From the NCBI GenBank assembly GCA_020051695.1, contig JAGVQM010000019.1:15221-79220 (forward strand): DNA of 64,000 bases. The letters are read 5' to 3'. This document shows, in pieces, positions 1 through 64,000 of the stretch. The notes beneath the pieces are model-generated. The model was not told the origin of the DNA. It saw only the letters and a program-made list of their open reading frames with translations, and made no database searches. The stretch is from Candidatus Zixiibacteriota bacterium (GTDB taxonomy: Bacteria; Zixibacteria; MSB-5A5; WJJR01; JAJRUJ01). How positions within the stretch are numbered: position 1 is the stretch's first letter; each line of letters opens with the position of its first letter. The translations under genes were made by a program, and so were the position numbers.

Positions 1-1
1 G

Positions 2-820
2 GAGTTTTCAGCGATCAAGGAATTTGATGATTATACCTACGTGCACTCGACCAATGTCTGCATTTATTCGATCACACTTGGTTTGCGGCTGGGGCTGGAC
101 CGGAGCCGATTGTCGCAGCTCGGCTTTGCCGCGTTGTTTCACGATATCGGCAAGACCAGGTTATCCCCCGAATTGATTGGCAAGGCCGGGGCATATGACG
201 ATGCGGACTGGCGGGAAATCCGGAAACATCCCGCGCTGGGCGCCCTGACCCTGGCGATGATGCCGGCGACCGATGCCCACAATTCTCGCGCAGTGCTGGT
301 CGCCTATGAGCATCATTTGAATCTGGACGGCACCGGTTATCCGCCGTTGCCCACGCCCCGTGAACTCGATTTGTTCTCGCGGATCGTGGCCCTCACCGAT
401 TCCTACGACGCGATGACCTCGGGACGGGTATATATGAAAACCCGGCTGTCTCCGGATGAAGCGGTGCACCGGCTGCTGCGTCAGAGCGGCTTACGGTATG
501 ATGCGGTGCTGTTGCAGGCGACAATCCATGCGCTCGGAGTTTTCCCGGCCGGGACGTTCGTGCGGTTGAATACCGGCGAATATGGCATTGTGCGGCGCAA
601 TAACCCCCTTGATATTTTCTGCCCGGAGGTTATCGTTTTCCATGTGCAAGAGCACGGCGTGATCATCGACCGGACGATCCAGCTTAGTGCGCGCGATGCG
701 GAGACCGGCGGGTATCGGGCATATATTGCCGAAATTGTCGATCCGGAGACTTTGGGCCTGACCACTAGGGAAGCGCTGGGCATCGAATGGACGGAAACTG
801 CCTCTGCGGCGATCGAGTAA
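2..820 (+). CDS. HD-GYP domain protein (c-di-GMP phosphodiesterase family), 5' end cut by window edge
   Basis: Frame is open from nt 2 upstream of the tracked GTG at 41 (EFSAIKEFDDYTYVHSTNV). HD motif FHDIGK and HHLNLDGTGYP (GYP) motif are present. Confidence 0.85.
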   Translation, partial: EFSAIKEFDDYTYVHSTNVCIYSITLGLRLGLDRSRLSQLGFAALFHDIGKTRLSPELIGKAGAYDDADWREIRKHPALGALTLAMMPATDAHNSRAVLVAYEHHLNLDGTGYPPLPTPRELDLFSRIVALTDSYDAMTSGRVYMKTRLSPDEAVHRLLRQSGLRYDAVLLQATIHALGVFPAGTFVRLNTGEYGIVRRNNPLDIFCPEVIVFHVQEHGVIIDRTIQLSARDAETGGYRAYIAEIVDPETLGLTTREALGIEWTETASAAIE

Positions 821-927
821 GGCACCGTACCCTCATATTTTTGTCAACCCGGCCCCCCCGACCAGCGTATAACAAACCGAGAAGCGGGATAACGGTACTC
901 CACAACGTGTAATCAGGGAAGGTAAAC

Positions 928-2199
928 GTGAGTTTCCCGGTCATTGCCTCACTGGTCGCCGTCATGATCCTCTGCAGCGCAAGCAGCGGACGGGCCGAAC
1001 GGATTCTGATTCCGATGGACGTCCGGCAGACCGATCATTTGAAGGCCTATGGGGTGGCCTATTGGGCCCTCGAGCAGGGAATGAATGTTGAATGGTTGCT
1101 CAACTTCGAGGGCGGGTCGTTTCTCTGCCCGGCCGTGTCGGACCTGGCGGATACCTGTATCGTGCGTGGTGTCCTGTTTACCCGGATTTCCGAGCCGGAG
1201 GCCGAGCAGGTGTATACCCGGGTCGAGCAGGAAAACATGGAAGTTGTCCTCCTGGAGAAGGCGCCGTCTATTGCCATTTATACTCCCCCCAACAAACAGC
1301 CGTGGGATGACGCGGTCACCCTGGCCCTGACCTACGCGCAAATCGCGTATACGACGCTCTGGGACGAGGAAGTCCTGGGTGGCGAGCTGAGCCGGTACGA
1401 CTGGGTGCATCTCCATCACGAGGATTTTACGGGGCAGTACGGCAAGTTTTACGCGTCGTACCGGGGGGCGTTATGGTACAAGCAGGAACAAGCCGTCAGC
1501 GAGGCGATGGCCCACCAACTGGGCTACCATAAGGTTTCCGAAGAGAAAAAGGCCGTGGCCCGGGCGATTAAAGATTATGTCACCGGCGGCGGTTTTTTGT
1601 TTGCCATGTGCTCGGCGACGGAGACTCTGGATATAACACTCGCTGCCGAGAATGTGGATATTGTGCCCTCGGAATTCGACGGTGATGCATATGATCCGGA
1701 CTGCCAGGAGCGCCTTGATTATAGTAAAACCATGGCATTTAATGGCTTCTCTGTTTCCCTCGACCCATTTGCCTACACTCATGGAGACATCGACACCACG
1801 CCGGACCGGAAAACGAACCGGTATGGCCCTAAAGGGGATTATTTTACCCTCTTTGACTTTTCCGCCAAACTGGACCCGGTCCCGACGATGCTGGTGCAAT
1901 GCCATGTCCCGGTGATCAACGGCTTCATGGGTCAGACTACTGCTTTTCGCAAGTCGCTGCTAAAAAAACATATCATTATCCTGGCTGAAAACGAAGGGCA
2001 ACAGGAAGTGCGATACCTCCATAGCAATTTTGGGCAGGGCACTTTCACCTTCCTGGGAGGGCATGACCCGGAGGATTACCAGCATTTTCTTTATGACCCG
2101 CCTACCGAATTGGCGTTGCACAAAAGCTCTCCGGGGTACCGCTTGATCCTCAACAACATATTATTCCCTGCGGCGCGAAAAAAAGAACGCAAAACATGA
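928..2199 (+). CDS. Secreted conserved hypothetical protein
   Basis: 423 aa ORF with N-terminal signal peptide (VIASLVAVMILCSASSGRA). No catalytic motif I can assign with confidence. Confidence 0.6.
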   Translation: MSFPVIASLVAVMILCSASSGRAERILIPMDVRQTDHLKAYGVAYWALEQGMNVEWLLNFEGGSFLCPAVSDLADTCIVRGVLFTRISEPEAEQVYTRVEQENMEVVLLEKAPSIAIYTPPNKQPWDDAVTLALTYAQIAYTTLWDEEVLGGELSRYDWVHLHHEDFTGQYGKFYASYRGALWYKQEQAVSEAMAHQLGYHKVSEEKKAVARAIKDYVTGGGFLFAMCSATETLDITLAAENVDIVPSEFDGDAYDPDCQERLDYSKTMAFNGFSVSLDPFAYTHGDIDTTPDRKTNRYGPKGDYFTLFDFSAKLDPVPTMLVQCHVPVINGFMGQTTAFRKSLLKKHIIILAENEGQQEVRYLHSNFGQGTFTFLGGHDPEDYQHFLYDPPTELALHKSSPGYRLILNNILFPAARKKERKT

Positions 2200-2545
2200 T
2201 GTAAACCACTCGTTAATCGTCGTCTTTCGCGGTAATACGCGAATTTGTACCGACCCGAATTTTATTTCGACGGAGACACTTTCGGTTTCGATTCGTGGCA
2301 AAAAAAGGCCATTTATCGGATAAAAAAGTTAATATTTGCTTGCGCAATGGGGGGCGATTTGTAGATTGGTGGTGCGCGTTGCTGTGAGTTGAAGAAAAAC
2401 ATCGTCGTCCGGTTTGACTTGCGCCGGGTGATGGACAATCTCCGAGTGAGACCATAGTTCGATATATGTCGGGAAAAAGTGGGGCAGGCCGGGGCTTTGC
2501 GGTGGAGTGAAGACTTTCGGTGGCAAGAGAAAGGGATGAACTACA

Positions 2546-3244
2546 GTGAAAAATTTGACAATCATCGTCGACAATAATCAGCGGGATTCGGCGGTCCCCA
2601 AGTACATCGAAAGCAAATCCGTGACCATTGAATATGCCAATTTGCGCACCGGGAGTTATTTGATCACCGATAACATGGCCATCGATCGTTTGACCAGCAC
2701 GCAATTTGTCGAGCTTACCTCGCAGAGGGCGTTATTCCGCCGGCTGCTTGATTTCAAGAAAACGTATGAAGAGCCGGTCCTGCTGGTCGAGGGCAATAGT
2801 CTGGCCAAGAATAAAAAAGTCTCCGGCGGCGCCCTGCGCGGGGCGATCTCCTATATCTGCTGTTTGAACCGCATTCCGATTATTTTTACCGCGGATGAAG
2901 TTGAGACCGCCGAGATGCTGTTCATTATCGCCAATCAAACACAGTTCGGCCTGGGCTATGAAGTCTCGGCCCCCGAACCGGAGACCCCGGCGGCGAGTGA
3001 AGGGCAACCGGTAAAGCCAAAGACTCCCGAGGATATCCAGTCGTATATCGTGCAGGCGCTGCCGGATGTCGGTCCGGCGCTGGCAACATCGATTATGACG
3101 ATGTACGGCAATTTGCGCACACTATTTTCCGCCACGGTCGGCGACCTGACCAAAGTCGAGGGCATCGGGCCGAAAAAGGCCAAGAAAATCATCGAGGTCT
3201 TCGATCTTGATTTCGCCGAGGAGAAAAAAGGCAAGAAAAAGTAA
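2546..3244 (+). CDS. ERCC4/XPF-like nuclease-fold protein with C-terminal (HhH)2, catalytic motif apparently degenerate
   Basis: N-terminal IIVDNNQRDS...LRTGSYLITDNMAIDRLTSTQF follows the ERCC4 layout VDxRE...GDY...ERKxxxD. C-terminal LPDVGPALATSIM and VEGIGPKKAKKIIEVF are two helix-hairpin-helix motifs. GTG start. Confidence 0.65.
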   Translation: MKNLTIIVDNNQRDSAVPKYIESKSVTIEYANLRTGSYLITDNMAIDRLTSTQFVELTSQRALFRRLLDFKKTYEEPVLLVEGNSLAKNKKVSGGALRGAISYICCLNRIPIIFTADEVETAEMLFIIANQTQFGLGYEVSAPEPETPAASEGQPVKPKTPEDIQSYIVQALPDVGPALATSIMTMYGNLRTLFSATVGDLTKVEGIGPKKAKKIIEVFDLDFAEEKKGKKK

Positions 3245-3270
3245 CAGCTCTGCCTGCACGCCGCTCTGCT

Positions 3271-3296
3271 GCCCGCCTTCGTGCGGGCTTTTTTTT
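3271..3296 (+). terminator. Rho-independent terminator after the ERCC4-like gene
   Basis: GCCCGC-cttcgt-GCGGGC hairpin followed directly by T8, 27 nt after the stop codon, between convergent genes. Confidence 0.8.
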
Positions 3297-3387
3297 GCAT
3301 GCGCACAGGGCATATGGGGCATCGCTGAATAATGCCGGTGGCGGTCGGGAAAAACCCGGCGGGATGATGGTGATAAAATCAGGCCGA

Positions 3388-4029
3388 TCAGCTGAACAAT
3401 TTGAGCAGCCAATCGTCGATGAGGAACTGCACGCGCTCGATCAGCAGCGAAATACGCGCCATCACGGTATAGCCGAACGACGCGCCGAAGCCGATCATCA
3501 ATGTCCAGATGCCGACTTTGGCGATGCCGCCGGTGGCGCCTTTGTGTTCCTTGGAGAAAAAGAAATAGACCAACGACGTGATGATGCCGATCACCACCAC
3601 GACCGTGTTGATACCCGCCCAAAAGTCGGTTTGCGAATTATGGAGAGCGACAAACGACTGCACGGTGCCGAAGATTTGTTCGAGGACTTTGGTCTGCATC
3701 TCCAGCGGGATCGCGACGCCGGTAGCGATGCCCAGATAGAACGCCAGCGGGTACCGGGAAATCCAGGCCCAGCGTTTGACGATCCGGGTCCACATCAGGA
3801 CCCCGAGGAACGCCGGGATAAGATACCACCATTTCCCGGCCAGCAGTTTCTGCCAGATGTTGGGGATAGCCACGTTGACGTACAGGATAGAAACCCAGTA
3901 CCCTGCCGAAACGCCGACGACCAGATGTTCGGTAAATTTATAGAACGGATTGTCCTTGTACAAAAACGAAAAAATGCACAGGGTCAGCACCGCGGCGACG
4001 GTTGTGGCTATGGCAGTGGCGAAATCCAT
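3388..4029 (-). CDS. Cassette subunit A, copy 1: polytopic membrane protein of unknown family
   Basis: 213 aa with multiple hydrophobic segments. Motifs SFLYKDNPFYKF, FFSKEHKGA and FGYTVMARISLL are shared with 34920-35684 and 38640-39383. Start lies 3 nt after the B1 stop. Confidence 0.85.
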   Translation of the reverse strand: MDFATAIATTVAAVLTLCIFSFLYKDNPFYKFTEHLVVGVSAGYWVSILYVNVAIPNIWQKLLAGKWWYLIPAFLGVLMWTRIVKRWAWISRYPLAFYLGIATGVAIPLEMQTKVLEQIFGTVQSFVALHNSQTDFWAGINTVVVVIGIITSLVYFFFSKEHKGATGGIAKVGIWTLMIGFGASFGYTVMARISLLIERVQFLIDDWLLKLFS

Positions 4030-4032
4030 CGT

Positions 4033-4902
4033 TTATAACCCAACCCTGTTCTTTTTGCGGGTGGCAAAATACCCGATGTTACCGACGATAATAAAAATAA
4101 TAATAATTGAGTGCGCGACCACCTGCACGCTCATGCCTTCCACGGCCTTCCCCGGCGTGCCGACCAGCGTTTCATATTCTGCGGCGCCCTGTAATCCACC
4201 GAGGATTCCGAAAATCTGACCGGTCTGCAGATAGGGGTAATAGTCGGTGGCCATGACCCCGGTGACCCCGATGGCCAGCGGAACCTGATACCGGCCGTTG
4301 CCGTATGTAATCCACCAGTCGGTCGCGGAGGTCCCCGAAATGTTGATCACGGCTTTGATATTCTGGTAATTGCGGATACCCTTCATCATCGGCAGCGAAT
4401 CCAGCGGCACATTGTAATAATCGTTGGGGAAGGGGATCCGGTAGTTTTGTCCCATGCCCAGGATAATCAATATCGGGTATGGCTTGTAGCCCAGGAACAC
4501 CCAGTCTTTACCGCTTTCGGGGCGGTAGCCGGTCAGTTCAAAATGCCGCTGGCAGGCCGTGTCGATGGCTTCAGCAGCCATCCCCGGCCCGTTTTGATGC
4601 AAGGCGGTGATAATGACTTTGATCTTCTTTTCAAAACATTGTTTCAGGACGGCCCGCGTCATCGGGTGCAGCTCCGCAAGCGTGGAGGGATCGTAATCCA
4701 TCGCCAGATGGATATAATCGCCGTCACTGAGACTGTTCATATAATCGTAAATGCTGCGCGCTTCCTTGGAAATCGGGATCGGAATCACCGGCTTGGCAAT
4801 GACCGAGAGGACCACTGCCAGCATCAAAAATCCATAGACCCACCGCCGGTCGATGGCGAACATGCGTTCGAAAATGTTTTTTCGCGAATTCTGCTCAGTC
4901 AT
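4033..4902 (-). CDS. Cassette subunit B, copy 1: bitopic protein with a large central soluble domain
   Basis: 289 aa. IDRR followed by an N-terminal TM, a central domain with DYDPSTLAELHPM and GGLQGAAEYE, then a C-terminal TM followed by a basic tail (RKKNR). Paralogs at 35688-36548 and 39380-40237. Confidence 0.85.
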   Translation of the reverse strand: MTEQNSRKNIFERMFAIDRRWVYGFLMLAVVLSVIAKPVIPIPISKEARSIYDYMNSLSDGDYIHLAMDYDPSTLAELHPMTRAVLKQCFEKKIKVIITALHQNGPGMAAEAIDTACQRHFELTGYRPESGKDWVFLGYKPYPILIILGMGQNYRIPFPNDYYNVPLDSLPMMKGIRNYQNIKAVINISGTSATDWWITYGNGRYQVPLAIGVTGVMATDYYPYLQTGQIFGILGGLQGAAEYETLVGTPGKAVEGMSVQVVAHSIIIIFIIVGNIGYFATRKKNRVGL

Positions 4903-4920
4903 GTTCCACCCGAGTTCAGA

Positions 4921-5547
4921 TCAATCCTTGCCCAGATATGATCGTTCAATACCCAGGACCACTTTCATCGCCGTCGAGACGATCCCCAGCCCGACCCCGA
5001 TCAAAATCGCCCGTTTGGCCGCCAGGTTGGGGACATTCAAAATCCAGTCCGAGGTTTTGCCGACCACCGAGGTCAGCGGCCCCAGCGGGAAAAACCGCAT
5101 CATGACGATGATGGCGGCGACCAGCAAAATACTGGCTAAAACCGAGCGGGCACGAAATGCCCGATAAGCGGCCGAGGCAATGAAAAAGGCCAGCAACGAA
5201 AACATCGTCGCCGAGATCGGGATCATGATGTTGTTGAAACTCCAGTCGAACGCCGTCGATAGCGGGGGATAATGATGGCCGATAACGCCGAACGCACTCA
5301 TGACAAACAAGCCGATGAGGGTGACGATGGAGTAACGCCAGGCCTCCGTTTTCCGCCTGATTCTGGTGATGCTCACGCGGGTCAGCGAAATGACGCCGAG
5401 CATCAGCGCAAACACGCCGATAATCGGCGGCCAGTCCAGGGCAATGAATTCGTAGAAAAACTCAGACTTTTCGTGGGGTACGAAATACTGCACGACCATA
5501 AACAGCCCGCAGGAAAAGATAATGATCAGTGGAAACTGCCGTTTCAT
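4921..5547 (-). CDS. Cassette subunit C, copy 1: polytopic membrane protein
   Basis: 208 aa. MKRQFPLII N-terminus, FFIASAAYRAFRARS, and NVPNLAAKRAILIGVGLGIVS..VLGIERSY. Paralogs at 36553-37341 and 40255-40917. Confidence 0.85.
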   Translation of the reverse strand: MKRQFPLIIIFSCGLFMVVQYFVPHEKSEFFYEFIALDWPPIIGVFALMLGVISLTRVSITRIRRKTEAWRYSIVTLIGLFVMSAFGVIGHHYPPLSTAFDWSFNNIMIPISATMFSLLAFFIASAAYRAFRARSVLASILLVAAIIVMMRFFPLGPLTSVVGKTSDWILNVPNLAAKRAILIGVGLGIVSTAMKVVLGIERSYLGKD

Positions 5548-5556
5548 ATCCGTACC

Positions 5557-6906
5557 CTAAATATTCAATGCAAAATAATCCGTGAGCCAGCCCAGATTTA
5601 AAATCCCGGCAATCACTCCGATGACCATGGCCACCAACAGGAGCGCCTTGGCATAATCCTGGGCCTTTAACGTCCCCAACAGAATCGGTTCCCGTCCCAG
5701 GTAGGCCGATGCCGCGTATAATTCCTCACCGATGAGCGTATAGTCGCACGCCACAACGAAAAACGGAAGTTGGGTCACCCGGTCGGTCCCGGAAATCTGG
5801 ATCGACCCGGCCAGCGAACCGGTTTCCGCCAGGATCAGCGATTCGGCGTAGAACACACCCAGGTAGAAATTCGTCGCTGTCTGCCGCCGCAACATGACAC
5901 CGTTGACTGCGGCGACATAGGCAAACTGGTTTTGGGTGACAAAATAGACCATATCTTCGTTATAATCATCCACGCGGCCGGCGTCGATGTAGGCCTGTTT
6001 GACCGTTTCCTGCGCAATGGTCATCACAATCGAATCATAACAGGGGACGATAAGTTCGGTCTGGTACTCGGCGACTTTTTTGGCGACGCGGGAAAGAATG
6101 GTAAACGAGGCAATGGTGGCGATTTCATCGGGCGCCCCCAAACCGAGCACATACAAGATCGGCCGCCCCATTTCGGTCGCGCGGCCGATGGCCTCATCGA
6201 CGGCGTTGATCCCCGCCAACGGCCGGATATACAGTTCCCTGCCGCCCCTGGCCAGTCTGACCATGGTCAGCATCAAGCCCCCGAAGATCAGCACGGCCAG
6301 GACGACCCATGTTTTCCCCGTATGATACCACTGCCCGGATGATTCGACCGGGCCGAAGATTGCGGATTCAGAGACGGCGCCGCCGGTACCGACAGACAGT
6401 ATTTTAAACGAGAATCCGACATCGTCGGGAGAATAATCGTTGCCTTCGCGGGCCTTGCCGCCGCGATTAAAATATTCTGCAGTACCCGCGGGGATACTCG
6501 CAATTGTATCCCATACGCCCTCAACGAGATGCCACCAGGTGCCCTGTTCGTTACGCCATTGGGGCCCGTCGCCCTGTGGTTCGGTCAACGGACCCGCCCA
6601 GCCCGGCGTACGCAGGATCCTATATTGCAGGACATTGTTCCGGCCGCCCAGATCATCGGCGGAGATGTTCCAGGTCAGATGGAAGGCATGGCCATGGTCG
6701 TTGGGGAGGTCCACCACTTGAAGATTGCTGATCGGCGCGGGGGGAGGTTCGACAATAATGGTCGTGGAATCGACAATCAGCGTATCAGAATGGGGTTCGT
6801 CAACTTGCGCTGCTGCTGAAAGGGATAAAACACAACAAATAAAAACGGTTGCGGCTATGCAAATCCAACAATGGGTTGTCCTCACCCCAGCGGCCTCACC
6901 AATCAT
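5557..6906 (-). CDS. Cassette subunit D, copy 1: signal peptide + FN3-like ectodomain + TM + conserved ~230 aa module + C-terminal TM
   Basis: 449 aa. Signal peptide ending SAAAQ, FN3-like HLTWNISADDLGGRNNVLQYRILR, TM WVVLAVLIFGGLMLTMV. Conserved motifs GRATEMGRPILY, AESLILAETG and LPFFVVACDYTLIGEELYAASAYL. Paralogs at 37350-38615 and 40951-42195. Confidence 0.85.
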   Translation of the reverse strand: MIGEAAGVRTTHCWICIAATVFICCVLSLSAAAQVDEPHSDTLIVDSTTIIVEPPPAPISNLQVVDLPNDHGHAFHLTWNISADDLGGRNNVLQYRILRTPGWAGPLTEPQGDGPQWRNEQGTWWHLVEGVWDTIASIPAGTAEYFNRGGKAREGNDYSPDDVGFSFKILSVGTGGAVSESAIFGPVESSGQWYHTGKTWVVLAVLIFGGLMLTMVRLARGGRELYIRPLAGINAVDEAIGRATEMGRPILYVLGLGAPDEIATIASFTILSRVAKKVAEYQTELIVPCYDSIVMTIAQETVKQAYIDAGRVDDYNEDMVYFVTQNQFAYVAAVNGVMLRRQTATNFYLGVFYAESLILAETGSLAGSIQISGTDRVTQLPFFVVACDYTLIGEELYAASAYLGREPILLGTLKAQDYAKALLLVAMVIGVIAGILNLGWLTDYFALNI

Positions 6907-7108
6907 CGGCGGCTAAGAAACCTAAATCCGAGCCAAAACGCAACCCCAAAAAGTGGAAATATCAGCGGAGTACTGTGAATATTATGTAAATATGCAGTAG
7001 AAAGAATTCTCGTGGCATGGGCATCTTCCGCCAAGGGCGGACAGGTGCCCCCGCAGATACACGGGCGGGACGCCCGTGCCACATGGTCATCATAGTCCGG
7101 GACTCGGG

Positions 7109-8458
7109 CTACGCCAGCTCAGCAAGAATCTTCTGAAAATCAGGAAAGCGGGCAAGGATGACATCGGCGTTGTCGATCGTCGTGTCCTTTTCACCGGATA
7201 AACCGGCGACCGCGAAAGCCATGCCGATATCACTGTCACCGTGACAATCAATGTCGGCGGCGTGCCATTCGGTAGGTCCTTCAATGGCCCAGCCGTCCTC
7301 CAGCTCGGCGACTTTGACCCCCATGCGGCGCAGGTTTTCGGTAACCGCGGCAAACGGCAGCAACCCGACATCCTGCAATTCTTTCGCGCCGCGAATCACA
7401 GTCACCCCCACCGCCGATCCGGCGACAACAGCGATTAACGGGAGCTGCCCCGCCAGCGAGGGAATTTCCGAGGCGGAAACTTTGGTAGCTTTGAGCGTCT
7501 CGCCGACCACCTCGATATCACCCACCGGCTCGCCGTTTTCGATACGCCGCTTCTGCGTGGTGATCTCGGCCCCCATGCGCCGCAGGATTTTCAACAGCCC
7601 GGTCCGCGTGGAATTCAAGCCGACGTCGGTGACGACAATCTCCGACCCCGGCCGCACGGTGGCGGCGGCGATCAGCGGCGCGGCCAGCTCATAATCGCCG
7701 GGGATGACCCAATCGACCGGCTGCAGCGGCGCCGCATGCGGAGTAACCGTCAGCCGTTTATGAAATACTTCCCGTTCGGCCAGCGCCTCGTCGGGACGCA
7801 GCAGTTGTTCGCGGCGGCTCAGCGGGCGCTCGGGCCGGACAATTGACGGTTCAATGCCATAGGCAGGTAAAATCCGCTCCAGACTGTCCGGCAACGGCAA
7901 ATCTTCGGTAATTTCGGTGGTGGACGAGGCAAACAGGGCTGCCATCAGCGCAACATCTTTAACCATCGGCAAGCAAGAGCCGGTGGCAATCAACGAACCG
8001 CGTGGCTGGACCGAATTGAATTTGATGCTGGTCTCATCGTTCTCACTGATTTCCGGCAAGATGCCCATGACCGCCAGGGGCTCGAAAACGGCCGCGCGGA
8101 TTGCCGCAGGCACATCTCCAACCAGTGTCGACGGCTGTTTTCCCCCGGCCAGCAGGCCCGCCAATAACCAGTAGGCGACGGGCGCGTCCGGACAATTCAA
8201 CTCGAGGGTGGCCGAAGTCTCCACGCCGGGCGGCCTGCCGTCGATTTGGATAACATGGCGCCCGGCGTTCACGGCCGAGCCGAGCCGGCGGACGCAGTCC
8301 AATACAGTTTGCGCACCGTGGTGCTCCGGCCAGTTGTTGATCGTCGATTTTCCGCCACACAACACCGACAGCACCGCTGCCCGCTGTGCCAGCGCAATGT
8401 CCGGCGGAAAACGGAAACTGCCCCGCACCCGCCGTGTCGGTTTAATCGTCAGTTTCAT
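7109..8458 (-). CDS. EPSP synthase (AroA/MurA fold) family protein, divergent, canonical active-site residues apparently absent
   Basis: 449 aa. VGLNSTRTGLLKILRRMGAEI, EPVGDIEVVG..LKA and a C-terminal MAFAVAGL..FPDF all follow the AroA layout. However, PPDIALAQR replaces PGDKSxSxR and ELQDVGLLP replaces ELRVKESDR. Starts 6 nt after the argS stop. Confidence 0.6.
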   Translation of the reverse strand: MKLTIKPTRRVRGSFRFPPDIALAQRAAVLSVLCGGKSTINNWPEHHGAQTVLDCVRRLGSAVNAGRHVIQIDGRPPGVETSATLELNCPDAPVAYWLLAGLLAGGKQPSTLVGDVPAAIRAAVFEPLAVMGILPEISENDETSIKFNSVQPRGSLIATGSCLPMVKDVALMAALFASSTTEITEDLPLPDSLERILPAYGIEPSIVRPERPLSRREQLLRPDEALAEREVFHKRLTVTPHAAPLQPVDWVIPGDYELAAPLIAAATVRPGSEIVVTDVGLNSTRTGLLKILRRMGAEITTQKRRIENGEPVGDIEVVGETLKATKVSASEIPSLAGQLPLIAVVAGSAVGVTVIRGAKELQDVGLLPFAAVTENLRRMGVKVAELEDGWAIEGPTEWHAADIDCHGDSDIGMAFAVAGLSGEKDTTIDNADVILARFPDFQKILAELA

Positions 8459-8464
8459 CAGAGA

Positions 8465-10177
8465 TCACATTTGTTCGGGCGCGGCCAGGCCCAGGAGGTA
8501 CAAGCCATCCCGCAAGACTTCGCGAATTGCAGCCGAAAGCAGCATCCGTGCCCGCGTCAGGGACTCATCATCGGTCATAATCCGCACCCGGTGATAATAG
8601 CTGCTGTACAGATCGACCAGTTCGATCAAATATGCAGCCAGCGTCATCGGCTCACAGGTCTCGGCCACCGTTTGCACCATCCGGGGATATTCATGCAGCA
8701 GTAACGCCAATCGTGTTTCCTCCGGGTCGGCCAGGACTGCGCAATCGATATCGGTTTCTACCGGCCTGCCATACTTGCGCAGCAAAGAACACAGCCGCGC
8801 GTGATTGTATTGCAGGAACGGCCCGGTGTGGCCGTCAAAGTTGAGCACGTCCTCAAAACTGAAAACGATATCCTTGTTGCGCCGCACGGCAATCTGCGAA
8901 AAAACCACGGCGCCTGTGCCGACTTGTTCGGCAACTTCATCGACGTTCGGCAACTCGGGATTTTTCTCGGCGATAATATCTTTCGTGCGCTGCACGGCCT
9001 GTTCAATGACATCGTCGAGGAACACGACCGTCCCTTTGCGCGTGGACATGATTTCCGTGCCGAATTTCACCCAGCCAAACTCGATATGTTCCATGTGGTC
9101 GGCCCACGCATACCCCATCTTTTTCAACGCGGCAAACAACTGGCGAAAATACAGGGCCTGGGCCGAGCCGACGATGTACAACGCCCGGCTGAAATGATAC
9201 GTCTTGTACCGGTACTCGGCGGCCGCCAGATCGCGCGTGGCATATAGCGAGGCATCATCGGCTTTGCGCACGACAAATGCCGGGAGCTGCGGGTCATCGA
9301 ATTCCATGACCAGCGCATTTTCCGATTCATGGGCCAGGCCCGTCTCCTGCAGCCGTTTGATCAACGGCCCGAGATGCTCGTTATAGAAGGCCTCGCCGGC
9401 GTACGAGTCAAAGCCCACCCCCAGGCGCGCGTAAATGCGGTTGAATTCCTGTAACGACAGGTCGCGGAACCGCTGCCATAATGCGCGGTTGTCCGGGTCG
9501 CCGTCCTCGAGTTTTTTGAATTCGGCGCGGCCGTGTTCTTCCAGTTCCGGATTGTACTTGGCCTCTTCGTGAACCCGGACATATAAATCATACAGGGCAC
9601 GGATCGGCTGGACGGACAGTTGTTCTTCCGAACCCCATTGCCGGAAGGCGTAAATCAATTTGCCGAACTGTGTGCCCCAATCGCCGAGGTGGTTGATTGC
9701 CACGGGCTTGTAACTCAATTTTTCCAGCACGCGATACAGGCTGTTGCCGATCACGGTCGAACGCAGGTGCCCGACCCCGAACGGCTTGGCGATATTGGGG
9801 TGCGAATAATCCATCACGACGACTTGGCCCATGCCCTCGTCGGCAGCCGCATAACGGTCCCGCATGTGGACGATCTTTGGTAGCACTTCGGCAGCGATGA
9901 TCCCCGGTTGTTCCCAGAAATTCAGAAAACCGCCGACCGCTTCGATCTTTTGGACCGTCGCCGGACAACTAATCGTATCCGCGACTTTCCCGGCGACCAC
10001 CGGCGGCGGCTGGCACAATGTTTTGGTGAAGCCGAACAGGGGAACGGCAAACTGGCCAAAACCCGGCTTGGCCGGCAATTGCATCAGCCGTTTGATTTCC
10101 TCGGCCGATGTTTCCACACCCAGGCGGCCCAGCGCCTCAGCAGTCGAACGGGCAATATCGGCGAAAATATCAGTCAT
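8465..10177 (-). CDS. argS: Arginine--tRNA ligase
   Basis: 570 aa. HPNIAKPFGVGHLRSTVIGNSL class I signature region, typical ArgRS length and C-terminal anticodon-binding region ending in M. Confidence 0.95.
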   Translation of the reverse strand: MTDIFADIARSTAEALGRLGVETSAEEIKRLMQLPAKPGFGQFAVPLFGFTKTLCQPPPVVAGKVADTISCPATVQKIEAVGGFLNFWEQPGIIAAEVLPKIVHMRDRYAAADEGMGQVVVMDYSHPNIAKPFGVGHLRSTVIGNSLYRVLEKLSYKPVAINHLGDWGTQFGKLIYAFRQWGSEEQLSVQPIRALYDLYVRVHEEAKYNPELEEHGRAEFKKLEDGDPDNRALWQRFRDLSLQEFNRIYARLGVGFDSYAGEAFYNEHLGPLIKRLQETGLAHESENALVMEFDDPQLPAFVVRKADDASLYATRDLAAAEYRYKTYHFSRALYIVGSAQALYFRQLFAALKKMGYAWADHMEHIEFGWVKFGTEIMSTRKGTVVFLDDVIEQAVQRTKDIIAEKNPELPNVDEVAEQVGTGAVVFSQIAVRRNKDIVFSFEDVLNFDGHTGPFLQYNHARLCSLLRKYGRPVETDIDCAVLADPEETRLALLLHEYPRMVQTVAETCEPMTLAAYLIELVDLYSSYYHRVRIMTDDESLTRARMLLSAAIREVLRDGLYLLGLAAPEQM

Positions 10178-10319
10178 GACGATGCAATATATATGCGGGT
10201 TTTCAAGGAATACACTATTCTTTCATCCGTGGACCACCGGCACTGTCACGGATCTGCGTCAGACCAAAAAGCATGGGGCCGCAGGTTATTTTGATTCTGC
10301 CCCTGCTCCATGTTCCCGA

Positions 10320-10985
10320 TTATTTGGCTTTCCTGAGGTCGCGATTGACTTTGTATTCGGCTTCCCGGACTGCGGCCATGAATTCACGGACCAGGGCCGG
10401 TTCCTTACGCCCGGAACCACCCTCGACGGCGGATGAAACATTGATGCCGTATGGCCGGTGGGTGGCAATTAATTCGCCGACGTTCTCACTGGTCAAGCCG
10501 CCCGAAATGTAGATCCGCCCCCACGCTTCACCTTCGTTATCCGGCAGCCGGGTCCAGTCGAACGGCTCGCTGTCCTCCCCCGGAAGATTCTCGGTGGCGG
10601 GATCGAATATGTAATCATAACAGAAATTCCACGGCGGTTCCTCAGGCACATCGTCGTCGCCGATCGGGATGACCCTCATCAGCCGTATGCGGCGGGCAAG
10701 GTTATGCCAGCTGCTGCCTGGCGGCTCGCCGCAAATCTGCGCGCCGGTCAACCCGATCCGTCGTACGGCCTTTTCGGCCTCACTGGTACCGGCGTCACGG
10801 AACACGCCGATCTTGGCGGTCATCGGCGAAAGGACTTTGATAATCTCGACCACCCGTTGCGCCGCGACCGCCCGGGGTGACTGGGGCCAAAAAACAAAAC
10901 CCAGTGCGTCGGCCCCCTCCCGTTCAGCCATTTGTGCATCGACGATGTTGGTAATTCCACAAATCTTGACATGTACGCGATACAC
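10320..10985 (-). CDS. trpF: Phosphoribosylanthranilate isomerase
   Basis: VKICGITNIVDAQMAEREGADALGFVFWPQSPR is the TrpF N-terminal signature. I place the start at GTG 10985, preceded by AGGAGG with a 5 nt spacer, rather than the tracked ATG at 11051. Confidence 0.85.
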   Translation of the reverse strand: MYRVHVKICGITNIVDAQMAEREGADALGFVFWPQSPRAVAAQRVVEIIKVLSPMTAKIGVFRDAGTSEAEKAVRRIGLTGAQICGEPPGSSWHNLARRIRLMRVIPIGDDDVPEEPPWNFCYDYIFDPATENLPGEDSEPFDWTRLPDNEGEAWGRIYISGGLTSENVGELIATHRPYGINVSSAVEGGSGRKEPALVREFMAAVREAEYKVNRDLRKAK

Positions 10986-11105
10986 GGGGTCCTCCTGGTT
11001 GCGGCGATTGGCTCGACTGGTCTGGATATACGGATATTGGTTCCCCCCCACGGAGTCAAGTCATCTTTGCCCCGGCGCCGCTTTTTTGTGCATCCGGGGC
11101 GCGGC

Positions 11106-12449
11106 TCAGGAGCCGGCCAGACGCCCGACCGGGACGCCCTCCCCGCCACCCGCCCGCAGGTCTTCATTGCGGAAAAACCAGAAGTACAATATTGCCGCCA
11201 AAAGATATAACCCGCCGGCCACCAGCAACGGCTCGGTATAGCCAATGTGTTCAATTAATGCCCCGCCCACCCAGGTGGCCAGCGCCCAGGATGAAGTCCA
11301 GGCCAGCATCGCCAGCCCGTTGGCCACCGCCCGATCGGATTCCCCCACGCGTTCCATCAGATAATTGTTGGCGATGGGGACACCCATATTCATCAAGGCC
11401 CCGCGCATGATAAAAGCCCCCACGGCCAGATGCAGGTTATGGGAAAACGCCAGCACAACCATAAATGGCAGCGAGGCCGCTTCCGTGTACACGACCATGC
11501 GGATCATACCCCATTTTCGCGCCAGATACGGCCCGATCAATACCCCGACCAGCATTGAAGTTTGCACCAGGCCGTAATAGAAGCCGATAGCCAGCGGTTC
11601 CATGCCGAACCGGTCGCGGAAATACAGGTTCAAAAACGGGATAATCAGCCCCGCCCCCACACCGATCACAAAAAAGGGAAAGGTCAGTTTGAACAGCAAT
11701 GGGGCCTTGTTCCGGGCGCGTTGGATCAGCGTGGCGGCAGTTTGGGAACGGTCAACGATCACCCCCGAGGGAATACTCAGATACACGACCGCGCCGATGA
11801 ATGTCGACAGCGCACCGCCGATCAGCAACGCCCGATACGCCAAAACCACCGAACCCAGAAGCTCGACCGCCACGCGGTGCAGCCAACCCCCGCCAAAATA
11901 CGCAAATAACCCGGCGCCCAGCATTGCAGCAAACTGCAGGGAAAACACGTGCGCGCGTTCTGTCGAGGTCGTATAACGCATAAAAAACGGGCCGCCCACG
12001 ACGCGGGGGATCGCCGCAGCCATCCCGACACCGACAGACGCCGCTACCATCAGCGCGGGCAGATGTACCACCGTCAGCAGAAAATAGCAGCCGGCAGCCA
12101 GCGCCGTTGACAGGACCACCAGCCACCGCGCCGAAAAACGCGCAATCAACGTCGCGGCGGGGATGGTCATAACAATCGTACCCACGGATTGCATCGACCA
12201 TAACCGGCCGATGAACGACTCGGAATGGCCGAGTTCGCGCATGTACAGGTTCAACAGCAGCATAAAGACTGCCCACCCCATCCCCAGGAAAAACGTGCCC
12301 CAGAGAAACCGCCGGGCGGCCGGATGAATGTGCACAAACGGCGAGATAAATCCCCGGAGTCCCCCTGGTGCTGCATGCTCATAATCCAGGCGGGGACTAT
12401 CGTCAATCACCGTTGGTGACGAGGAAGACTTATCATGCGGAATGTTCAA
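11106..12449 (-). CDS. MFS-type transporter
   Basis: 447 aa, about 12 hydrophobic segments in a 6+6 arrangement with a central loop. Substrate unknown. Confidence 0.7.
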   Translation of the reverse strand: MNIPHDKSSSSPTVIDDSPRLDYEHAAPGGLRGFISPFVHIHPAARRFLWGTFFLGMGWAVFMLLLNLYMRELGHSESFIGRLWSMQSVGTIVMTIPAATLIARFSARWLVVLSTALAAGCYFLLTVVHLPALMVAASVGVGMAAAIPRVVGGPFFMRYTTSTERAHVFSLQFAAMLGAGLFAYFGGGWLHRVAVELLGSVVLAYRALLIGGALSTFIGAVVYLSIPSGVIVDRSQTAATLIQRARNKAPLLFKLTFPFFVIGVGAGLIIPFLNLYFRDRFGMEPLAIGFYYGLVQTSMLVGVLIGPYLARKWGMIRMVVYTEAASLPFMVVLAFSHNLHLAVGAFIMRGALMNMGVPIANNYLMERVGESDRAVANGLAMLAWTSSWALATWVGGALIEHIGYTEPLLVAGGLYLLAAILYFWFFRNEDLRAGGGEGVPVGRLAGS

Positions 12450-12520
12450 GGGGTACTCTAATCGTCATCTACAGGCATCTGCAATCCTGTATATCGGCTA
12501 TTGACAGTCAGCGGGCGCTA

Positions 12521-13327
12521 TTATTCAAGATTGATTTCACCCGAGTAGATGTTGACCGCCGGGCCGGTCAAATACAGCCGATCGGCACGCGGATGATAAT
12601 CGACCCTTAGTTTGCCCCCCGGCACAAGGAGGTCCACGGAGTTGCCGACCAGGTCTTCGCGCATGGCACACAAAGCGGAGGCCACCGCGCCGCTGCCGCA
12701 GGACAACGTGGGCCCCACGCCGCGTTCGACAAACCGCACTTCGACGGTCCGGCGGTCGACGACCCGGACAAAATCAACGTTGGCCCCGCACGGAAAGATC
12801 GATTCGTTTTGCACACGAGATGCCGCGGCGACCCAGTCGAAATCAAAATCCTGCACCAGCACCACCAGGTGCGGATTACCCGCGGCGATGGCGGTCACCG
12901 GTTGTCTGGTCCGGCCCCACTTCAGCGCTGGAAGTGAGAGTGCCTGATACTGAGGAAAACCGAGATCGACCTGCACCATGGCCACCGGCCCATTGCGCCT
13001 GATGACCCGCGTGATGGCCGGTCCGGCGGGCGGCAGAAAAACGGTTTCCTCTGTACCCTGGGAAACCAGCAAAGCGGCGCAACGCAGCCCATTGAGGCAG
13101 GTTTCCGCCGGGGAACCATCGGCATTGAAAATCCGGAATTCATGGGTACCGTGCCGGTTGGGCGTATGCAGCACGATCAGCCCGTCTGCCCCGACACCCA
13201 GGTGCCGGTCACAGATCAGCCAAGCCCGTTTTCCGGTCCAGAACCGTTGCGGCGCGGCCGATTTTTCCCGAACCAGGATGAAATCGTTGCCCGTTGCCTG
13301 CATTTTGGTGAAACTGACTTTTTTCAT
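12521..13327 (-). CDS. dapF: Diaminopimelate epimerase
   Basis: FTKMQATGNDFILV N-terminal motif and LSCGSGAVAS second catalytic-Cys motif. 268 aa. Confidence 0.9.
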   Translation of the reverse strand: MKKVSFTKMQATGNDFILVREKSAAPQRFWTGKRAWLICDRHLGVGADGLIVLHTPNRHGTHEFRIFNADGSPAETCLNGLRCAALLVSQGTEETVFLPPAGPAITRVIRRNGPVAMVQVDLGFPQYQALSLPALKWGRTRQPVTAIAAGNPHLVVLVQDFDFDWVAAASRVQNESIFPCGANVDFVRVVDRRTVEVRFVERGVGPTLSCGSGAVASALCAMREDLVGNSVDLLVPGGKLRVDYHPRADRLYLTGPAVNIYSGEINLE

Positions 13328-13552
13328 CTACCCATCCCTGTGGCTGTCCGCTGCGGTCCGACGGGGCCGGGCTCTCAACAAATCGCGGACCCTCTTGTCG
13401 CAAAAAACGAAATTCGTGCGGACCGGACAAGAACGATTATTCCCCTCGGGAAGGCACGACCGGCGCCCTGCAACGACCAGCATGCATCAGCCGGTTCCGG
13501 CGAACAGAAATACAACAGTAATAATGGCCCAAATTGGAGGATGCATGAATAA

Positions 13553-14788
13553 TTACATGTCGGCAAATACGCGGCCCAGACGCTTGATCCCCTCGCGAAT
13601 CATGGCGCAAGACGCGTTGGAAAAATTCAAGCGCATGGTATTTTCCATTATCCCCAGCGGATCGAAGGCCTTTCCAGGGACAAAGGCCACTTTTTCCTCG
13701 ATGGCCTTGAAGAACAACTCTTTTGCCTTGATCTGTTCCGGCAGTACAATCCATAAAAAAAGCCCGCCTTCGGGCCTGGTCCACCGCACGGTATCGGGGA
13801 AAAACTCAGCCATCGTCGCCAGCATCGTATCCCGCTGTTCCCGGTAGTTGACAATCAGCGTGGCGATGTGGGGGTCCAGCGCCCCGCCGGCAACATATTC
13901 ATGAACCAGATACTGGGCGAATTGATTGGTGTGCAGGTCGGTCGATTGTTTGACCCGCTCAAAAACGTCGGTGACTTCTTTGGCCGCCACCGTCCAGCCG
14001 ATCCTGAGTCCCGGGGAAATAATCTTGGAAAAAGTGCCCAGTTGAATGACAATATCACCACCCAGCCGTTTCAGCGAGGGCTGGTCGGTACCGGAATAGC
14101 GGAGCTCCCCGTACGGATTGTCGTCGATAATCGGCAGTCTGTATTTATAGGCCAGCTCAATCAGTTTATGCCGCCGTGGTTCGCTGAGGGTCACTCCGGC
14201 CGGGTTTTGGAAATTGGGCACGACATAGATAAAGGCGGGATTGTACTTTTTAATCTGGGCTTCTGCTTCATCGACTTTCATGCCCTCGTCGTCGATCTCG
14301 ACTGTAGCGTACCTGGCCCGATAGAAATTGAAGGCCTGGAGTGCGCCGACATAGGTCGGGCGGCAGCACAAGACATATCGTCCCGGTTCGAGGAACGAAC
14401 GCCCCACAATGTCTAACCCCTGCTGCGAGCCGCCGGTGACGATAATATTGTCGGCAGTGATGCCCTCGCCGCCGCGAATGCCGGCCCGGTCGGCAAGGAA
14501 CTCGCGCAACGGGCCGTACCCCCGCGAAAGACCGTATTGCAGTGCCAGTGTCCCGTATTGCACAAGTACCCGGTCGGCAACGGCCTTTAATTCCTCAATG
14601 GGGAACGACTCGGGCGCCGGCAGTCCCCCGGCAAAGGAAATTACTCCCGGTTGAGAAGAGTATTTCAAAATGTCACGAATAACTGAGCTTTCCAGCTCAT
14701 ACGCTGCAGGAGAGAAATAGCTTTTATCGAACGTGAAAGTCTTCGGCATCCCGGATGTTTCTGTTTTACCCATCCCCGATTCCATCAC
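13553..14788 (-). CDS. PLP-dependent aminotransferase, class I/II (LysN / aromatic aminotransferase-like)
   Basis: ISFAGGLPAPESFP motif, NPAG, and SFSKIISPGLRIGW carrying the PLP lysine. 411 aa. Confidence 0.85.
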   Translation of the reverse strand: MMESGMGKTETSGMPKTFTFDKSYFSPAAYELESSVIRDILKYSSQPGVISFAGGLPAPESFPIEELKAVADRVLVQYGTLALQYGLSRGYGPLREFLADRAGIRGGEGITADNIIVTGGSQQGLDIVGRSFLEPGRYVLCCRPTYVGALQAFNFYRARYATVEIDDEGMKVDEAEAQIKKYNPAFIYVVPNFQNPAGVTLSEPRRHKLIELAYKYRLPIIDDNPYGELRYSGTDQPSLKRLGGDIVIQLGTFSKIISPGLRIGWTVAAKEVTDVFERVKQSTDLHTNQFAQYLVHEYVAGGALDPHIATLIVNYREQRDTMLATMAEFFPDTVRWTRPEGGLFLWIVLPEQIKAKELFFKAIEEKVAFVPGKAFDPLGIMENTMRLNFSNASCAMIREGIKRLGRVFADM

Positions 14789-14914
14789 GTATAAAAAACC
14801 CCAAAAAACCTAAAAAGTCAAGTGGATTCACACGAACTCATATTCATTCTCCCTAATATGATACTCCTGTCACAGGCCGTTGTTGTACACCGGCTTGGTG
14901 GTTTTTGTCAACTC

Positions 14915-17275
14915 CTACCACCAGGACCAGAATTCGACACGGAAAAAATAAACGACACGACGCAAAACCAGTTTAATCAGCGGTCGGTCACCGCAATAAA
15001 TCTTGGCCTGTCCGGTCATGCCGGGGAATAAGCGGCCGTCAAGATTAGGGACCATGGTAATGACGTCGTACGTACTCTTCTCGCCGACAGCATATGGCGC
15101 AATCGCCAGTTTGTTGACCCGGCCTTCAAACATCTCCAACGGATAGGAACGCACCTTTAATTTAACCGGTGCGCCGATAACTACTTCACCGATATCATCC
15201 TCGGACGTTGGGATAATGACCCGCATGGTGTCGGTCCGTGCCAGTTCGAAAATAGTCTCGCCGGTGCGCGCGCGGGTCACCCGGCCGGAAAACGGCGCGT
15301 GGAAGACCGACGCCGCAATCTGCGAACGATAATAATCGACCACGGCGGCCAGCTCGGCGATTTCGGCTTCCTTGATGGCGATTTCCTCGATCTTGGGCGC
15401 GGAAATCAACAGGGACAATTCGCTTTGTTTGGCCTGTTTCGCCTGCCTGCCGACCGCTAGTTGCGTGCGGTACAGTTCAAATTCGCCATCAGAGATCAGA
15501 TTTCGTTCGTGCAGCCCTCGGGCGCGTTCGTGCTCGGCCTCGGCGTTTTCCAGCCGCGCCTCGACCTGGGCCAGCTCGGCCCGGAGCTGACGGACCTGCT
15601 CCTCCTTGGGACCGGAAAACAATAAATTCAGTTCGGCCTGCGCACGGCGCGACCGTGCCTCCATTGCCGCCAACTGGCTGGTATAACGATTACAGGAAAT
15701 GACCAGGACCGTATCACCGGCGGAGACCTGCTCACCCTCCACAAAACGCGGAGTGATCGCAATCGCCGAAAATTCCGCCGCAGTCAACTGCAGCGAGCTG
15801 CGTTCGCGGATCTCGCGCAGCCCGGCCTGGACCAACTCCGTTTCAACAATGCCGGCCTCGGGGTTAAAAATCCGATATACCGATGCCGGCTCGACACGGC
15901 AGACCGAACCGACCTTGCGCTCGGCCTGGATGAAAAAGGACGCCAGCAGCACAAGCAGGACGGCGCCCCAGAAAATGTACGGGCGCCTGGAGCGCGGCGA
16001 TTCGGGTTTTGAATCTGCCGGGGATTGGGCCGGGATCGGGGGCCCCTCTTTTTTTGTTCCCGAACTTGCGGGTTGCTCCTCGCCGCTTTTCATGTCTTTC
16101 TCCTTCCACAACGGCCGGGCCAGCATGATGCCGATAGCCCCCCATAAGACCAGCGGCCCTGCTGCGCCGAACCGGTCCGCCAAAAACGCGGTCACATGGT
16201 ACCCGACAAAACCCAGCAAAAATACCGAATACGTGAGGGCAATCAGCCCATACCAGAAAAATACCCGGCCATGTTTGTCGTCGGAGTGCACGAGACGACG
16301 GCCACATGTCCATTCGCTTACCCGCCGCTTGAGATGGCCGAACGCGCGCGCCCGCAGGTTCGGCAAATCCAGCAGATCGGCCAGCAGGTAATAGCCGTCA
16401 AGTTTGATCAATGGATTGAGATTGAACAACACGACGGCCAGCGAAACCGCGGCGACCAGAAAGGCAAAGTGATTGATCACGGTGCCCAATGCGGTGATCC
16501 GCCAGATGAAAACCGCAAGGGCAGTGGCGACCATCTGCACAAACAGCCCGGCGAGCATGACGTTCGCCTTGTGCCGTTTTTTGGGCAATAAGTAGGCGTC
16601 CGACATGTTGCAATACACGCAGGGCTGAAAATATAACAGCAAAAAGCCCATCTCGGTCACTTGTCCGCCATAATGTTTCAGGGCCACAGCGTGCCCGAAC
16701 TCATGAACAGCAGCCAGCACGAAAATAGCCGCCAGAATACCGATAATCGAGCCGAGCCGAAAAACATCCGCAAACCGCATGAAAAAAGTGCCGCTGTTGG
16801 CGCCGGCGACCGCCAGGGATAACCCGATCAACGCCACCGCCGAGATAAAAGACTCCGGAGTGAACATCCAGCGGACCCGGCGTTCGATTCCGGCCACCAA
16901 TCGATCGGGATTCAAGGCCGCGATCCGCCACATCAACAGCCGGCCCCACAATGAGCGCCCCGGCCGGTCGTGCCGCCTGCTCCGGGAAATGGCGGCCTCG
17001 GCGTACACCCCCTCGAACAGGCACAACCGCTGCATTTTGTGAAAAAACGCCAGGGCTGCGCCGGGGGGCAACTGCGCGTTAAATTTGGTGGAAAAAGCTG
17101 CTTCGGCGCCCTCGACCGTCGTCATACCGTCCATGCGTGTGATCAGGAAATATTCCGGTTCCCGCAATTTGAAAAAACGTCCCGTTGCGGGATCTTTGAT
17201 GATATAAACGGTCTGCCCGCCGGCATCCTGGGGGCTGGCGATAATATCGGGCCGCAACTTGAAATATTCGGGCAT
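14915..17275 (-). CDS. Fusion protein: M50 (site-2 protease-like) metalloprotease membrane domain + HlyD-type periplasmic adaptor
   Basis: 786 aa. HEFGH (HExxH) lies in a TM segment, with several flanking TMs. The C-terminal half has long coiled-coil stretches (AQAELNLL..., LAQVEARLENAEAEHERA) and beta-barrel-like segments typical of HlyD/MFP adaptors. Confidence 0.7.
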   Translation of the reverse strand: MPEYFKLRPDIIASPQDAGGQTVYIIKDPATGRFFKLREPEYFLITRMDGMTTVEGAEAAFSTKFNAQLPPGAALAFFHKMQRLCLFEGVYAEAAISRSRRHDRPGRSLWGRLLMWRIAALNPDRLVAGIERRVRWMFTPESFISAVALIGLSLAVAGANSGTFFMRFADVFRLGSIIGILAAIFVLAAVHEFGHAVALKHYGGQVTEMGFLLLYFQPCVYCNMSDAYLLPKKRHKANVMLAGLFVQMVATALAVFIWRITALGTVINHFAFLVAAVSLAVVLFNLNPLIKLDGYYLLADLLDLPNLRARAFGHLKRRVSEWTCGRRLVHSDDKHGRVFFWYGLIALTYSVFLLGFVGYHVTAFLADRFGAAGPLVLWGAIGIMLARPLWKEKDMKSGEEQPASSGTKKEGPPIPAQSPADSKPESPRSRRPYIFWGAVLLVLLASFFIQAERKVGSVCRVEPASVYRIFNPEAGIVETELVQAGLREIRERSSLQLTAAEFSAIAITPRFVEGEQVSAGDTVLVISCNRYTSQLAAMEARSRRAQAELNLLFSGPKEEQVRQLRAELAQVEARLENAEAEHERARGLHERNLISDGEFELYRTQLAVGRQAKQAKQSELSLLISAPKIEEIAIKEAEIAELAAVVDYYRSQIAASVFHAPFSGRVTRARTGETIFELARTDTMRVIIPTSEDDIGEVVIGAPVKLKVRSYPLEMFEGRVNKLAIAPYAVGEKSTYDVITMVPNLDGRLFPGMTGQAKIYCGDRPLIKLVLRRVVYFFRVEFWSWW

Positions 17276-17361
17276 CCCTGCTCCGCGGCTAAACCGTTAA
17301 TCGTAACGGCAAATTATCCGTAATCTGCCGTCCGGGCAAGGATTATCTGGACTTCCGGGGC

Positions 17362-17390
17362 TTGACCCGGCCGCCCGAACGAAGTTAATT
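17362..17390 (+). promoter_or_regulatory. Candidate sigma70-type promoter for the UDP-sugar dehydrogenase gene
   Basis: TTGACC, 17 nt spacer, TTAATT, lying 24 nt upstream of the start region. Sequence match only. Confidence 0.3.
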
Positions 17391-17413
17391 CATTCAACGA
17401 CATCACAGGAGGA

Positions 17414-18709
17414 TTGGTGAAGCTTGCAGTAATTGGTCTGGGGCATACCGGCCTGGTGGTGGCGGCGGTACTCGCCGAGATCGGGCATCAGGTACACGGC
17501 TTTGATATTGAAAGCGGCAAACGGTCGCGGATCAGCCGGGGCCACAGCCCCTTCTATGAACCGGATCTGGATTCGTTGATCGCCCGGGGGTTGGCCACGG
17601 GGCGATTGGTGATCAGCAGGACGCTGGATGAAGCGCAGGCGGACGCCGAGGTCGTCTTTCTGGCGGTCGGGACACCGGCGGCCAATGGTGATGCGCCGAA
17701 CCTGGCCGAATTCTGGTCGGCGGCGGGGCAGGTGGTGCCGCTGCTGCTGCCGCATGCGGTCCTGGCGATTAAAAGTACCCTGCCGGTCGGCACCACCGAT
17801 GAACTCATCGCGCGTTTCAAAGCGCAGTGGCCGGACGCCCCGCCGGTGGTCAATGTCCCGGAGTTTTTGCGTCAGGGGACGGCGGTTGCGGATTTTCTCC
17901 GGCCGGAGCGGGTAATTTTCGGTTCCCATTCACCGGCGGCGCTCAATGTCATGCGCGTAGTATATGAACCATTCAAATTGTCATCGGAGACCATTCACGA
18001 ATGCCGTCCGGTGGAGGCCGAGTTGATCAAACACGCGGCCAACTGCTTTCTGGCCGCCCGGATTTCCTATGCCAATGAATTGGCCAACCTGTGCGGCCGA
18101 CTGGGCGCAGATTATGAAATCGTGCGCCACGGCCTGGCCGCCGACTCGCGCATCGGTTCAAGTTTTCTCAACGCCGGGCTCGGTTTCGGCGGCTCGTGTT
18201 TTCCCAAGGACCTTGCGGCGTTGATTAAGACTGCCCGGGATGCCGGCAGCCCGTTCACTCTGCTGGAAGCGACATTGGCCGCCAATCGCGCGCAGGTGCA
18301 TCGTGTCGTGGCACTGGCCGACGAGATGGTGGGCGGGTTGTCGGGCAGGAAAGTCCTGCAATTGGGTTTGACTTATAAAGCGGGTACCGACGATACCCGT
18401 GGTTCGCGGGCCCTCGAACTGGCGTTCCTATTGATTCGGGAAGGCGCGGAATTGACCTGTCACGACCCGGCCTATATCCCGACCGAGGTCGGTTCGGATC
18501 AATTATTTACGATTGCCGACGATCCGGTTTCCGCCGCCTCAAGAATGGACCTGGTCCTTATTGCCACCGACTGGCCGGAGTTCATCGATTTACCCTGGTC
18601 GAAAATTGTGGGCAGCATGCGTTCGGCGAGACTCCTTGATGGGCGGAACCTGCTTGATCCCACCGAAATGACCGCCGCCGGTTTTACATACCGGGGCATT
18701 GGGCGGTAA
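17414..18709 (+). CDS. ugd: UDP-glucose/GDP-mannose dehydrogenase family protein (likely UDP-glucose 6-dehydrogenase)
   Basis: N-terminal VIGLGHTGLVVAAVLAEIGHQV Rossmann motif and catalytic GFGGSCFPKD. AGGAGG at 17407-17412. The start may be TTG 17414 or GTG 17417. Confidence 0.85.
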   Translation: MVKLAVIGLGHTGLVVAAVLAEIGHQVHGFDIESGKRSRISRGHSPFYEPDLDSLIARGLATGRLVISRTLDEAQADAEVVFLAVGTPAANGDAPNLAEFWSAAGQVVPLLLPHAVLAIKSTLPVGTTDELIARFKAQWPDAPPVVNVPEFLRQGTAVADFLRPERVIFGSHSPAALNVMRVVYEPFKLSSETIHECRPVEAELIKHAANCFLAARISYANELANLCGRLGADYEIVRHGLAADSRIGSSFLNAGLGFGGSCFPKDLAALIKTARDAGSPFTLLEATLAANRAQVHRVVALADEMVGGLSGRKVLQLGLTYKAGTDDTRGSRALELAFLLIREGAELTCHDPAYIPTEVGSDQLFTIADDPVSAASRMDLVLIATDWPEFIDLPWSKIVGSMRSARLLDGRNLLDPTEMTAAGFTYRGIGR

Positions 18710-18814
18710 AGACTTCTTATTCTTGCTGCGCTACAATGAAACCACGCGGCAACCCACCGCGATCGGCTTGTGGATACACAGCTTTTTGATGCGCATTGCC
18801 ACCGAGATCACAGT

Positions 18815-19111
18815 CTACAATTCATTGGCCAGCTCCACGATCCGTTTGTAGGGAATCGCCGTCCAGCTTTCGGCCTGCAGCGCGCCATTGGCCCGGCTGA
18901 TCATCGAGACTTTGGCCGCGATTTCCTCATCGGGCGCCTCATAAATATCCAAAAAATCATAAGGCCCCAACAGCCCGTAATGGGCCAGGAATTTGACCTC
19001 CGGGCATTTTTTCTTGACCTGCTTGAGCCACGCCCGGCCCAGCGACGACCGGCTTTTCACTTGCCGGGTCACTTCGGGCGAAAGCTTGGTCATGAGAATG
19101 AAGGTTTTCAT
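18815..19111 (-). CDS. GYD domain protein
   Basis: 98 aa. ...AHYGLLGPYDFLDIYEAPDEE... matches the small GYD-family layout as I recall it. Confidence 0.65.
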   Translation of the reverse strand: MKTFILMTKLSPEVTRQVKSRSSLGRAWLKQVKKKCPEVKFLAHYGLLGPYDFLDIYEAPDEEIAAKVSMISRANGALQAESWTAIPYKRIVELANEL

Positions 19112-19195
19112 TAGAATCTCCTGCTCTTTGATACGGATGGTCTATTCAAAAACTATTCTCTTCTCCCCCCTGATTAATAAGGAGCGAGCAAAAGG

Positions 19196-19762
19196 CTAAT
19201 TTTTCACAAAGTTAGCATCAGTCAGGTATACGGTGCTCCTAAAAAGCATCTGTATTTTGGCCTCAAATCTCACCGAATCGCCCTTTCGTAATTGCTCAAT
19301 CTCGGCACGCCAAACCTCATCGAATTCAACGGAAATTGTACGTCTATAACGTTCCCACTCGATAGCAACGGATATGGAATTAAAAGGGGTAGTACTCGCA
19401 TCGTAAAACTTGCCTGACCATCTAACCCAACGACCAAGATAGGACTTTTCAATCACTGTTTCAGCCTGCAGAGGAGGAAGATCTTCAAGCGCAGCGAATA
19501 GCTCAGCGGGTGATTTTTCTCTAAGGAATACTCGCTTTGATTCAGCTTCCGGATTTAGTTTCGCATCTGGATTCAAATAGTCTTTATCTATTGGTGTATC
19601 TACTAAATCGGCAGCCTGCTCTTTTTGAACCTCTTGTTGTATCGAGGCTTCATCAGTACTGGGACGAGTGGCAAAAAAAATAATAACGGCGGCGATTAAC
19701 CCAAAAACGCCGGTCACAAAGGCTCCTTGTACGGATGCCTTTTGATACCATTTCTGTGCCAT
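19196..19762 (-). CDS. Hypothetical membrane-anchored protein in an AT-rich segment
   Basis: I start it at ATG 19762 (MAQKWYQKASVQGAFVTGVFGLIAAVIIFF, one N-terminal TM). The tracked start at 19903 would overlap the divergent gene. No recognisable family. Confidence 0.5.
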   Translation of the reverse strand: MAQKWYQKASVQGAFVTGVFGLIAAVIIFFATRPSTDEASIQQEVQKEQAADLVDTPIDKDYLNPDAKLNPEAESKRVFLREKSPAELFAALEDLPPLQAETVIEKSYLGRWVRWSGKFYDASTTPFNSISVAIEWERYRRTISVEFDEVWRAEIEQLRKGDSVRFEAKIQMLFRSTVYLTDANFVKN

Positions 19763-19911
19763 ATTAATCCTTTTGGCGATTTTCCAAAGCCACCTACAGC
19801 AGATTATGAAAGACTTTGCCGTTGTGTCAATCACCAAATCGCGGTCATTCGGTGTCAAATCCGGCTTTAGTGGCTGGAACTCGCCCGCATTTATTGCTAT
19901 CATTGCCCGCT

Positions 19912-20379
19912 ATGGCCTTGGATATGACAATGGGTAGCGACCAGAGGCAATCATTCACCCAAACCCTCGGCACGGGCCTCCATAAGGGCCTCGGTTCCTA
20001 CTGGATGCTCTGCAAAGTGATGATTCCGGTTTTCGTGATTATGACTGTCCTGGCGCACACGCCGGTGCTGCCGTGGGTCGCCGAGGCCTGCGCGCCGTTT
20101 ATGAAATACTGGGGACTGCCCGGGGGCGCGGCAATGGCCCTGATATTGGGCATGACCATCAATATTTATGCTTCTATCGCCGCGACCATCGCGTTGAACC
20201 TCACCCCGGCGCAGATGACCATCGTCGGTGTCATTATTCTGGTGTCCCACAACAATATCATGGAAGCCGCCATTTTGCGCAAAACCGGTGCGCCGATCGG
20301 CTTTCTGGTGCCTCTGCGGATCATTGGGTCACTGGTATTGGGTTGGCTGGTGGCCCTGGCGTACGGGATGGCGGGGTGA
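19912..20379 (+). CDS. Nucleoside-recognition (Gate) domain membrane protein, first of a pair
   Basis: Hydrophobic protein with a YWGLPGGAAMALILGMTINIYA stretch resembling Gate-domain proteins. Start moved to ATG 19912 to avoid overlap with the upstream divergent gene. Confidence 0.55.
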   Translation: MALDMTMGSDQRQSFTQTLGTGLHKGLGSYWMLCKVMIPVFVIMTVLAHTPVLPWVAEACAPFMKYWGLPGGAAMALILGMTINIYASIAATIALNLTPAQMTIVGVIILVSHNNIMEAAILRKTGAPIGFLVPLRIIGSLVLGWLVALAYGMAG

Positions 20380-20382
20380 GCG

Positions 20383-20868
20383 ATGGAAATCCTGGCGACA
20401 ACTGATTTCTGGGTCACGATGCTGTGGGATTTGTTTCACTTGTTGCGCAAGGTATTTCTGGTCCTGATGCCGATTGTGATTGTCCTGGAGTTTTTGCGCT
20501 CGACAACGGTTTTTGCCGCACTCATCGACCGCCTGCACCGCTGGGGTCGGGTATTCGGTTACCAGAAAGAATCAATGTCGCCATTAATCACCGGGATTGT
20601 CTTCGGCATTGTCCTGGGGGCGGGGATCCTGATCGCCGAGTCCAGAACCCGCAAGCTCTCCCGGCAACAAACATTGTTAATCGGCACGTTCCTCAGTATT
20701 TGTCACGCGATTTTCGAGGATACGCTGGTGTTTATGGTCGTCGGGGCCAACGGGCTGGTGCTGCTGGGCAGCCGTTTCTCGGCGGCATTGCTGGTGGTAT
20801 TTTTCCTGTCATGGTATCTGCGCGCGGGTTTGTGGCCGCGCACAAAGACTGCTCCGGTCCCGCAATAA
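20383..20868 (+). CDS. Nucleoside-recognition (Gate) domain membrane protein, second of a pair
   Basis: 161 aa polytopic protein starting 3 nt after the previous stop. This is the typical two-gene arrangement. Confidence 0.5.
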   Translation: MEILATTDFWVTMLWDLFHLLRKVFLVLMPIVIVLEFLRSTTVFAALIDRLHRWGRVFGYQKESMSPLITGIVFGIVLGAGILIAESRTRKLSRQQTLLIGTFLSICHAIFEDTLVFMVVGANGLVLLGSRFSAALLVVFFLSWYLRAGLWPRTKTAPVPQ

Positions 20869-20988
20869 CCGGCAGCTTTCCAGATTAATCTGATATGCGG
20901 TTTCCTGCCGGGGACATATATTTTCCGGGTGCTCCGCATCGGCCGGTATGCGGAGGAACACAACTGGAGAAAATCTCCGGCGGGCGCA

Positions 20989-22371
20989 ATGAGCGAGCAC
21001 AACGACAAAACAACCGCCGCGCTGAATAGTACCGAGTACATCCTCAGCGGGAACCCCTACCGCACAATCATCCGACTGGCCTGGCCGGCGATCATGTCGA
21101 TGATGTCGCACACGCTGCTGACGATCACCGACGCCGCGTGGGTTGGGCGGCTAGGGGCCACGCCGATGGCCGCGGTGATCTCCAGTATGTTCGTCATCTG
21201 GATGATCTGGTCGCTGGCCGAGGTGATCACCTCGGGCGCGGTGGCCCTGGTTTCGCGCAAACTGGGCGCCAAAGACACGGCGGCGGCCGGGCATATCGCC
21301 GACCATACGTTTCGTTTTTCGATCTGGTTTTCTCTGGTGTTCACCGTCGTTGGCGTAGCATTCAGTCCGTGGGCCTTTGAGGTCATGGGCAGCGCGCCGG
21401 ATGTTCGAGATATCGGCATTGTCTACCTGCGCGTTTTTTTCTGTTCAGGTCCGCTTTTGATCGGCGGGCAGCTTTTCAACGCGTTGTACCGGGCTTCGGG
21501 TGATACAAAGACGCCGTTTTTGGTGAATATCTTCAGTAACGCACTAAACCTGGTGCTCAACCCGCTTCTGATTTTCGGAGTCGGACCGTTCCCGGAATTA
21601 GGTCCCGCAGGTTCCGCGTTAGCCACAGTATTGTCCTATGGCTTTGCGTTTGCCGCCTATTTCGTCGCTTTTCGACGGCGGCCGCTCCCCTTTGATTTTT
21701 CCCGCCATTATTTTGTCAAGCCGGACTGGGATATTGTGCGGCGGACGGTAAAAGTCGGTCTGCCGCTGTCTACGTCGGGAATCATTTTCGCCGTCGTGTA
21801 TCTTTTCATCAACCGCGTGACCGCCTCATTCGGCACGGAAGCGGTAGCCGCCCTCGGCGTGGGGAATCGGATTGAATCGATTAATTTTCTGATCGCCTTC
21901 GGCTTTTCGATGGCCGTCGCTACGCTGGTCGGCCAAAACCTCGGGGCCAAAAATGCCCGGCGCGCCGAAGCGCTCGCCTTTAAGACCGTCTGGCTGATCT
22001 CGGGTTTTTGCGGCGTGACCTCGGTGTTGTTTTTTATTTTTGCCCTGCCCGTCGCCAAGTTTTTTAACGCCGACCCGGCCGTCTGGCCCTATTGTGTCAG
22101 TTACCTGCAAATCCTGGCCCTGTCCCAGGTCCTGATGGGTTGGGAAATCGTCTTCGAGGGCGCCTTTGCCGGAGCCGGTGACACGCTCCCGCCGATGATT
22201 GTCTCCATCGTCGGGTCGGTCGCGCGCATCCCCCTGGCTTATGCCCTGGCCTTGTGGCTGGGCTGGGGTGTGGCCGGGATCTGGTGGACAATAACGCTGA
22301 CCACGATCGTCAAGGCAATTGTCCTGCTGATCTGGTTCCGGCTGGGCCGGTGGAAGAGTAAGGAAGTGTAA
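20989..22371 (+). CDS. MATE family efflux transporter
   Basis: About 12 TM segments. N-terminal PAIMSMMSHTLLTITDAAWVGRLG and the internal repeat are typical of MATE/NorM. The start could be GTG 20929 or ATG 20989. Confidence 0.85.
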   Translation: MSEHNDKTTAALNSTEYILSGNPYRTIIRLAWPAIMSMMSHTLLTITDAAWVGRLGATPMAAVISSMFVIWMIWSLAEVITSGAVALVSRKLGAKDTAAAGHIADHTFRFSIWFSLVFTVVGVAFSPWAFEVMGSAPDVRDIGIVYLRVFFCSGPLLIGGQLFNALYRASGDTKTPFLVNIFSNALNLVLNPLLIFGVGPFPELGPAGSALATVLSYGFAFAAYFVAFRRRPLPFDFSRHYFVKPDWDIVRRTVKVGLPLSTSGIIFAVVYLFINRVTASFGTEAVAALGVGNRIESINFLIAFGFSMAVATLVGQNLGAKNARRAEALAFKTVWLISGFCGVTSVLFFIFALPVAKFFNADPAVWPYCVSYLQILALSQVLMGWEIVFEGAFAGAGDTLPPMIVSIVGSVARIPLAYALALWLGWGVAGIWWTITLTTIVKAIVLLIWFRLGRWKSKEV

Positions 22372-22496
22372 AAACCGGTCCGGCCCGGCAAATCAAGCGT
22401 TGACCTGCACTGCCGAAATATATAACTACTGCCTGGGGCCGACAACAGGAGAACAGGCGGACGAAGTCAAGCGTTGAGGGGAAAGGGTACGGTCCG

Positions 22497-23453
22497 ATGG
22501 CTACCGGTTGGGTATATGATGAGGTGTTTTTGAAGCACGATACCGGGCTCCGACATCCGGAATCGGCGCAACGGCTGCAGGCCATCGCCGCACACCTGAA
22601 ACAAACGGGACTGGCGGCACGATTGACCCCGATCCCGGCCCGGCCCGTGGAAAAACACGAAGTTATTCGCGTGCATTTCGCCTCACACTGGGACCGTCTG
22701 GAAAAAGTATGCCGTGACGGCGGCGGGTTTCTGGACGGCGATACGCCAGTGTCGGCCGGTTCATGGGAGGCGGCAATCACCGCCGCCGGCGGGACAATTG
22801 CTGCGGTCGATGCGGTAATGCAGGGAACGGTAACCAATGCCTTCGCCTGTGTCCGCCCGCCGGGCCACCATGCCGAACCGGAAATGGCCATGGGGTTCTG
22901 CCTGTTCAACAATATCGCTATCGCTGCCCGACACTTGCTCGACCAGTGCGGCCTGGAACGTGTGTTGATTGTCGACTGGGACGCGCACCATGGCAACGGA
23001 ACGCAGTATGCATTTTACGAAAATCCGCAGGTCTTTTATTTTTCCATCCATCAATTTCCCTTCTATCCCGGCGAGGGAGCCGCCACCGAGACCGGGCGCG
23101 GCGCCGGCGAAGGGTTTACCATGAATGTGCCGATCCCCGGCGGTTCCGGGGACGCCGAATTCCTTACCGGGCTAATCAACGGGTTACTCCCGGCAATGGA
23201 GAGTTTTCGGCCGCAATTCGTGCTGCTTTCGGCCGGTTTCGATGCCCATCGCAATGACCCGATGACGGGTTTGGCGGTGACCGACCAGGGATTTATCAAG
23301 GCCGGCTTGATTATCAAAAGTCTGGCCGACCGCCACTGCGGCGGCAGATGGGTCTCGGTCCTTGAGGGCGGATACAACGAAAGCTCCCTGACCACTGGCG
23401 TGGCCAACCTGCTGCGCATCAAGCTGGGGGATATCACCGAACATGAGGGATGA
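22497..23453 (+). CDS. Histone deacetylase family (acetoin utilisation / deacetylase) protein
   Basis: RPPGHHA and DWDAHHGNGTQ motifs, with EGGY near the C-terminus. Confidence 0.85.
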   Translation: MATGWVYDEVFLKHDTGLRHPESAQRLQAIAAHLKQTGLAARLTPIPARPVEKHEVIRVHFASHWDRLEKVCRDGGGFLDGDTPVSAGSWEAAITAAGGTIAAVDAVMQGTVTNAFACVRPPGHHAEPEMAMGFCLFNNIAIAARHLLDQCGLERVLIVDWDAHHGNGTQYAFYENPQVFYFSIHQFPFYPGEGAATETGRGAGEGFTMNVPIPGGSGDAEFLTGLINGLLPAMESFRPQFVLLSAGFDAHRNDPMTGLAVTDQGFIKAGLIIKSLADRHCGGRWVSVLEGGYNESSLTTGVANLLRIKLGDITEHEG

Positions 23454-23456
23454 TGC

Positions 23457-24242
23457 ATGCCACGCTATGTCCGCGTTGCCGTGGAAAACCAACCTGTCTG
23501 GGGCAGATTACATCATCACACAATTGAAATCCTGAACCGCGCGCCATACGCTGACGGGCAACCCACCGGGACGACTCTGGCGCTCGAGCAAACCAGACTG
23601 CTCGCGCCGGTATGTCCATCCAAGATCATCTGCGTCGGGCTTAACTACGCGCTCCATGTCAAAGAAAGCCAGTCGGCGACGCACATCCCTGAACAACCGG
23701 TATTGTTCATGAAACCACCCACGGCGGTGATCGGGCCGGACGACAGCATTGTATATCCCCCGTCCTCGGCGCGGGTCGATTACGAGGCGGAACTGGCCGT
23801 GGTGATCGGCAAAACCACCCGGCACGTCGCCGAAGCCGACGCCGAGAAATATATCTTCGGGTATACGTGCGTGAATGACGTCACCGCCCGCGACCTGCAG
23901 AAAAAGGACGGTCAGTGGACGCGGGGCAAGGGATTTGATACGTTCTGCCCGGTCGGCCCCTGGATCGAGACCGAGCTTGATTACCGCAATACCACCGTCG
24001 AATCGTACCTCAACGGAGCGCGCAAACAATCGGGCAATACCGCCGACATGCTGTTCCCGGTGCCGTTTTTGGTGTCATATATCAGCGAGATCATGACCCT
24101 GTTGCCCGGCGATGTCATCTCCACCGGCACGCCGGAAGGCATCGCCCCCATGCAGCCGGGGGATACGATTGAGATTCGGGTCTCGGGGATCGGGTCGCTG
24201 GTGAATCGGGTTGTTACCGCGAAACCGGGTTGCTGCGGGTGA
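23457..24242 (+). CDS. Fumarylacetoacetate hydrolase (FAH) family protein
   Basis: KIICVGLNYALHVKE, YEAELAVVIGK and DVISTGTPEG motifs. Confidence 0.8.
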   Translation: MPRYVRVAVENQPVWGRLHHHTIEILNRAPYADGQPTGTTLALEQTRLLAPVCPSKIICVGLNYALHVKESQSATHIPEQPVLFMKPPTAVIGPDDSIVYPPSSARVDYEAELAVVIGKTTRHVAEADAEKYIFGYTCVNDVTARDLQKKDGQWTRGKGFDTFCPVGPWIETELDYRNTTVESYLNGARKQSGNTADMLFPVPFLVSYISEIMTLLPGDVISTGTPEGIAPMQPGDTIEIRVSGIGSLVNRVVTAKPGCCG

Positions 24243-24255
24243 CGTACAATTACTG

Positions 24256-24972
24256 ATGAACGCACAAATCCTGATTAAAACAACCGGCCTCTGCCGACAT
24301 TATCGGCGGGGACCGCAGGAAATCCGCGCAGTGGATGATGTGAATCTGTCCATTCCAAGGGGAGAATTCCTGGGTATCGTTGGAGCGTCAGGGTCGGGTA
24401 AATCGACACTCCTGAATTTGCTCGCCGGTCTGGACACACCGACCTCCGGTACAATCAACATTGACGGCAGCGCATTGAGCGCCCTGAACCGTCGGCAGCT
24501 GTCCACTCATCGCGCGCGGTGCGTGGGTATGGTGTTTCAATCGTTTAATCTGATTTCGCATCGTACAGCCCTGCAAAATGTCGAACTGGCGTTGTACTTT
24601 AATGACACTCCGCTCGGTGAGCGCACAGGCCGGGCAACGGACATTCTGCAACGCCTGGGATTGGGCGACCGACTGAACCACCGACCGGCCGATTTGTCCG
24701 GTGGTGAACAGCAGCGCGTGGCCTTGGCGCGGGCGCTGGTCAAACGGCCTGAAATCCTGATGGCAGACGAACCGACCGGGAACCTGGATGAAATGAATAC
24801 CCGGCACATCGCCGCGATGCTTGCCGAATTGAATCGCGAGGGTCTTACGGTGCTCATGGCGACTCATGATACTGCGCTGGCCCGCGAATGCGCACGGCGG
24901 GTAATCAGGATGAGCTACGGGCGGCTAGTCAATGAAGAGGATGTCCGGGCCACCGGAGGAGTGACATCATGA
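24256..24972 (+). CDS. ABC transporter ATP-binding protein (LolD/MacB-type)
   Basis: Walker A GASGSGKSTLLN, signature LSGGEQQRVALARAL, Walker B ILMADEPTGNLD. Start taken at ATG 24256. Confidence 0.9.
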   Translation: MNAQILIKTTGLCRHYRRGPQEIRAVDDVNLSIPRGEFLGIVGASGSGKSTLLNLLAGLDTPTSGTINIDGSALSALNRRQLSTHRARCVGMVFQSFNLISHRTALQNVELALYFNDTPLGERTGRATDILQRLGLGDRLNHRPADLSGGEQQRVALARALVKRPEILMADEPTGNLDEMNTRHIAAMLAELNREGLTVLMATHDTALARECARRVIRMSYGRLVNEEDVRATGGVTS

Positions 24973-26432
24973 CTCTGCCCGACCTGGCCGAAATCTCAAT
25001 CGGCAATCTGTGGCGGATGAAGCTGCGGTCGTTCCTCACCATTTCCGGGGTCGTGATTGCCATCGCGGCGTTCGTGGCGATGCTGTCGTTCGGGGCGGGA
25101 AACCAGAAATATGTTACGCGCCAGTTTAACGCACTTGGCTTGCTGCATACAATGCAAGTCTACCCGGCGCGTGCGGAAGGATTGGCGGATTCTGTTAAAA
25201 TCCCGGCGCTCAATTCGGCAATGGTGGCCAAACTGGCCGGACTGCCCGGCGTAAATCTAGCCTATGCATTTGATGTATTCCGTGTTTCGGCCCAGATCGC
25301 CGATACCATCATCGGCACCGAAGCCCAGGCCCTGCCCGCAGCGGCGGCGCGAACCAAAATATTTTCGCAGTTGCTGGCCGGTGCCCTGTTTACCGGAGAC
25401 AGCGCCAAGGAAGCAGTGGTCACCAGCCAGTTTTTGGACTCGTTACATATCACCGACCCCGATTCATTAATCGGCCAACGCCTGGTGATCTCGGTCCGGG
25501 CAGCAAGCATCGACAGCGGTATGGCCGCGGTCCTGCGGGGCGGTATGAACACGATCCACGAACGCATCCGGCAGGTACGGTTTGATTCATTGGTCAATCA
25601 GGACTATCTCTGGGCCCTGGCCCGCCGGGAACTCAACGATGCAATGAAACGATTCGTAGACGGTTATCTTAACTCGCGGGCGACGATCGCCGATACGCTT
25701 ACCATTTGCGGCGTGCTCAAATCCGCCGAGCAGGGACGATTGCGTGTCGGGCCTCTCATCATTCCCCTGGCCACCGCCGCACGCTTCAGCGCCGCCGGTC
25801 CCGGCGAAAACCCGGTCGATTTATTTTCCTCACTGCAAAGTGGCGGATTATTCCTTGCCGACGACCCTGGTTCAGCACGAAGTTTCAGCAAAGTCACACT
25901 CGATCTGGAACCCCAGGCCGCATACACGGCAATTCGCGACACCGTTGAGACGCTCGGTTTTCGGACGTTCAGCTTTATGGAACAATTCGAGGAGATCAAG
26001 GAATTTTTTGTCTATTTCGATTTGGGATTGGGCATCGTCGGACTGATTGCTTTGGTCACTGCCTCGCTGGGTATCATCAACACCATGGTGATGTCGATCC
26101 TCGAACGCACGCGGGAGATCGGCGTGCTCAAATCTCTCGGGGCGGATGATCGCGATATCCGCAACCTTTTTTTAGTGGAATCGGGAACGATTGGCCTGAT
26201 CGGCGCTTCCTGCGGGATCATTTTCGGCTGGTTGATTACTCGGTTGGTCTCAACGATAGCGCAGACAATTATGGTCCGACAAGGCCTTGATGAAATCGAA
26301 TTGTTCGCCCTGCCACTCTGGCTGGTTTTGATCGCATTGTCATTTGGGTTGATCGTCAGCCTGCTGGCCGGGGCCTATCCGGCCCGGCGCGCAGCCCGCG
26401 TCGATCCCGTGAAAGCTCTGCGCAGCGATTAA
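24969..26432 (+). CDS. ABC transporter permease, FtsX/MacB-like
   Basis: N-terminal TM, a large periplasmic domain, and a C-terminal 3-TM FtsX module (REIGVLKSLGADDRDI). ATGA overlap with the ATPase gene. Confidence 0.8.
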   Translation: MTLPDLAEISIGNLWRMKLRSFLTISGVVIAIAAFVAMLSFGAGNQKYVTRQFNALGLLHTMQVYPARAEGLADSVKIPALNSAMVAKLAGLPGVNLAYAFDVFRVSAQIADTIIGTEAQALPAAAARTKIFSQLLAGALFTGDSAKEAVVTSQFLDSLHITDPDSLIGQRLVISVRAASIDSGMAAVLRGGMNTIHERIRQVRFDSLVNQDYLWALARRELNDAMKRFVDGYLNSRATIADTLTICGVLKSAEQGRLRVGPLIIPLATAARFSAAGPGENPVDLFSSLQSGGLFLADDPGSARSFSKVTLDLEPQAAYTAIRDTVETLGFRTFSFMEQFEEIKEFFVYFDLGLGIVGLIALVTASLGIINTMVMSILERTREIGVLKSLGADDRDIRNLFLVESGTIGLIGASCGIIFGWLITRLVSTIAQTIMVRQGLDEIELFALPLWLVLIALSFGLIVSLLAGAYPARRAARVDPVKALRSD

Positions 26433-26453
26433 TACACGTGATTGTCTCGCGTC

Positions 26454-28754
26454 CTACCACGCCGCTTTCCACGATAACATTGCCCAGGCTGCCAGATACA
26501 ACGCTGCGGCGATCAGCAACGCGGCGGTGAAGCCCCAGGCGAAGGCGACCAGCAAAATCAATGTCGCCCCCAGCACGGATGCCGCGCCGTTGATTGCAAA
26601 TCCCCAGTCGATCAGTGTCCCCACCCGCAACGCCGCCTTGGGGAACGGCATGCCCATAAAAAAGCCCAGCGGGGAGATCAACAACGCGCTGATCAGGATG
26701 CGCGCGGTAATCGGCAGCATGGTCAGTTCCTGGAACAATCGAGGAAAAATGAAAATGTCCAACAACAACCAGGCCATGATACTGACAAAGGCCGTGCGGT
26801 CGCGGACTTTTGCCGAAAACCGGCTGCCGATGCCGGAGGAAACCAGCAGAGTCAGGAGAATCACCGCAATGCTGTACACCGCCGGTCCGACAAACAGCGT
26901 GTATTTCTGGATCAGGATTACCTCAACGGCCATAAACGCCAGACCGATGATGAAAAAATACAACCAGGGGAGGGCACGGAGTTTTTCGCGTTTCCCGAGA
27001 TACGGCACCAAATTGATCGGGATAACCAGCACGATGACAATCACGGCAATGATGACGATAATCATTTTGGAAACCGGAAAACCGAGGAAATCATACGGGC
27101 GCAGGCCGTTCAGTTTATCCCAGGAAAAATTCTTCCACAACCCCAGTTGCGCGGTAAAAGGACGGTCGTCGGTGCACGGGGAAATGTCGATCGTGGCCGA
27201 GTCGGCGGCCGCAGTCCAGCCGTTCGCGACAATTTGATTGATGATATTGCCCTGCAGCGAATCTGCTGCCGGGTACAGCAAATAACAGTAGCTTTGTTCC
27301 TCCGGCGCATGCTGCCCGAAAGCGTTACGGCGGATTTCGTCAGTCAGCGGCTTTTTGGACAACAGGATCATATTGCGCCGCATGTTGGGCAGGTTATACA
27401 CGGAAAAGTGCGCGGCGGGGTGGGCCACACCGGCAGCTTCCAGTCCGTGGATCAACTCGCTGACCAGGCGCGGCATATAAAACTGATGTTCCATCATCAT
27501 GAACCCGCTGTCGGACAGGGCCGTCCAGTAATCGCGAAAGGCCTCGGTGGTAAATAAATAATTCTCTGCCAGGGCAAACGACCCCGAGGCCAGCGCCGCC
27601 CACGAATTCGAACTGAGGGAGTAAATGACATCAAACGCGCCGGTGAACCGGCTGACATAGATCCGGGCATCTTCGGTAACGACCTTGACGCGGGGATCAT
27701 GGTAGATCCCGCCGGAGAACTCGGCCAGCGTGGTGAAATGTCCCAGGGAATCCGCTCCCGCCGAATCGGGGGGGAACGGCAGGTACCCGCCGGGGTCGCC
27801 CACGGTCATCATGAAATTGATATGCGGGTTGACCTCCACGGCATGAATTTCGGCCGCGCCATATTGCAACGCCTGCAGCACATCGACACCACCCCCTGCC
27901 CCCAATGAAAGGAAGGTACAGGAATCAAAACGCCCGATCAAATTGGAAACATCGATGCCGAACTCGTACAGCATCGAATCCGGTTTATCCCAGTTGCCGT
28001 CGAAACCATACACCGGAGAATTGGCCGCGTTATCGATGTTGATTCCACGATAGGTTTCATCGTAACCATAGAGTTTAATCTTGGACATCGCATCCCAATG
28101 CTTGTAAATGACCGGGCCGTGCTCGGGACGATCGACTTCCAGCATGCCGACAGCATAATTGCCGAGGACAAGCGCCGCCGCTGCCAGGGCCAGGGGGAGG
28201 ATTCTAGACCAGCGCCGACAGGCAATGAACGCCGCCGTTAGGACCGGCAAAGAACACCAGAAGACCGTGGCCGGGGTGCCGATCGCGTTCATCAGGTAGA
28301 TCGCCACGAACACGCCGGCCCCCGCGCCAAGCAGGTCGGCCATATATAGTCGCGGCACATTTTGATGGTCCTGCTTAAACAGCAGCGCCAGGACCATCCC
28401 GGCACAGAAAAACGGCGCACCCAGCAGGACAATGGCCCCGATCAGCTTTCCGATCATTGCGGCACTGGTGAACACCCGCGCAAAGTCCGGTCCGAGCTGG
28501 AAGACCAGTGGCGGGCCGGCCAGGGCGAACAGACCGGTCAGCGCCAAATATCCGCCGACACTGCGCAGCCGGTTCAATCCCGGGACCAGCCGCAACGAAA
28601 GTGCCCCCAGACCCAGGCCCATGACCGCCAATGACAGAACCAAAAAGGCAAAACTATAGAAAAATTCGGCGGAAAAAATTCTGGTCCAGACAACTTCCAA
28701 TGCAATTATCGAAACAGACAACAGGGCAATGATGACATACTTGCGGTTTCCCAT
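26454..28754 (-). CDS. Spermidine-synthase-like (aminopropyl/methyltransferase fold) domain flanked by two polytopic membrane domains
   Basis: 766 aa. About 7 N-terminal TMs, a central FLSLGAGGGVDVLQALQYGAAEIHAVEVNP glycine-rich nucleotide-binding motif, and about 6 C-terminal TMs. Confidence 0.6.
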   Translation of the reverse strand: MGNRKYVIIALLSVSIIALEVVWTRIFSAEFFYSFAFLVLSLAVMGLGLGALSLRLVPGLNRLRSVGGYLALTGLFALAGPPLVFQLGPDFARVFTSAAMIGKLIGAIVLLGAPFFCAGMVLALLFKQDHQNVPRLYMADLLGAGAGVFVAIYLMNAIGTPATVFWCSLPVLTAAFIACRRWSRILPLALAAAALVLGNYAVGMLEVDRPEHGPVIYKHWDAMSKIKLYGYDETYRGINIDNAANSPVYGFDGNWDKPDSMLYEFGIDVSNLIGRFDSCTFLSLGAGGGVDVLQALQYGAAEIHAVEVNPHINFMMTVGDPGGYLPFPPDSAGADSLGHFTTLAEFSGGIYHDPRVKVVTEDARIYVSRFTGAFDVIYSLSSNSWAALASGSFALAENYLFTTEAFRDYWTALSDSGFMMMEHQFYMPRLVSELIHGLEAAGVAHPAAHFSVYNLPNMRRNMILLSKKPLTDEIRRNAFGQHAPEEQSYCYLLYPAADSLQGNIINQIVANGWTAAADSATIDISPCTDDRPFTAQLGLWKNFSWDKLNGLRPYDFLGFPVSKMIIVIIAVIVIVLVIPINLVPYLGKREKLRALPWLYFFIIGLAFMAVEVILIQKYTLFVGPAVYSIAVILLTLLVSSGIGSRFSAKVRDRTAFVSIMAWLLLDIFIFPRLFQELTMLPITARILISALLISPLGFFMGMPFPKAALRVGTLIDWGFAINGAASVLGATLILLVAFAWGFTAALLIAAALYLAAWAMLSWKAAW

Positions 28755-28895
28755 GTTTGATCCTTTCGGGCCGAATATAACGGTACACTCTTTCCCATAA
28801 GGTGCTCGTCTATCCGTACTCCTCCAGGCACCAGCTTAATCAACGGTATCCAGCGCATTAAGTTGCGCCCATGAAACAGTATTGACAAGCGGGGG

Positions 28896-30017
28896 CTAAT
28901 TCCGGGGCAGCATCGCGGCCAGGGCCGCGTCCATACCCGGCACGCAATTGTCCCAGAAAAAGCGAGTCACGACCCCGGCGAGCTGTCCGGCATTCCCCGG
29001 CAGCCGGCCGTCACGGGCAATGCATGCGGCAAGGTGCGCCAAACGATCCGCCAGCTCCTCGGGCGAACCGTTATAGAAATATTCACCCCTTGCTGCTGCG
29101 GTCCCGGCAGCAAGGATTTCCACATACGACAGCCGCCGTGGCAGCAGCGGCCAAGCCCCGGCGGCGATGGCCTCCACTGCGCTGATACCGAAAAACTCAT
29201 GAGTCGCAGTCGAGACAAAAACATCGGCTGTGGACAGCACGCCGACATACTCCTCCCGCCGCGCGAGGTACCCCCAGTGTTCAATCGCTTCGGCGAATTG
29301 TTCTTTCGCGCGGGAAAACGCGCCGGGGACTTCCGCAAACTGCTGACCGATGACACTCACGCGGAAGGTGACGCCGCGATCACTGAGTATGTGCAACGCC
29401 CGGAAAAAATCATCCGGATTTTTATCATGTTCCCAGCGGGCCGCCCAAACAATGCGTAACGGACCGGGCCGGCGCGCACCCCGCGCCGGAAAGTTTTCGA
29501 TGCCCGGCGGAAAAACCCGGGCTTTCCGGCGAAGTTGATCGACCACTGCCAACGGCTGATAATCGGGCATCCGGCGCAGGAATACATCCAGGGCATCAAG
29601 AAAACAATCGCGATGGTATGCAGAATTAAACCACACAGCCGCGGCCGTCAGCGCAGTGGTCAGATTGGTCATGGCAAAATGATAATCGCGTTCATGTTCC
29701 TCGCGCACGGGATAGGTCAGTTGGTTTTCGTGGAAATATGCCACTGCCGGCAGCACCCGGAGGGGTTCATCAACCAGCCCCCGAAACTCCGCGAGGTTGA
29801 GCATATCCGAACACCAGACCAGGTCCCACGCTTCGCCGCGCCGCAGGCGGCGGTCCAGCTCGGCGGCAAAAGTGACCGCGGCATGGCGCATCCGCCATTT
29901 CCATTTGGTGGCGGGCAGGGTCAGGAACGTCCAGTGATGAACACTGCATTTTGCCCAGCCGTCCAGAAAGGCCCGGTGGCTGCCGCCGTAGTATGGCTCC
30001 AGCGCGAGAACTCTCAT
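28896..30017 (-). CDS. Glycosyltransferase family 1 protein with DUF3524-type N-terminal domain (GTDC1/QTMAN-like)
   Basis: MRVLALEPYYGGSHRAFLDGW...HHWTFLTLPATKWKWRMRHAA N-terminal region plus a C-terminal GT1 EFFGISAVEA motif. Start placed at ATG 30017. Confidence 0.6.
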   Translation of the reverse strand: MRVLALEPYYGGSHRAFLDGWAKCSVHHWTFLTLPATKWKWRMRHAAVTFAAELDRRLRRGEAWDLVWCSDMLNLAEFRGLVDEPLRVLPAVAYFHENQLTYPVREEHERDYHFAMTNLTTALTAAAVWFNSAYHRDCFLDALDVFLRRMPDYQPLAVVDQLRRKARVFPPGIENFPARGARRPGPLRIVWAARWEHDKNPDDFFRALHILSDRGVTFRVSVIGQQFAEVPGAFSRAKEQFAEAIEHWGYLARREEYVGVLSTADVFVSTATHEFFGISAVEAIAAGAWPLLPRRLSYVEILAAGTAAARGEYFYNGSPEELADRLAHLAACIARDGRLPGNAGQLAGVVTRFFWDNCVPGMDAALAAMLPRN

Positions 30018-30143
30018 TGGTCTGTCCCGGAACACAAGGTGAACGTTGCCGGGGACACCGGCAAGGTAATACGGCAGCGTTTCGACGGTAATCAGGCGGG
30101 TGGCCGGATCATCCGGCAACCGGGGGCGCACCCCTATTGCCGG

Positions 30144-30728
30144 TCAATCATAGAACCATTTCATCTTGCGCAACTCGGGGACCTCATAGCTGAGGTCCTC
30201 GGCGATTTCATTGAGTTCGTCGGCAGTTTCCTCCAGTCCCTCGGCTTCGGTTTCGAGGTCGGCGGCGTCATCTTCCAATTTTTCGCTCGCATCCTCGAGG
30301 TCACGTTCCAGGTCTTCCATTTCGTATTCGGTCAGAAACGCGCGCAGCACCCCGGCGGCCGCATTGACCCCCAGTTCGCCCCCGCGCAGACCGATTTCAC
30401 CGGCCTTGAGGCCGATTTTTTTGGCCTCAGCGACCAGTGCTATCGTCTGCTCATAGTAATGTTCCAGCAGCCGGTCGGCCTCGTCATCGGTTTCAATCGG
30501 GCGTCCGTTGATCGATAACCGATAGTCGGCGGTGATCTCGATCCATTCCAGACGCCGGCCCTCGTGTTCGAGGCGCAGCGTCCCATCGTCATCAATATCC
30601 ACTGATCGGTTGCCGCCGATATGATTCCGTTCGTGTGCTTCTCCGTGGCGCTCATCCATTGCCAAAGCGGGCAGCACCGGCAACAGGACAAACATCCCGG
30701 CCAGAAGTATGGTAATCGTCGTTTTCAT
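30144..30728 (-). CDS. Secreted hypothetical protein with an acidic coiled-coil C-terminus
   Basis: Signal peptide MKTTITILLAGMFVLLPVLPALA and a C-terminal E/D-rich heptad-like region. Start placed at ATG 30728. Confidence 0.5.
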   Translation of the reverse strand: MKTTITILLAGMFVLLPVLPALAMDERHGEAHERNHIGGNRSVDIDDDGTLRLEHEGRRLEWIEITADYRLSINGRPIETDDEADRLLEHYYEQTIALVAEAKKIGLKAGEIGLRGGELGVNAAAGVLRAFLTEYEMEDLERDLEDASEKLEDDAADLETEAEGLEETADELNEIAEDLSYEVPELRKMKWFYD

Positions 30729-30817
30729 AAACACTCCCCGATATTTTTCTAGCGTACGGTCGAACCGGAGCCGAAGTTGCATTTTTGCCGGGGGTGACGA
30801 AATACACAAAGACTAAT

Positions 30818-31321
30818 TCAAGGGGTCAGGCGGGCGATCAGATCGGCAAAACCGGGAAAGAGGCCGGTAAGTTCCTGCCGATCACCGGCTTCATAGTCTG
30901 AGCGGTCAAAACCGGGGGCCATGGTCGTGCCCAGCAAGGCGTAGGCGCCTCCCTCCCGCAGTACCGCTCCCTGCCAAACCCCGCGCGGCACCCGGATCTG
31001 CACGCGCTCGCCCCCCTGAAGATTGTGCCCCAGCGTCAGGAGTTCGACCTGCCCGGAGGGATGCAGCAACAGCAGGATCACCGGGTCTCCCATGTAAAAA
31101 TGATAGATCTCATCACTGGGCAGGCGGTGCAGCATGGATTGAGCATCCGGGGTCAGCAGGTATAATATCGAGGTGTACAACGACTTTTTTGCGCCGGATT
31201 GACCGGCCGGTATTTCGGCCCCGATTGATTCCTCGGCCCGAAAGGTTTCGACATAGTACCCACCCTCCGGTTCCAGCGGCCGCATACTGAACATTTCGAT
31301 CATTTGTTCCGGATCCAACAT
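30818..31321 (-). CDS. Cupin-fold protein (DUF985-like)
   Basis: LEPEGGYYVETFRAEE and later beta-strand-rich sequence fit small cupins. Start placed at ATG 31321, because the tracked longer ORF overlaps the upstream gene. Confidence 0.5.
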   Translation of the reverse strand: MLDPEQMIEMFSMRPLEPEGGYYVETFRAEESIGAEIPAGQSGAKKSLYTSILYLLTPDAQSMLHRLPSDEIYHFYMGDPVILLLLHPSGQVELLTLGHNLQGGERVQIRVPRGVWQGAVLREGGAYALLGTTMAPGFDRSDYEAGDRQELTGLFPGFADLIARLTP

Positions 31322-31475
31322 AGTCGGCTCCCTTTTACTCGTGTCCGAGGACAGCACTATCCCCAATAATAAGTACGATATCCGGCGATTTCGGCCAATG
31401 AAAAAAGGCCGGGGAAAAACCCCGGCCTCAATTTCGGAAACAGACGCCGCGGCGTCGGCGCCGTTCGAGCAGTAA

Positions 31476-33380
31476 TTACAACTTGGCCAACTCCTCTTCC
31501 AGTCGGGTAACCAGCTTATCGACATGTTCGATAACCGCTTGGAATGTTTCAGGTTGCGTCAGGTCAACGCCCGCTTTTTTAAGCAATTCCATCGGGTAGT
31601 CGCTCCCGCCGGCTTTCAACAAGGTCATATAGCGATCGATTGCTGCCGCGCGGACTGCCTTGTCCGCCGACCTGATATCCTCGGCCAGCTTGGCCGAAGA
31701 GGCAAAACAGGTCGCGTATTTATAGACATAGTACGGCGTGCGGTAGAAATGGGCGATGCGGGTCCAGGTGGAACCGTACAGGTCGTCAAACACCACGGCA
31801 TCACCCTGATACGTCTTCCAAAGGCCGGTATACAATTCGGTCAGTGCATCGGCAGTGATCGGTTGGCCCTGTTCGGCCAGCTTATGCGCCTGCCACTCGA
31901 AATCGGCGAACATCACCTGGGTATAGAACGTGCCGATGATATTGTCGATGGTTTGCTGCAACAGGGCAATCCGCTCTTTGGGGTCCTGGCTTTTTTCCAT
32001 CATATAATCCAGAAACAATGCCTCATTGAGCGTGGAAGCCACCTCAGCCACGAAGATCGTATAATCGGCGGTGGCAAAGGGCTGGTTTTCATTGGACAAC
32101 ATAGTGTGCAGCGTATGGCCGGCTTCATGGGCCACGGTGAACGCCTCGCGGAGCGTTTCATTGTAATTCAGCAGCATATAGGGATGGACACCGTAGACAC
32201 CCGCGGAAAAAGCCCCGCCGCGTTTACCTTCATTTTCAAAGACATCGATCCACCCGCCCGCGAACGCCTGTTTCATTTTGGCCTGGTAGTCGGCGCCCAG
32301 CGGCGCGACAGATTCAACAATCCAGCCCGTGATCTCATCGTAATCATACACTTTGTCGAAATCCACGACCGGGATGGACCCGTCATAACCATGATACGTT
32401 TCCAGCCCCAGGGCTTTCTTGCGCAGTTGGTAATAGCGGTGTACCGGCGCGGTGCCCGCTTTGACGATGTTGACCAGGTTTTCGTATACGGAGGTCGGTA
32501 CATTATCGTCGTCTAAATAGGTCTCCAGCGTGGAGCCGTATTTGCGCGCCTGTGCCGTACCCCAGTCACGCTGCAGAATGCTGTTATAGGTCGCCGCATA
32601 CGTGTTGGCGTTGGCGTGGTATATCCCATAGTACTGCTGGAACGCCGCCGCCCGATCGGCCTGGTTGCGGTTGGTGGACAGGGTACTGTAATATTGTCCG
32701 GCCGTCATGGTGACCGTGTCGCCACCGGACAGGACGACCTCGGGGAATCTGATATCGGATGTAGACAATTCCTGATAAATCGAAGCCGGCGTACCCCGGA
32801 ACTGGCTGAAGTACGACAACAACTGTTCCTGTTCTTCGTTTAAGACATGTTGCTGCTGGCGATAGAGGTTCTCGATACTGTAACGGTAGGGGGCCAGTGC
32901 CGGTGTTTCGTTCAGCCATTTTTCGGTGGTCTCCCAGGGAATCGCCAGCAATTCCGGGTTGAACCAGGCCGTGGCCACGCTGAATTTGCCGAACAGGATT
33001 TGGACTTGCTGCAACTTGGCGGCGATTTCATTATTGCGTGTATCGGTTACGCTGGACAGCGACGGATACTGGTAGACTTTGTACGCCAGCATTCCCAGCG
33101 TGTCACCCAGCAAATAGGAACGCAACAACTGTTCCGGTCCCTGGGCCAGTGTTCCCTGTAAAGCGGCGTACCGGTCCATCACGTTCTCGAGCCGGGCCAG
33201 GTCTGCCTCCCAAGCGGTCCAGTCCGGATAAATGTCGTTGAGATCCCACTTGTACTGAGCCGGGATTTCAGCGCGCACCAGCGTGTTCGGTTTTGCCAAA
33301 GCTAGGGCGGCCATGGCCACTACCAGCACCATCGCGGCCAGCACGGCAATCACCGGGAACCGTCGGTTGTTCTGTTGCAT
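31476..33380 (-). CDS. pepF: Oligoendopeptidase F (M3 family), secreted or anchored
   Basis: HEAGHTLH zinc motif and M3B-like length. Start at ATG 33380 is preceded by AAAGGAG. The N-terminal hydrophobic segment VIAVLAAMVLVVAMAALALA is a signal or anchor. Confidence 0.85.
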   Translation of the reverse strand: MQQNNRRFPVIAVLAAMVLVVAMAALALAKPNTLVRAEIPAQYKWDLNDIYPDWTAWEADLARLENVMDRYAALQGTLAQGPEQLLRSYLLGDTLGMLAYKVYQYPSLSSVTDTRNNEIAAKLQQVQILFGKFSVATAWFNPELLAIPWETTEKWLNETPALAPYRYSIENLYRQQQHVLNEEQEQLLSYFSQFRGTPASIYQELSTSDIRFPEVVLSGGDTVTMTAGQYYSTLSTNRNQADRAAAFQQYYGIYHANANTYAATYNSILQRDWGTAQARKYGSTLETYLDDDNVPTSVYENLVNIVKAGTAPVHRYYQLRKKALGLETYHGYDGSIPVVDFDKVYDYDEITGWIVESVAPLGADYQAKMKQAFAGGWIDVFENEGKRGGAFSAGVYGVHPYMLLNYNETLREAFTVAHEAGHTLHTMLSNENQPFATADYTIFVAEVASTLNEALFLDYMMEKSQDPKERIALLQQTIDNIIGTFYTQVMFADFEWQAHKLAEQGQPITADALTELYTGLWKTYQGDAVVFDDLYGSTWTRIAHFYRTPYYVYKYATCFASSAKLAEDIRSADKAVRAAAIDRYMTLLKAGGSDYPMELLKKAGVDLTQPETFQAVIEHVDKLVTRLEEELAKL

Positions 33381-33435
33381 GTACTTGCTCCTTTGTTGGA
33401 TGGCCTCTGCCATCGATTCACATCCAAAACCTGAA

Positions 33436-33464
33436 AACATATCGTGCAGGACCGCTGTTGTCAA
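33436..33464 (-). promoter_or_regulatory. Candidate sigma70-type promoter for the pepF-like gene
   Basis: Minus strand reads TTGACA, 17 nt spacer, TATGTT, about 55 nt upstream of ATG 33380. Confidence 0.4.
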
Positions 33465-33634
33465 CCGATCCACCCAAATCGTTGACAATTAACATAATAT
33501 CGATTTCAGGGTTGGAAGGCCGGGTTCCCATGGGGACAGTTGCAATGGCCAACGGGTAGACTGTGGCTGTGGCTCGGAGCGAAAGCATGCGGGATTTGGT
33601 GTAGTGAATCGGGGGCTTTCCGCCAAAATCATTT

Positions 33635-34594
33635 CTAGTGTCGTTCCCGCCCAAAATTTTTACCTTTGGCGAAAACCAACGGCAGCAGCTGAGACGCCTC
33701 AATCAGGGTCATCCATAACCGCGCGGCCACGGCGATCATTGCCGCAAGTCCGGGCGACATTGTCGATGCCAGCAAAACGGACAGGACTCCTTCGCGCACC
33801 CCCAACCCTCCCGGCGCGAAGATCGCCAGGTAACCCAGCAAATAGGCGGCGCCGAAGCCGGCCGCTATTGCCCAGAACGAATCCGGTTGAAAGCCCAGAC
33901 CATGCAGCATACACCAAAACGACGCGCCGTAGAGCACCCACGAAATAACATAGAAGACCAGCAAAACCAGCGACCGGCCAAAGGACAATTGAATGACCAC
34001 CGGGGGCCGCTTGAAGAGGCGCAGACCGCAGTTGAGGATCCGGGCAAAGATGCCGGGATACAGAATGATCACAGCGAGCACGACCCCCAGGACCAATGGC
34101 AAAATCGATAACCCCTGAAAGATGGTGTGTCCCAGGACTGCCGTGACGAAAAGCGCCCCGGCGATCAGAGTAAATGCCTGATGCAATACTGTGCCGACAA
34201 ATGCCGTGGCCGTGGAATAGCCCTCCCGGTTGAGCATGTAAAACATCCCCATCATCGACCAGACCTTGCCCGGAAGGTATTTGCCGAGATTGGATAAAAC
34301 CGTAATGCGAAACGCCGTCCAGAATTTCAATCGCTGACCGGAGATGGAAAACAGCAAATACCGCCACAGTTGTACGAGACTGAGCGAAACCACCCATAAC
34401 AGCGCCGCCGAACAGGCCAGCCAGCTAAAATTGAACCTCCAGGGATAATCGCGGATGACATCCCATTGCGAGGCCATGGACCGCACGAGATAAAATAGAA
34501 CCGCCGCGAAAATCAGTATGAATATGACCGTGGTCAATACACCCTTCCGCGGTCGGGTCTGCTCGTGAATCCTAACATCGTTGTTATCAGGCAT
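33635..34594 (-). CDS. UPF0104 / lysylphosphatidylglycerol-synthase-TM-region-like flippase family membrane protein
   Basis: 319 aa polytopic protein. C-terminal LGYLAIFAPGGLGVREGVL motif is typical of this family. Confidence 0.65.
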   Translation of the reverse strand: MPDNNDVRIHEQTRPRKGVLTTVIFILIFAAVLFYLVRSMASQWDVIRDYPWRFNFSWLACSAALLWVVSLSLVQLWRYLLFSISGQRLKFWTAFRITVLSNLGKYLPGKVWSMMGMFYMLNREGYSTATAFVGTVLHQAFTLIAGALFVTAVLGHTIFQGLSILPLVLGVVLAVIILYPGIFARILNCGLRLFKRPPVVIQLSFGRSLVLLVFYVISWVLYGASFWCMLHGLGFQPDSFWAIAAGFGAAYLLGYLAIFAPGGLGVREGVLSVLLASTMSPGLAAMIAVAARLWMTLIEASQLLPLVFAKGKNFGRERH

Positions 34595-34741
34595 TTGTCC
34601 TGCTCGCTGCCCCCATGGTTTTCTCCGGGGCTTGTTGACTTCGAGGCCTATTTAATTAGAATGCAACATCTTAAGTCAAGGCAAAACCATTATGGGGAAA
34701 GGCGGCGGCGCGGACGACATCACCGGCGAAGAACCGTAGAC

Positions 34742-34815
34742 TACCCCCGGCTGGATTCGAACCAGCTACCCTCGGCTTAGAAGGCCGATGCTCTATCCAT
34801 ATGAGCTACGGGGGC
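34742..34815 (-). tRNA. tRNA-Arg (anticodon TCT)
   Basis: 74 nt cloverleaf read by hand: acceptor GCCCCCG/CGGGGGT, D arm GCTC..GAGC, anticodon stem TCGGC/GCCGA with loop CTTCTAA, T arm GCTGG-TTCGAAT-CCAGC. CCA is not encoded. Confidence 0.9.
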
Positions 34816-34919
34816 ATGTGCCGACGCTATAATACGTCAAATAGGCGCCGCCAATCAAGAGGAAATCCGGTTCAGGACAAGCTGTCCGGCGGAAAAGATT
34901 ATGGCTGATAACAAGTTGC

Positions 34920-35684
34920 CTAGTTAATAAAGCCCAGCCAGTCGCCGAACAGGAAGCGCATGCGGCCGACCAACAGGGAAATACGCGCCATCACCGTGTA
35001 GCCGAAACCCGCGCCGAAAGTGACCATCAGCAGGTAAATGCCCACGCGCGAGGCGGCGCCGAATGCGCCCTTGTGTTCTTTGGAGAAAAAGAAATACACG
35101 ATCCCGCAAAAGACGCCAAGGAACACCACGACTGCTGACAGCGAATCCGTCGTCAGGAAACCGCCGTCCGGCCCGAACACGGCCAGCGGGTTGATCGTGT
35201 TATAAATCTGCCCGATAAAATCCGAACGCAGGTAGCGGACAAAATTCAATCCGGCAGTGGTCCCGACAATAAACGCCAGCGACCAGCGGGAAATCCAACC
35301 AAGCTTCGAAGACAACCGCAGCAATAAAATAATGCCCAAAATCAGCGGCAGGAGATACCAGTAATTCGGTTCGGCATCGGCCACCGAGGGTAAAAATGGC
35401 CGTACCGCCGGCGGATGCAGCCGCCCGATCAGGTTGGGGACCAGTGTCGTCCAAAACCCCATCGACATCCAGTACGCCGCCGAGACCCCAACAAACAAAT
35501 GCTCGGCAAATTTATAGAACGGGTTGTCTTTATACAAAAAGCTCAGGATACATAAAGTCAGGAACGCGCCGAACGTGATATAAAACCCTTCAAACGCCCG
35601 GGCATCGCGCGCCATGATCGAGATGACGAACGCAATGATCAGCACGATAAATCCGATCAGATAGATGATAGCCCTGCGTTGCAT
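34920..35684 (-). CDS. Cassette subunit A, copy 2
   Basis: 254 aa polytopic protein with SFLYKDNPFYKF, FFSKEHKGA and FGYTVMARISLL. Start lies 3 nt after the B2 stop. Confidence 0.85.
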   Translation of the reverse strand: MQRRAIIYLIGFIVLIIAFVISIMARDARAFEGFYITFGAFLTLCILSFLYKDNPFYKFAEHLFVGVSAAYWMSMGFWTTLVPNLIGRLHPPAVRPFLPSVADAEPNYWYLLPLILGIILLLRLSSKLGWISRWSLAFIVGTTAGLNFVRYLRSDFIGQIYNTINPLAVFGPDGGFLTTDSLSAVVVFLGVFCGIVYFFFSKEHKGAFGAASRVGIYLLMVTFGAGFGYTVMARISLLVGRMRFLFGDWLGFIN

Positions 35685-35687
35685 CGC

Positions 35688-36548
35688 CTATTTCGCCCGC
35701 GCTTTCCGTTTCCGGTCGATGAAAAAGGTCGCGTTGCCGATAATGATGAACAGCATGATCACGATATGCGCCACCGCCTGCGGCCCCATCATCTCCAGCC
35801 CGCCGTGCGGCATTTGCTCAAAATCGGGATATTTCCGGATCATTTCCGATTCGTATTCGGCTGCGCCCTTGATCCCCCCCATCATGCCCAGCATCTGGTT
35901 GGGATAATACGGATACAACTGCGGCGCCGAGACCGCGGTCACCCCGCCGGCCACCGGTATGTTGCCGGGGTCGCCGGCAAAAAGGATCCACTCTTTCAAA
36001 CCGGGAAAGCCGCCGCCGAAGGCCGCGATTAAGTCCATGTTTTTCAAACTGCGGACATCCCGCATCATCGGAATGCTGTCAATCTGCGTGCCGTTGACAT
36101 CGGTAGTATACATCTTCTTCATGTCGGTAATGATCACGTTGATCAGGCCCTGATTACCCGCCTTGTATCCCAGATGGACATAATCCACACCGCAAACCTT
36201 ATCCGGGAAATGTGTCGTGACGATACGGTCGATCGTCTCATCGGCCAGATTTTGCCCCGTGCCCCACAACGCCATGACATACAATTTCAGATTTCGCCGG
36301 CAACAGTGATACATCACGGCATCAACCATCGGTTGCTGTTCGGGAACAGTGGAGGGATCGAAATCCAGCGAAATCAACACCCGCGAACCCTCAGGCAGGG
36401 TCTCGATTTTATCGAAGATCTTCTGCACAATCGGCGTAATCCGCTCGGGAAAGATGACATTGAACAACAGGGGAATAATTACGGACAAGGCAATAAACAA
36501 AAAGATTATCCGCCGGTCGATGTTCTTGATGGTATCGAAAAAGGCCAT
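35688..36548 (-). CDS. Cassette subunit B, copy 2
   Basis: 286 aa. NIDRR followed by a TM, DFDPSTVPEQQPM, GGIKGAAEYE, and a C-terminal TM with an RKRKARAK tail. Confidence 0.85.
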   Translation of the reverse strand: MAFFDTIKNIDRRIIFLFIALSVIIPLLFNVIFPERITPIVQKIFDKIETLPEGSRVLISLDFDPSTVPEQQPMVDAVMYHCCRRNLKLYVMALWGTGQNLADETIDRIVTTHFPDKVCGVDYVHLGYKAGNQGLINVIITDMKKMYTTDVNGTQIDSIPMMRDVRSLKNMDLIAAFGGGFPGLKEWILFAGDPGNIPVAGGVTAVSAPQLYPYYPNQMLGMMGGIKGAAEYESEMIRKYPDFEQMPHGGLEMMGPQAVAHIVIMLFIIIGNATFFIDRKRKARAK

Positions 36549-36552
36549 GGCG

Positions 36553-37341
36553 TTAATCCTTGTCCCGTCCGAGATATGTCCGTTCGATGCCCAGGATCAC
36601 CCGCAGCGACATCGAAATTACTCCCAGCGAAATGCCGATAATAATTGCCCGCTGGCCCGCCAGGTTGGGGACCCCCATAATCCAGTTGGTCAGGTTAGGC
36701 ACTTCGAAAAACGACAGCGCATCAGGCAGCCAGAACGTGGCATAGTACCCGGCGGGCGTCCGCCCCAGCAGAATGACAAAGGCAGTGACCAGCAGGACGG
36801 TGGCTTCCTTGTTTTTAGCCCGGAATGCGCGATACGACGCCGAGGCCACAAAAAAGGCCAGCAGCGCGTACATCGTCGCTTTCAGCGGAGTAAAGACATA
36901 CGTGAAAAAGTCCTGAAACACCGAGCCGGTGGCGGTGAGATTCCCCACCCAGCCGCCGGGGTTGCCGATTTTGAACAACCCGGCCCAGAGCATGACGAAA
37001 AATCCGATGAGTGTGACCATCGAGAAAAACCAGTCTTTGCCGCGCCGGTCCTCGATCCCGCCCATCGCATGGAAGGGAAACGCAATGAGCATCTTCAACG
37101 GCCAGAAGCCCCCCTGTTTCCTGCTTTCCGTGAAATAGAACTTCAACCCGCGGAAGAACCGCCCACTGTGGATCCGCACCAGGTTGCCGCCGCCGAGGAA
37201 GAAGGCAAACACGGCGATGATATCAAAATACAGGCTGAAATTTTCACCCAGCCGGCCGAACGGGTCATGCGGAATAAACGCCGCGATGATCAGCACCGCG
37301 CCGACGGTGAACGTGATTAATAATGGTACCTGCCGTTTCAT
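36553..37341 (-). CDS. Cassette subunit C, copy 2
   Basis: Start placed at ATG 37341 (MKRQVPLLITF), matching the C1 and C3 N-termini. FFVASASYRAFRAKNKEAT and GQRAIIIGISLGVISMSLRVILGIERTY. Confidence 0.85.
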   Translation of the reverse strand: MKRQVPLLITFTVGAVLIIAAFIPHDPFGRLGENFSLYFDIIAVFAFFLGGGNLVRIHSGRFFRGLKFYFTESRKQGGFWPLKMLIAFPFHAMGGIEDRRGKDWFFSMVTLIGFFVMLWAGLFKIGNPGGWVGNLTATGSVFQDFFTYVFTPLKATMYALLAFFVASASYRAFRAKNKEATVLLVTAFVILLGRTPAGYYATFWLPDALSFFEVPNLTNWIMGVPNLAGQRAIIIGISLGVISMSLRVILGIERTYLGRDKD

Positions 37342-37349
37342 GGTTTTGC

Positions 37350-38615
37350 CTATTGATTCAGCCGGAACAGATCGCGCACCCATTCGCCGGCGGTGGTGGC
37401 AATCCCGACATTAAACAATGACCCGATAGTCAGCAGTGTCACGCCGGCCAGGATCGCCAGCATCGCGATCATCTTGCCGACATCCTGCCCCTTCAACGAC
37501 CCCAGCTGGCGCGGTTCGTGCGACAGATAAGCCGAGGCGGCGAACAACTCCTCACCGATCAGCGTATAATCGCAGGCCGCGACAAAAAACGGCAGCTGTG
37601 CGGGCATCGCCGTGCCGGCGATCTGGATCGCCTCGATGGAATGGCCGGTCTCGGCCATAATCAGCGATTCGGCGAAAAACGCGCCGAGATAGAAACAGGT
37701 CGCCGGCCTTTCGCGCACCATGATCCCGTCCACCGCCGCGACATACCCGAACTGTTCGTCGGTGACATACTGCACATAATCATCCGAGTATGCATCGGGG
37801 CGCCCGGCGGCCAGATAGGCCTCTTTAATCGACTCGCGCGCGGTGGTCATCACAATCGAGCGTGAAGTCGGGACAAACAACTTGGAATCATATTCGGCGA
37901 TGGTCTTGGCGATCCGCCCCAAGATCGTAATCCCGGCCACGGTCTGCACGTCGTCCATGTCCTGGATGCCGGGGATAAACAAAATCGGCCGCCCCATTTC
38001 GGTGGCGCGTCCGATCGCCTCGTCGACCGCTTCGAGTCCGGCGATTTTGCGGATAAAGAGTATTTTGCCCCTTTTGGCCGAGGCGATGAAATACCCGATA
38101 AACAACGAGATGATTCCACCGACGACAAACAAATTCAGGATATTGAAATTAAACCACTGCGCGGACGATCGGACCGGACCGATCACCGGCGAAGACGACG
38201 AGCCCCCGGCTGTCTGGGTCTCGATTCTGTAATAGAAATCCGTCCCCGGCACGGTCGAGGCATCAGTGTATCTTTTTTCTCCGGCCGAGGAAAACCCGGT
38301 CTCGCGAAACGGCCCTTCCGGCGATTCGGCGCGCAAAATGCGGTAGCCCGTGACCAGGTTTTCGCCGGGACGGTCATCGGCCGACAGCTCCCAAAAGACA
38401 TTGATCGAATGCCCTTCATCGGAAGGCGTGTCTTCCGCCCCCGCATTGACCGGCGGCGCAGGCCGGCGGACCGCGGCCATCATCCCCGCAACGCCCGTAG
38501 CGGCGGAATCGGCCGGCGCCGAATCGACAACCTGGGCGACCATGCCGGAAGCCGGCAGCAGCATCCCTGCCAGAAGACAGCAAAAAAGAATTTTGTGCAG
38601 CACCTTCATGGTCAC
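37350..38615 (-). CDS. Cassette subunit D, copy 2
   Basis: 421 aa. Signal peptide, FN3-like INVFWELSADDRPGENLVTGYRILR, a TM, GRATEMGRPILF, AESLIMAETG, LPFFVAACDYTLIGEELFAASAYL, and a C-terminal TM. Confidence 0.85.
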   Translation of the reverse strand: MTMKVLHKILFCCLLAGMLLPASGMVAQVVDSAPADSAATGVAGMMAAVRRPAPPVNAGAEDTPSDEGHSINVFWELSADDRPGENLVTGYRILRAESPEGPFRETGFSSAGEKRYTDASTVPGTDFYYRIETQTAGGSSSSPVIGPVRSSAQWFNFNILNLFVVGGIISLFIGYFIASAKRGKILFIRKIAGLEAVDEAIGRATEMGRPILFIPGIQDMDDVQTVAGITILGRIAKTIAEYDSKLFVPTSRSIVMTTARESIKEAYLAAGRPDAYSDDYVQYVTDEQFGYVAAVDGIMVRERPATCFYLGAFFAESLIMAETGHSIEAIQIAGTAMPAQLPFFVAACDYTLIGEELFAASAYLSHEPRQLGSLKGQDVGKMIAMLAILAGVTLLTIGSLFNVGIATTAGEWVRDLFRLNQ

Positions 38616-38639
38616 GACGTCAATTCAGTTTCAGACCGA

Positions 38640-39383
38640 CTAGTTAATCAATTGCAACCAATCACTCATGAGATAATCCATGCGGCCGATCAACAGCGAT
38701 AACCGGCTCATGACCGTATACCCGAATGATGCGCCGAACGTGAGCATCAGTGTCCAGATCCCGATTTTGGCCACCCCGCCGAATGCGCCTTTATGTTCCT
38801 TGGAAAAATAAAAATAGATCAGTCCGGAGAGCGTCCCGATGACCAATATTGCCTGAGAAATGGTCGCCCACAAGTCGAGATTCCCGGCGGCATCGTAACG
38901 CTGCAGCGGGCCAGCAGAGGCCCCCAGCTGGAGGATGCCGTTGGAAACAAAGTAATTGATAAAATACAACCCCGCCGTCGCGCCGACCACCACCGCCAGC
39001 GGCCAGCGGGAGATCCACCCCGCTTTGGGAAACAACCGCATCAGCATCAGGACGCCCAGAAGCCCGCCGATCAGCATCATCCACCGGTCATCCCATCCGC
39101 CGCCCTGCACGAACGTCGTGTGATAGGCCGCGCCGACCCCGACGAAGAGCTTGGAATACATATTCTGCCAGAATAATGAGACAAACCAATAGCCGGCGGA
39201 AATTCCCACAAATGCGGCTTCGGAAAACTTGTAATACGGGTTGTCTTTATACAAGAAGGAAAAGATACCGATGGTAAAAAACGCACCCAGGGTCACCGCA
39301 AGGCCCTGGGATGCGGCCAGGATCGCAAAAACGGCGATTCCGACGGCGATAACGATATAGCCGACTACTTTGGTGTTCATCAT
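38640..39383 (-). CDS. Cassette subunit A, copy 3
   Basis: 247 aa with SFLYKDNPYYKF, YFSKEHKGA and FGYTVMSRLSLL. ATGA overlap with the B3 stop. Confidence 0.85.
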   Translation of the reverse strand: MMNTKVVGYIVIAVGIAVFAILAASQGLAVTLGAFFTIGIFSFLYKDNPYYKFSEAAFVGISAGYWFVSLFWQNMYSKLFVGVGAAYHTTFVQGGGWDDRWMMLIGGLLGVLMLMRLFPKAGWISRWPLAVVVGATAGLYFINYFVSNGILQLGASAGPLQRYDAAGNLDLWATISQAILVIGTLSGLIYFYFSKEHKGAFGGVAKIGIWTLMLTFGASFGYTVMSRLSLLIGRMDYLMSDWLQLIN

Positions 39384-40237
39384 GTTTGCTTCCGCCGGCC
39401 ACCGGCAAAGTAGGCCACATTACCCACGATGATGAAGAGGATCACGATGATGTGGGCAAATGACTGGGATAACATGAATTTCGTGGCCTTGCCCAGGGTA
39501 CCGGCCAACTCTTCAAATTCCGAAGCGCCCTTGAGGCCGCCCAGAATCCCCCGGAGCTGCCCGCTTTCAAAATAGGGATACGCCAGCGGGGCCTGTACTG
39601 CTGTCGTCCCCCCCAATAATTGTACCCCGAAACGATCAACGCCGAATTGCACCCACTCCACAATACCCGGATATCCGGCGGAGACATTGATCACAAAGTC
39701 GATATTGTTAAAATTCTGCATTCCCTGCATCAGCGGTAACTCGGCGATTGGCGTGCCCCGGAAATCGCGCGGGAATGCCGCGGGAATCGACGAACCCATC
39801 CGCTGGATCACCAATTCATTGCCGGCCTGGAAACCGAGGTTGACCCAGTCGCGGCCATAGGTCAGCGTCTTGCCCTTCCAGATAATCGTTTCTCCGGGCA
39901 CCTCGCCCAGTACGGACTCCAAGGCGGCATTGGCCTGCTGCGGTCCCTGCGGCCACAGTCCCATGATGATCATCTTCAAGTCATGATCGAGGCAATACCG
40001 GATCGCCGTTATCGCCATCGGCTGCAATTCCGGCGCCGAGGGAGGGTCATAATCACAGGGAATGAGCACGCGGGCGCCCGGCTGCAGTCGCGCCAGTTCG
40101 TCAAAACCACGACGCACTTCGTAAGAAATCGTGGTCTTTTGGGAGATATTCAAAAATAACGGCAGGGTGACCGCAACGATGACGAACAGGAAAATAATCC
40201 GCCGGTCGATCTTCATCAATTTGTCCCAAAAACCCAT
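39380..40237 (-). CDS. Cassette subunit B, copy 3
   Basis: Start placed at ATG 40237 (MGFWDKLMKIDRRIIFLF), matching B1 and B2. The tracked 348 aa ORF adds 63 non-homologous residues that overlap C3. DYDPPSAPELQPM and GGLKGASEFE. Confidence 0.85.
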   Translation of the reverse strand: MGFWDKLMKIDRRIIFLFVIVAVTLPLFLNISQKTTISYEVRRGFDELARLQPGARVLIPCDYDPPSAPELQPMAITAIRYCLDHDLKMIIMGLWPQGPQQANAALESVLGEVPGETIIWKGKTLTYGRDWVNLGFQAGNELVIQRMGSSIPAAFPRDFRGTPIAELPLMQGMQNFNNIDFVINVSAGYPGIVEWVQFGVDRFGVQLLGGTTAVQAPLAYPYFESGQLRGILGGLKGASEFEELAGTLGKATKFMLSQSFAHIIVILFIIVGNVAYFAGGRRKQT

Positions 40238-40254
40238 GCCGTTCCTGCCTGTCA

Positions 40255-40917
40255 TCAATCGCCGCTGACAAATGTCCGTTCGATCCCCAGAATAATCCGC
40301 AATGATGTCGACATGATCCCCAGCGCGATGCCGATCATGATCGCCCGCTGCCCGGCGGTGTTGGGGATGTTCATCACCCAATCGGCCCAGTTGGACAACC
40401 ACAGCCAGTGGGGCAACTGCAACCATTCTTTGGTGATCATATCACCGACCGGCACCCGCCCCAGCATCACAAAAAATGCAGCCAACAGCAGCATCGTCGC
40501 TTCCTTGTTGCGGGCGCGGAAGGCCCGATAGGAAGCCGAGGCCACGAAAAAACCGAGAAGGGCAAACATCGTGGAGGACAGCGGATCATAGACATTATCA
40601 TAAATGAACATGAACCGCGTACCGGGCTCCTGAAAATTCGCTCCTCTGGAGAAAAAGATGCCGACGATAAATATTGCGGCAAAACCGATAATCGTCACCA
40701 GTGAATACATCCAGTCTTTCTTGCGCCGGGCAACCTTGAGCAACGACAATTTCATCAAGTTCAGCGCACCCAGCCAGATGGCAAAGGCCTGAATGATCCC
40801 AAACCAGTCGGAAAACCAGTCGGAAAACCGGGAAACCGGTTCGTGCGGCACGAAATATTGGAAGATGTACATGATCCCCACCACCGCAGTGATGATCAAT
40901 GGAACTTCACGCTTCAT
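40255..40917 (-). CDS. Cassette subunit C, copy 3
   Basis: 220 aa. MKREVPLII, FFVASASYRAFRARNKEAT and GQRAIMIGIALGIMSTSLRIILGIERTF. Confidence 0.85.
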   Translation of the reverse strand: MKREVPLIITAVVGIMYIFQYFVPHEPVSRFSDWFSDWFGIIQAFAIWLGALNLMKLSLLKVARRKKDWMYSLVTIIGFAAIFIVGIFFSRGANFQEPGTRFMFIYDNVYDPLSSTMFALLGFFVASASYRAFRARNKEATMLLLAAFFVMLGRVPVGDMITKEWLQLPHWLWLSNWADWVMNIPNTAGQRAIMIGIALGIMSTSLRIILGIERTFVSGD

Positions 40918-40950
40918 CTTCGCTCAAACCCTTCCCGTCTCCCCACGACG

Positions 40951-42195
40951 CTACACCTGGAACCACCCGGAAATATCCGCAATCTTAAATGTTCCCAGGA
41001 GCAAACCTGCGACAGCCGCGATCAAGATCAGTACTTTGGCCACGTCCTGACCCTTGACGCTGCCCAGTAATTTCGGTTCTTTCGACAGATAGGCCGAGGC
41101 GGCAAAAAGCTCTTCGCCAATTAATGTATAGTCGCAGGCCGCCACAAAAAACGGCAATTGAGAGGCATTCGCGGTGCCCGCGATCTGAATCGCACCGATC
41201 GCATTGCCGGTTTCGGCCATAATTAACGACTCGGCGTAAAACGCGCCCATATAGAAAATCGTCGCCGGTTTCTCGCGGACAAACAAGCCGTCCAGCGCAG
41301 CGGCATAACCGAACTGGTCATCGGTAAGATAACGCACGATGTCTTCGTTGAACGCATCCGGCCGGCCGACGTTCAAATAGGCCTCCTTCACCACCTCGCG
41401 GGAGGTGATCATCACCAGTGAACGCGAAACCGGAACATCCAATTGCGCATCGTACTCCGCGGCCAGTTTGGCGATCCGCCCCAGGATGGTCACCCCAGCC
41501 AGGGTCTGGACATTATCCATATCCTGTGTCCCGGGGATATACACCAGCTTGCGGCCCATTTCGGTGGCGCGCCCGACCGCCTGTTCGACTTCCGCCAGAC
41601 CGGCGATAGGCCGGACGTACAAATCCTTGCCCTTCTTGGCCACATTGATAAACCACAAAATCGAAATTCCGATTACCAGCACCCAGGGCAAAATCCGTGC
41701 GGTGCGAATGATATGAAACCACTGGCCGGAGGCTTTCGCGGCCCCGGAGAGCGGCGAAGCCACGCCGGCAAACAGTTTTTCCCCGGCCGGAGTGAACTTG
41801 CCGGCCAGGGCGGCCACCTTATAGTAATAATTTACCCCGTTGTCGACCTGGCCGTCGGTGAGCGTGGTCATTCCGGCGGTCGCGGAACCAACGGTATCAA
41901 ACGGCCCGTCGGGCGAAGTCGAACGCAAGATAATATACTTGGTGACATTTCTGCGGCCGGCAACATCATCGGCGGACAGTTCCCAACTGATAGTAATCGA
42001 TTTCCCGGCGTCATCAGGGGTATCCTGGGCTTCGACCGAGACAACCGGCGCCGGGGCTTCGAGTTGGGGCGGAGTTTCAGCCACAACGACCGTGGTCGAG
42101 TCGACGGGAGCATCCTGTGCCCAGGCAGGCGATGCCGCGCCACATACAGGAAAGACCAGCAGGAACAGGGAGATGGACAACGCTTTTTTCATCAT
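40951..42195 (-). CDS. Cassette subunit D, copy 3
   Basis: Start placed at ATG 42195 (MMKKALSISLFLLVFPVCGAASPAWA signal peptide). The tracked GTG at 42225 lies inside a terminator hairpin. ITISWELSADDVAGRRNVTKYIILR, GRATEMGRKLVY, AESLIMAETG and LPFFVAACDYTLIGEELFAASAYL. Confidence 0.85.
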   Translation of the reverse strand: MMKKALSISLFLLVFPVCGAASPAWAQDAPVDSTTVVVAETPPQLEAPAPVVSVEAQDTPDDAGKSITISWELSADDVAGRRNVTKYIILRSTSPDGPFDTVGSATAGMTTLTDGQVDNGVNYYYKVAALAGKFTPAGEKLFAGVASPLSGAAKASGQWFHIIRTARILPWVLVIGISILWFINVAKKGKDLYVRPIAGLAEVEQAVGRATEMGRKLVYIPGTQDMDNVQTLAGVTILGRIAKLAAEYDAQLDVPVSRSLVMITSREVVKEAYLNVGRPDAFNEDIVRYLTDDQFGYAAALDGLFVREKPATIFYMGAFYAESLIMAETGNAIGAIQIAGTANASQLPFFVAACDYTLIGEELFAASAYLSKEPKLLGSVKGQDVAKVLILIAAVAGLLLGTFKIADISGWFQV

Positions 42196-42210
42196 CAGCA
42201 GTTCCTGCAC

Positions 42211-42241
42211 AAAAAAAATCCCCACCTGCTTTGAGGTGAGG
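42211..42241 (-). terminator. Intrinsic-terminator hairpin inside the 5' leader of the tandem cassette operon (candidate attenuator)
   Basis: Minus strand reads CCTCACCT-caaagc-AGGTGGGG (8 bp stem with one G.U), then A and T8, ending 15 nt before ATG 42195. No minus-strand gene ends immediately upstream of it. Confidence 0.65.
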
Positions 42242-42352
42242 TCCTATTCATCGACGAGACTGGGTTCCCGGACAATGACTTGTTCTGCGTTTCCCGTCTC
42301 TCATAACCGTCACTATTATCCCATCCCCATCCCGCACACTCACAAGTGATAG

Positions 42353-42382
42353 AATATACCCCCCGCATATACCGCCTGTCAA
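42353..42382 (-). promoter_or_regulatory. Candidate sigma70-type promoter of the tandem cassette operon
   Basis: Minus strand reads TTGACA (42382-42377), 18 nt spacer, TATATT (42358-42353). This predicts a leader of roughly 150 nt. Confidence 0.5.
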
Positions 42383-42515
42383 GGCAATTATTCCCCGGAG
42401 AACCAATCAACGGCGGCTCTGCTGGCCGCTGATCAGTGCGGTGCATTTATCGAAAAACCTGTTGACATCCGGCCCCGTGCCCGCTTGCTCTAGGGGAAAG
42501 GATAGAGCGCAACTG

Positions 42516-43184
42516 ATGGCCGCGACACAAAAAATCGACGTCTACGAACAAGCCCTGGAGCTGGTCCGGCAACTTCATGCGGTGAACAAATATGAGGTGG
42601 ATGAGGAGGTGGCCGAGTGGCTGGCCAGCGAATCGGAAATCAACGCTGATTCCCCCAGCGGGCAATTCAACAGGATCATCGGCAGAATTTACGAGGGCAT
42701 GTTCAACGGCATTCAATCCATGCGGGAAATCGGGCCGGAATTGCTGTGGGGCCGCGCGCAGGACAAAGTCCGGGGCGAATCATATCATGCGCCGGACACT
42801 GCACAAAAGGAAAAAATACCGATCATCCACTGGCGGCTGCTGCGATTGTACTGGATGGTCCGGCTGGCCGCCGAGGAGTTGATCGAGCAAAAACCCCGCA
42901 CCCGGCTGGGCAAAGTCTTAATCGAAGTCGAGCACGACCTGCGCGAGGCGTTTGTCGAAACAAAAGAAGGCGTCAAGCTCCCGCTGGCCATGCGCCGCAA
43001 GAAACAGTGGGACCTGCTGGCCGATTTCGGCATGGGGCTGACGGTCGACCAGATTTACGATCTGCGCCCGCCGCGCTATGTCATCCACTGGAACACCGGC
43101 GAAAAGTTGTGGCTGGGAATAATCGTCGGAATCGTGATCGGTTTCGTGCTGGGGGTAATGCTGCTGTGGCCGTCGGGGCAGTAG
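42516..43184 (+). CDS. Hypothetical protein with a single C-terminal TM (tail-anchored topology)
   Basis: Start placed at ATG 42516, with AAAGGA upstream. The body is soluble and helical-looking, and the C-terminus is LWLGIIVGIVIGFVLGVMLLW. Divergent from the cassette operon. No family recognised. Confidence 0.5.
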   Translation: MAATQKIDVYEQALELVRQLHAVNKYEVDEEVAEWLASESEINADSPSGQFNRIIGRIYEGMFNGIQSMREIGPELLWGRAQDKVRGESYHAPDTAQKEKIPIIHWRLLRLYWMVRLAAEELIEQKPRTRLGKVLIEVEHDLREAFVETKEGVKLPLAMRRKKQWDLLADFGMGLTVDQIYDLRPPRYVIHWNTGEKLWLGIIVGIVIGFVLGVMLLWPSGQ

Positions 43185-43198
43185 CGCTTGCGCTGCTC

Positions 43199-46105
43199 CT
43201 ATAATTCTCCGTTGGCGTCGGTTTTAATGATGCTGAAATCAGCAGATGTGGCACCATGAGCGGTCATCCACCCGCTGATGATCAGACCACCATCGGGAGC
43301 TTCAATGACACCGGTGGCCCCATCACTTTCGGAATCACCGATGGTCCGTTCCCACAGGATCGTCGCAGTCGGACTTATTTTTGCCACGTACATATCGCTT
43401 TTGCCTGCGCCAAACGATTTAGTAGAACCAACAACAACAAAATTGCCATCCGAAACCGCAATGATCTTTGAAATCGCATCATCATTGCCGCCACCCAGAT
43501 AGAGTTCGTTGCGTTTATTGCCCAACGAATCAATCCATATTACATAACCATCTTTCATTCCGAAATACGATGCCTGGGTCCATCCGGCAATTACGTAATC
43601 ATCGATTCCATATTGAATCAGCGATTCGCCACTGTCATTGTAATAGTAGGCCCCCTGACCGTAATCTCTGCCCCACAAGTTTTTACCCTGCGCATCAGTC
43701 TTGGTAACAAACAAACCGACGCCAGCTATCATCAACCCGGTATCATGACACTGAATCACCGCATTGCCGCCATAGCCCGAATATTGCCTTTTCCAGGTTT
43801 CCTGTCCGATGGCATCAGTTTTGAACAAGAATGCTGCGGGGTTGCCTCCGACGGAGCCAGACAGAACATACCCACCGTCTGATGTTGCTGCGACAGATCG
43901 GCTGCCAGCCACCACCGTGGCACCGTCAACATAATGAAGGCGTTCCCAACCAATTGAACCGAAATCATCGATTCTGGCGATTACAACTCTGGTATCCCAT
44001 ACTAATCCCCCGCGTTCCCCCGATTCTCCGGCCGCGATATATCCACCATCCCATGCCGGGATTATTGAAAAGAGGTAATCGTCATAATCCGGTCCATGGC
44101 CAAAAACCCGTTCCCATGCCACTGTACCATCGGCGTTGACTTTAGTCGCGTAAAAATCAGAAGTCGACTGCGGTGAATAACTTGGACTCCAATAGGCAAC
44201 GCCATTTGGAATTGTGCCGACCGCCACCGCGCCACCCTCAGGGGTTAAAGTAATTGAGCGTGCTGCTTTCCTGCCAGTGCCTCCGATAATAGTATACCAA
44301 GTATTGGATAACGTTGTTGTTTTCGCCTCTGCCACATTGGAAAGTCCAGACCAATTTCCCGAAGTATCCGCCGTCTTCAGCGCTAAAAAATAATTCAATC
44401 CTGGAGTTAATCCGATTATCTCAAATGATTCCGCTTCGTGTACAGGTTTCGCAGGCCGTAATCCTTCTGCCGGAATCCCCTCACTCCATGTATCATCTGT
44501 AATCGGTGACGTTGCATAGCGCATGTCGTATTGAGCTGCCTGCCCCAAAAGACTATCGTCACCCGACGCGTTCCAAATCAAGGTCACCGAATTATGGCTG
44601 ACGGTTTGCGGGTACAGGTTCGTTATTGCTGCCGGAGGGATTGTGTCTGTTCCAGGTCGGGCGATTCCCAGCACATCATTCGAGAGAGGGGACCAATTCT
44701 GGACCTCATCCGCAGTTTTTATGGCAAAATGATAGGCGGTGTTTTTCGTCAAACCCGTTACCATGAGTGTTTCCGGGGAACCACTTGATAGAGGCAACGT
44801 AACACCGGGATAGGAATATAGTGCTCTGAAATTAGTTTCATTAATTACTGAAGTCGAGTATCGAAGATCGTATAAACTAGCCGTTCCCACATCGCCATCA
44901 TCTCCCGGCGCCGTCCAACTCAAGGTCAGCGATGTCAATGATGAATCGATAATCCGCAAATCAATGATTGCCCCCGGCGGCGTCCGGTCGATGCTCGCTG
45001 TCCGCGCCGCCAGTACGTTGGACATCGTCGACCAGTTCAGCATTTCGTCGCCGGTTTTCAGGGCAATATAATATTCAGTTTCACTCTGCAAACCGGAAAT
45101 CCTGATTGTGTCACCAGTTCCGGCGAACGATGGTTTCGGCAGATTTGGCGCGATTTGTGCATCGGGAAAATTCACTTCGTTCATCAGCCGGGGAGAATAA
45201 CGAATATCATAAAACGACGCTCGTCCCAGCGTGTCGTCATCACCCGGCGCCGTCCAGATCAACAAAAGAGAAGTGCTCGTCGTATCCAGAACTCTCAGAT
45301 CAGCAATCGGTCCCGGAGGCGTGGTATCGGCCGCCGTGGCGCCGATGATGACATTAGACATTGCCGACCAGTTCGGGACTTCATCGGCGGTTTTAATTGC
45401 AAAACAATAATTTTCGTTCGTGTCCAGGTCATAGAAAGTATACTGCTGCGTGCTGTCCGCCAGCCAGGGTGTCGGTGGATCGGCAACCTGTTTCGCATGA
45501 ATAAAATATTCGTCGGTAATCAGCGTGGTCGGTGAATAACGGATATCATATGCTGCGGCAGTCCCCGCCGAGCCGTCATCGCCGGGCACGGTCCAGCTTA
45601 ATTCAATGAAGGTATATCCGGCGTCAGTCACCCGCAAATCGGCAATTGCTGCCGGGGGGACAGTATCCAGGACAGCTTCTGTCGTGCCGGTGGCGATATT
45701 GGAGATCGCCGACCAGTTGGGCACTTCATCAGCCGCCTTGATCCCAAAATAATATGTTGTGTCCGGCAACAGCCCGAGGACCAGCATCGTCTCCGGCGTC
45801 CCCGCTTCCTGCGGGATCGGCAGACTGAACGGCTGCAGCGCCGAATCCCAGGTGGAATCGGTCAGGACGATGGAATGAAATCGGATATCATATTGGGCCG
45901 CCGTGCCGTTGGCGTCATCATCCCCGGGCGCGGTCCAGGTCAGCACCAGCGAACTGTCAGTGGGATTGATCGCCGCAAGATCGGTAATTTGTGCCGGGGG
46001 TGTGCTGTCGGGAATACCGGTGCCCTTGTCGGTTTTTTCCACGCCGCAGGACAAGACAAGCACGACGATCAAACCGGCGCCAATCAACGACTTTCGCAGT
46101 CGCAT
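43199..46105 (-). CDS. Large lipoprotein: five FN3-like repeats followed by beta-propeller-like repeats
   Basis: Start at ATG 46105 (MRLRKSLIGAGLIVVLVLSCG, lipobox LVLS|C). Five repeats of about 113 aa each contain W(T/N)APGDD..G.A..YD(I/L/M)RY and ..KTADEV.NWS. The C-terminal half has recurring DGGY(I/V)..G and W(E/K)R motifs. Confidence 0.8.
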   Translation of the reverse strand: MRLRKSLIGAGLIVVLVLSCGVEKTDKGTGIPDSTPPAQITDLAAINPTDSSLVLTWTAPGDDDANGTAAQYDIRFHSIVLTDSTWDSALQPFSLPIPQEAGTPETMLVLGLLPDTTYYFGIKAADEVPNWSAISNIATGTTEAVLDTVPPAAIADLRVTDAGYTFIELSWTVPGDDGSAGTAAAYDIRYSPTTLITDEYFIHAKQVADPPTPWLADSTQQYTFYDLDTNENYCFAIKTADEVPNWSAMSNVIIGATAADTTPPGPIADLRVLDTTSTSLLLIWTAPGDDDTLGRASFYDIRYSPRLMNEVNFPDAQIAPNLPKPSFAGTGDTIRISGLQSETEYYIALKTGDEMLNWSTMSNVLAARTASIDRTPPGAIIDLRIIDSSLTSLTLSWTAPGDDGDVGTASLYDLRYSTSVINETNFRALYSYPGVTLPLSSGSPETLMVTGLTKNTAYHFAIKTADEVQNWSPLSNDVLGIARPGTDTIPPAAITNLYPQTVSHNSVTLIWNASGDDSLLGQAAQYDMRYATSPITDDTWSEGIPAEGLRPAKPVHEAESFEIIGLTPGLNYFLALKTADTSGNWSGLSNVAEAKTTTLSNTWYTIIGGTGRKAARSITLTPEGGAVAVGTIPNGVAYWSPSYSPQSTSDFYATKVNADGTVAWERVFGHGPDYDDYLFSIIPAWDGGYIAAGESGERGGLVWDTRVVIARIDDFGSIGWERLHYVDGATVVAGSRSVAATSDGGYVLSGSVGGNPAAFLFKTDAIGQETWKRQYSGYGGNAVIQCHDTGLMIAGVGLFVTKTDAQGKNLWGRDYGQGAYYYNDSGESLIQYGIDDYVIAGWTQASYFGMKDGYVIWIDSLGNKRNELYLGGGNDDAISKIIAVSDGNFVVVGSTKSFGAGKSDMYVAKISPTATILWERTIGDSESDGATGVIEAPDGGLIISGWMTAHGATSADFSIIKTDANGEL
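44321..46000 (-). repeat. Five tandem, diverged FN3-like coding repeats (~340 nt period) within the lipoprotein gene
   Basis: Repeat units begin at ORF residues ~47, 160, 274, 387 and 500 (each TPP/VPP/IPP...I.DL). They are diverged at the DNA level. Confidence 0.75.
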
Positions 46106-46202
46106 CCCCACCTCCCGCCGAGCGCAAGTGTCCGGCATTACTACGATTCACTAGTAATAATACTACATGAATCGGGGGTGTCAACAAAAATCCAGGCGCC
46201 GA

Positions 46203-48649
46203 TTACTCGATTTCCAGCCGCCAGGGCAGCACATACCAAATACGTTCGTCATTCAACGCCGATATTTCAGCAGCCACATCGTCCGCCCGATAACCGAACA
46301 GCCAACCCGGCAACCGGATCGGCGGGGCGGCAAACCACGGGGCACGGGGCAGGAGTCTGACTTCGTAGTTATTGCGGTCGATCCCCGCCAGTTGCGCCGC
46401 CGAGGCGATGGCCCGCTGCAGCCCACCGTATTCATCGATTAAGCCGAGGTCCTTGGCCGCTTTGCCGGTCCAGACCCGGCCCTGCGCCGCGTGCTCAGTC
46501 TCTTCGTGCTCCAGCCGGCGGCCCTTCGCCACCACCTCGATGAAATTATCATATAACAGATGGACCTGTTGGCGCAGTATCTCTCGTTCCTGCTCGGAAA
46601 ACGGCCTGCTCATGCTGTACATGTCGGCGTGCGCACCACGGGTGGAGGTTTCTTTGTCGATGCCGATTTTTTCGTACAACCCGGCCAGGTTGATTTTGCC
46701 GTAATACACGCCGATTGAACCGGTGATTGTCGCGGGCGAGGCAAAGACCGAATCAGCAGCGCAGCCGATATAGTAGCCGCCCGAGGCCGCGACATCGGCC
46801 ATCGAAACGACCAGCGGCTTTTTGTCCCGGGCCAACTCCAGTTCGCGTTTGATCAGGTCGGCGGAGATGCCCGACCCGCCGGGCGAATTGATGCGCAGGA
46901 CAATGGCCTTGACATCCCGGTCGTTGCGCGCCTCACGAAGGGCTGCAACCATGGTTTGTGCCCCCAGCACCTCGCCGGCCAACAGGTCATCACGGTCCGT
47001 ACCCGGCAGCATCGTGCCCTCGGCAACGATCACGGCGACTTTGGGGATCGGTCCCCAGGCCGTGCGGTGGTATGACCGGTCGGCCAGCGCAGCAAAATCG
47101 ACGCGCGCGGCCCCCCGGGAAATTTTATCCTCGATGATTTGGCCCAGCTCATCTTCGTAGGCAATCTGGTCGACCAGCCCGGCGCGCTCTGCGTCCACAC
47201 TCACCAGCGGACCGCCGTCGATCAATTCCCGCACACGGTCCGGGGACAAGTCGCGGTCGGCGGCAACGGTCGTGACCAATTCCATAAAGATGTCGTCCAG
47301 CAGCGCTTCCCGGGCTTCACGGGCCGGTTCGGACAACGAGGTGCGGGAATATGTCTCGACCGCGCTTTTATATTCGCCCACCCGTTCGTATTCGAACTCG
47401 ATGCCGAGCTTGTCCATCAAATCCGTATAGAACGTTGCCTCTGCGCGCAGACCATCGAGATTGACCGTCGACACCGGTGGGCAAACCAGCCAATCGGCCG
47501 CACACGCCAGGTAATACTCGCCGTCGGACGGCGACGAGGAAAAATACACGACGACCGGTTTGCCCTGGGACTGAATCTGCCGAATTGCCGTGCGCAGTTC
47601 ATCCAGCCGCGCCCAGCCAACGTGCAGGTCATCCAAACGCAACAGCAGGCCGCGAACGGCCGGGTCGGCCGCGACTTTATCTAAAACGGTGAGGATTTCG
47701 TAATGCGTCCGAGGCCGGGAAACAAAAAAAAACGGGGAGATTGTTTCTCGGCCGGCGCCCCGCTCAGCGAAATATCGGCCACTTCCCGGCGCAGGTGCAC
47801 TACCGAGCGGCGGCGCTCCTTGAACGATCCGGCAGCCAGCGTACCACGGAAAAACTTGCCGTCCCGGTCAAAGGCATTGTATGACGAGAGCATTAATTCG
47901 GCCAGGTTGAGTTGCACGCCCAGGCCGAATTTGTGGCTGCTCACGGATCCGCCATACAACGGTCGGCCTTTGTCGCCGTAATCGCCGCTGATGATCAGCC
48001 CGTCCACCAATTCCAGCCCGGCCGTAAGATGATAGGCGCCGTCGGCCAGCCGCTGCCCCGTGGACTGGTAATAATCGGCTCCGAGTACCAGCCGTTCATC
48101 AAACATGTTTACCGCCGCGGAATACGCATACACCCCGGCGGTACGCTCCCCGGCGTACGGCATATGGTTGGCGTTTTCCAAGCGTACGCCCAGCGAAAGG
48201 TGCTCACCGGGCCGCACCATCAGCGCGTAGGTCCAGAAATGCGCCTTGTCCTCGAGTACGTCATCGGAGGTGACCCAGCGATACGAGGCCCCCAGATAGA
48301 TCCGGTCCTTGATTTCGCCGCCCCAGCCCAGCGTGTGGTGCCGGGCATCGGGTTCGCCGCCCGAACCCAGCCATTCGACCCCGAAAGCAAATCCGCTGCG
48401 CCCGACATAGATCAGGTCGTTGCCGGCAAGGTCGGAATCCGAATACGTATGTGCCACATACGTCCGCCAGTCGTTATCGGCGGCCAGTGTGCCGGGGTTG
48501 TACCGGAGCGCCCATAGTCCGTCGGCGGCAGCTACACTTTGATAGGGCAGCAGCACCCTCCGGTCGGGATAGACCATCTCGGCCGAGACAGATACCACCG
48601 CAGTCACAAGAATTCCGATAAGTACTGCACAGGCGACAGCTTGTTTCAT
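46203..48649 (-). pseudogene. sppA: Signal peptide peptidase SppA (two-domain 67K type) with N-terminal beta-rich extension, frame broken at the A9/T9 run 47724-47732
   Basis: Downstream ORF (46203-47642) carries EYKSAVE (Lys domain) and VAASGGYYIGCAAD (Ser domain). Its frame stays open upstream, reading ...FFFVSRPRTHYEILTVLDKVAADPAVRGLLLRLDDL. The upstream ORF (47681-48649) ends ...VVHLRREVADISLSGAPAEKQSPRFFLF, which is SppA-like. One extra T in the run would fuse the two frames. Confidence 0.7.
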
Positions 48650-48669
48650 GATCGCACCCTCCCCGTCGA

Positions 48670-49779
48670 TCAGATGGAATCGCCCTCGTCTTTGGTCACC
48701 CGAGGATATGGTCCTCGCAGCATGATATCGCCGCGGTCGTCGATGGCGATGTCCAAAAGACCGCCTCCTTCACCGGCGACACCTTCCAGAGAGTACCGGT
48801 CGATCTGCGTAATCTTGAGCGGCAGTCCTCTGGTGCGGATCGATCCGCCGCCGGTCCTGCTGATCGATGATTGCACCACCGCGGAAAAACCTTCATGGGT
48901 CACTACGGTGACATCGGAGTTATCGGTACGAATCATCACATTGGCCCCCTGCCACCGGGCAATATCGAGATCCACCGGGGAATTGCGCGAGGTAATCCGT
49001 GAATTCCCGCCGGTCACTGTCCAATCGGAAATATTCACCGGCGCATCGTCGACCCGGATATCGACCGCTCCCTCAATTTTTGTAAAATCCAGTTGCCCTC
49101 GTTCCGACCGAACCTGCAATGGTTCGGAAAATCCGGTGAGATCTTTTAACGTCGTAACACCAAAATGGTTATTGATCTGTATCCGGCCCTGTGCGCCGGC
49201 CAGCGACAAGGCGCCGTACTCGGTCCGCAGGTCCGCCGCTTCGGTCACGCCCGTTACCTGGATGCCGCCGTACGTCCCGTGAATTTGTACTTCGCGGAGC
49301 GGCCCGGTAAGATCAAAGTCAAAAAATTCCGAATCACCACGGAAAATCCGTCCCGGCGGCAGCAATATCTCGAAAGCGACCGTCACGCCGATCTGACTGC
49401 CCTCCCACTCTGCGTCCCGGGGCGTGGTGATCCCGATGCGCAATACTTCCCGAACGACCTCAGTCTGCACCGTGATCGACTCCAGGATTCGCGCAGCGCG
49501 TTCGCCGCTGGAGAGATTGTAAAGATTTTTTTTGATTTCGATTTTGATGTCGTCGACATCGACATCGGTCCGCAGCCGTATCTCGCCGCGGATATTCTCG
49601 GGTGGTTTGAACTCGAGCATGGAAATATCGGCGGCGGGAATGCGGCGGATTTCGCTTGCGGCAAGGCCTTGCCGGCTTTCGGCGGTGTTGTCTTCGGCCT
49701 GCGCCAGGCCCGAAAGCATCACGACCAGACCGGCCAGCCGCAGTAGTCGAACAAGCTTAATCTCAAAGCGTTTTGTCAT
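48670..49779 (-). CDS. Secreted beta-strand-repeat protein (DUF4097 / putative adhesin-like)
   Basis: Signal peptide LAGLVVMLSGLAQA. Short repetitive strand-turn units (G.I.V...G.V.I) run through the C-terminal two thirds. Confidence 0.45.
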   Translation of the reverse strand: MTKRFEIKLVRLLRLAGLVVMLSGLAQAEDNTAESRQGLAASEIRRIPAADISMLEFKPPENIRGEIRLRTDVDVDDIKIEIKKNLYNLSSGERAARILESITVQTEVVREVLRIGITTPRDAEWEGSQIGVTVAFEILLPPGRIFRGDSEFFDFDLTGPLREVQIHGTYGGIQVTGVTEAADLRTEYGALSLAGAQGRIQINNHFGVTTLKDLTGFSEPLQVRSERGQLDFTKIEGAVDIRVDDAPVNISDWTVTGGNSRITSRNSPVDLDIARWQGANVMIRTDNSDVTVVTHEGFSAVVQSSISRTGGGSIRTRGLPLKITQIDRYSLEGVAGEGGGLLDIAIDDRGDIMLRGPYPRVTKDEGDSI

Positions 49780-49851
49780 GATCTGCCCCTTGCCGGACCC
49801 GGATAGAGATACGGACGGCCGTCGTCATTGTTGCATCGGTGTTCCGCCATA

Positions 49852-50742
49852 TCATTGCCTGCTATTCCTCCGTTCGGCCGCTTTCCCCGCCGTTTGCCGT
49901 ATGGTTGAGCGCCGTGTCGGACTTGTGGACGTCGCCTGCTGCTCTCCGAATAGCTGATACAACAAAATCCCGGCGGCTACGGCACTGTTGAGCGATTCGA
50001 CCGACGGCGCGGTCCGGATGTGCAATGATTGTGCGCCACACTCCCGCCAGACGTCTGACAGACCCTCGGTTTCCCCGCCGATGACCAGTGCGACCCGGGC
50101 TTGTTTCGCTACCGGGCCCGGCGCCGTGCCGGAATGCGCATCGGCCGTATAAATCATATACCGCTTTGCGCGCAGCAACCCGGCCAGTTCGGCGGTTTCG
50201 ACAACCTGGACAATCGGCAACTGGAAGAGCCCCCCCATGGAAGACCGGACCACCTTTGGGTTATACATGTCCACCGTGCCCCGGCTGAGGCAGACACCCT
50301 CCATGCCGAATGCCGCCGCCGAGCGGAGAATTGCCCCCAGGTTGCCGGGATCGCGAACATGGTCCACGACCAGCAAGCGTCGGCCGGAAAGCAGCGCGGG
50401 GGATGGGTCCTGCGGCCGTTGCCGGGCCACGGCAAGAATGCCGGGAGGTTCAACGGTATCGGTCATTTCCTGTATATCATGCGGGGCGGCCACATATATT
50501 GCGATTTCCGGGCGATGGTATTTGTCGAAAATTAAACTGAACCGCTGCCGTGTTTCCGGGTCATCCCGCAAAATAACCGCCTCCAGCACCCACTCGGCGG
50601 CCAATGCCGCATCAAGCAGCCGAAAACCCTCGAGGAGAAACAATCCGGATTTGGCGCGGTTGTGGGCGCTGCGCAGCCGGGCCGCCTGTCGCCTGATTGT
50701 CTTGACCAGCGGCCGCCATCGATCCTGATCGATGAACTTCAT
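49852..50742 (-). CDS. TrmH/SpoU family RNA 2'-O-methyltransferase
   Basis: LVVDHVRDPGNLGAILRSAAAFG, ALVIGGETEGLS and ESLNSAVAAGILLYQL SPOUT motifs, plus about 30 aa of basic C-terminal tail. Confidence 0.85.
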   Translation of the reverse strand: MKFIDQDRWRPLVKTIRRQAARLRSAHNRAKSGLFLLEGFRLLDAALAAEWVLEAVILRDDPETRQRFSLIFDKYHRPEIAIYVAAPHDIQEMTDTVEPPGILAVARQRPQDPSPALLSGRRLLVVDHVRDPGNLGAILRSAAAFGMEGVCLSRGTVDMYNPKVVRSSMGGLFQLPIVQVVETAELAGLLRAKRYMIYTADAHSGTAPGPVAKQARVALVIGGETEGLSDVWRECGAQSLHIRTAPSVESLNSAVAAGILLYQLFGEQQATSTSPTRRSTIRQTAGKAAERRNSRQ

Positions 50743-50834
50743 GCCTTAGCGTACGCCCCGACGGGCCATCGGGCAAGCATTTTCCTGTTGCGACGAAGAT
50801 ACGGGACAAATTTTTCCATTTTTTTGGTCGACGG

Positions 50835-53543
50835 ATGTTATGTTATACTGCAATGGTCAACATGTGCCAACGAATTAAATATCTCGGGCAGGCGGCTGTC
50901 GGCCGCCGGTTGCTGCTGATTATAGTTGTCTTGACCTGGCCGCCCGGAGTATCGGTCGCCGGCTGGCCCGGCGACAGCAGCATGGTTTTTGAAGCGCCGG
51001 GCATTTATGAGCGGCTGTATCGCAGCCATATCCAGTCGACAGACGGGGCGCCGACCCTGTCTTTGACCTTATCCGGAGGAGGCGCGAGAGGCCTGGCGCA
51101 AATCGGCGTGCTGCGTGCCATCGAAGAACGAGGGCTGGTCGTCACCGGCATTGCCGGGACGAGTCTCGGCGCCATCATCGGCGGGTTGTATGCAGCCGGT
51201 TATTCCGCGGAGGAGTTGGATTCACTCGTCCGCGTGGCCGATTGGAATTCTTTTTTTTCCGATACACCGCCGCGCACGCATTTGTTGCTGCCTCAGAAAG
51301 ATGCCCGCTCTCGCGCCTTTCTGACGCTCCATTTTCGCGGGCTTAAACCCAATTTGCCGACGGCCATGACCGGCGGCCAGCCGCTGCTGCAACTACTGAC
51401 GGAATTATGCCATGCGGCCGAATATCATGCGCGATCGGACTTCGATTCGCTGGCCATCCCCTTTCGCAGTGTCGCGACCGACCTGGTTTCCGGCCGGGCC
51501 ATAATCCTGCGGCACGGTGACCTGGCGCTGAGTTTGCGGGCCGCCTCGGCGTTCCCACTGGCCCTCTCTCCGGTGCATCTGGATTCGATGATGCTGGTCG
51601 ACGGTGGTTTGATCAGCCCCATTCCGGTATCATCCGCCCGCGAGTTCCCGGCCGACCTGGCGCTTGCGGTCAATACAACCTCAGAATTGGAATCGGCGGT
51701 CGCGCTGGAAAACATTTACAACGTGGCCAATCAATCGACCACCATCATGACCCGGCCGCAGTCCCAACAGGCGCTAACGCTGGCCGACGTGGTCATCGCG
51801 CCGCTGTTGCACGAGTACAACAACCTTGATTTTGACCGGGCCGATACGATCATTGCGCTGGGATACAGTGCAGCTTGCCGGGTTTTGGATTCACTACTGG
51901 CGTACTATCAACCACCGGCACAGGACTCGGCCGCCGGTGAACGCGATATCACCGTCGATTCTGTCGCCGTCTCCGGCTTGGATGAGACGGTCCTCGAACA
52001 CCGCGAAATTATTGCCTATCTGCGGTCGCCGTCCGGCGACAAATTATCGCTTGAACGTCTGGAACATAAACTGCATCAGGTAATCGACAACGGCCAGGTG
52101 CGCCGCATAACACTGCAGGTTTCCGCCGATCCCCGGCCGACCATTGGCGAGATAACCATCTCCCCCTATCCCCGGCTGCGCGAGGTGGTCTTCGACGGCA
52201 ACAGCGTGTTTCCCAATGCGGTGTTGGCCGCCGGCTTTTCCCCGCTGATCGGGCGTCTGGCCGACACACGACGGCTGGCCGAGGCACTTCGCAGTTGCCT
52301 GGAATTATATGAGGCGGAGGCCTACTCTCTGGTCGAAATCCGGGCTGCCGAACTCGACGATTCCACCGGGCGCCTGAGAGTGGTCATCGATGAAGGCCGG
52401 CTTTCCGGGCTGGAGGTTGCCGGCAATACCTCGGTTAAAGACTGGGTGATTACCCGCCATTTCCCGCTGCAGAAAGGCCGGTTGTTTAATTTTCGGGAAT
52501 TTTTTCACGGATTGGAAGATTTGCACGCCACCGGGTTATTCAACAATGTTGGGGGCCGGATCGCCCGGGGGGCCGACGGGCCCATCGTCAAACTCAACGT
52601 TCGCGAAAAAGACTACGATATTGTGCGCTTCGGATTACGGCACGATTTGGAATACCAGACCGACGTGTTCGCCGAGGTTGTCAACAGCAACCTTCTGGGG
52701 CTGGGGAATGAAATTTACATACACGCGGGGTATTGCCCGCGCCGGGAACGATACGCCGCCGGTGTGCACGCCGACCGGATGTTCCGCACCTACCTTAACG
52801 CCGCTGTCCAGGCCTATCGGGAGATCCATGAACGGTACCGCTACGTGGACTACCATCGCCGCGGCTTTTTCGAGACGGCCCGGACAGGGTTGATGCTGAC
52901 GGTGGGACATAACATCAAACGTTTTGCGGCATTCTCGGCCAATGTGCGGCTGGAGGATATTGTCCTCACCGAAGAGCCGCCGCTGCCGAATTCGCGCGCG
53001 CGTTTGCGGGCGATGGTATTCTCGGCGCAGTATGACGACCTTGACCGGTATCCTTTTTCCCGCCATGGCCGGAAGTTTGATTTGTCGGTGGAATTTGCCG
53101 ATGATTTTGTCGGCGGCAATGTGGTGTATCGGAAGGCTTGCGCCCAGTTGGAAAACTGGTTGTCGCCCATCGGCCGGTTCACGATCGGCCAGCGGATAAC
53201 TCTGGGGGTGGCCGACCGCGTTGTGCCGGATTACGAGCGTTTTGCGTTGGGGGGCCGCCAGTCGATGATGGGGTTGCACGACGATGAATTCCTCGGCGAT
53301 AAGCTCATCCTCGGCAACCTCGATTGCCGGGTGCGGTTCTTTTCCCGCAGTTATATGAATTTCCGTCTTGATGTAGGTGGGGTCTGGGAGGACGGGGACG
53401 ATGTCCGGCTGATTGACGATTTGCGAGTTGGCACCGGGGCCGGACCTTCATTTGATACTCCTTTGGGACCCTTGGAGTTGATGTGGGGGATTGCCGAGGA
53501 CGATCTCACGAATTTCTATTTTAACTGGGGTTATGACTTCTAA
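50835..53543 (+). CDS. Patatin-like phospholipase fused to a POTRA + Omp85-type beta-barrel (PlpD-like, type Vd secretion architecture)
   Basis: SGGGARG oxyanion motif, GTSLGA (GxSxG), and DGGLISPIP (catalytic Asp). The long C-terminal beta-rich region ends ...NFYFNWGYDF with a terminal Phe typical of outer-membrane barrels. The exact start is uncertain. Confidence 0.75.
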   Translation: MLCYTAMVNMCQRIKYLGQAAVGRRLLLIIVVLTWPPGVSVAGWPGDSSMVFEAPGIYERLYRSHIQSTDGAPTLSLTLSGGGARGLAQIGVLRAIEERGLVVTGIAGTSLGAIIGGLYAAGYSAEELDSLVRVADWNSFFSDTPPRTHLLLPQKDARSRAFLTLHFRGLKPNLPTAMTGGQPLLQLLTELCHAAEYHARSDFDSLAIPFRSVATDLVSGRAIILRHGDLALSLRAASAFPLALSPVHLDSMMLVDGGLISPIPVSSAREFPADLALAVNTTSELESAVALENIYNVANQSTTIMTRPQSQQALTLADVVIAPLLHEYNNLDFDRADTIIALGYSAACRVLDSLLAYYQPPAQDSAAGERDITVDSVAVSGLDETVLEHREIIAYLRSPSGDKLSLERLEHKLHQVIDNGQVRRITLQVSADPRPTIGEITISPYPRLREVVFDGNSVFPNAVLAAGFSPLIGRLADTRRLAEALRSCLELYEAEAYSLVEIRAAELDDSTGRLRVVIDEGRLSGLEVAGNTSVKDWVITRHFPLQKGRLFNFREFFHGLEDLHATGLFNNVGGRIARGADGPIVKLNVREKDYDIVRFGLRHDLEYQTDVFAEVVNSNLLGLGNEIYIHAGYCPRRERYAAGVHADRMFRTYLNAAVQAYREIHERYRYVDYHRRGFFETARTGLMLTVGHNIKRFAAFSANVRLEDIVLTEEPPLPNSRARLRAMVFSAQYDDLDRYPFSRHGRKFDLSVEFADDFVGGNVVYRKACAQLENWLSPIGRFTIGQRITLGVADRVVPDYERFALGGRQSMMGLHDDEFLGDKLILGNLDCRVRFFSRSYMNFRLDVGGVWEDGDDVRLIDDLRVGTGAGPSFDTPLGPLELMWGIAEDDLTNFYFNWGYDF

Positions 53544-53703
53544 GCCGGGCCGGCACCCGCCGATGGTATTGACACAGACGGCAGCCTGCAGGTAGATTGC
53601 CGGTCGGAACAGGCGGACGAATGCCCGCCGTGAAGAAAACAAAACGTTCTGCGGAACGTATCATATTGCGCCACAGGATGATGTTTTTTTCAGAGGAGGC
53701 CCG

Positions 53704-55527
53704 GTGAGCGATTTCAAGGCGGTTCAGCGTACACACACCTGCGGGGAATTACGAGCATCCGATGCCGGCAAAACCGTCCGGCTCAACGGCTGGCTGCACC
53801 GCTGGCGCGATCATGGCGGCCTGTTGTTCGTTGATGTACGTGATCGCTACGGCCTGACCCAGGTTGTTTTTCGGCCGGATATCCTGGACCGGGAAACCAT
53901 GAAACTGGCCGGGCATGTCCGGGCCGAAACGGTCATCGCGGTGGAGGGCGTCGTCGGTTTGCGGCCGGAGGGAATGATCAACACGGAAATGCCCACCGGT
54001 GAAATCGAGGTGGTCGCCGGCAAACTGGCGGTACTCAATGAGTCCAAGACACCGCCCTTCGAAATCGCAGAGGAGACCACCGCCGCTGAGGAGCTGCGCC
54101 TGAGATACCGCTACCTGGACCTGCGGCGGAATTTCCTGAAAGACAAACTCATTCTGCGGCACAAAGTCTGCCTGGCCATCCGCAATTACCTGAGCGCCCG
54201 GGATTTTCTGGAAATTGAAACACCGCTGCTGATGCGTTCCACACCGGAAGGCGCACGGGACTATATCGTTCCGTCCCGGACAGCCAGGGGAAAATTTTAT
54301 GCGCTGCCGCAGTCCCCGCAGTTATTGAAGCAAATGCTGATGATCTCCGGGTTCGATAAATATTTCCAGCTTGCGCGCTGTTTGCGCGACGAGGACCTGC
54401 GGGCCGATCGGCAGCCCGAACACACGCAGATCGATATGGAAATGAGTTTCGTGACCATGGACGATATCTTTGCGGTGATCGAGGGGCTGATGCAGCACCT
54501 GTTTAAGGAAATCCTCGGCATAGATCTGGTGATCCCGTTTCCCCGTCTGACTTACGCCGAGGCGATGTCGCGCTATGGAATCGACAAGCCGGACACACGC
54601 TACGGGCTGACCATCACCGACCTGTCGGACATCGTCGCCGGCTGCGGATTCAAAGTCTTTGCCGAGATTGTCGCCGCGGGCAAGACCGTCAAAGCCATTT
54701 GTGCTCCGGGGCAGGCCGGGCTGTCCCGCAAACAGGTCGGACAATGGGAGGAAACTGCCAAAAGCGCCGGGGCGAAGGGTCTGGCTTATATTTTGTATGG
54801 GGCGGATGGCCCTCGGTCGTCGATTGCAAAATTCCTCGGCCCAGAAATCATGCAGCAGATTGCCTCGGCGACTGCGGCAACGACCGGCGATGCCGTGTTT
54901 ATCGTCGCGGACGATAAGACCGTCTGCGAGGGAGTCCTGGGGCGGCTGCGCATCGAGATGGCCCGGGAATGGGGTCTGGCCGACCCCCGGCGGTTCGAGT
55001 TCCTCTGGGTCCACGCTTTCCCGCTATTCGAATATAATCCCGAGATCGGGCGTTTCGATGCGATGCATAATATCGTGACTTCTCCGTATGCCGAGGACCT
55101 GGCGCTGCTGGAGGAGGGCCGGTCGACACCGCTGGCGGCTGTCGACCCACATCACCCGTGGGCCCGCGTGCGCGCCAACCAGTATGATTTGGTGCTTAAC
55201 GGGACGGAGATCGCCTCGGGTGGCATCCGCAACCACCGGCGGGATATTCAACAACAGATCCTCAATATCCTTGGGATCGATGATGAACGCGCCGAGCGGA
55301 TGTTCGGCTTTCTGCTGGAGGCCCTGGAATACGGCGCGCCGCCGCATGGGGGGATCGCTCCGGGGCTGGACCGCCTCGTGGCGGTCATGACCGGTTCCGA
55401 TTCCATCCGCGATGTCATCGCCTTCCCCAAGACAACTGCCGCGCAATCGCTGATGGACGGCGCCCCGGCGGAAATCGACGACAAACAATTGCATGAATTG
55501 GGCCTGGCAATCGTCGATAAAAAATAA
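53704..55527 (+). CDS. aspS: Aspartate--tRNA ligase
   Basis: FYALPQSPQLLKQMLM, CLRDEDLRADRQPEHTQIDMEMSF and GGIAPGLDRLV class II motifs. GTG start preceded by GAGGAGG. Confidence 0.95.
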   Translation: MSDFKAVQRTHTCGELRASDAGKTVRLNGWLHRWRDHGGLLFVDVRDRYGLTQVVFRPDILDRETMKLAGHVRAETVIAVEGVVGLRPEGMINTEMPTGEIEVVAGKLAVLNESKTPPFEIAEETTAAEELRLRYRYLDLRRNFLKDKLILRHKVCLAIRNYLSARDFLEIETPLLMRSTPEGARDYIVPSRTARGKFYALPQSPQLLKQMLMISGFDKYFQLARCLRDEDLRADRQPEHTQIDMEMSFVTMDDIFAVIEGLMQHLFKEILGIDLVIPFPRLTYAEAMSRYGIDKPDTRYGLTITDLSDIVAGCGFKVFAEIVAAGKTVKAICAPGQAGLSRKQVGQWEETAKSAGAKGLAYILYGADGPRSSIAKFLGPEIMQQIASATAATTGDAVFIVADDKTVCEGVLGRLRIEMAREWGLADPRRFEFLWVHAFPLFEYNPEIGRFDAMHNIVTSPYAEDLALLEEGRSTPLAAVDPHHPWARVRANQYDLVLNGTEIASGGIRNHRRDIQQQILNILGIDDERAERMFGFLLEALEYGAPPHGGIAPGLDRLVAVMTGSDSIRDVIAFPKTTAAQSLMDGAPAEIDDKQLHELGLAIVDKK

Positions 55528-55540
55528 AAAGGACGAATTC

Positions 55541-56542
55541 GTGGACCAGAACCAACAAACCCCGGCTGCATCTACCGACGAGACCTCGCGCGCGTTTTCT
55601 ATTGCCGGCGTCGATCCGAGGATTCTCTCCGGGCCGAACGAGGCGTTTTACCCCCTGATTGAGACGCAGTTCAATGTCCGGCTGACCGCTCGGGGGGACG
55701 AGTTGCTGGTCTTCGGCCCCAAGCAGAATGTCGGCCGCGTCGGCGCGCTGTTTGCTGATTTAATCGAGCATATCAAACGCACCGGTGAGTTGTCTGAGCG
55801 CTACTTGTTCTACGCGATGACCATCGTCAATGAAGACGGCCGCGGACCATCCGAAAAACTGGAAGTCTCCACGTCCCTGGCCGGCATCGGCACGCGGCAG
55901 ATCAAGCCCAAGACGCTGGGGCAAAAGGCCTACCTGGAAGCCATCGAAAATTTCGACATTACCGTGGCCATCGGTCCGGCGGGCACGGGCAAGACATACC
56001 TGGCGGTGGCGATGGCCGTGGCCGAGTTGAAGCACAAGCTGGTCAACCGGCTGATCTTCGCCCGCCCCGCTGTCGAAGCGGGGGAGTCGCTGGGCTTTCT
56101 TCCCGGCGATATTCGGGCCAAAGTCGATCCCTATCTGCGGCCGATCTATGACGCCTTGCATGATATGGTGACCGCCGAACGCATCCGGAACCTGATCGAA
56201 GACCGCGTCATTGAAATCGTGCCGCTGGCGTTCATGCGGGGGCGGACATTGAACCGCGCCTTTATTATTCTGGACGAGGCACAAAACGCCACCGGCGCCC
56301 AGATGAAAATGTTTCTTACCCGTCTGGGAAATAACTCCAAGGCCGTGGTCACCGGAGACGTTACGCAGATCGACCTGGAGGATAAATCGCAGTCGGGGCT
56401 GGTGCTGGCCCCCGGTATCCTGCAAGGTATACCGGGCATCTCGTTTATCGAACTGACCGAACGGGATGTCGTGCGCCATAAACTCGTGGCCCGCATTATT
56501 CGGGCGTATGAGAATTGGGAAAATAAGAAAACCGGGAAGTAA
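55541..56542 (+). CDS. phoH: PhoH family ATPase (YbeZ-like)
   Basis: Walker A GPAGTGKTYLAVAMAV, Walker B-like FIILDEAQN, and TGDVTQIDL. Start placed at GTG 55541, after the aspS stop. Confidence 0.9.
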   Translation: MDQNQQTPAASTDETSRAFSIAGVDPRILSGPNEAFYPLIETQFNVRLTARGDELLVFGPKQNVGRVGALFADLIEHIKRTGELSERYLFYAMTIVNEDGRGPSEKLEVSTSLAGIGTRQIKPKTLGQKAYLEAIENFDITVAIGPAGTGKTYLAVAMAVAELKHKLVNRLIFARPAVEAGESLGFLPGDIRAKVDPYLRPIYDALHDMVTAERIRNLIEDRVIEIVPLAFMRGRTLNRAFIILDEAQNATGAQMKMFLTRLGNNSKAVVTGDVTQIDLEDKSQSGLVLAPGILQGIPGISFIELTERDVVRHKLVARIIRAYENWENKKTGK

Positions 56543-56580
56543 GCAGGTACACTACCGGCGGGCAGGTCGGGGTTTCGATA

Positions 56581-58848
56581 GTGGAGGTTGTTTCAGGGAC
56601 GCGCTGGCCGTCCCGCGTCATGTCGCAATGGTTGCTTAAATTCAGGCGGCGGCTGGCAGTGGCCAACCGTGAACGTTTTGCCCGTTGGGCGAAAACACCG
56701 CGTTACCGTACGATGCGCTTCGCGGTCGGTTTGGCGCAGGGCGCGGGGCTGGTCCTGCTGGCCCTGTTCCTCTATCCCGCAGCGGAGTTGTTCGCCCCCC
56801 AGGACTGGCCGGATGTCGGCGACGTGGCCACTGAAGACATCGTGGCTTCGGTGAATTTCCCCATTAATAAAAGCCCCGAAGAACTGGCCGAGGAACAACG
56901 GCAGGCCGAAGCGAACTCGCCGCTGTATCTGCGCTATGACCGCGCGCCGGTCGACTCGGTGCTGGACGAACTGAGGGATTTCTTCAACCGCCTGGACTCG
57001 TTGTCGGCGACCTCGTTGTCGAGCCAGTCCCTGGCCCGCCGCCTGCAGCGCGATTTCCCCTGGCTGAACCTGGACCAGCCCGAGGCGCACATCCGGGAAT
57101 GGTCCGCGTTGCGGGCGCATTTGCAGGACATTTTGCGCGGGTTCTATGTGGCCGGCATTTTCCCCAACCGGCAATACCTGCCGTTCTCGGAGAATATTTT
57201 TGTGCTGGTCATGAAGCCCGGCGGGGAAATACCGCTGAAAAAAGACCAGATCCTCGATGTGGATATGGCCCGGCGGTTATTGCGGGCGGAAATCCTGGAA
57301 GTACCCGAGGTCGCCGAGGAGACTAAGGAAAGTCTGGCGGATTTCGCCGCGCAGTTTATCGTCGCCAACCTCGAATTCGATCCGGCGATCACCGAAGCCC
57401 GGCGGGAACAGGCCGTGTCCGAGATCAAGCCGATCAAAATGAAATTTTTCGCCGGTGAACGGATCGTCCGTAAAAACCAGCGGGTGACCGCCGAACATGT
57501 CGAACGTCTGCGGGCCCTGTCCGAGTATCATGTCCGCCAGGCCCGCCATGAAAATCCGCTGGCCTTTGCCATGCCGATCGTGGCGCGCTTTGTCCTGATC
57601 GGCTTGTGTATTGCCGGAATGGGTGTTTACCTGGTGTATTTCCAGCGGCAGGAAGTCAAACGGATCAGTTCGCTTTTGGCCCTCGGACTGATCTGGGCCG
57701 GCATGATTTTGGCGACCTTTGCCATTTCGCGCGCCGGGTTGTCGGAGTATCTCATCCCGATTGCCGTGTCTTCCATTTTAGTGACCATCCTGTTCAACCT
57801 GAGCATGGGCATTTTCAACACAATTTGTCTGTCGGTCCTGCTGGGCGTCCTCGGCGGCTTCGACTTTTCCCTGACCTTTGTCAACCTGGCCGCGGGTATG
57901 GTGACGGCTTATTCGGTGCGCCGCGTACACCACCGCTATGACTTCTACCGTCCCGTGCTGTATGGAGCGGTGACCTATGTCGTGTTGATTTACCTGTTGG
58001 AAACGCTCCGGTTTCAGGATACGGGGGCGATCCTCGCCTCCTGCGGTATCGGGGTCCTGAATGCCTTTTTCTCGGCGATCCTGTGTATCGGGTTGCTGCC
58101 CGTGTTCGAAAGTCTGTTCGGTTTTACCACCGATTTGACGCTGCTGGAGTTGTCGGATTTGAATCACCCGCTGTTGCGGCGGCTGGCACTGGAAGCCCCC
58201 GGCACCTATCATCATTCGTTGATCATCGGCACGCTGGCCGAAGCCGCCGCCGAATCAATCGGCGCCAACTCGCTGCTGGCCCGGGTCGGTTCTTATTTCC
58301 ATGATGTCGGCAAAATTGAAAAACCCGAATATTTCATCGAAAACCAGACGATCGCCCGCAGCCGGCATGACAAACTCACGCCCTCGATGAGCGCGCTGAT
58401 CCTGGAATCACATGTCAAGCTCGGCCGGGACCTCGCTTTGGAATACGACATCCCGGATAAAATTATCGACTTCATCGAGCAGCATCACGGCACCACGACC
58501 ATGGATTTTTTCCTGAATAAGGCACGCAGGCAATCGCCGGATGATCTGGTACCGGATGAGGAATTCCGTTATCCGGGTCCCAAACCGCAATCCCGGGAGA
58601 CGGCAATCCTGATGCTGGCCGATTCTGCCGAAGCGGTCAGCCGCACGCTGGATAATCCGAAACCCAGCCGAATGCGGACCGCCATCCATAGCGTCGTGCG
58701 CGATAAATTTGAAGCCGGGCAGCTCGATGAATGTGACCTGACCTTGAAAGACCTCGGAAAAATCGAGGCCGGTTTTATGCATCGCCTACAGGGGGTCTTT
58801 CACAAACGCGTGGAGTATCCGGGGAAAGAGGCGGAGAAAACCACATGA
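56581..58848 (+). CDS. 7TM-receptor-type HD/HDIG hydrolase (PgpH/YqfF-like)
   Basis: N-terminal extracellular domain, a 7-TM block, and a C-terminal HD domain (HHSLIIGTLAE...YFHDVGK...HHG). The start could instead be ATG 56620. Confidence 0.8.
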   Translation: MEVVSGTRWPSRVMSQWLLKFRRRLAVANRERFARWAKTPRYRTMRFAVGLAQGAGLVLLALFLYPAAELFAPQDWPDVGDVATEDIVASVNFPINKSPEELAEEQRQAEANSPLYLRYDRAPVDSVLDELRDFFNRLDSLSATSLSSQSLARRLQRDFPWLNLDQPEAHIREWSALRAHLQDILRGFYVAGIFPNRQYLPFSENIFVLVMKPGGEIPLKKDQILDVDMARRLLRAEILEVPEVAEETKESLADFAAQFIVANLEFDPAITEARREQAVSEIKPIKMKFFAGERIVRKNQRVTAEHVERLRALSEYHVRQARHENPLAFAMPIVARFVLIGLCIAGMGVYLVYFQRQEVKRISSLLALGLIWAGMILATFAISRAGLSEYLIPIAVSSILVTILFNLSMGIFNTICLSVLLGVLGGFDFSLTFVNLAAGMVTAYSVRRVHHRYDFYRPVLYGAVTYVVLIYLLETLRFQDTGAILASCGIGVLNAFFSAILCIGLLPVFESLFGFTTDLTLLELSDLNHPLLRRLALEAPGTYHHSLIIGTLAEAAAESIGANSLLARVGSYFHDVGKIEKPEYFIENQTIARSRHDKLTPSMSALILESHVKLGRDLALEYDIPDKIIDFIEQHHGTTTMDFFLNKARRQSPDDLVPDEEFRYPGPKPQSRETAILMLADSAEAVSRTLDNPKPSRMRTAIHSVVRDKFEAGQLDECDLTLKDLGKIEAGFMHRLQGVFHKRVEYPGKEAEKTT

Positions 58849-59336
58849 ACCCGTCAATTACCCTGACGAACCGTCATCCCCGGTTGCGCCCCGCCCACCG
58901 GCCCCTGGAAATGTTGGCCCGCCGGGTTTTTGCCGGCGAACACAAGCGGGGGACAGCCGATGTCATCCTCATCGGCTCGGCATTGCTGCATTCCCTGAAC
59001 CGGCGGTTTCTTCAGCACGACCGGACCACCGACGTTTTGTCCTTTCCCTTCGGCGCCGCGGGCAAGCCCGACAGCTCCGGGTACTGGGGTGAGGTGTATA
59101 TCAATCTCGATTTGGTCAACACTGACGCAAAAAACAACAACACGACCCTGAAAGAAGCCCTCGCCTGGCGGATGGTCCATGGCTTGCTGCACCTGTTCGG
59201 TTATGATCATCGGACAAAAGACGAGATCGTTCTCCTGGCCGGCCGTGAACGGCGCTACCTGAAGGCGGCCGGATTTTCCTATTCCGGATGGGAGTCCGAA
59301 CACAGCTCGCCGCGGCGCCAAGTGTTAGCACAATGA
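58845..59336 (+). CDS. ybeY: rRNA maturation endoribonuclease YbeY
   Basis: HGLLHLFGYDH zinc-binding motif. Overlaps the neighbouring genes by 4 nt on each side. Confidence 0.9.
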   Translation: MNPSITLTNRHPRLRPAHRPLEMLARRVFAGEHKRGTADVILIGSALLHSLNRRFLQHDRTTDVLSFPFGAAGKPDSSGYWGEVYINLDLVNTDAKNNNTTLKEALAWRMVHGLLHLFGYDHRTKDEIVLLAGRERRYLKAAGFSYSGWESEHSSPRRQVLAQ

Positions 59337-60607
59337 TGATCATCGGTCTTTCACTGGCAGTGATGGCGGCCCTGATTGTAACTTCACGGCTGGCGGCAAT
59401 CTATTCCTCGCAGTTGTTCTCGTCATCAAGTGAGCTCCTCACCGAACGGAACGATCTCACCGACCGGCAGCGCCGGTTTATCGAGGAGATCAACCGTCGT
59501 CCGCACGACCTGGTGTTTACCGCAGGACTGTTCAAATCACTGGCCTTAGTCGCCGGTTCACTGCTTACGGTGTTCCTGGTCGTCAACGGCGGAGTGTTCG
59601 GCGGGTGGGTGACGATACTATCTGCCGGGGCCGGGGCCATCACGTTCTGGTTTGTCTTTACCCTGATCGTGGATATCATGCCGCCGCCGAGCGAATCGGA
59701 CACGCGGCAGGTCCGGGCCCGTCTGGGCTTGTTGGCGGTGATTTACCACGGCTTCCGCCCCCTGCGCCGGCTGGCCGGCGCCTCCCGCGCCCGGTATGCC
59801 GAAGAGCGGCGGGACGAGGAGAAAAAGGAGGAAATCGTTGAACGCGCCATCGAAACGCTGGCCGAGGGCATCGGGACCGACGAGCCGATTATTGAGGAAG
59901 ATGAACGGCAGATGATCCAGCAGATTTTCCGGCTGGATACCACGGAGGTTAAGGAAGTCATGGTCCCGCGGATCAATATTATTGCAGTCGAACCGGAGAC
60001 CACGCTGGACCGCCTGCGCGAAATTGTCCGCACCGGCGGACACTCGCGTATCCCCGTGTATAAGGGAGATCTGGATACCATTCTGGGGATCGTGCATGTG
60101 AAAGATATTTTTTGCGGGAAGCCGGTTTCCCGTGAGCAGTTCGATTTGCGCAAGTACATCCGCCGCCCGCTGATTGTTCCCGAAACGCAGAAAATCGACC
60201 GCCTGCTCGAGGAATTCCGCCGCAAGCGCAACCATCTGGCCATTGTGGTCGATGAGTACGGCGGCACCGCCGGGCTGGTCTCCCTGGAAGACATCATCGA
60301 GGAGATCGTCGGCGAAATCGAGGACGAGCACGATTACCTCGAACCGGCGATCGTCACCAACGACGACGGGACAGTCCTCGTTTCCGGGCAGGTATCATTG
60401 GAGGAAATCACCGATCATTTTGAGTTGAAACCGTTCTCTGAGGAATTCGAGACCGTGGGCGGTCTGATTTATGATATCGTCGGCGGCGTCCCCGAACCGG
60501 GAAAAGTCATCAACAAACCGCCATTGCGCTTCATTGTGGCCCGGATCGACGGCCAGCGGATTGCCGAGATCAGGGTCGAACGCCTGCCCGAGGGTAACGG
60601 ACACTGA
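59333..60607 (+). CDS. CNNM/CorC-type hemolysin-family protein (DUF21 TM domain + CBS pair + CorC_HlyC)
   Basis: N-terminal 4 TM, then EVMVPRINI...HSRIPVY / LAIVVDEYGGTAGLVSLEDIIEEIVGEIEDEHD. Start at ATG 59333 (ATGA overlap with ybeY). Confidence 0.85.
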   Translation: MMIIGLSLAVMAALIVTSRLAAIYSSQLFSSSSELLTERNDLTDRQRRFIEEINRRPHDLVFTAGLFKSLALVAGSLLTVFLVVNGGVFGGWVTILSAGAGAITFWFVFTLIVDIMPPPSESDTRQVRARLGLLAVIYHGFRPLRRLAGASRARYAEERRDEEKKEEIVERAIETLAEGIGTDEPIIEEDERQMIQQIFRLDTTEVKEVMVPRINIIAVEPETTLDRLREIVRTGGHSRIPVYKGDLDTILGIVHVKDIFCGKPVSREQFDLRKYIRRPLIVPETQKIDRLLEEFRRKRNHLAIVVDEYGGTAGLVSLEDIIEEIVGEIEDEHDYLEPAIVTNDDGTVLVSGQVSLEEITDHFELKPFSEEFETVGGLIYDIVGGVPEPGKVINKPPLRFIVARIDGQRIAEIRVERLPEGNGH

Positions 60608-60765
60608 TCTTCCCCACGGCGGCGAAACCGACACCCGGTCTGTGAGAGATTCTTCTTTCCCGCCATGGGTATTTTTTGACATTTCCCGACGGCAAAAAAA
60701 CCGATGCGCCGCGGCGGTTTTCGCCGTATTCTGGTGATTAGAACATAAACGGGCGGGTAAAGACG

Positions 60766-60969
60766 ATGCCGATGTTTGAATACCGCTGTGGCGAATGTGG
60801 CCGCAATTTCGAAGAACTGGTCCTGTCCCCCTCGGCCGAACGGATAGTCCGCTGTCCGGGTTGCGGGTCGGCCCGAATTCAGAAAAAAATGTCCTGCTTT
60901 TCCGGAGTGTCCGGCGTGACCGGCTCCGGGGAGGCCGCGCCTGCGCCGCCGAGTTGCGGGTATAGTTGA
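60766..60969 (+). CDS. FmdB-family zinc-ribbon protein
   Basis: MPMFEYRCGECGRNFEELV...RCPGCGS gives two CxxC pairs in a 67 aa protein. Confidence 0.75.
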   Translation: MPMFEYRCGECGRNFEELVLSPSAERIVRCPGCGSARIQKKMSCFSGVSGVTGSGEAAPAPPSCGYS

Positions 60970-61027
60970 CGGGCGTAAGCGGCGGCCGTGCGCCGTCATT
61001 GCCCGGACCGGGGGTAGCAGAATCCGG

Positions 61028-61624
61028 TTGTCAAAGCGACGAATCGGAAATATCCGGGATATGAACGTCCCTCCGCGACAGTCATCTCGCGCAACCTCCG
61101 GCGGGGCAAAATCATTGCAGACTGACTTGTTCTACCCTGATTTGCGGCGGCTACCTGGGACTTCGGAACTAGCCTTGCTCTTTAACCGTCTCAACGAAAA
61201 GCACTTCGATAATAAATTACCCCCGGCGCAGGTATCCTGGTCCACCCGGCTGCGCATTGCCGGGAACTGCCGTCCGGACAGCCGGGAAATCCGCCTGTCG
61301 GTCAGTTATCACATTCATTTCCCCGAGGAAGTCGAACACACCCTGCTGCATGAGATGCTGCATCTAATTTATCCCACGCACGATGCGGCTTTCAAGCGCG
61401 CGGCGGAGAAACTCGGTGTGTCAATAAATTGCCGGGAATACCCCGGGGTACACCCCCGCAGCCGGTTTGTATACATCTGTCCGGGGTGCCGAACCGTGTA
61501 CCACCGGCAAAAACGCGGCAATATTTCCTGCGGCAAATGTTCGGGTAACGGGTACGATCCCCGGTTCAAGCTGGTGCTCCAAAAATCACCGCCCCGCACA
61601 CCCCGGGTGCGGCCGACCAGTTGA
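61028..61624 (+). CDS. SprT-like zinc metalloprotease domain protein with C-terminal zinc ribbon
   Basis: LLHEMLHL (HExxH) and CPGCRTVYHRQKRGNISCGKCSG. The start is uncertain (TTG 61028 or ATG 61061). Confidence 0.65.
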   Translation: MSKRRIGNIRDMNVPPRQSSRATSGGAKSLQTDLFYPDLRRLPGTSELALLFNRLNEKHFDNKLPPAQVSWSTRLRIAGNCRPDSREIRLSVSYHIHFPEEVEHTLLHEMLHLIYPTHDAAFKRAAEKLGVSINCREYPGVHPRSRFVYICPGCRTVYHRQKRGNISCGKCSGNGYDPRFKLVLQKSPPRTPRVRPTS

Positions 61625-61662
61625 CAAATCGCAAAAAAATCGTATATATCTAGGCCTTTTGT

Positions 61663-61736
61663 GGCGGTGTAGCTCAGCTGGCTAGAGCAGCGGAATCATA
61701 ATCCGCGTGTCCGGGGTTCGAATCCCTGCACCGCTA
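61663..61736 (+). tRNA. tRNA with CAT anticodon (elongator Met, or Ile2 if lysidine-modified)
   Basis: 74 nt cloverleaf: acceptor GGCGGTG/CACCGCT, D arm GCTC..GAGC, anticodon stem GCGGA/TCCGC with loop ATCATAA, T arm CGGGG-TTCGAAT-CCCTG. It lacks the initiator features (C1xA72, three GC pairs in the anticodon stem). CCA is not encoded. Confidence 0.9.
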
Positions 61737-61899
61737 CTTTCTGTAATCGATTTATTCGCGACCTGTGTTGGATTGCACCACCATATCTTCCTCGCGAAAC
61801 CGCATCTGTTGTCATCGCCACGAGGTTTGGTCAGTTAGTCTCCCGGCGCACTGGACAACAAGGCAGCTGGCGTTGAGCTGTCATAGTCCCAATACTGAT

Positions 61900-64000
61900 T
61901 TATTCTTCAGTTTTCGTGCGCTTCCCGAATAACACGTATAATACCGGCAGAACGAGTAACGTCAGTCCGGTAGATGACACGATCCCCCCAACCACCACGG
62001 TGGCCAGCGGACGCTGCACTTCTGCGCCGACACCTGACGAGATCGCCATCGGCACAAATCCCAAGGCAGCCACGAGTGCCGTAATGAGTACAGGACGCAA
62101 GCGTGTTACCGCACTTTCCCGCACGGCACTTTCAATATCCAGCCCTTCCGACCGCAGTCGCTTGATTGTTGAAACCAGTACCAGCCCGTTCAGTACTGCA
62201 ATGCCGGATAGAGCAATGAAACCGACGCCGGCCGAAATGGAAAATGGCATGCCGCGCACCGCGAGGGTCACCACACCGCCCACCGCCGCGAGCGGGACGC
62301 CCGAGAAAATGAGCAGGGCATCCCTGGCCGATTTATAGGTCCAGAAGAGAAGTCCGAAAATCAGCGCCAACGCGAGAGGCACCACCATCGCAAGCCGCAA
62401 ACGGGCACGTTCGAGGTTCTCAAATTGTCCACCGAGTCGAATGAAATATCCGGCCGGCAACGAGATCTCGGCATCCAGCCGACGACGGAGCTCTTTCACG
62501 AAAGACCCGATATCTCGGCCTCGTACATTACATTGTACGACGATGCGGCGCTTACTCCATTCCCGAGTGATTGTCGATGGTCCCTCATCCAACGCGGCGG
62601 TCGTCACCTGATCAAGACTTACGATGCTGCCTGTGCCCGAGGTCAGGAACACTTGATCGATATCTTCCGGTCCTTTGATTTGTGTCGTATCCACTTGCAC
62701 GACCAACTCAAATCGGCGCTGTCCTTCGAAAACATCGCCGACGGCCAAACCGCCAATGCTTTCAATGGCCATCAGCACATCTCGTGCCGACAGGCCGAAC
62801 CGTGCCAAGCGCTGCCGATCCACCGCCAGCCGAAGCTGCGGTTGTCCCGTTACTTGTTCGACGGAAACATCCGCCGCACCGGATATTTGTTTTGCTACTG
62901 CAGCAATCTGTTCTCCTTTTTCCACCAGGACCGCCAAATCGTCCCCGAACAGTTTGATGCCGATATCCGATCGAATGCCGGCGATCATTTCGTTCACCCG
63001 CATCTCGATCGGTTGTGTGAAGATCCGATTCTGTCCGGGAAGGTCGGCCAGCTCGGCATCCATGGCTGCTGTCAACTCCTCCTGAGTACCCGCTTTCGTC
63101 CACTGCTCTGTCGGCTTTAAAGAAATAAACATATCCGACAGCTCCAGTCCCATGGGATCGGTCGACAGCTCGGCCGTGCCGGTCCTGGTCCAGATTCGCT
63201 CGATCTCGTCCGGGAATGCCTCGAGTAGATTTCGCTCGATTCGCGTATTGTATTCAACTGTTTGCTCCAGCGAGATGCCGGCCAAACGAACCAGATTAAT
63301 GACGATCGTCCCTTCTCTCAGTCGCGGCACAAACTCAGAGCCCAGACGACTGAACAGCAATGCGCCGGAGGCAACCAGGATCAGGGCCAGCACCAGGACC
63401 ACCCGTTTGAAGCGCAGTCCCCAGTCCAGCACCGGCTCATACACATGGCGCAGTCCGCGGACGAGCACCGGCTCCCGCTTCCGTGCGGTGCCGGTTAGAA
63501 AACTGCCGATCAAGGCCGGAATGACAGTGAAGGAGAGGATCAGTGATCCGGTGAGCACAAACACCACCGTCAGCGCCATGGGTTGAAAAAGCTTGCCCTC
63601 CACCCCCTGCAGCGTCAGAATAGGCAGATAGACGGTGATGATAATCAGTTCGCCGAATAACGTCGGTTTTCGCACCTCCAGGATTGCTTCACGAATGACC
63701 TGCAGCCGGTCGGATGACCCATCTGCCTGTGAAAGCCGCCGGACGGAGTTTTCCACCTGAATGACGGCATTATCAACTGCCAAGCCGAAATCGATTGCTC
63801 CGAGACTCATCAGGCTGCCGACGATACCCACGCGCGACATAAGATCAAGAGCGAACAACATCGACAGCGGAATCGCCGAGGCCACAATCAACCCGGCCCG
63901 AAAATTCCCCAGAGAGATAAACAAAATGACGACGACGAGAAGCGCACCATAGAGGAGGTTATGGGTAACCGTCGAAAGGACTTTGTCGACCAACTTCGTC
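61900..64000 (-). CDS. RND efflux permease, CusA/CzcA-like, C-terminal ~700 aa (5' end beyond window)
   Basis: LMSLGAIDFGLAVDNAVIQVEN and the overall TM/periplasmic alternation are typical of CzcA/CusA-type RND pumps. The ORF runs off the window end. Confidence 0.85.
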   Translation of the reverse strand, partial: TKLVDKVLSTVTHNLLYGALLVVVILFISLGNFRAGLIVASAIPLSMLFALDLMSRVGIVGSLMSLGAIDFGLAVDNAVIQVENSVRRLSQADGSSDRLQVIREAILEVRKPTLFGELIIITVYLPILTLQGVEGKLFQPMALTVVFVLTGSLILSFTVIPALIGSFLTGTARKREPVLVRGLRHVYEPVLDWGLRFKRVVLVLALILVASGALLFSRLGSEFVPRLREGTIVINLVRLAGISLEQTVEYNTRIERNLLEAFPDEIERIWTRTGTAELSTDPMGLELSDMFISLKPTEQWTKAGTQEELTAAMDAELADLPGQNRIFTQPIEMRVNEMIAGIRSDIGIKLFGDDLAVLVEKGEQIAAVAKQISGAADVSVEQVTGQPQLRLAVDRQRLARFGLSARDVLMAIESIGGLAVGDVFEGQRRFELVVQVDTTQIKGPEDIDQVFLTSGTGSIVSLDQVTTAALDEGPSTITREWSKRRIVVQCNVRGRDIGSFVKELRRRLDAEISLPAGYFIRLGGQFENLERARLRLAMVVPLALALIFGLLFWTYKSARDALLIFSGVPLAAVGGVVTLAVRGMPFSISAGVGFIALSGIAVLNGLVLVSTIKRLRSEGLDIESAVRESAVTRLRPVLITALVAALGFVPMAISSGVGAEVQRPLATVVVGGIVSSTGLTLLVLPVLYVLFGKRTKTEE

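What the first reader, a model, noticed from the sequence alone, without database searches (positions are those of the whole stretch)
3388..6906. Third, dispersed and more divergent copy of the same D-C-B-A cassette
Genes 5557-6906, 4921-5547, 4033-4902 and 3388-4029 repeat the D, C, B, A types in the same order and on the same strand, about 28 kb from the tandem pair. By eye, D2 and D3 resemble each other more than either resembles D1. Examples are DMD.VQT.AG.TILGRIAK in D2/D3 against APDEIATIASFTILSRVAK in D1, and a longer Trp-rich ectodomain in D1. Three complete paralogous sets in one 64 kb window imply functional diversification, such as different substrates or partners, of a system the organism invests in heavily.
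Basis: seen in the sequence. Interest (0 to 1): 0.72.

Follow-up and report, generated by a model that had tools for sequence, protein, structure and literature searches.

The report
Third copy of unknown membrane-complex operon
The four genes are a real third copy of a widespread four-protein membrane complex that no one has characterised; the copy was once the last module of a 12-gene array and was later split off by a chromosome rearrangement.

Summary
Genes 5557-6906 (D), 4921-5547 (C), 4033-4902 (B) and 3388-4029 (A) are full-length paralogs of the two tandem cassettes at 34920-42225 (BLASTP E 1e-45 to 1e-144). Identity is highest in a soluble domain, not in the hydrophobic segments. Only D matches a catalogued family (DUF6754). 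A, B and C match nothing in Pfam, NCBIfam, PADLOC, PHROGs or PDB sequences.

In at least 13 related genomes labelled Zixibacteria or Ignavibacteria, the three sets form one contiguous 12-gene array in the order set1-set2-set3. The window keeps that order and strand, with 28 kb of housekeeping genes and a tRNA-Arg at the break.

In all four subunit trees each set is monophyletic (94-100% bootstrap), so the subunits co-diverged and were not exchanged. Set 3 groups with single cassettes of Poribacteria and other phyla, so it belongs to a deep lineage and is not a decayed duplicate.

Predicted anatomy:
- A and C have about six transmembrane helices each.
- B has a periplasmic alpha/beta domain between two helices.
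- D has a periplasmic Fn3 domain and a highly conserved cytoplasmic Rossmann-like domain.

The function is unknown. My best guess, at low confidence, is an envelope-directed translocase whose periplasmic modules vary.

The parts
5557..6906 (-). D3: signal peptide, periplasmic Fn3-like domain (about res 56-190, with a Trp-rich insert), TM helix (196-220), cytoplasmic Rossmann-like DUF6754 domain (about 231-405), C-terminal TM helix
4921..5547 (-). C3: about 6-TM subunit with invariant R129, R179, E201, R202 (motifs ASAAYRAFRAR and GIERSYLG)
   Evidence: ORF. Hydropathy. Alignment A5. No consistent Pfam family.
4033..4902 (-). B3: TM helix, about 210-aa periplasmic alpha/beta-type domain, TM helix; N- and C-termini predicted cytoplasmic
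   Evidence: ORF. Hydropathy. Alignment A3. No PDB or Pfam relative. The family has 4,715 clusters at 50% identity.
3388..4029 (-). A3: about 5-6-TM subunit with invariant motifs LYKDNPFYKFxEH and FFSKEHKG
   Evidence: ORF. Alignment A6. No consistent Pfam family. Natural B-A fusion proteins P0290 and P0314.
6907..7108 (-). 200-nt AT-rich spacer between aroA and D3, with a stem-loop just after the aroA stop; probably the cassette's own promoter region
   Evidence: Read from the sequence. The consensus scan found no sigma-70-type match on the - strand here, so the promoter is inferred only.
37350..38615 (-). D2 (set 2)
36553..37341 (-). C2 (set 2); likely start is MKRQVPLL, although the mechanical ORF runs to 37383
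35688..36548 (-). B2 (set 2)
34920..35684 (-). A2 (set 2)
40951..42225 (-). D1 (set 1); the true start is probably the ATG near 42195 (MMKKALS...)
40255..40917 (-). C1 (set 1)
39380..40237 (-). B1 (set 1); true start is MGFWDK. The mechanical ORF up to 40426 overlaps C1.
38640..39383 (-). A1 (set 1); its start overlaps the B1 stop (ATGA). D2 starts 24 nt after the A1 stop.
34741..34816 (-). tRNA-Arg(TCT), about 100 nt downstream of A2, at the point where the ancestral array is interrupted
   Evidence: ARAGORN. Rfam. Absent from the 18 scanned loci that hold a contiguous A2-D3 junction.
42353..42382 (-). Promoter-like site TTGACA-N18-TATATT (11 of 12) upstream of set 1

Best explanation
Genes 3388-6906 encode the third of three ancient paralogous versions of one four-subunit inner-membrane complex (D, C, B, A).

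Composition of the complex:
- A and C are polytopic subunits of about 6 TM helices each.
- B places an alpha/beta domain of about 210 aa in the periplasm between two TM helices.
- D places an Fn3 domain in the periplasm and a highly conserved, carboxylate-rich Rossmann-like domain (DUF6754) in the cytoplasm.
- Each cassette is a self-sufficient unit.

History: the three sets were ancestrally one 12-gene array (set1-set2-set3). In this lineage set 3 was cut off by chromosomal rearrangement, and it now sits behind aroA with its own upstream spacer.

Mechanism (inferred, about 0.3-0.35 on its own): the conserved cytoplasmic D domain docks on the conserved cytoplasmic loops of A and C. It binds or processes a substrate that is passed through the A/C membrane core to variable periplasmic modules (the B domain and the D Fn3 domain). 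That would make it an envelope-directed translocase or export-modification machine. The three sets would share the same cytoplasmic chemistry and differ in periplasmic specificity.

Shown: paralogy, co-divergence, the ancestral array, domain anatomy, and the absence of relatives among characterised systems. Inferred: physical complex, topology, transport role, and differing specificities.
For: Paralogy: E-values 1e-45 to 1e-144.

Conserved unit:
- D-C-B-A order in all 92 complete cassettes found in 59 of 80 loci, from genomes labelled Zixibacteria, Ignavibacteria, Poribacteria, WOR-3, Stahlbacteria, Aegiribacteria, Sabulitectum and Armatimonadota.
- At least 13 genomes carry a contiguous set1-set2-set3 array.
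- Each set is monophyletic at 94-100% bootstrap in every subunit tree, and at 100% in the concatenated tree.
- Set 3 groups with single cassettes of other phyla. Sets 1 and 2 group with WOR-3/Stahlbacteria cassettes.

Evidence for a physical complex:
- 3-33 nt gaps or ATGA overlaps between genes.
- Mantel r 0.81-0.91.
- Natural B-A fusion proteins.

Conserved cytoplasmic part, variable periplasmic part:
- D Rossmann-like domain 55-71% identical between sets, against 33-43% for Fn3 and 33-38% for the B domain.
- 65 of 185 Rossmann positions are fixed in all three sets.
- Some homologs carry CARDB or HEAT inserts in B.

Rearrangement:
- Closer relatives L081 and L083 also have a detached set 3, with the same downstream ERCC4 / 423-aa / HD genes and a different upstream.
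- The intervening 28 kb holds housekeeping genes, and no mobile-element gene was seen among those scanned.
Against: - Nothing points to a substrate. No riboswitch is present, and no neighbouring gene is conserved across all loci.
- The cassette has no ATPase and no recognisable transporter fold.
- The fold of the D domain is generic. Foldseek against PDB gave no hit at E <= 1e-3, and the domain has no known nucleotide-binding motif.
- AF2 confidence is low to moderate (pLDDT 43-68) over the most conserved stretch of D (residues 363-409), so its place in the Rossmann fold is uncertain.
- Few set-specific fixed residues exist, so different specificity is not demonstrated.
Confidence: 0.6

Rival explanations
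1. The three sets are not independent units. Together they build one 12-subunit hetero-oligomeric super-complex, and the detached set 3 still assembles with sets 1 and 2.
For: The order set1-set2-set3 is fixed in at least 13 contiguous arrays, with 24-190 nt junctions. The conserved core residues are nearly identical in all three sets.
Against: Many genomes of other phyla carry a single cassette of either lineage. Set 3 is detached here and in L081 and L083. Other arrays have the order set1-set3-other, as in L006, L013, L015 and L016.
Confidence: 0.13
2. The complex is an energy converter: an ion-motive-force-driven mechanotransducer to the envelope, or an ion or redox pump built like Na+-NQR/Rnf. 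That architecture also has two small 6-TM subunits, a bitopic periplasmic-domain subunit and a bitopic subunit with a cytoplasmic Rossmann-type domain.
For: Subunit sizes and topologies resemble NqrD/E, NqrC and NqrF (the comparison rests on my own knowledge of NQR). Invariant charged residues lie in or next to the TM helices of A and C. A frequent upstream neighbour, c17, has weak NqrA_N / RnfC_N matches at E 0.003-0.006.
Against: Scans of 28-32 members per family at E <= 1 listed no Rnf-Nqr match (only the top 25 of 48 families are shown for C) and no FMN-binding match. B has no conserved Cys pairs and no [ST]GA[ST] flavinylation motif (alignments). D has no Fe-S or dinucleotide motif.
Confidence: 0.12
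3. The three sets are functionally equivalent. They would be kept for dosage or differential regulation rather than for different substrates or partners.
For: Only 6 conservative set-specific differences occur among the 71 Rossmann-domain columns conserved within every set. The periplasmic domains vary as much within sets as between them. Set 3 now has a separate upstream region, while sets 1 and 2 share a strong promoter-like site.
Against: All three orthologous groups stay distinct across many genomes, and their divergence predates or spans phyla. Pure dosage copies are normally homogenised or lost.
Confidence: 0.15
4. The complex is a transmembrane receptor or signalling assembly. The Fn3 and B ectodomains would sense something in the periplasm, and D's cytoplasmic domain would relay the signal.
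Against: No output domain (kinase, cyclase or DNA-binding) and no conserved regulator neighbour was found. Extreme conservation of a carboxylate-rich cleft suggests catalysis or substrate handling. Two six-TM partner subunits are unusual for a sensor.
Confidence: 0.08

Closest known systems
Pfam DUF6754 (PF20539)
   Same: D3, D2 and D1 match it end to end (E 1e-115 to 1e-120).
   Different: The Pfam entry describes one domain of unknown function. It does not cover the three partner proteins, the operon or the paralogous arrays. No paper in the searched library mentions DUF6754.
Na+-NQR / Rnf membrane complexes
   Same: Similar parts list: two small subunits of about 200 aa and 6 TM helices, a bitopic subunit with a periplasmic domain, and a bitopic subunit with a cytoplasmic Rossmann-type domain. 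A weakly NqrA_N-like soluble protein is sometimes encoded next door.
   Different: No sequence relationship is detectable, there are no cofactor motifs, and there is no 10-TM NqrB/RnfD equivalent.
RCK/KTN, USP, SIS and GT-B half-domains (Rossmann-like folds)
   Different: Sequence identity is 4-12% in all but one hit (Asp1, 18%). Neither the GxGxxG motif nor the USP ATP-binding motif is present. Foldseek finds nothing significant. The resemblance is at the level of general fold only.
MacB/FtsX-type (LolCDE-like) mechanotransmission systems
   Same: The concept is similar: a conserved cytoplasmic part coupled through TM helices to a periplasmic domain that sits between two helices.
   Different: There is no FtsX or MacB_PCD domain and no ABC ATPase. 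Genuine MacB/FtsX genes occur elsewhere in the same window (24969-26432).

Membership tests
DUF6754 (PF20539) | Match to the Pfam model above the gathering score (27 bits) | tested here: met
   D3 scores 382.9 bits and D2 400.6 bits. The precomputed Pfam assignment for D3 homologs is also PF20539.
D-C-B-A cassette (the uncharacterised system defined here) | Four adjacent same-strand genes in the order D, C, B, A, each homologous to its counterpart | tested here: met
   The order is the same in 92 complete cassettes from 59 loci.
D-C-B-A cassette, 'set 3' orthologous group | All four subunits fall in the clade formed by third-position cassettes of tandem arrays | tested here: met
   NJ bootstrap support: D 100, C 94, B 100, A 100, concatenated 100.
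Na+-NQR / Rnf | NqrD/E-RnfA/E family membrane subunits (Pfam Rnf-Nqr) | tested here: not met
   No Rnf-Nqr match is listed for A or C when 32 members of each family are scanned at E <= 1. For C only the 25 most frequent of 48 weakly matched families are shown.
Na+-NQR / Rnf | Periplasmic FMN-binding subunit with a [S/T]GA[S/T] flavinylation site | tested here: not met
   The conserved segment of B is G-V-T-G/A-V, and B has no FMN_bind match. The motif definition comes from my own knowledge.
ABC / MacB-FtsX transporters | ABC ATPase with Walker motifs; FtsX or ABC permease domain | tested here: not met
   No ABC_tran, FtsX or MacB_PCD match in A-D.
RCK/KTN-gated cation transporters | TrkA_N-type domain with a GxGxxG dinucleotide-binding loop | tested here: not met
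GT-B glycosyltransferases | Two Rossmann-like domains forming an inter-domain sugar-nucleotide site | tested here: inconclusive
Anti-phage defence systems / phage genes | Match to PADLOC or PHROGs models | tested here: not met
   No hits for any subunit.
Any structurally characterised protein | Sequence-profile match to a PDB chain | tested here: not met
   Profiles of B and D against PDB gave nothing below E 0.4. A and C were not searched against PDB, and none of A, B or C was modelled.

The most novel reading that the evidence does not exclude
The D-C-B-A cassette encodes a previously unrecognised class of multi-subunit inner-membrane machine. It would be unrelated to any characterised transporter, respiratory, secretion or signalling family. 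It would have a conserved cytoplasmic catalytic module and exchangeable periplasmic adaptors, and it was expanded into a stable 12-gene, three-module array in Zixibacteria.
Probability: 0.45. Interest if true: 0.78.

Novelty: categorically new. Interest (0 to 1): 0.62.

Why it matters
A four-protein membrane complex found across many candidate phyla, in up to three or four copies per genome, has no assigned function. Three of its four subunits do not even belong to a named family. It probably marks a gap in what is known about envelope or membrane biology in phyla that are themselves almost uncharacterised.

This work makes the problem experimentally approachable in three ways:
- It defines the unit, which is the four genes D, C, B and A.
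- It defines two deep lineages and three orthologous sets.
- It identifies the most conserved module, D's cytoplasmic carboxylate-rich domain.

The Zixibacteria arrays are also a clean natural case of whole-operon duplication in which all subunits co-diverged.

Tried and rejected
- **Family searches.** Pfam and NCBIfam on all 12 proteins matched only DUF6754. Per-member Pfam scans of the A, B and C alignments at E <= 1 gave only scattered single-helix noise.
- **Defence or phage origin.** PADLOC and PHROGs gave nothing.
- **PDB by sequence.** Profile searches for B and D gave nothing.
- **Homology among the subunits.** hhalign between the A, B, C and D families, and between the halves of A and of C, found no relationship and no internal repeat. 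A shared origin of B and D is therefore not supported.
- **Fold searches.**
  - A model of the DUF6754 part alone gave only generic Rossmann-like matches.
  - The afdb50 library was not available.
- **Genomic context.**
  - No fifth gene is conserved across all loci.
  - The recurrent GlmL/MutL-like gene and its 375-aa partner are absent from this window and from the Poribacteria loci.
- **RNA regulation.** No riboswitch or other Rfam element lies near any cassette.
- **Leader hairpin.**
  - The terminator-like hairpin upstream of D1 is not conserved in relatives.
  - Its fold is no better than shuffled sequence, z = -1.3.
- **Mobile-element insertion between set 2 and set 3.** Rejected for the genes scanned, which are dapF, an aminotransferase, UDP-glucose dehydrogenase, a MATE transporter, MacB/FtsX, an M3 peptidase and similar.
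- **Literature.** Searches for DUF6754 and for related terms found nothing relevant.
- **Looking up the window's contig.** The exact-sequence look-up of D3 failed.
Full report
**1. Observation**

- D3: 5557-6906, 449 aa
- C3: 4921-5547, 208 aa
- B3: 4033-4902, 289 aa
- A3: 3388-4029, 213 aa

The tandem pair is set 2 followed by set 1 in window coordinates.
- Set 2: D 37350-38615, C 36553-37341, B 35688-36548, A 34920-35684.
- Set 1: D 40951-42225, C 40255-40917, B 39380-40237, A 38640-39383.
- Three mechanical ORFs carry spurious N-terminal extensions: C2, B1 and probably D1.

BLASTP between paralogs:

| Subunit | Identity |
|---|---|
| A | 44-46% |
| B | 32-37% |
| C | 35-42% |
| D1-D2 | 53% |
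| D3-D1 / D3-D2 | 43% |

E-values run from 1e-45 to 1e-144, and the four types show no similarity to one another. tblastn finds exactly these 12 genes in the window and nothing else. 'More divergent' is true only of D.

The similarity is not confined to hydrophobic stretches. It peaks in D's soluble domain at 55-71% and falls to 16-45% in the TM helices and 33-43% in the periplasmic domains.

**2. What the proteins are**

Only D belongs to a catalogued family, DUF6754 (PF20539, E about 1e-115). The other searches found nothing:
- A, B and C match no Pfam or NCBIfam model, even when 28-32 members of each family are scanned at E <= 1.
- No subunit matches a PADLOC or PHROGs model.
- Profiles of B and D find no PDB chain.
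- Public sources call all four 'hypothetical protein'.
- Precomputed annotation for the orthologous operon lists no Pfam hit for C, B or A.
- No paper in the library mentions DUF6754.

Hydropathy and the positive-inside rule (my inference) give this layout:
- A has about 5-6 TM helices.
- C has about 6 TM helices.
- B is a TM helix, a soluble domain of about 210 aa (predicted periplasmic) and a second TM helix.
- D is a signal peptide, an ectodomain, a TM helix, a soluble domain of about 185 aa (predicted cytoplasmic) and a final TM helix.

AlphaFold2 modelled D3 at mean pLDDT 77.
- A second model of residues 190-449 alone shows a six-stranded (beta-alpha)6 Rossmann-like domain (pLDDT 78, pTM 0.63).
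- Foldseek against PDB gives no hit at E <= 1e-3.

The invariant residues of the Rossmann-like domain cluster near the C-terminal ends of the strands, where Rossmann-type folds usually bind ligands. They include many carboxylates: E245, E355, E361, D388, E394 and E395. No GxGxxG or Walker motif is present.

The conserved motifs of A (LYKDNPFYKFxEH, FFSKEHKG) and C (YRAFRAR, GIERSYLG) fall in loops I predict to be cytoplasmic. The overall picture is a conserved cytoplasmic face and a variable periplasmic face.

**3. Evidence for one complex**

- The D-C-B-A order is invariant in 92 complete cassettes from 59 of 80 related loci.
- Genes are separated by 3-33 nt or overlap as ATGA.
- Distance matrices of the four subunits correlate strongly: Mantel r 0.81-0.91, with 0 of 999 permutations reaching the observed value.
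- Natural B-A fusion proteins exist (P0290 and P0314, 598 aa).
- The four families are not detectably related to one another (hhalign).
- The B family alone has 4,715 clusters at 50% identity with E <= 1e-3.

**4. Evolutionary history**

The closest named homologs are from Zixibacteria. In at least 13 genomes labelled Zixibacteria or Ignavibacteria(les), three cassettes lie head to tail as one 12-gene array. In those arrays every gene is most similar to the window paralog of the same position. Examples are L001, L003, L007, L008, L023, L032 and L049.

Read along the - strand, the window has the same order: set 1, set 2, a 28,014-nt gap, then set 3. The 'dispersed' copy is therefore the detached third module of an ancestral array.

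I built NJ trees with 100 bootstraps from nine genomes carrying three cassettes plus 13 single-cassette outgroups.

| Tree | Set 1 | Set 2 | Set 3 |
|---|---|---|---|
| D | 98 | 100 | 100 |
| C | 100 | 100 | 94 |
| B | 100 | 100 | 100 |
| A | 100 | 100 | 100 |
| Concatenated | 100 | 100 | 100 |

- Sets 1+2 form a clade (56-99% in single-gene trees, 100% concatenated).
- The three sets together are not monophyletic against other phyla (0-15%).
- The subunits therefore co-diverged as sets, and I saw no exchange between them.

In the 95-cassette tree:
- Set 3 groups with single cassettes of Poribacteria, Armatimonadota, Aegiribacteria and Sabulitectum.
- Sets 1 and 2 group with WOR-3 and Stahlbacteria cassettes.
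- Caveat: the loci were ranked by similarity to D3, so these data cannot show which lineage is more widespread.

Closer relatives also have a detached set 3. These are L081 (D 77% identical) and L083 (68%).
- Downstream they share the window's genes: ERCC4 nuclease, a 423-aa protein and an HD-domain protein (window 2546-3244, 928-2199, 41-820).
- Upstream they differ: L081 has TIR, SLFN and TPR genes, whereas the window has aroA and argS.

The 28-kb interval holds ordinary chromosomal genes, and I saw no integrase or transposase among those scanned. A tRNA-Arg(TCT) lies about 100 nt after A2, exactly at the break. None of the 18 scanned loci that hold a contiguous A2-D3 junction has a tRNA.

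**5. Do the three sets differ in function?**

- All family-invariant residues are intact in all three window sets.
- In D's Rossmann-like domain, 71 columns are conserved within every set. Of these, 65 are identical across sets, and the 6 that differ do so conservatively.
- The periplasmic Fn3 domain and the B domain are the most divergent parts between sets. They also vary within each set: only 5 of 135 Fn3 positions are conserved within all three sets.
- Some B homologs carry CARDB or HEAT-repeat inserts in the same periplasmic loop.
- My reading is one shared cytoplasmic chemistry with fast-evolving periplasmic adaptors. Long retention of three distinct orthologous groups argues against plain redundancy, but different specificity is not shown.

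**6. Function**

Context gives no clear lead. No fifth gene is universal, and neighbours differ by lineage:
- Zixibacteria arrays: pyruvate phosphate dikinase and ADP-forming acetyl-CoA synthetase, named by my reading of the sequences.
- Poribacteria: aroK and aroB, also by my reading.
- This window: aroA, confirmed by Pfam.
- Several lineages: a GlmL/MutL-family actin-fold ATPase (PF13941, E 1e-126) with a highly conserved 375-aa partner, directly upstream or divergent. Neither gene is in this window.

No riboswitch is present.

I commit, at about one chance in three, to an envelope-directed translocase or export-modification machine. In this model D's cytoplasmic domain handles the substrate, A and C form the membrane path, and B and the Fn3 domain act in the periplasm. 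The rivals are an NQR/Rnf-like or mechanotransducing energy converter, a receptor complex, a 12-subunit super-complex, and functionally equivalent copies. I score these separately in the report.

**7. Comparison with known systems and novelty**

The only membership that holds is DUF6754 for D. I tested and did not confirm the defining features of NQR/Rnf, ABC/MacB, RCK-gated transporters and defence systems. The comparison with GT-B glycosyltransferases is inconclusive.

The system therefore matches no known kind with the tools available, and I label it categorically new. The caveat is that A, B and C were not modelled and no HHsearch against PDB or Pfam could be run. I put the chance that the label survives those tests at about 0.45.

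**8. Verdict**

Paralogy and co-divergence hold, 'dispersed divergent duplicate' needs correcting, and diversification is plausible but untested.
- Interest is moderately high. A large and wholly uncharacterised four-subunit membrane system is defined here with clear units, lineages and a candidate active site.

Noticed in passing
window 34741-34816 (-): A tRNA-Arg(TCT) lies about 100 nt downstream of A2, exactly where the ancestral set2-set3 junction is interrupted. None of the 18 scanned loci that keep this junction intact has a tRNA.
   Followed up: partly
window 42210-42382 (-): This is the strongest promoter-like site in the region (TTGACA-N18-TATATT, 42382-42353). It is followed by a terminator-like hairpin plus a U8 run (42241-42210), just before D1's likely ATG near 42195. 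It could be an attenuating leader. However, its fold is not better than shuffled sequence (z = -1.3), it has no Rfam match, and it is not conserved upstream of D in other loci.
   Followed up: yes
L006, L013, L016, L038, L052 (same strand, directly upstream of D); L001, L005, L021, L024, L032, L050, L072 (divergent): A 617-aa GlmL/MutL-family actin-fold ATPase (PF13941) and a 375-aa protein recur next to the cassette in several lineages. The 375-aa protein is 75-89% identical across Zixibacteria and has weak NqrA_N/RnfC_N-like matches. In L038 the pair sits between two cassettes. They may be cytoplasmic partners, but both are absent from this window and from the Poribacteria loci.
   Followed up: partly
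proteins P0290, P0314 (598 aa); P0323, P0279: Natural B-A fusion proteins exist. Other B homologs have HEAT-repeat or CARDB modules inserted in the variable periplasmic loop.
   Followed up: partly
L006, L013, L015, L016 (and L012): Some arrays have the order set1-set3-X. X is a fourth, more distant cassette type that branches with lineage I.
   Followed up: partly
window 43199-46138 (-) and 42441-43184 (+): Next to set 1 there is a 979-aa protein with four Fn3 domains and a purple-acid-phosphatase-N-like domain, and a 247-aa ORF with no family match. Neither is a conserved neighbour in other genomes.
   Followed up: no
L081 3831-9643: In the closest relative with a long contig, the region upstream of the set 3 ortholog holds SLFN/AlbA_2, TIR and TPR genes, which looks like a defence island. 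The window has aroA and argS in that position, so this boundary is a variable spot.
   Followed up: no
window 7109-8458 (aroA); Poribacteria loci L043, L054, L056 and others, upstream of D: Shikimate-pathway genes lie directly upstream of the cassette in two unrelated lineages: aroA here, and aroK plus aroB in Poribacteria. Zixibacteria arrays are followed by PPDK, and Fermentibacteria-type loci are preceded by transketolase. This may be coincidence among housekeeping genes.
   Followed up: no
window 39380-40426, 36553-37383, 40951-42225: The mechanical ORFs of B1, C2 and D1 have N-terminal extensions that overlap the preceding gene or a hairpin. From the alignments the likely starts are 40237 (MGFWDK), 37341 (MKRQVPLL) and about 42195 (MMKKALS).
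   Followed up: yes
window 3271-3288: A GC-rich hairpin followed by T8 lies between the convergent ERCC4-nuclease gene (2546-3244, +) and A3 (3388-4029, -). It is likely the terminator for this gene pair.
   Followed up: no

What the first reader, a model, noticed from the sequence alone, without database searches (positions are those of the whole stretch)
5557..6906. D subunits: conserved inner module, variable FN3-like ectodomain
From the juxtamembrane (Y/F)(I/V)R(P/K)IAGL..V(D/E)(E/Q)A(I/V)GRATEMGR motif to the C-terminal TM, the three D proteins align almost without gaps and share long identical blocks. The region between the signal peptide and the first TM differs in both length and sequence. 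Only an FN3-like core is retained there (W..SADD....N...Y.ILR). This pattern is what one expects of a constant engine or signalling module coupled to a specificity-determining outer domain.
Basis: partly seen in the sequence, partly recalled or inferred. Interest (0 to 1): 0.5.

Follow-up and report, generated by a model that had tools for sequence, protein, structure and literature searches.

The report
Unknown membrane complex, variable outer domain
This gene encodes one subunit of a widespread but uncharacterised four-protein inner-membrane complex of uncultivated bacteria, in which the cytoplasmic part is almost unchanged across phyla while the fibronectin-like outer domain changes quickly.

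Summary

Across 112 homologs from many candidate phyla, the cytoplasmic module is exactly 196 residues with no indels and 65% mean identity. The FN3 region is 79-228 residues and 31% identical. Family-wide, 40-1080 residues precede TM1 (FN3, beta-propeller, HEAT repeats or nothing).

D is the first gene of a strictly ordered D-C-B-A cassette, present three times in the window. All four subunits are conserved on the cytoplasmic face and variable on the periplasmic face. Elsewhere, a GlmL-like ASKHA ATPase (F) and a 375-aa protein (E) often sit directly upstream of the first cassette.

No function, structure or paper exists for any part. The "specificity" reading is weak. FN3 diverges as fast between close orthologs as between paralogs, and some cassettes lack it. 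Subunit B, not FN3, shows cassette-specific conservation.

My best guess, with low confidence, is a modular membrane machine with a shared cytoplasmic ATPase and variable periplasmic adaptors.

The parts
5557..6906 (-). D1 gene (449 aa), first gene of cassette 1
   Evidence: ORF list. Pfam DUF6754 at E 7.5e-115 over aa 191-444. Identical to database protein P0001 from a 178-kb contig.
6808..6906 (-). D1 signal peptide (aa 1-33, ...SLSAAA|QV)
   Evidence: Hydrophobic segment at aa 15-33 followed by an AxA motif. D2 and D3 have equivalent N-terminal segments. Cleavage is inferred, not tested.
6742..6807 (-). D1 Pro-rich linker (aa 34-55), low-confidence and variable
   Evidence: pLDDT 40-43. Family length 0-151 aa and 20% identity.
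6337..6741 (-). D1 periplasmic FN3 domain (aa 56-190), with a 25-aa insertion at aa 106-130 relative to D2 and D3
6250..6336 (-). D1 conserved GQW(Y/F) interface motif and TM1 (aa 191-219)
   Evidence: Hydropathy. K+R is 0.72 before and 3.97 after TM1 across 112 homologs. The DUF6754 model starts here.
5647..6234 (-). D1 cytoplasmic alpha/beta module (aa 225-420), the constant core
   Evidence: Exactly 196 aa in 112 of 112 homologs, with 65% mean identity. Matched end to end at 56-84% identity in the best 150 cluster representatives. Alternating beta-alpha secondary structure in the AF2 model, though aa 327-393 have pLDDT below 50.
5560..5646 (-). D1 C-terminal TM helix and short periplasmic tail (aa 421-449)
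   Evidence: Hydropathy and K+R counts. 23% identity across the family.
4921..5547 (-). C1 (208 aa), 6-TM subunit with N and C termini inside
   Evidence: Hydropathy. No Pfam or NCBIfam family. Follows D in all complete cassettes of 80 loci.
4033..4902 (-). B1 (289 aa): TM, periplasmic Rossmann-like domain, TM, K/R-rich cytoplasmic tail
3388..4029 (-). A1 (213 aa), about 6-TM subunit
   Evidence: No family. Last gene of the cassette.
40951..42195 (-). D3 (414 aa from the annotated start), first gene of cassette 3
   Evidence: DUF6754 at E 2.4e-117. Start confirmed by exact database look-up.
38640..40917 (-). C3 (40255-40917), B3 (39380-40237) and A3 (38640-39383)
   Evidence: Paralogs of C1, B1 and A1 at 44%, 38% and 52% identity.
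37350..38615 (-). D2 (421 aa), first gene of cassette 2, 24 nt downstream of A3
   Evidence: DUF6754 at E 2.9e-120. ORF list.
34920..37341 (-). C2 (36553-37341), B2 (35688-36548) and A2 (34920-35684)
   Evidence: Paralogs of C1, B1 and A1.

Best explanation
D is the lead subunit of a previously uncharacterised four-subunit inner-membrane complex, D-C-B-A, which the window encodes three times.

Shown:
- D has a signal peptide, a periplasmic FN3 domain sitting directly on the membrane, a TM helix, a 196-residue cytoplasmic alpha/beta module of fixed length and a final TM helix.
- C and A are polytopic membrane proteins.
- B places a Rossmann-like domain in the periplasm between two TM helices.
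- In all four subunits the cytoplasmic face is conserved and free of indels, and the periplasmic face is variable.

Inferred:
- The conserved cytoplasmic face, above all the D module, is a common docking or catalytic platform that works with a shared cytoplasmic pair. That pair is F, a GlmL-like ASKHA ATPase, and E, a 375-aa protein with a barrel-sandwich-like N-terminus.
- One F-E pair serves one to three cassettes.
- Energy or conformational change passes through the A/C membrane core to the periplasmic side. There, cassette-specific parts (mainly B) and fast-evolving or exchangeable D ectodomains (FN3, propeller, HEAT repeats or none) contact periplasmic ligands or envelope partners.
- In short, one shared motor serves several membrane modules with different outer parts. 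This could act as a transporter or as a device that transmits force across the membrane. Which cargo or partner is involved is unknown.
For: Architecture and fold.

Strict D-C-B-A order in 80 genome loci from Zixibacteria, Eisenbacteria, Poribacteria, WOR-3, Stahlbacteria, Fermentibacteria, Armatimonadota and others, with 1-3 tandem cassettes. Gene gaps in the window are 3-18 nt.

Constant inside, variable outside:
- D module: 196 aa without indels, 65% identity, against FN3 at 31%.
- A and C: cytoplasmic loops score 1.9-3.9 bits (five of the six at 2.8 or more) with 0-0.9 inserted residues, against periplasmic loops at 1.6-2.4 bits with 0-8.
- Family-wide: 40-1080 residues before TM1, with fn3, PQQ_2 propeller and HEAT domains found.

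Link to F and E:
- F and E lie directly upstream and co-oriented, with 3-16 nt gaps, in 13 of 80 D-seeded loci.
- From the E side, F precedes E in 42 of 53 loci and D directly follows E in 23 of 58, with D elsewhere in the locus in 3 more.
- Two independent look-ups showed F-E-D-C-B-A and a divergent d-c-b-a / F-x-E arrangement.
- There is one F-E pair per array of 1-3 cassettes.
- F keeps the ASKHA phosphate motifs DCGSTTTK (53 of 53) and DIGGATTD (52 of 53).
- E is as conserved as the D module, at 55-60% identity across phyla.

B shows cassette-specific conservation: 55-81% to orthologs against 32-38% between paralogs.
Against: - No F or E gene is in this window (tblastn).
- 32 of 58 E loci with at least 2 kb downstream show no D within the fetched flank. 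Poribacteria loci have D-C-B-A without an adjacent F-E. The link is therefore frequent but not obligatory, and genome-wide co-occurrence was not tested.
- D's module has no recognisable NTP-binding or catalytic motif and no hit to any solved structure by sequence.
- Half of the module (aa 327-393) was modelled with pLDDT below 50, and I could not run a fold search on it alone.
- No subunit resembles a known transporter, stator or sensor family.
- ASKHA ATPases are not known to energise membrane transport (general knowledge).
- Nothing here is experimental.
Confidence: 0.4

Rival explanations
1. The FN3 ectodomain is a weakly constrained structural spacer or stabiliser of the periplasmic face and has no recognition role. 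Its variability reflects relaxed selection. Any cassette specificity lies in B. The rest of the architecture stands.
For: - FN3 identity falls to the 35-45% plateau already among close orthologs and equals the value between paralogs.
- D variants without FN3 occur inside the same arrays.
- FN3 ends about 10 residues before TM1, so it sits on the membrane surface.
- The conserved residues are fold-signature positions shared with unrelated FN3 repeats nearby.
- B carries the ortholog-versus-paralog signature.
Against: - Ectodomains are swapped for large interaction scaffolds such as propellers, HEAT repeats and up to about 1000 aa of unknown sequence. That is hard to explain for a passive spacer.
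- S82 and D84 are invariant in an exposed acidic loop, which suggests a conserved contact or metal site.
- Fast divergence could equally be diversifying selection. dN/dS was not measured.
Confidence: 0.3
2. The complex is a membrane-embedded enzyme system, for example for envelope lipid or glycan modification. The D cytoplasmic module and the B periplasmic domain would be two catalytic Rossmann-like domains on opposite sides, and A/C would be the conduit for a lipid-linked intermediate. F and E would be metabolic accessories.
For: - The D module is extremely conserved and free of indels, with many invariant charged residues (R228, R242, E245, R273, R340, E355, E361, D388, E394, E395, K414).
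- In both B and D the invariant residues cluster at the C-terminal ends of the beta strands, the usual ligand site of alpha/beta folds.
- B has an invariant DYDP stretch after strand 1.
Against: - There is no Pfam, NCBIfam or PDB sequence similarity to any enzyme.
- This reading does not explain why one genome needs three cassettes or why D ectodomains are exchangeable.
Confidence: 0.15
3. D is a transmembrane sensor. The ectodomain binds a signal and the conserved cytoplasmic module relays it.
For: - The bitopic-receptor-like layout of ectodomain, TM and conserved inner domain.
- Variable ectodomains including propellers, and one fragment of a TctC solute-binding domain.
Against: - No kinase, GGDEF, HAMP, MCP or DNA-binding domain occurs in D or in C, B or A.
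- The strict co-inheritance with two polytopic subunits and B is not typical of sensors.
- The TctC case covers only profile positions 1-106 of 274 in a single protein and may be an assembly chimera.
Confidence: 0.08

Closest known systems
Pfam DUF6754 (PF20539)
   Same: D1, D2 and D3 match the full model (profile positions 2-257) at E 1e-115 to 1e-120. The model covers TM1, the cytoplasmic module and the last TM.
   Different: The family is only a catalogued sequence cluster. No function, structure or paper is attached to it. The Pfam entry does not cover the FN3 part, the operon partners or the F-E link.
Fibronectin type III domains (PF00041), as in bitopic receptors and bacterial glycoside hydrolases
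   Different: D1 has no Pfam fn3 match at E <= 0.1. Homologs score 19.6-21.9 bits, below the 25-bit cut-off. Here FN3 sits directly on a bacterial inner-membrane complex and can be lost or replaced.
ECF-type transporters with a shared energising module serving several membrane components (a working analogy only)
   Same: One conserved cytoplasmic set (F-E) per array of 1-3 divergent membrane cassettes. The faces that would have to fit the shared partner are the conserved ones.
   Different: There is no ABC ATPase and no EcfT or S-component homology. F is an ASKHA-fold protein. The sharing is inferred from gene order only.
FtsEX / MacB-type mechanotransmission systems (a working analogy only)
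   Same: The idea of a cytoplasmic ATPase driving periplasmic domains of an inner-membrane complex that contact envelope partners.
   Different: No sequence or fold relation was found. No ABC domain is present.
Na+-NQR / Rnf complexes
   Same: A loose resemblance in parts. There are small 6-TM subunits and a TM-anchored periplasmic domain. There is also a soluble subunit (E) with sub-threshold NqrA_N and RnfC_N barrel-sandwich matches (E 0.0031 and 2e-05).
   Different: No Rnf-Nqr or FMN_bind family hit, no conserved Cys clusters and no flavinylation motif. B has a Rossmann-like fold, not an FMN_bind fold.
GlmL/MutL accessory proteins of B12-dependent mutases (for partner F, which lies outside the window)
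   Same: PF13941 match at E 1e-118 to 1e-131, with intact ASKHA phosphate motifs.
   Different: Scores are far below the NCBIfam GlmL and Or-4 cut-offs (209-247 bits against 475-600). F is about 150-200 aa longer. Where it is linked, F lies in a membrane-complex operon and no mutase gene was seen among the annotated neighbours.

Membership tests
Pfam DUF6754 (PF20539) | Full-length match to the family HMM above the gathering score (27 bits) | tested here: met
   382.9, 400.6 and 391.0 bits for D1, D2 and D3.
Fibronectin type III fold | Seven-strand beta-sandwich superposable on solved FN3 domains | tested here: met
Pfam fn3 (PF00041) | HMM match at or above the 25-bit gathering score | tested here: not met
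   No hit at E <= 0.1 for D1, D2 or D3. Homologs L034 and L065 reach 19.6 and 21.9 bits.
ABC / ECF transporters | ABC ATPase (Walker A/B, signature motif) and a recognised permease family | tested here: not met
   No ABC_tran or permease family hit in D, C, B or A with Pfam or NCBIfam.
MotAB / ExbBD / TolQR stators | MotA_ExbB and ExbD/MotB family subunits | tested here: not met
   No such Pfam hits. A and C show no invariant acidic residue in a TM core.
Rnf / Na+-NQR | Rnf-Nqr family 6-TM subunits, a covalent-FMN domain with the S/T-G-A-T/S motif, and Fe-S or flavin sites | tested here: not met
   No family hits. B reads GVTGVM in place of the flavinylation motif and has a Rossmann-like fold. 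Only E has sub-threshold barrel-sandwich matches.
Transmembrane sensors (histidine kinases, chemoreceptors, GGDEF/EAL receptors) | A recognised cytoplasmic output domain | tested here: not met
   Only DUF6754 was found in D, and nothing in C, B or A.
Known anti-phage defence systems (PADLOC) | Match to a PADLOC model | tested here: not met
   0 hits for D1, C1, B1 and A1.
GlmL family (partner F, outside the window) | Score above the NCBIfam GlmL, Or-4 or TIGR01319 cut-offs | tested here: not met
   209-247 bits against 475; 203-220 against 600; 158-184 against 204. The broader PF13941 model is met.
D-C-B-A complex (defined here) | The four proteins assemble physically into one complex | not testable with these tools
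   Only gene order and tight spacing are available. No multimer prediction was possible.

The most novel reading that the evidence does not exclude
D-C-B-A together with F and E is a previously unrecognised class of envelope machine, widespread in uncultivated phyla (Zixibacteria, Poribacteria, WOR-3, Eisenbacteria, Fermentibacteria and others). A shared ASKHA-fold ATPase would drive several interchangeable inner-membrane modules through the near-invariant DUF6754 cytoplasmic domain. The outer domains, such as FN3, propeller and HEAT repeats, would couple this to different periplasmic or outer-membrane partners. If so, it would be the first membrane transport or force-transmitting system powered by an actin/Hsp70-fold ATPase rather than a P-loop ATPase or ion gradient.
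Probability: 0.2. Interest if true: 0.85.

Novelty: categorically new. Interest (0 to 1): 0.62.

Why it matters
At least 596 GTDB species representatives and 1854 50%-identity protein clusters carry this module. Nearly all named examples are from phyla without cultured members. No component has a function, a structure or a mention in the searched literature.

The cytoplasmic domain has a fixed length and 65% identity across phyla, which is comparable to core enzymes. It therefore probably does something important and mechanistically constrained. The same genomes multiply the cassette and vary its outer face.

Working out the function would annotate thousands of 'hypothetical' genes. It could also reveal a new way of coupling cytoplasmic energy to the cell envelope. 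The operon definition (F-E-[D-C-B-A]n) and the domain boundaries given here make that testable by complex prediction, heterologous expression and cryo-EM.

Tried and rejected
- **B and the D module as ancient paralogs.** They share the same TM / six-strand alpha-beta / TM order and a vaguely similar I.(V/I)(T/S)G...P(Y/F)(L/F)...G..AA stretch. hhalign on full families and on isolated domains gives probability of 5% or less. Rejected for lack of evidence.
- **A and C as paralogs.** hhalign probability 0.3%.
- **Hydrophobic segments aa 345-372 and 379-404 of D as extra TM helices.** Their hydropathy is below threshold. They fit the beta4-alphaD-beta5-beta6 positions of an alternating alpha/beta pattern. 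Considered unlikely but not excluded, because pLDDT is below 50 there.
- **Sequence searches of solved structures** with D, the D profile, the B profile, the E profile and F returned nothing meaningful.
- **Fold searches with the whole D1 model** were swamped by FN3 hits, so they say nothing about the cytoplasmic module.
- **Literature searches** for 'DUF6754', 'PF20539' and Zixibacteria + FN3 gave zero papers. The GlmL/ASKHA search returned nothing relevant.
- **PADLOC defence models:** no hit.
- **Riboswitch or other RNA leader** that might name a substrate: none in the window or in five related loci.
- **Promoter and terminator scan of 3000-7400:** counts are no different from shuffles.
- **TctC solute-binding fusion (P0481) as evidence for transport.** Only positions 1-106 of 274 of the model match, in a single cluster, so it may be a chimera. 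Not relied on.
- **Conserved neighbours beyond F and E.** None recur across phyla. DUF4388 in one WOR-3 locus and Tol-Pal in one Zixibacteria locus are single cases.
Full report
**1. What is at the coordinates**

The minus-strand ORF 5557-6906 encodes a 449-aa protein, D1. A six-frame motif search finds exactly three proteins in the window with the A[IV]GRATEMGR stretch. They are D1, D2 (37350-38615) and D3 (40951-42225, annotated start 42195).

Each of the three is the first gene of a tightly packed, co-oriented four-gene cassette.
- Cassette 1: D1, C1 (4921-5547, 208 aa), B1 (4033-4902, 289 aa) and A1 (3388-4029, 213 aa), with gaps of 3-18 nt.
- Cassettes 3 and 2 lie head to tail (42195 down to 34920). 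Only 24 nt separate A3 from D2.

**2.

In the three-way alignment, the region from the juxtamembrane motif to the GQD..K motif before the last TM helix has no gaps and long identical blocks. The N-terminal part differs in length, and D1 has a 25-aa insertion. Paralog identity is 53-69% in the C-terminal module. It is 39-43% in the ectodomain, and only over the part that aligns.

With homologs added:
- Across 122 sequences, column information is 3.4-4.2 bits for aa 226-420 and 1.3-2.9 bits for the ectodomain.
- Across 112 sequences taken from 80 genome loci of many phyla, the cytoplasmic stretch aa 225-420 is exactly 196 residues in every sequence, with 65% mean pairwise identity.
- In the same set the FN3 region is 79-228 residues at 31% identity, and the signal peptide plus linker is 0-151 residues at 20%.

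An exhaustive phmmer search with the 196-aa module against 1.84 billion cluster representatives found 1854 proteins at E <= 1e-3 and 617 at E <= 1e-30. In the best 150 the module is matched end to end at 56-84% identity, while total length runs from 300 to 1341 aa. The part before TM1 is 40-1080 residues, median 288.

**3. Fold and topology**

The C-terminal 255 residues are Pfam DUF6754 (E 7.5e-115 to 2.9e-120).

Hydropathy gives an N-terminal signal-like segment ending AAA|Q, then TM1 at about aa 198-219 and a last TM at about aa 421-441. Averaged over 112 homologs, there are 0.72 K+R in the 15 residues before TM1 and 3.97 after it. There are 2.12 before the last TM and 0.74 after it. No dedicated topology predictor was available.

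The cytoplasmic module shows an alternating beta-alpha pattern, which suggests a Rossmann-like layout. Residues 327-393 were modelled with pLDDT below 50 even though they are the most conserved. Because FN3 dominates every structural hit list, I obtained no fold assignment for this module.

**4. The other subunits**

C is a 6-TM protein with both ends inside, and A has about six TM helices.

None of A, B or C has a Pfam or NCBIfam family. Profile-profile comparison finds no homology among the four families.

In A and C, five of the six cytoplasmic loops score 2.8-3.9 bits and the sixth 1.9 bits, with 0-0.9 inserted residues. The periplasmic loops score 1.6-2.4 bits, and four of the five take 5-8 inserted residues. 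The 'constant inside, variable outside' pattern is thus a property of the whole complex and not only of D.

**5. Distribution and gene order**

D has at least 8000 clusters at 90% identity, all named hypothetical or DUF6754. The 80 loci kept come from MAGs of Zixibacteria, 'Ignavibacteria'-labelled bins, Eisenbacteria, Poribacteria, WOR-3, Stahlbacteria, Fermentibacteria, Aegiribacteria, Hyd24-12, CSSED10-310 and Armatimonadota. The window itself is most like Zixibacteria.

In every locus with enough sequence the order is D-C-B-A. It occurs as a single cassette (29 loci) or in tandem arrays of two or three. Outside the cassette, neighbours are not conserved between phyla, with one exception described next.

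**6. Two further partners outside the window**

In 13 of the 80 loci, two co-oriented genes lie directly before the first D, with gaps of 3-16 nt in L035 and L065.
- F is 595-669 aa. It matches Pfam MutL/GlmL (PF13941) at E 1e-118 to 1e-131 but scores well below the NCBIfam GlmL cut-offs.
- E is about 375 aa with no family. It has only sub-threshold NqrA_N and RnfC_N barrel-sandwich matches.

F keeps the ASKHA phosphate-1 and phosphate-2 motifs in 53 of 53 and 52 of 53 copies. E is a large family of at least 8000 clusters, with constant length and 55-60% identity across phyla.

I then seeded a search from E, using 80 metagenome loci.
- F precedes E in 42 of 53 loci with enough upstream sequence.
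- D directly follows E in 23 of 58 loci with at least 2 kb downstream.
- D lies elsewhere in the locus in 3 more, and 32 show none.

Two separate look-ups gave F-E-D-C-B-A on a 2.97-Mb contig. They also gave a divergent arrangement in a Zixibacteria MAG, with two cassettes on one strand and F, a 264-aa gene and E on the other. There is one F-E pair per array of one to three cassettes.

Neither F nor E is in the present window. Whether the source genome has them elsewhere could not be checked.

**7. Is the ectodomain a specificity determinant?**

The evidence is mostly against this reading.
- Relative to D1, orthologs that are 93-96% identical in the cytoplasmic module are only 59-76% identical in FN3.
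- At 88-89% module identity, FN3 is at about 40%, the same as between paralogs within this genome (32-43%).
- The median ratio of divergence is 3.8. FN3 therefore evolves fast everywhere and does not keep a cassette-specific sequence.
- B's periplasmic domain does keep one. Its closest orthologs are 55-81% identical, while the three paralogs are 32-38% identical.
- Cassettes whose D lacks FN3 altogether exist. One example is L009:9283-10167, 294 aa, with a short leader followed by DUF6754. This type occurs in 12 loci.
- Among 74 diverse family members, all have DUF6754. Five have Pfam fn3, three a PQQ_2 propeller and two HEAT repeats. One has a partial TctC domain, and the rest have no recognised domain in up to about 1000 N-terminal residues.
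- The conserved W..SADD...Y.ILR signature also occurs in five FN3 repeats of the neighbouring 979-aa protein (43199-46138), so it marks a local FN3 subtype.

My reading is that the D ectodomain is an exchangeable, fast-evolving outer module. It could be an adaptor to envelope macromolecules, or it could be under weak or diversifying selection. Stable cassette identity is more likely to reside in B.

**8. Most likely mechanism (inference)**

Several facts need explaining together. All four subunits share a near-invariant cytoplasmic face. The module has a fixed length. The cassettes are multiplied, while F-E occurs once per array and is itself very conserved.

The simplest model is a modular machine. 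In it, F (an ATPase) and E dock on the D module and the cytoplasmic loops of A and C. Each D-C-B-A cassette would be a membrane module with its own periplasmic part.

Whether it moves a substrate or transmits force to periplasmic partners cannot be decided. The protein-interaction nature of the D ectodomains (FN3, propeller, HEAT) leans slightly towards contact with macromolecules.

I give this model 0.4. The rivals are a passive FN3 spacer (0.3, which is compatible with most of the model), a two-sided membrane enzyme (0.15) and a sensor (0.08).

**9. Comparison with known systems**

Membership is met only for the uninformative DUF6754 family and, structurally, for the FN3 fold. Defining features were tested and not met for ABC/ECF transporters, Mot/Exb/Tol stators, Rnf/Nqr complexes, classical sensors and PADLOC defence systems.

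No solved structure is related by sequence to D, B, E or F. No paper in the searchable library mentions DUF6754 or PF20539.

**10. Verdict**

The architecture and topology parts of the interpretation are supported, but the specificity claim is not.

The object is a component of a widespread multi-gene membrane system with no characterised relative. It is catalogued only as a DUF for one of its six parts. Function remains inferred, and the decisive computations (complex prediction, a fold search on the isolated module, and a genome-wide co-occurrence census) could not be run here.

Noticed in passing
Outside the window: L035:2746-5880, L065:2391-5576, L084:8129-11122, L083:7340-11128: A GlmL-like ASKHA ATPase (F, about 600-670 aa, motifs DCGSTTTK and DIGGATTD intact) and a very conserved 375-aa protein without a family (E) form a pair. 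This pair often sits directly upstream of the first D-C-B-A cassette. Neither is in this window.
   Followed up: yes
L009:9283-10167 (also L016, L017, L019, L020, L021, L024, L058, L060, L076, L079, L081): These D variants have no FN3 domain. They are about 294 aa, with a short leader, the SAQWF motif and DUF6754. In some Zixibacteria arrays they form the third cassette.
   Followed up: partly
window 43199-46138 (-): A 979-aa secreted protein lies just upstream of cassette 3. It has five FN3 repeats (Pfam fn3 E 3.8e-35) carrying the same W..[SP][AG]DD...Y.I.R signature as the D ectodomains, followed by about 400 aa of unassigned, repeat-like sequence. Any functional link to the cassettes is unknown.
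   Followed up: partly
window 4033-4902, 35688-36548, 39380-40237 (-): B is the most divergent subunit between the three paralogous cassettes (32-38% identity) but is well conserved among orthologs (55-81%). Its invariant residues (DYDP, GPG, GYKPYP, D161, W197, GVTG, GG..GAAEYE) lie in the stretches that follow its predicted beta strands. That placement suggests a ligand or metal site in the periplasm.
   Followed up: partly
window 7109-8458 (-) and L055/L056/L059/L068-L073/L078 about 4170-5800: Shikimate-pathway genes lie immediately upstream of D in two distant lineages. In this window aroA (EPSP synthase) follows argS. In nine Poribacteria loci a shikimate-kinase-like gene (read from its P-loop N-terminal motif) and a 361-aa ORF that I take, from its N-terminal sequence alone, to be 3-dehydroquinate synthase are upstream. 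Neither Poribacteria ORF was scanned against a family library. This may be coincidence.
   Followed up: no
P0481 (467 aa, found): One family member carries the first 106 of 274 positions of a TctC solute-binding domain in front of DUF6754. It could be a real fusion or an assembly chimera.
   Followed up: partly
window 34742-34815 (-) and 61663-61736 (+): Two tRNA genes. The first lies about 100 nt downstream of A2, at the end of the cassette 3 and 2 array.
   Followed up: no
window 14915-17275 (-): A 786-aa protein combines a peptidase M50 (site-2 protease-like) membrane domain with a C-terminal HlyD-type barrel-sandwich membrane-fusion domain, which is an unusual fusion.
   Followed up: no
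window 3295-4038 (+), 36349-37320 (+), 41443-42234 (+): Long ORFs run antisense to A1, to C2 (and the end of B2) and to D3. They have low-complexity, Arg/Gly/Pro/His-rich translations. They are most likely by-products of the 55-59% G+C coding strand and not genes.
   Followed up: no
L061:9242-11313 and L083:11619-16239: Single-locus neighbours of the system. In one WOR-3 MAG, a DUF4388 protein and two small proteins follow A. In one Zixibacteria MAG, a Tol-Pal-like cluster (ExbB/ExbD/TonB_2/TolB/OmpA) follows E.
   Followed up: no

Follow-up and report, generated by a model that had tools for sequence, protein, structure and literature searches.

The eight tightly packed minus-strand genes at positions 34920–42195 of the window (the whole 64-kb stretch of DNA analyzed) encode two diverged copies of a four-gene cassette in the order D-C-B-A, and a third D-C-B-A copy lies on the same strand at 3388–6906. 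Judged from their sequences, the products of D, C, B and A are very probably the subunits of a single, obligate four-part complex in the inner membrane, with the architecture set out below. We refer to this complex, which is of a so far uncharacterized type, as the 'DUF6754 system'. Three ancient paralogous versions of it are present here: types I and II, which share one operon in tandem, and type III at a distance of 28 kb. Because the gene order is kept across phyla and no characterized match was found, the complex is a credible candidate for a new cell-envelope machine. The best explanation as a whole is a four-subunit DUF6754 complex with a coupling role, which we consider to have an even chance of being correct.

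An earlier note on this DNA had described eight minus-strand genes as four protein types occurring twice in the same order, which the ORF listing and BLASTP bear out; its double copy holds for the tandem pair, but the count was incomplete, as the third cassette was missed. Start codons of the eight genes were refined against the homolog consensus and the database protein P0001, to which D2 is identical in sequence. All genes of the three cassettes lie on the minus strand. In the type I cassette, D1 (40951–42195, 414 aa), with a DUF6754 module at nt 40969–41727 (PF20539, E = 2.4e-117), is followed by C1 (40255–40917, 220 aa; six TM helices, motifs ASASYRAFRA and GQRAI..LGIER), B1 (39380–40237, 285 aa; predicted to comprise a TM helix, a periplasmic Rossmann-like domain, a second TM helix and a basic tail) and the polytopic A1 (38640–39383, 247 aa; motifs SFLYKDNPxYKF, FSKEHKG and FGYTVM.R), whose start overlaps B1 by 4 nt. 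The type II cassette consists of D2 (37350–38609, 419 aa), with FN3 at nt 38169–38450 and DUF6754 at nt 37419–38165 (PF20539, E = 2.9e-120); C2 (36553–37341, 262 aa; six TM helices), which has a basic insertion of ~42 aa between TM2 and TM3 compared with C1; B2 (35688–36548, 286 aa); and the polytopic A2 (34920–35684, 254 aa), the last gene of the operon, downstream of which lies tRNA-Arg(TCT) (34741–34816). The gaps from D1 to A2 are, in order, 33, 17, –4, 30, 8, 4 and 3 nt. The unlinked type III cassette contains D3 (5557–6906, 449 aa; FN3 with an insertion, and DUF6754 matching PF20539 at E = 7.5e-115), C3 (4921–5547, 208 aa; 35–40% identity to C2 and C1), B3 (4033–4902, 289 aa; 32–37% identity to B2 and B1) and A3 (3388–4029, 213 aa; 45–46% identity to A2 and A1), the last three being without Pfam matches.

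Upstream of the eight-gene operon, a consensus scan located a candidate sigma-70-like promoter at 42353–42382 on the minus strand (TTGACA-18 nt-TATATT, 11/12 matches; pattern match only). The leader of ~150 nt (MFE –48.5 kcal/mol, z = –1.7) contains a terminator-like hairpin followed by U8 (42212–42241, minus strand) immediately before the D1 start codon, which is possibly an attenuator. The D1 leader had no Rfam match, and clear conservation of its hairpin was not found in four related leaders.

We compared the two adjacent cassettes at the protein and DNA levels. The BLASTP identities were 56% for D1 and D2 (E = 8e-145), 42% for C1 and C2 (E = 1e-62), 35% for B1 and B2 (E = 6e-65) and 44% for A1 and A2 (E = 1e-61), and neither BLASTP nor hhalign detected similarity among the four types. 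DNA identity between the cassettes was 67–74% and confined to patches, which rules out an assembly artefact and a recent duplication. Both have orthologs in other zixibacterial arrays, cassette 1 in their first cassette and cassette 2 in their second, and conserved type I, II and III cassettes are kept across these arrays, indicating that the duplication is ancient; the view that it is old and retained was thus upheld. The alternative that the repeat is artefactual or non-functional, in other words an assembly duplication, a set of pseudogenes or mobile-element cargo, draws on the repeated gene order and nothing else. We rejected it as having a practically negligible chance of being true, given that the ORFs are intact, the paralogs are only 35–56% identical, orthologous type I and II cassettes occur in the same order in many MAGs, the invariant motifs show purifying selection, the GC content is uniform and the neighbours are housekeeping genes without transposase or integrase.

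In 80 loci, 119 D genes had 3 kb or more of sequence downstream; for 113 of them C, B and A come next, in this order, and the six exceptions were all assembly gaps or detection-threshold effects. The loci belonged to Zixibacteria, Acidobacteriota, Gemmatimonadota, Eisenbacteria, WOR-3, Coatesbacteria, Deferrimicrobiota and others, and D-C-B-A is accordingly a synteny unit conserved outside this genome, in at least six phylum-level groups. The earlier note had set this as a test of its reading, which was not refuted. All four genes are retained in every paralogous cassette, and natural B-A fusion proteins of the Rosetta-stone kind exist (P0254, P0257 and P0264). Conserved co-occurrence and order, a gene spacing of –4 to 33 nt and the B-A fusions together point to an obligate complex. 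Apart from two facultative neighbours, M and S (see below), adjacent genes are not conserved, and the genomic context therefore points to no pathway.

Subunit D contains, in order, a signal peptide, FN3, a TM helix, the DUF6754 module of ~250 aa and a C-terminal TM helix, the arrangement previously proposed for it. A cleavable signal peptide with an A-x-A|Q site was predicted in D1, D2 and D3; FN3 was supported by both a sequence-profile and a fold match; and the PF20539 scores were 391 bits for D1, 400.6 for D2 and 382.9 for D3 against a gathering score of 27 bits, the modules matching end to end (profile positions 2–256 of 257; E 1e-115 to 1e-120). The cassette had also been called unrecognized, which is correct for A, B and C, for which no family was found, but not wholly for D, whose module has a catalogue entry as a DUF. 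The PF20539 entry carries no function, neither Pfam nor NCBIfam contains the families of the partners A, B and C, and our literature search found no paper mentioning DUF6754 or PF20539. Database homologs of D, a family of at least 8000 clusters at 90% identity, are named 'DUF6754 domain-containing' or 'fibronectin type III domain-containing'. In the model, DUF6754 is of the alpha/beta type and sits between two TM helices; its most conserved stretch has pLDDT < 50. A 22-sequence cross-phylum alignment (A10) contained 49 invariant positions in the module, with invariant acidic and polar residues clustered in loops after beta-strands (PG..DM, P.SRS, TD.QFGY, AES..AETG and CDYT..GEE). D1 and D2 share 72% identity in the soluble part of DUF6754 and 41% in FN3; the corresponding value for the B domain is 34%.

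TM analysis agreed with the proposal that A and C are polytopic (together ~13 TM helices). Both carry invariant polar residues, and their motifs (KDNPxYKxxE and SKEHKG in A; YRAFRA and GIER in C) map to loop ends predicted to be cytoplasmic. B, whose family has 4522 representatives at 50% identity, is bitopic with a large domain, as had been suggested: the AF2 model of B2 (pLDDT 90.3) has TM1 at residues 12–28, a six-stranded alpha/beta domain at 56–224 and TM2 within a helix at 249–285, and charge analysis placed basic residues at both cytoplasmic ends. In the TM helices of B, the invariant columns are V23, P26, Q257, H261, G271 and N272, none of which is acidic. The assignment of FN3 and the B domain to the periplasm, and of the D module to the cytoplasm, is supported by the positive-inside rule and the signal peptides, and also by extracytoplasmic-type insertions in homologs, namely FG-GAP in the TM3–TM4 loop of C and CARDB in the B domain. 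The likeness of the B domain to RCK/KTN (TrkA-N) and generic Rossmann proteins is at the level of fold only; we rejected an RCK/KTN assignment on the basis of 5–10% identity, Foldseek TM-scores of ~0.3 and the lack of a conserved GxGxxG. Moreover, RCK/KTN is a cytoplasmic regulator of K+ transport, whereas the B domain is predicted to be periplasmic, between two TM helices.

These features could also belong to a membrane-embedded biosynthetic complex, by the logic of synthase-dependent secretion as in cellulose synthase BcsA-BcsB. DUF6754 would then be a new cytoplasmic catalytic domain, perhaps a transferase of glycosyl or other groups whose substrate is a lipid-linked or nascent polymer; A and C would provide the channel or flippase, and the product would be handled on the periplasmic side by B and FN3. 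The position of DUF6754 between TM helices, its invariant residues in loops after beta-strands, a level of conservation seen in active sites and a periplasmic alpha/beta domain on TM anchors would all fit, and GT-B halves occur among the structural matches of B, which are weak. FN3 domains are common in carbohydrate-active proteins, which also suits this reading. However, Pfam, NCBIfam and PDB profiles yielded no GT or other enzyme family, not even when a DUF6754-only profile was searched at E ≤ 10; sugar-nucleotide or polymer-export genes are not conserved nearby; and transporters and transducers have three to four tandem paralogs more often than synthases do. We therefore regard the biosynthetic explanation as unlikely.

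Profile searches covered Pfam and NCBIfam for the window proteins, Pfam for all alignment members, PDB profiles and PADLOC. Together with the structure searches, they assigned no subunit to a characterized complex and returned only FN3 and the uncharacterized DUF6754, so that this second test set by the earlier note did not refute its reading either; A, B and C had no family in Pfam, NCBIfam or PDB profiles. Walker A was absent from all 12 proteins, in line with the earlier note, which had seen no nucleotide-binding motif; CxxCH, MIDAS and conserved GxGxxG motifs were not found in the cassette proteins, and no transport, catalytic or cofactor motif was recognized in any subunit. Neither A nor C showed an internal inverted repeat of the kind that secondary transporters typically have, and the family alignments revealed no invariant mid-membrane Asp/Glu of the MotB/ExbD kind. 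Several known classes were accordingly rejected: an ABC/ECF transporter (no Walker A in the 12 proteins, no permease family in the window or in 79 family members); a Mot/Exb/Tol stator, including Zorya ZorAB (no MotA_ExbB match at E ≤ 1 for A and C members in Pfam, a bitopic B without an invariant TM Asp and zero PADLOC matches); an Rnf/Nqr/Mrp module (no family above threshold, no Cys clusters); and a known anti-phage defence system (no PADLOC-DB match at E ≤ 0.1 for any of the eight proteins). ABC ATPases were also absent among the conserved neighbours.

The cassette might still belong to a known class of transporter or stator but have diverged so far that sequence profiles miss the kinship; candidates would be an ABC-2/GldFG-type or ECF permease with its ATPase elsewhere, a Mot/Exb/Tol stator or an Mrp- or Nqr/Rnf-like module. 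The plan is similar (polytopic and bitopic subunits, a periplasmic domain, an operon without ATPase), isolated weak matches were seen to MnhG (C2, E = 0.0018, sub-threshold with 18 bits where the cut-off is 122) and TMD0_ABC (E = 2e-4, 5/22 members), and S carries an RnfC/NqrA-type barrel-sandwich domain. This explanation is nevertheless very improbable, since no such family was significant in the 79 family members or PDB profile searches, Walker motifs and a conserved TM Asp in the bitopic subunit are lacking, PADLOC, Zorya-type stators included, gave zero matches, and the Rossmann-like B domain is unlike those of ExbD, MotB, MCE and GldG.

We favour a DUF6754 system with a coupling role, to which a conserved cytoplasmic core combined with a variable periplasmic face most readily points. 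A protomer set very probably contains ~17 TM helices. Its periplasmic face comprises the FN3 of D and the Rossmann-like domain between the two TM helices of B, and the cytoplasmic face the extremely conserved alpha/beta DUF6754 module between the two TM helices of D. The 'engine' would be the cytoplasmic-face core, formed by DUF6754 and the invariant polar motifs of A and C, whereas the periplasmic face appears to evolve fast, homologs seemingly accepting FG-GAP propeller, CARDB and HEAT binding modules. FN3 and B may capture a periplasmic partner or substrate, coupling it to a conserved membrane or cytoplasmic step, and the three paralogs would serve different partners. A function as a substrate-specific translocase or a trans-envelope transducer is, on this sequence-based reasoning, a tentative proposal that falls short of an even chance. 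A receptor or adhesion-signalling complex without transport, in which ligands from the envelope or outside are bound by the periplasmic FN3, Rossmann and accessory modules and their state is passed on by DUF6754 to cytoplasmic partners, the ASKHA protein for example, would explain the variable periplasmic parts built from adhesion-type modules (FN3, FG-GAP, CARDB and HEAT), the conserved cytoplasmic module and the facultative ASKHA and barrel-sandwich neighbours. We consider it quite unlikely, as the polytopic A and C, with ~13 TM helices and invariant polar residues, exceed the needs of signalling, and no known output domain (kinase, GGDEF, HTH or receiver) was found in or beside the cassettes.

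The coupling complex could be energized in two ways. One, in line with the ion-gradient drive raised in the earlier note, is ion flow through the helices of A, C and B (invariant His, Gln and Asn in TM2 of B; Arg and Glu in A and C). The other, where encoded next door, is an ASKHA ATPase of the MutL/GlmL type that would work on the DUF6754 face together with a barrel-sandwich protein. Of the 54 loci with at least 4 kb of upstream sequence, 22 (~40%) have the genes for M, a MutL-type protein (PF13941, E = 2e-129), and S adjoining the cassette, in three different arrangements, and ATP coupling through a partner is hence an alternative. Neither gene is present within the 64-kb window; being missing from it and from ~60% of loci, M and S cannot be obligatory parts. 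An interaction of M-type ASKHA proteins with DUF6754 is conjectural. A new class of envelope-spanning machine, with a DUF6754/A/C engine that is ion- or ASKHA-driven and works on or translocates periplasmic macromolecules, is conceivable but more doubtful than probable. If it exists, it would be widespread in Zixibacteria and in phyla that belong or are allied to the FCB group; all four subunits would be dedicated to it, and the protein families of three of them are missing from Pfam; exchangeable FN3, FG-GAP, CARDB and Rossmann modules would select the partners; and types I–III would be specificity variants.

The resemblances to ion-driven transducers and to synthase-dependent polymer secretion lie in the way these systems work, and for the transducers in nothing else. 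Ion-driven transducers (TonB-ExbB-ExbD, TolQRA/Tol-Pal, MotAB and GldLM) share with the cassette polytopic and bitopic inner-membrane subunits, a TM-anchored periplasmic domain, an operon without ATPase and several paralogous sets per genome; however, the cassette has no MotA_ExbB, ExbD or OmpA-like matches and no invariant TM aspartate in B, its periplasmic domain is Rossmann-like and it has an additional large cytoplasmic DUF6754 module. The BcsA-BcsB type likewise places a cytoplasmic alpha/beta domain between TM helices, beside a TM-anchored subunit whose periplasmic domains are of the alpha/beta (flavodoxin-like) and carbohydrate-binding types, but the cassette matches no GT2, PilZ or other Bcs family, and the GT2 signature (D,D,D,QxxRW) does not stand out among the listed conserved D motifs, which were viewed without an explicit pattern search. 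Although no MCE, permease or ATPase family occurs in the cassette, mycobacterial mce1-4, Mla and ABC-2/GldFG are similarly repeated operons with full sets of membrane subunits and periplasmic domains, and their repetition is taken as sub-functionalization for different substrates. As for the ATPase neighbour, M differs from the GlmL/MutL reactivase-like ATPases in scoring below the NCBIfam GlmL cut-offs and in not being accompanied by glutamate or ornithine mutase genes. ASKHA proteins dock on envelope machines in the cases of PilM-PilNO, FtsA and MreB, to which the cassette loci that encode an ASKHA neighbour (~40%) may be compared.

The earlier note had described a D-C-B-A, D-C-B-A double copy of eight minus-strand genes, and this arrangement was borne out by the ORF map (32-45 kb) and by the paralog pairs obtained with BLASTP. 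Gene starts were refined against the homolog consensus and the database protein P0001. The array thus comprises D1 (40951-42195), C1 (40255-40917), B1 (39380-40237), A1 (38640-39383), D2 (37350-38609), C2 (36553-37341), B2 (35688-36548) and A2 (34920-35684), all on the minus strand. From D1 to A2, the spacers measure 33, 17, –4, 30, 8, 4 and 3 nt in this order. A sigma-70-like promoter, identified by a consensus match at 11/12 positions, is located upstream (42382-42353, minus strand), and a tRNA-Arg comes after A2. Because of the tight spacers, the upstream promoter and the tRNA-Arg following A2, the eight genes look like a single operon.

Between cassettes 1 and 2, the protein identities were 56% for D, 42% for C, 35% for B and 44% for A (BLASTP, E 1e-61 to 1e-145), and the DNA was 67-74% identical, in patches, with a uniform base composition. 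The patchy DNA identity and the uniform composition exclude both an assembly artefact and a recent duplication; accordingly, the old and diverged duplication claimed in the earlier note was upheld. Neither BLASTP nor profile-profile comparison (hhalign) detected any likeness among the four types, and the candidate kinships of A with C and of B with D were rejected, since hhalign gave none.

Several features were observed around and within this array. A terminator-like hairpin followed by U8 (42212-42241, minus strand) lies between this promoter, a strong one, and the D1 start and could be an attenuator; this candidate matched nothing in Rfam and was not clearly conserved among related leaders. 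C2 carries a basic insertion of ~42 aa in the predicted cytoplasmic TM2-TM3 loop, which C1 lacks and which is also found in the type II C orthologs of three close relatives (L001, L002 and L056). Directly upstream of the operon region, the protein encoded at 43199-46138 (minus strand) is 979 aa long and comprises an anchor or signal sequence at the N-terminus, ~5 FN3 domains and a repeat region at the C-terminus; it is not kept beside cassettes elsewhere, with only a partial match in locus L049. The ORF at 42441-43184 (plus strand), divergent from the operon promoter, encodes 247 aa that include a TM helix at the C-terminus; it matched no Pfam family, and homologs were absent from the 80 related loci. 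The operon and the tRNA-Arg are followed downstream by a lysylphosphatidylglycerol-synthase TM-region family protein (33635-34594, minus strand) and an M3 oligoendopeptidase F (31476-33488, minus strand), and further upstream is an S49 (SppA-type) peptidase (46203-47642); none of these three is conserved with the cassette.

When the eight proteins were compared with the whole window using tblastn, a second, separate site was found, namely a complete D-C-B-A cassette at 3388-6906 (minus strand), 28 kb from the tandem pair. It consists of D3 (5557-6906; DUF6754, E 7.5e-115), C3 (4921-5547), B3 (4033-4902) and A3 (3388-4029), all on the minus strand, and its neighbours are housekeeping genes (an EPSP-synthase-fold enzyme, ArgRS, TrpF, an MFS transporter and an ERCC4 nuclease). 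This cassette, the most divergent among the three in the window, most probably represents paralog type III. In other Zixibacteria, type III stands third in the tandem array; in the window, the third cassette is unlinked.

At 90% identity, the homologs of D fall into at least 8000 clusters, mostly of zixibacterial MAGs, and the B profile yielded 4522 representatives at 50% identity. The nearest relatives are zixibacterial MAGs, with D identities of 69-73%. Within the best 80 of >566 loci, from a scan that took one genome per species, the D-C-B-A order was near-universal by tblastn: of the 119 D genes for which at least 3 kb could be read on the downstream side, 113 had C, B and A after them, and the other six were explained by scaffold gaps, C genes split by FG-GAP and one short hit. 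The D of L024, at first sight an orphan, proved to be next to a scaffold gap. The neighbourhood check suggested in the earlier note therefore supports a synteny unit, in carriers labelled Zixibacteria, Ignavibacteria, Acidobacteriota, Gemmatimonadota, Eisenbacteria, WOR-3, Coatesbacteria, Deferrimicrobiota and 'Deltaproteobacteria'. Genomes outside Zixibacteria mostly contain one cassette, and zixibacterial arrays contain two to four; Zixibacteria retain three to four copies that have become differentiated. Comparison with the window paralogs indicated a constant array order of type I, then II, then III, in which cassettes 1 and 2 correspond to types I and II, respectively; the single cassettes of other phyla were closest to type II. 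Given this fixed order and the affinity of the single cassettes to type II, the cassette duplication is older than the radiation of these lineages.

We clustered 438 flanking ORFs and found no further neighbour that is conserved and shared with the window. Two genes absent from the window, designated M and S, adjoin the first cassette in 22 of the 54 loci with enough upstream sequence (~40%; for example, L018:1984-3885, minus strand; L050:14579-15712, plus strand; and 20+ other loci). M encodes a ~615-aa MutL/GlmL-type ASKHA protein (PF13941, E 2e-129) that scores below the NCBIfam GlmL cut-offs, and S encodes ~375 aa that comprise a barrel-sandwich domain of the RnfC/NqrA type and a KOW-like C-terminus. 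Three arrangements (M-S-D, divergent s-m|D and DCBA-M-S-D) are spread over Zixibacteria, Acidobacteriota and Coatesbacteria. As candidates, M and S could provide energy or regulation from the cytoplasmic side. The results speak neither for nor against the ion-gradient drive that the earlier note considered possible, and the ASKHA neighbour may offer an ATP-linked alternative. Because both genes are missing from the 64-kb window and from ~60% of loci, they cannot be obligatory parts of the DUF6754 system. The S family comprises at least 8000 clusters, unannotated save for a JGI mislabel, 'NusG'. In addition, zixibacterial arrays have, immediately after their last cassette, a gene for a small, very basic protein of 112-136 aa (motif EARREYQRRYYQ.HK.KAKEYQRQYN; L013:15417-15824 and 13 other loci); no such gene was detected in the window.

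Apart from FN3 and DUF6754 (PF20539), no recurrent or significant family was detected in Pfam or NCBIfam (all cassette proteins of the window, and Pfam for 79 members of the A, B and C alignments at E <=1), in PDB profiles (A, B, C and D, and DUF6754 alone at E <=10) or with PADLOC. The view that A-D are unrecognised thus holds for A, B and C but not wholly for D, whose FN3 and DUF6754 are catalogued; precomputed Pfam annotation of homologs likewise had an entry for D only. Neither Pfam nor NCBIfam contains the A, B and C families, so these are missed by routine annotation. Weak single-sequence matches to AveC_like, TMD0_ABC, MnhG, TraX, IF-2B and Hol_Tox failed to reappear in other members of the families and were rejected for this reason, and a defence system was rejected, as PADLOC gave no match. 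The profile searches proposed in the earlier note placed no subunit in a characterised complex, and we regard it as very improbable that D-C-B-A belongs to a known class of transporters or stators and has diverged beyond recognition. The literature search retrieved no mention of DUF6754 or PF20539 and nothing relevant on GlmL with ASKHA or on Zixibacteria with FN3.

In the AF2 models, DUF6754 is an alpha/beta domain with five strands, whose best-conserved stretch (AESLIMAETG...QLPFFVAACDYTLIGEELFAASAYL) has pLDDT <50. In B2 (pLDDT 90.3, pTM 0.85), TM1 is followed by a Rossmann-like domain of six strands and then by a long C-terminal TM helix with RKRKARAK at its end, a layout from which the domain is predicted to be periplasmic, in agreement with the bitopic topology proposed earlier. 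A motif scan of A-D of the window found no Walker A, heme, Fe-S, MIDAS or conserved GxGxxG motif, consistent with the absence of nucleotide-binding motifs noted previously. A redox complex was rejected because heme and Fe-S motifs are absent and Cys and His are few. Six TM helices with both termini inside are predicted for C; in type III C of L008 (12935-14710) and L017, a ~400-aa FG-GAP/VCBS beta-propeller occupies the TM3-TM4 loop before the ASASYRAFRA helix, which fits an outside location of that loop. A has ~7 hydrophobic segments, and B-A fusion proteins would fix its N-terminus on the cytoplasmic side. Internal repeats were not detected in A or C.

For the DUF6754 part, D1 and D2 share 72% identity with each other and 56-61% with D3; the corresponding values are 41% and 31-35% for FN3, and the B domains of the window paralogs share 33-38%. 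Some B homologs carry large insertions after helix alpha2, where one permissive loop accepts CARDB Ig-like repeats, HEAT repeats or helical segments, and one homolog has a tandem double B domain (variants P0293, P0314, P0248, P0344, P0244, P0254, P0257 and P0264, three of which are B-A fusions). Because DUF6754 is more conserved than FN3 and B, and because B tolerates insertions, the periplasmic face is predicted to be plastic and made of binding modules and the cytoplasmic face nearly frozen. Invariant polar residues of A (D53, N54, E61 and H204) and C (R171, E253 and R254) are mostly at predicted cytoplasmic helix ends, and Q257, H261 and N272 are invariant in the interior of B TM2.

Our analyses show D, C, B and A as a self-contained, ancient and predicted four-subunit inner-membrane complex with a defined topology and three copies in the window, in which a conserved cytoplasmic-face core would be coupled to variable periplasmic binding modules. 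This combination points most naturally, if tentatively, to a putative substrate-specific translocase or trans-envelope transducer. Among the rival readings, a biosynthetic, synthase-like complex appears unlikely and a pure receptor quite unlikely.

The family is common rather than rare, with thousands of B and D representatives, and its carriers include several phyla, with few cultured representatives or none, that are dominant in sediments and soils. A defined unit, topology and paralog types, together with facultative ASKHA and barrel-sandwich partners, make its role an experimentally tractable question, and the D-C-B-A order provides a synteny rule for annotating thousands of 'hypothetical proteins'. 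Of the known-system definitions tested, those of ABC/ECF transporters, Mot/Exb/Tol stators, Rnf/Nqr/Mrp modules and anti-phage defence failed, and the likeness to RCK/KTN domains was that of a generic fold. With these outcomes, and with three of the four families missing from curated libraries, the D-C-B-A unit appears to be new in kind, A, C and isolated DUF6754 having been compared by sequence profiles. If the four proteins do form a machine unrelated to known transporters, stators and synthases, it would be a new building block of the bacterial cell envelope.
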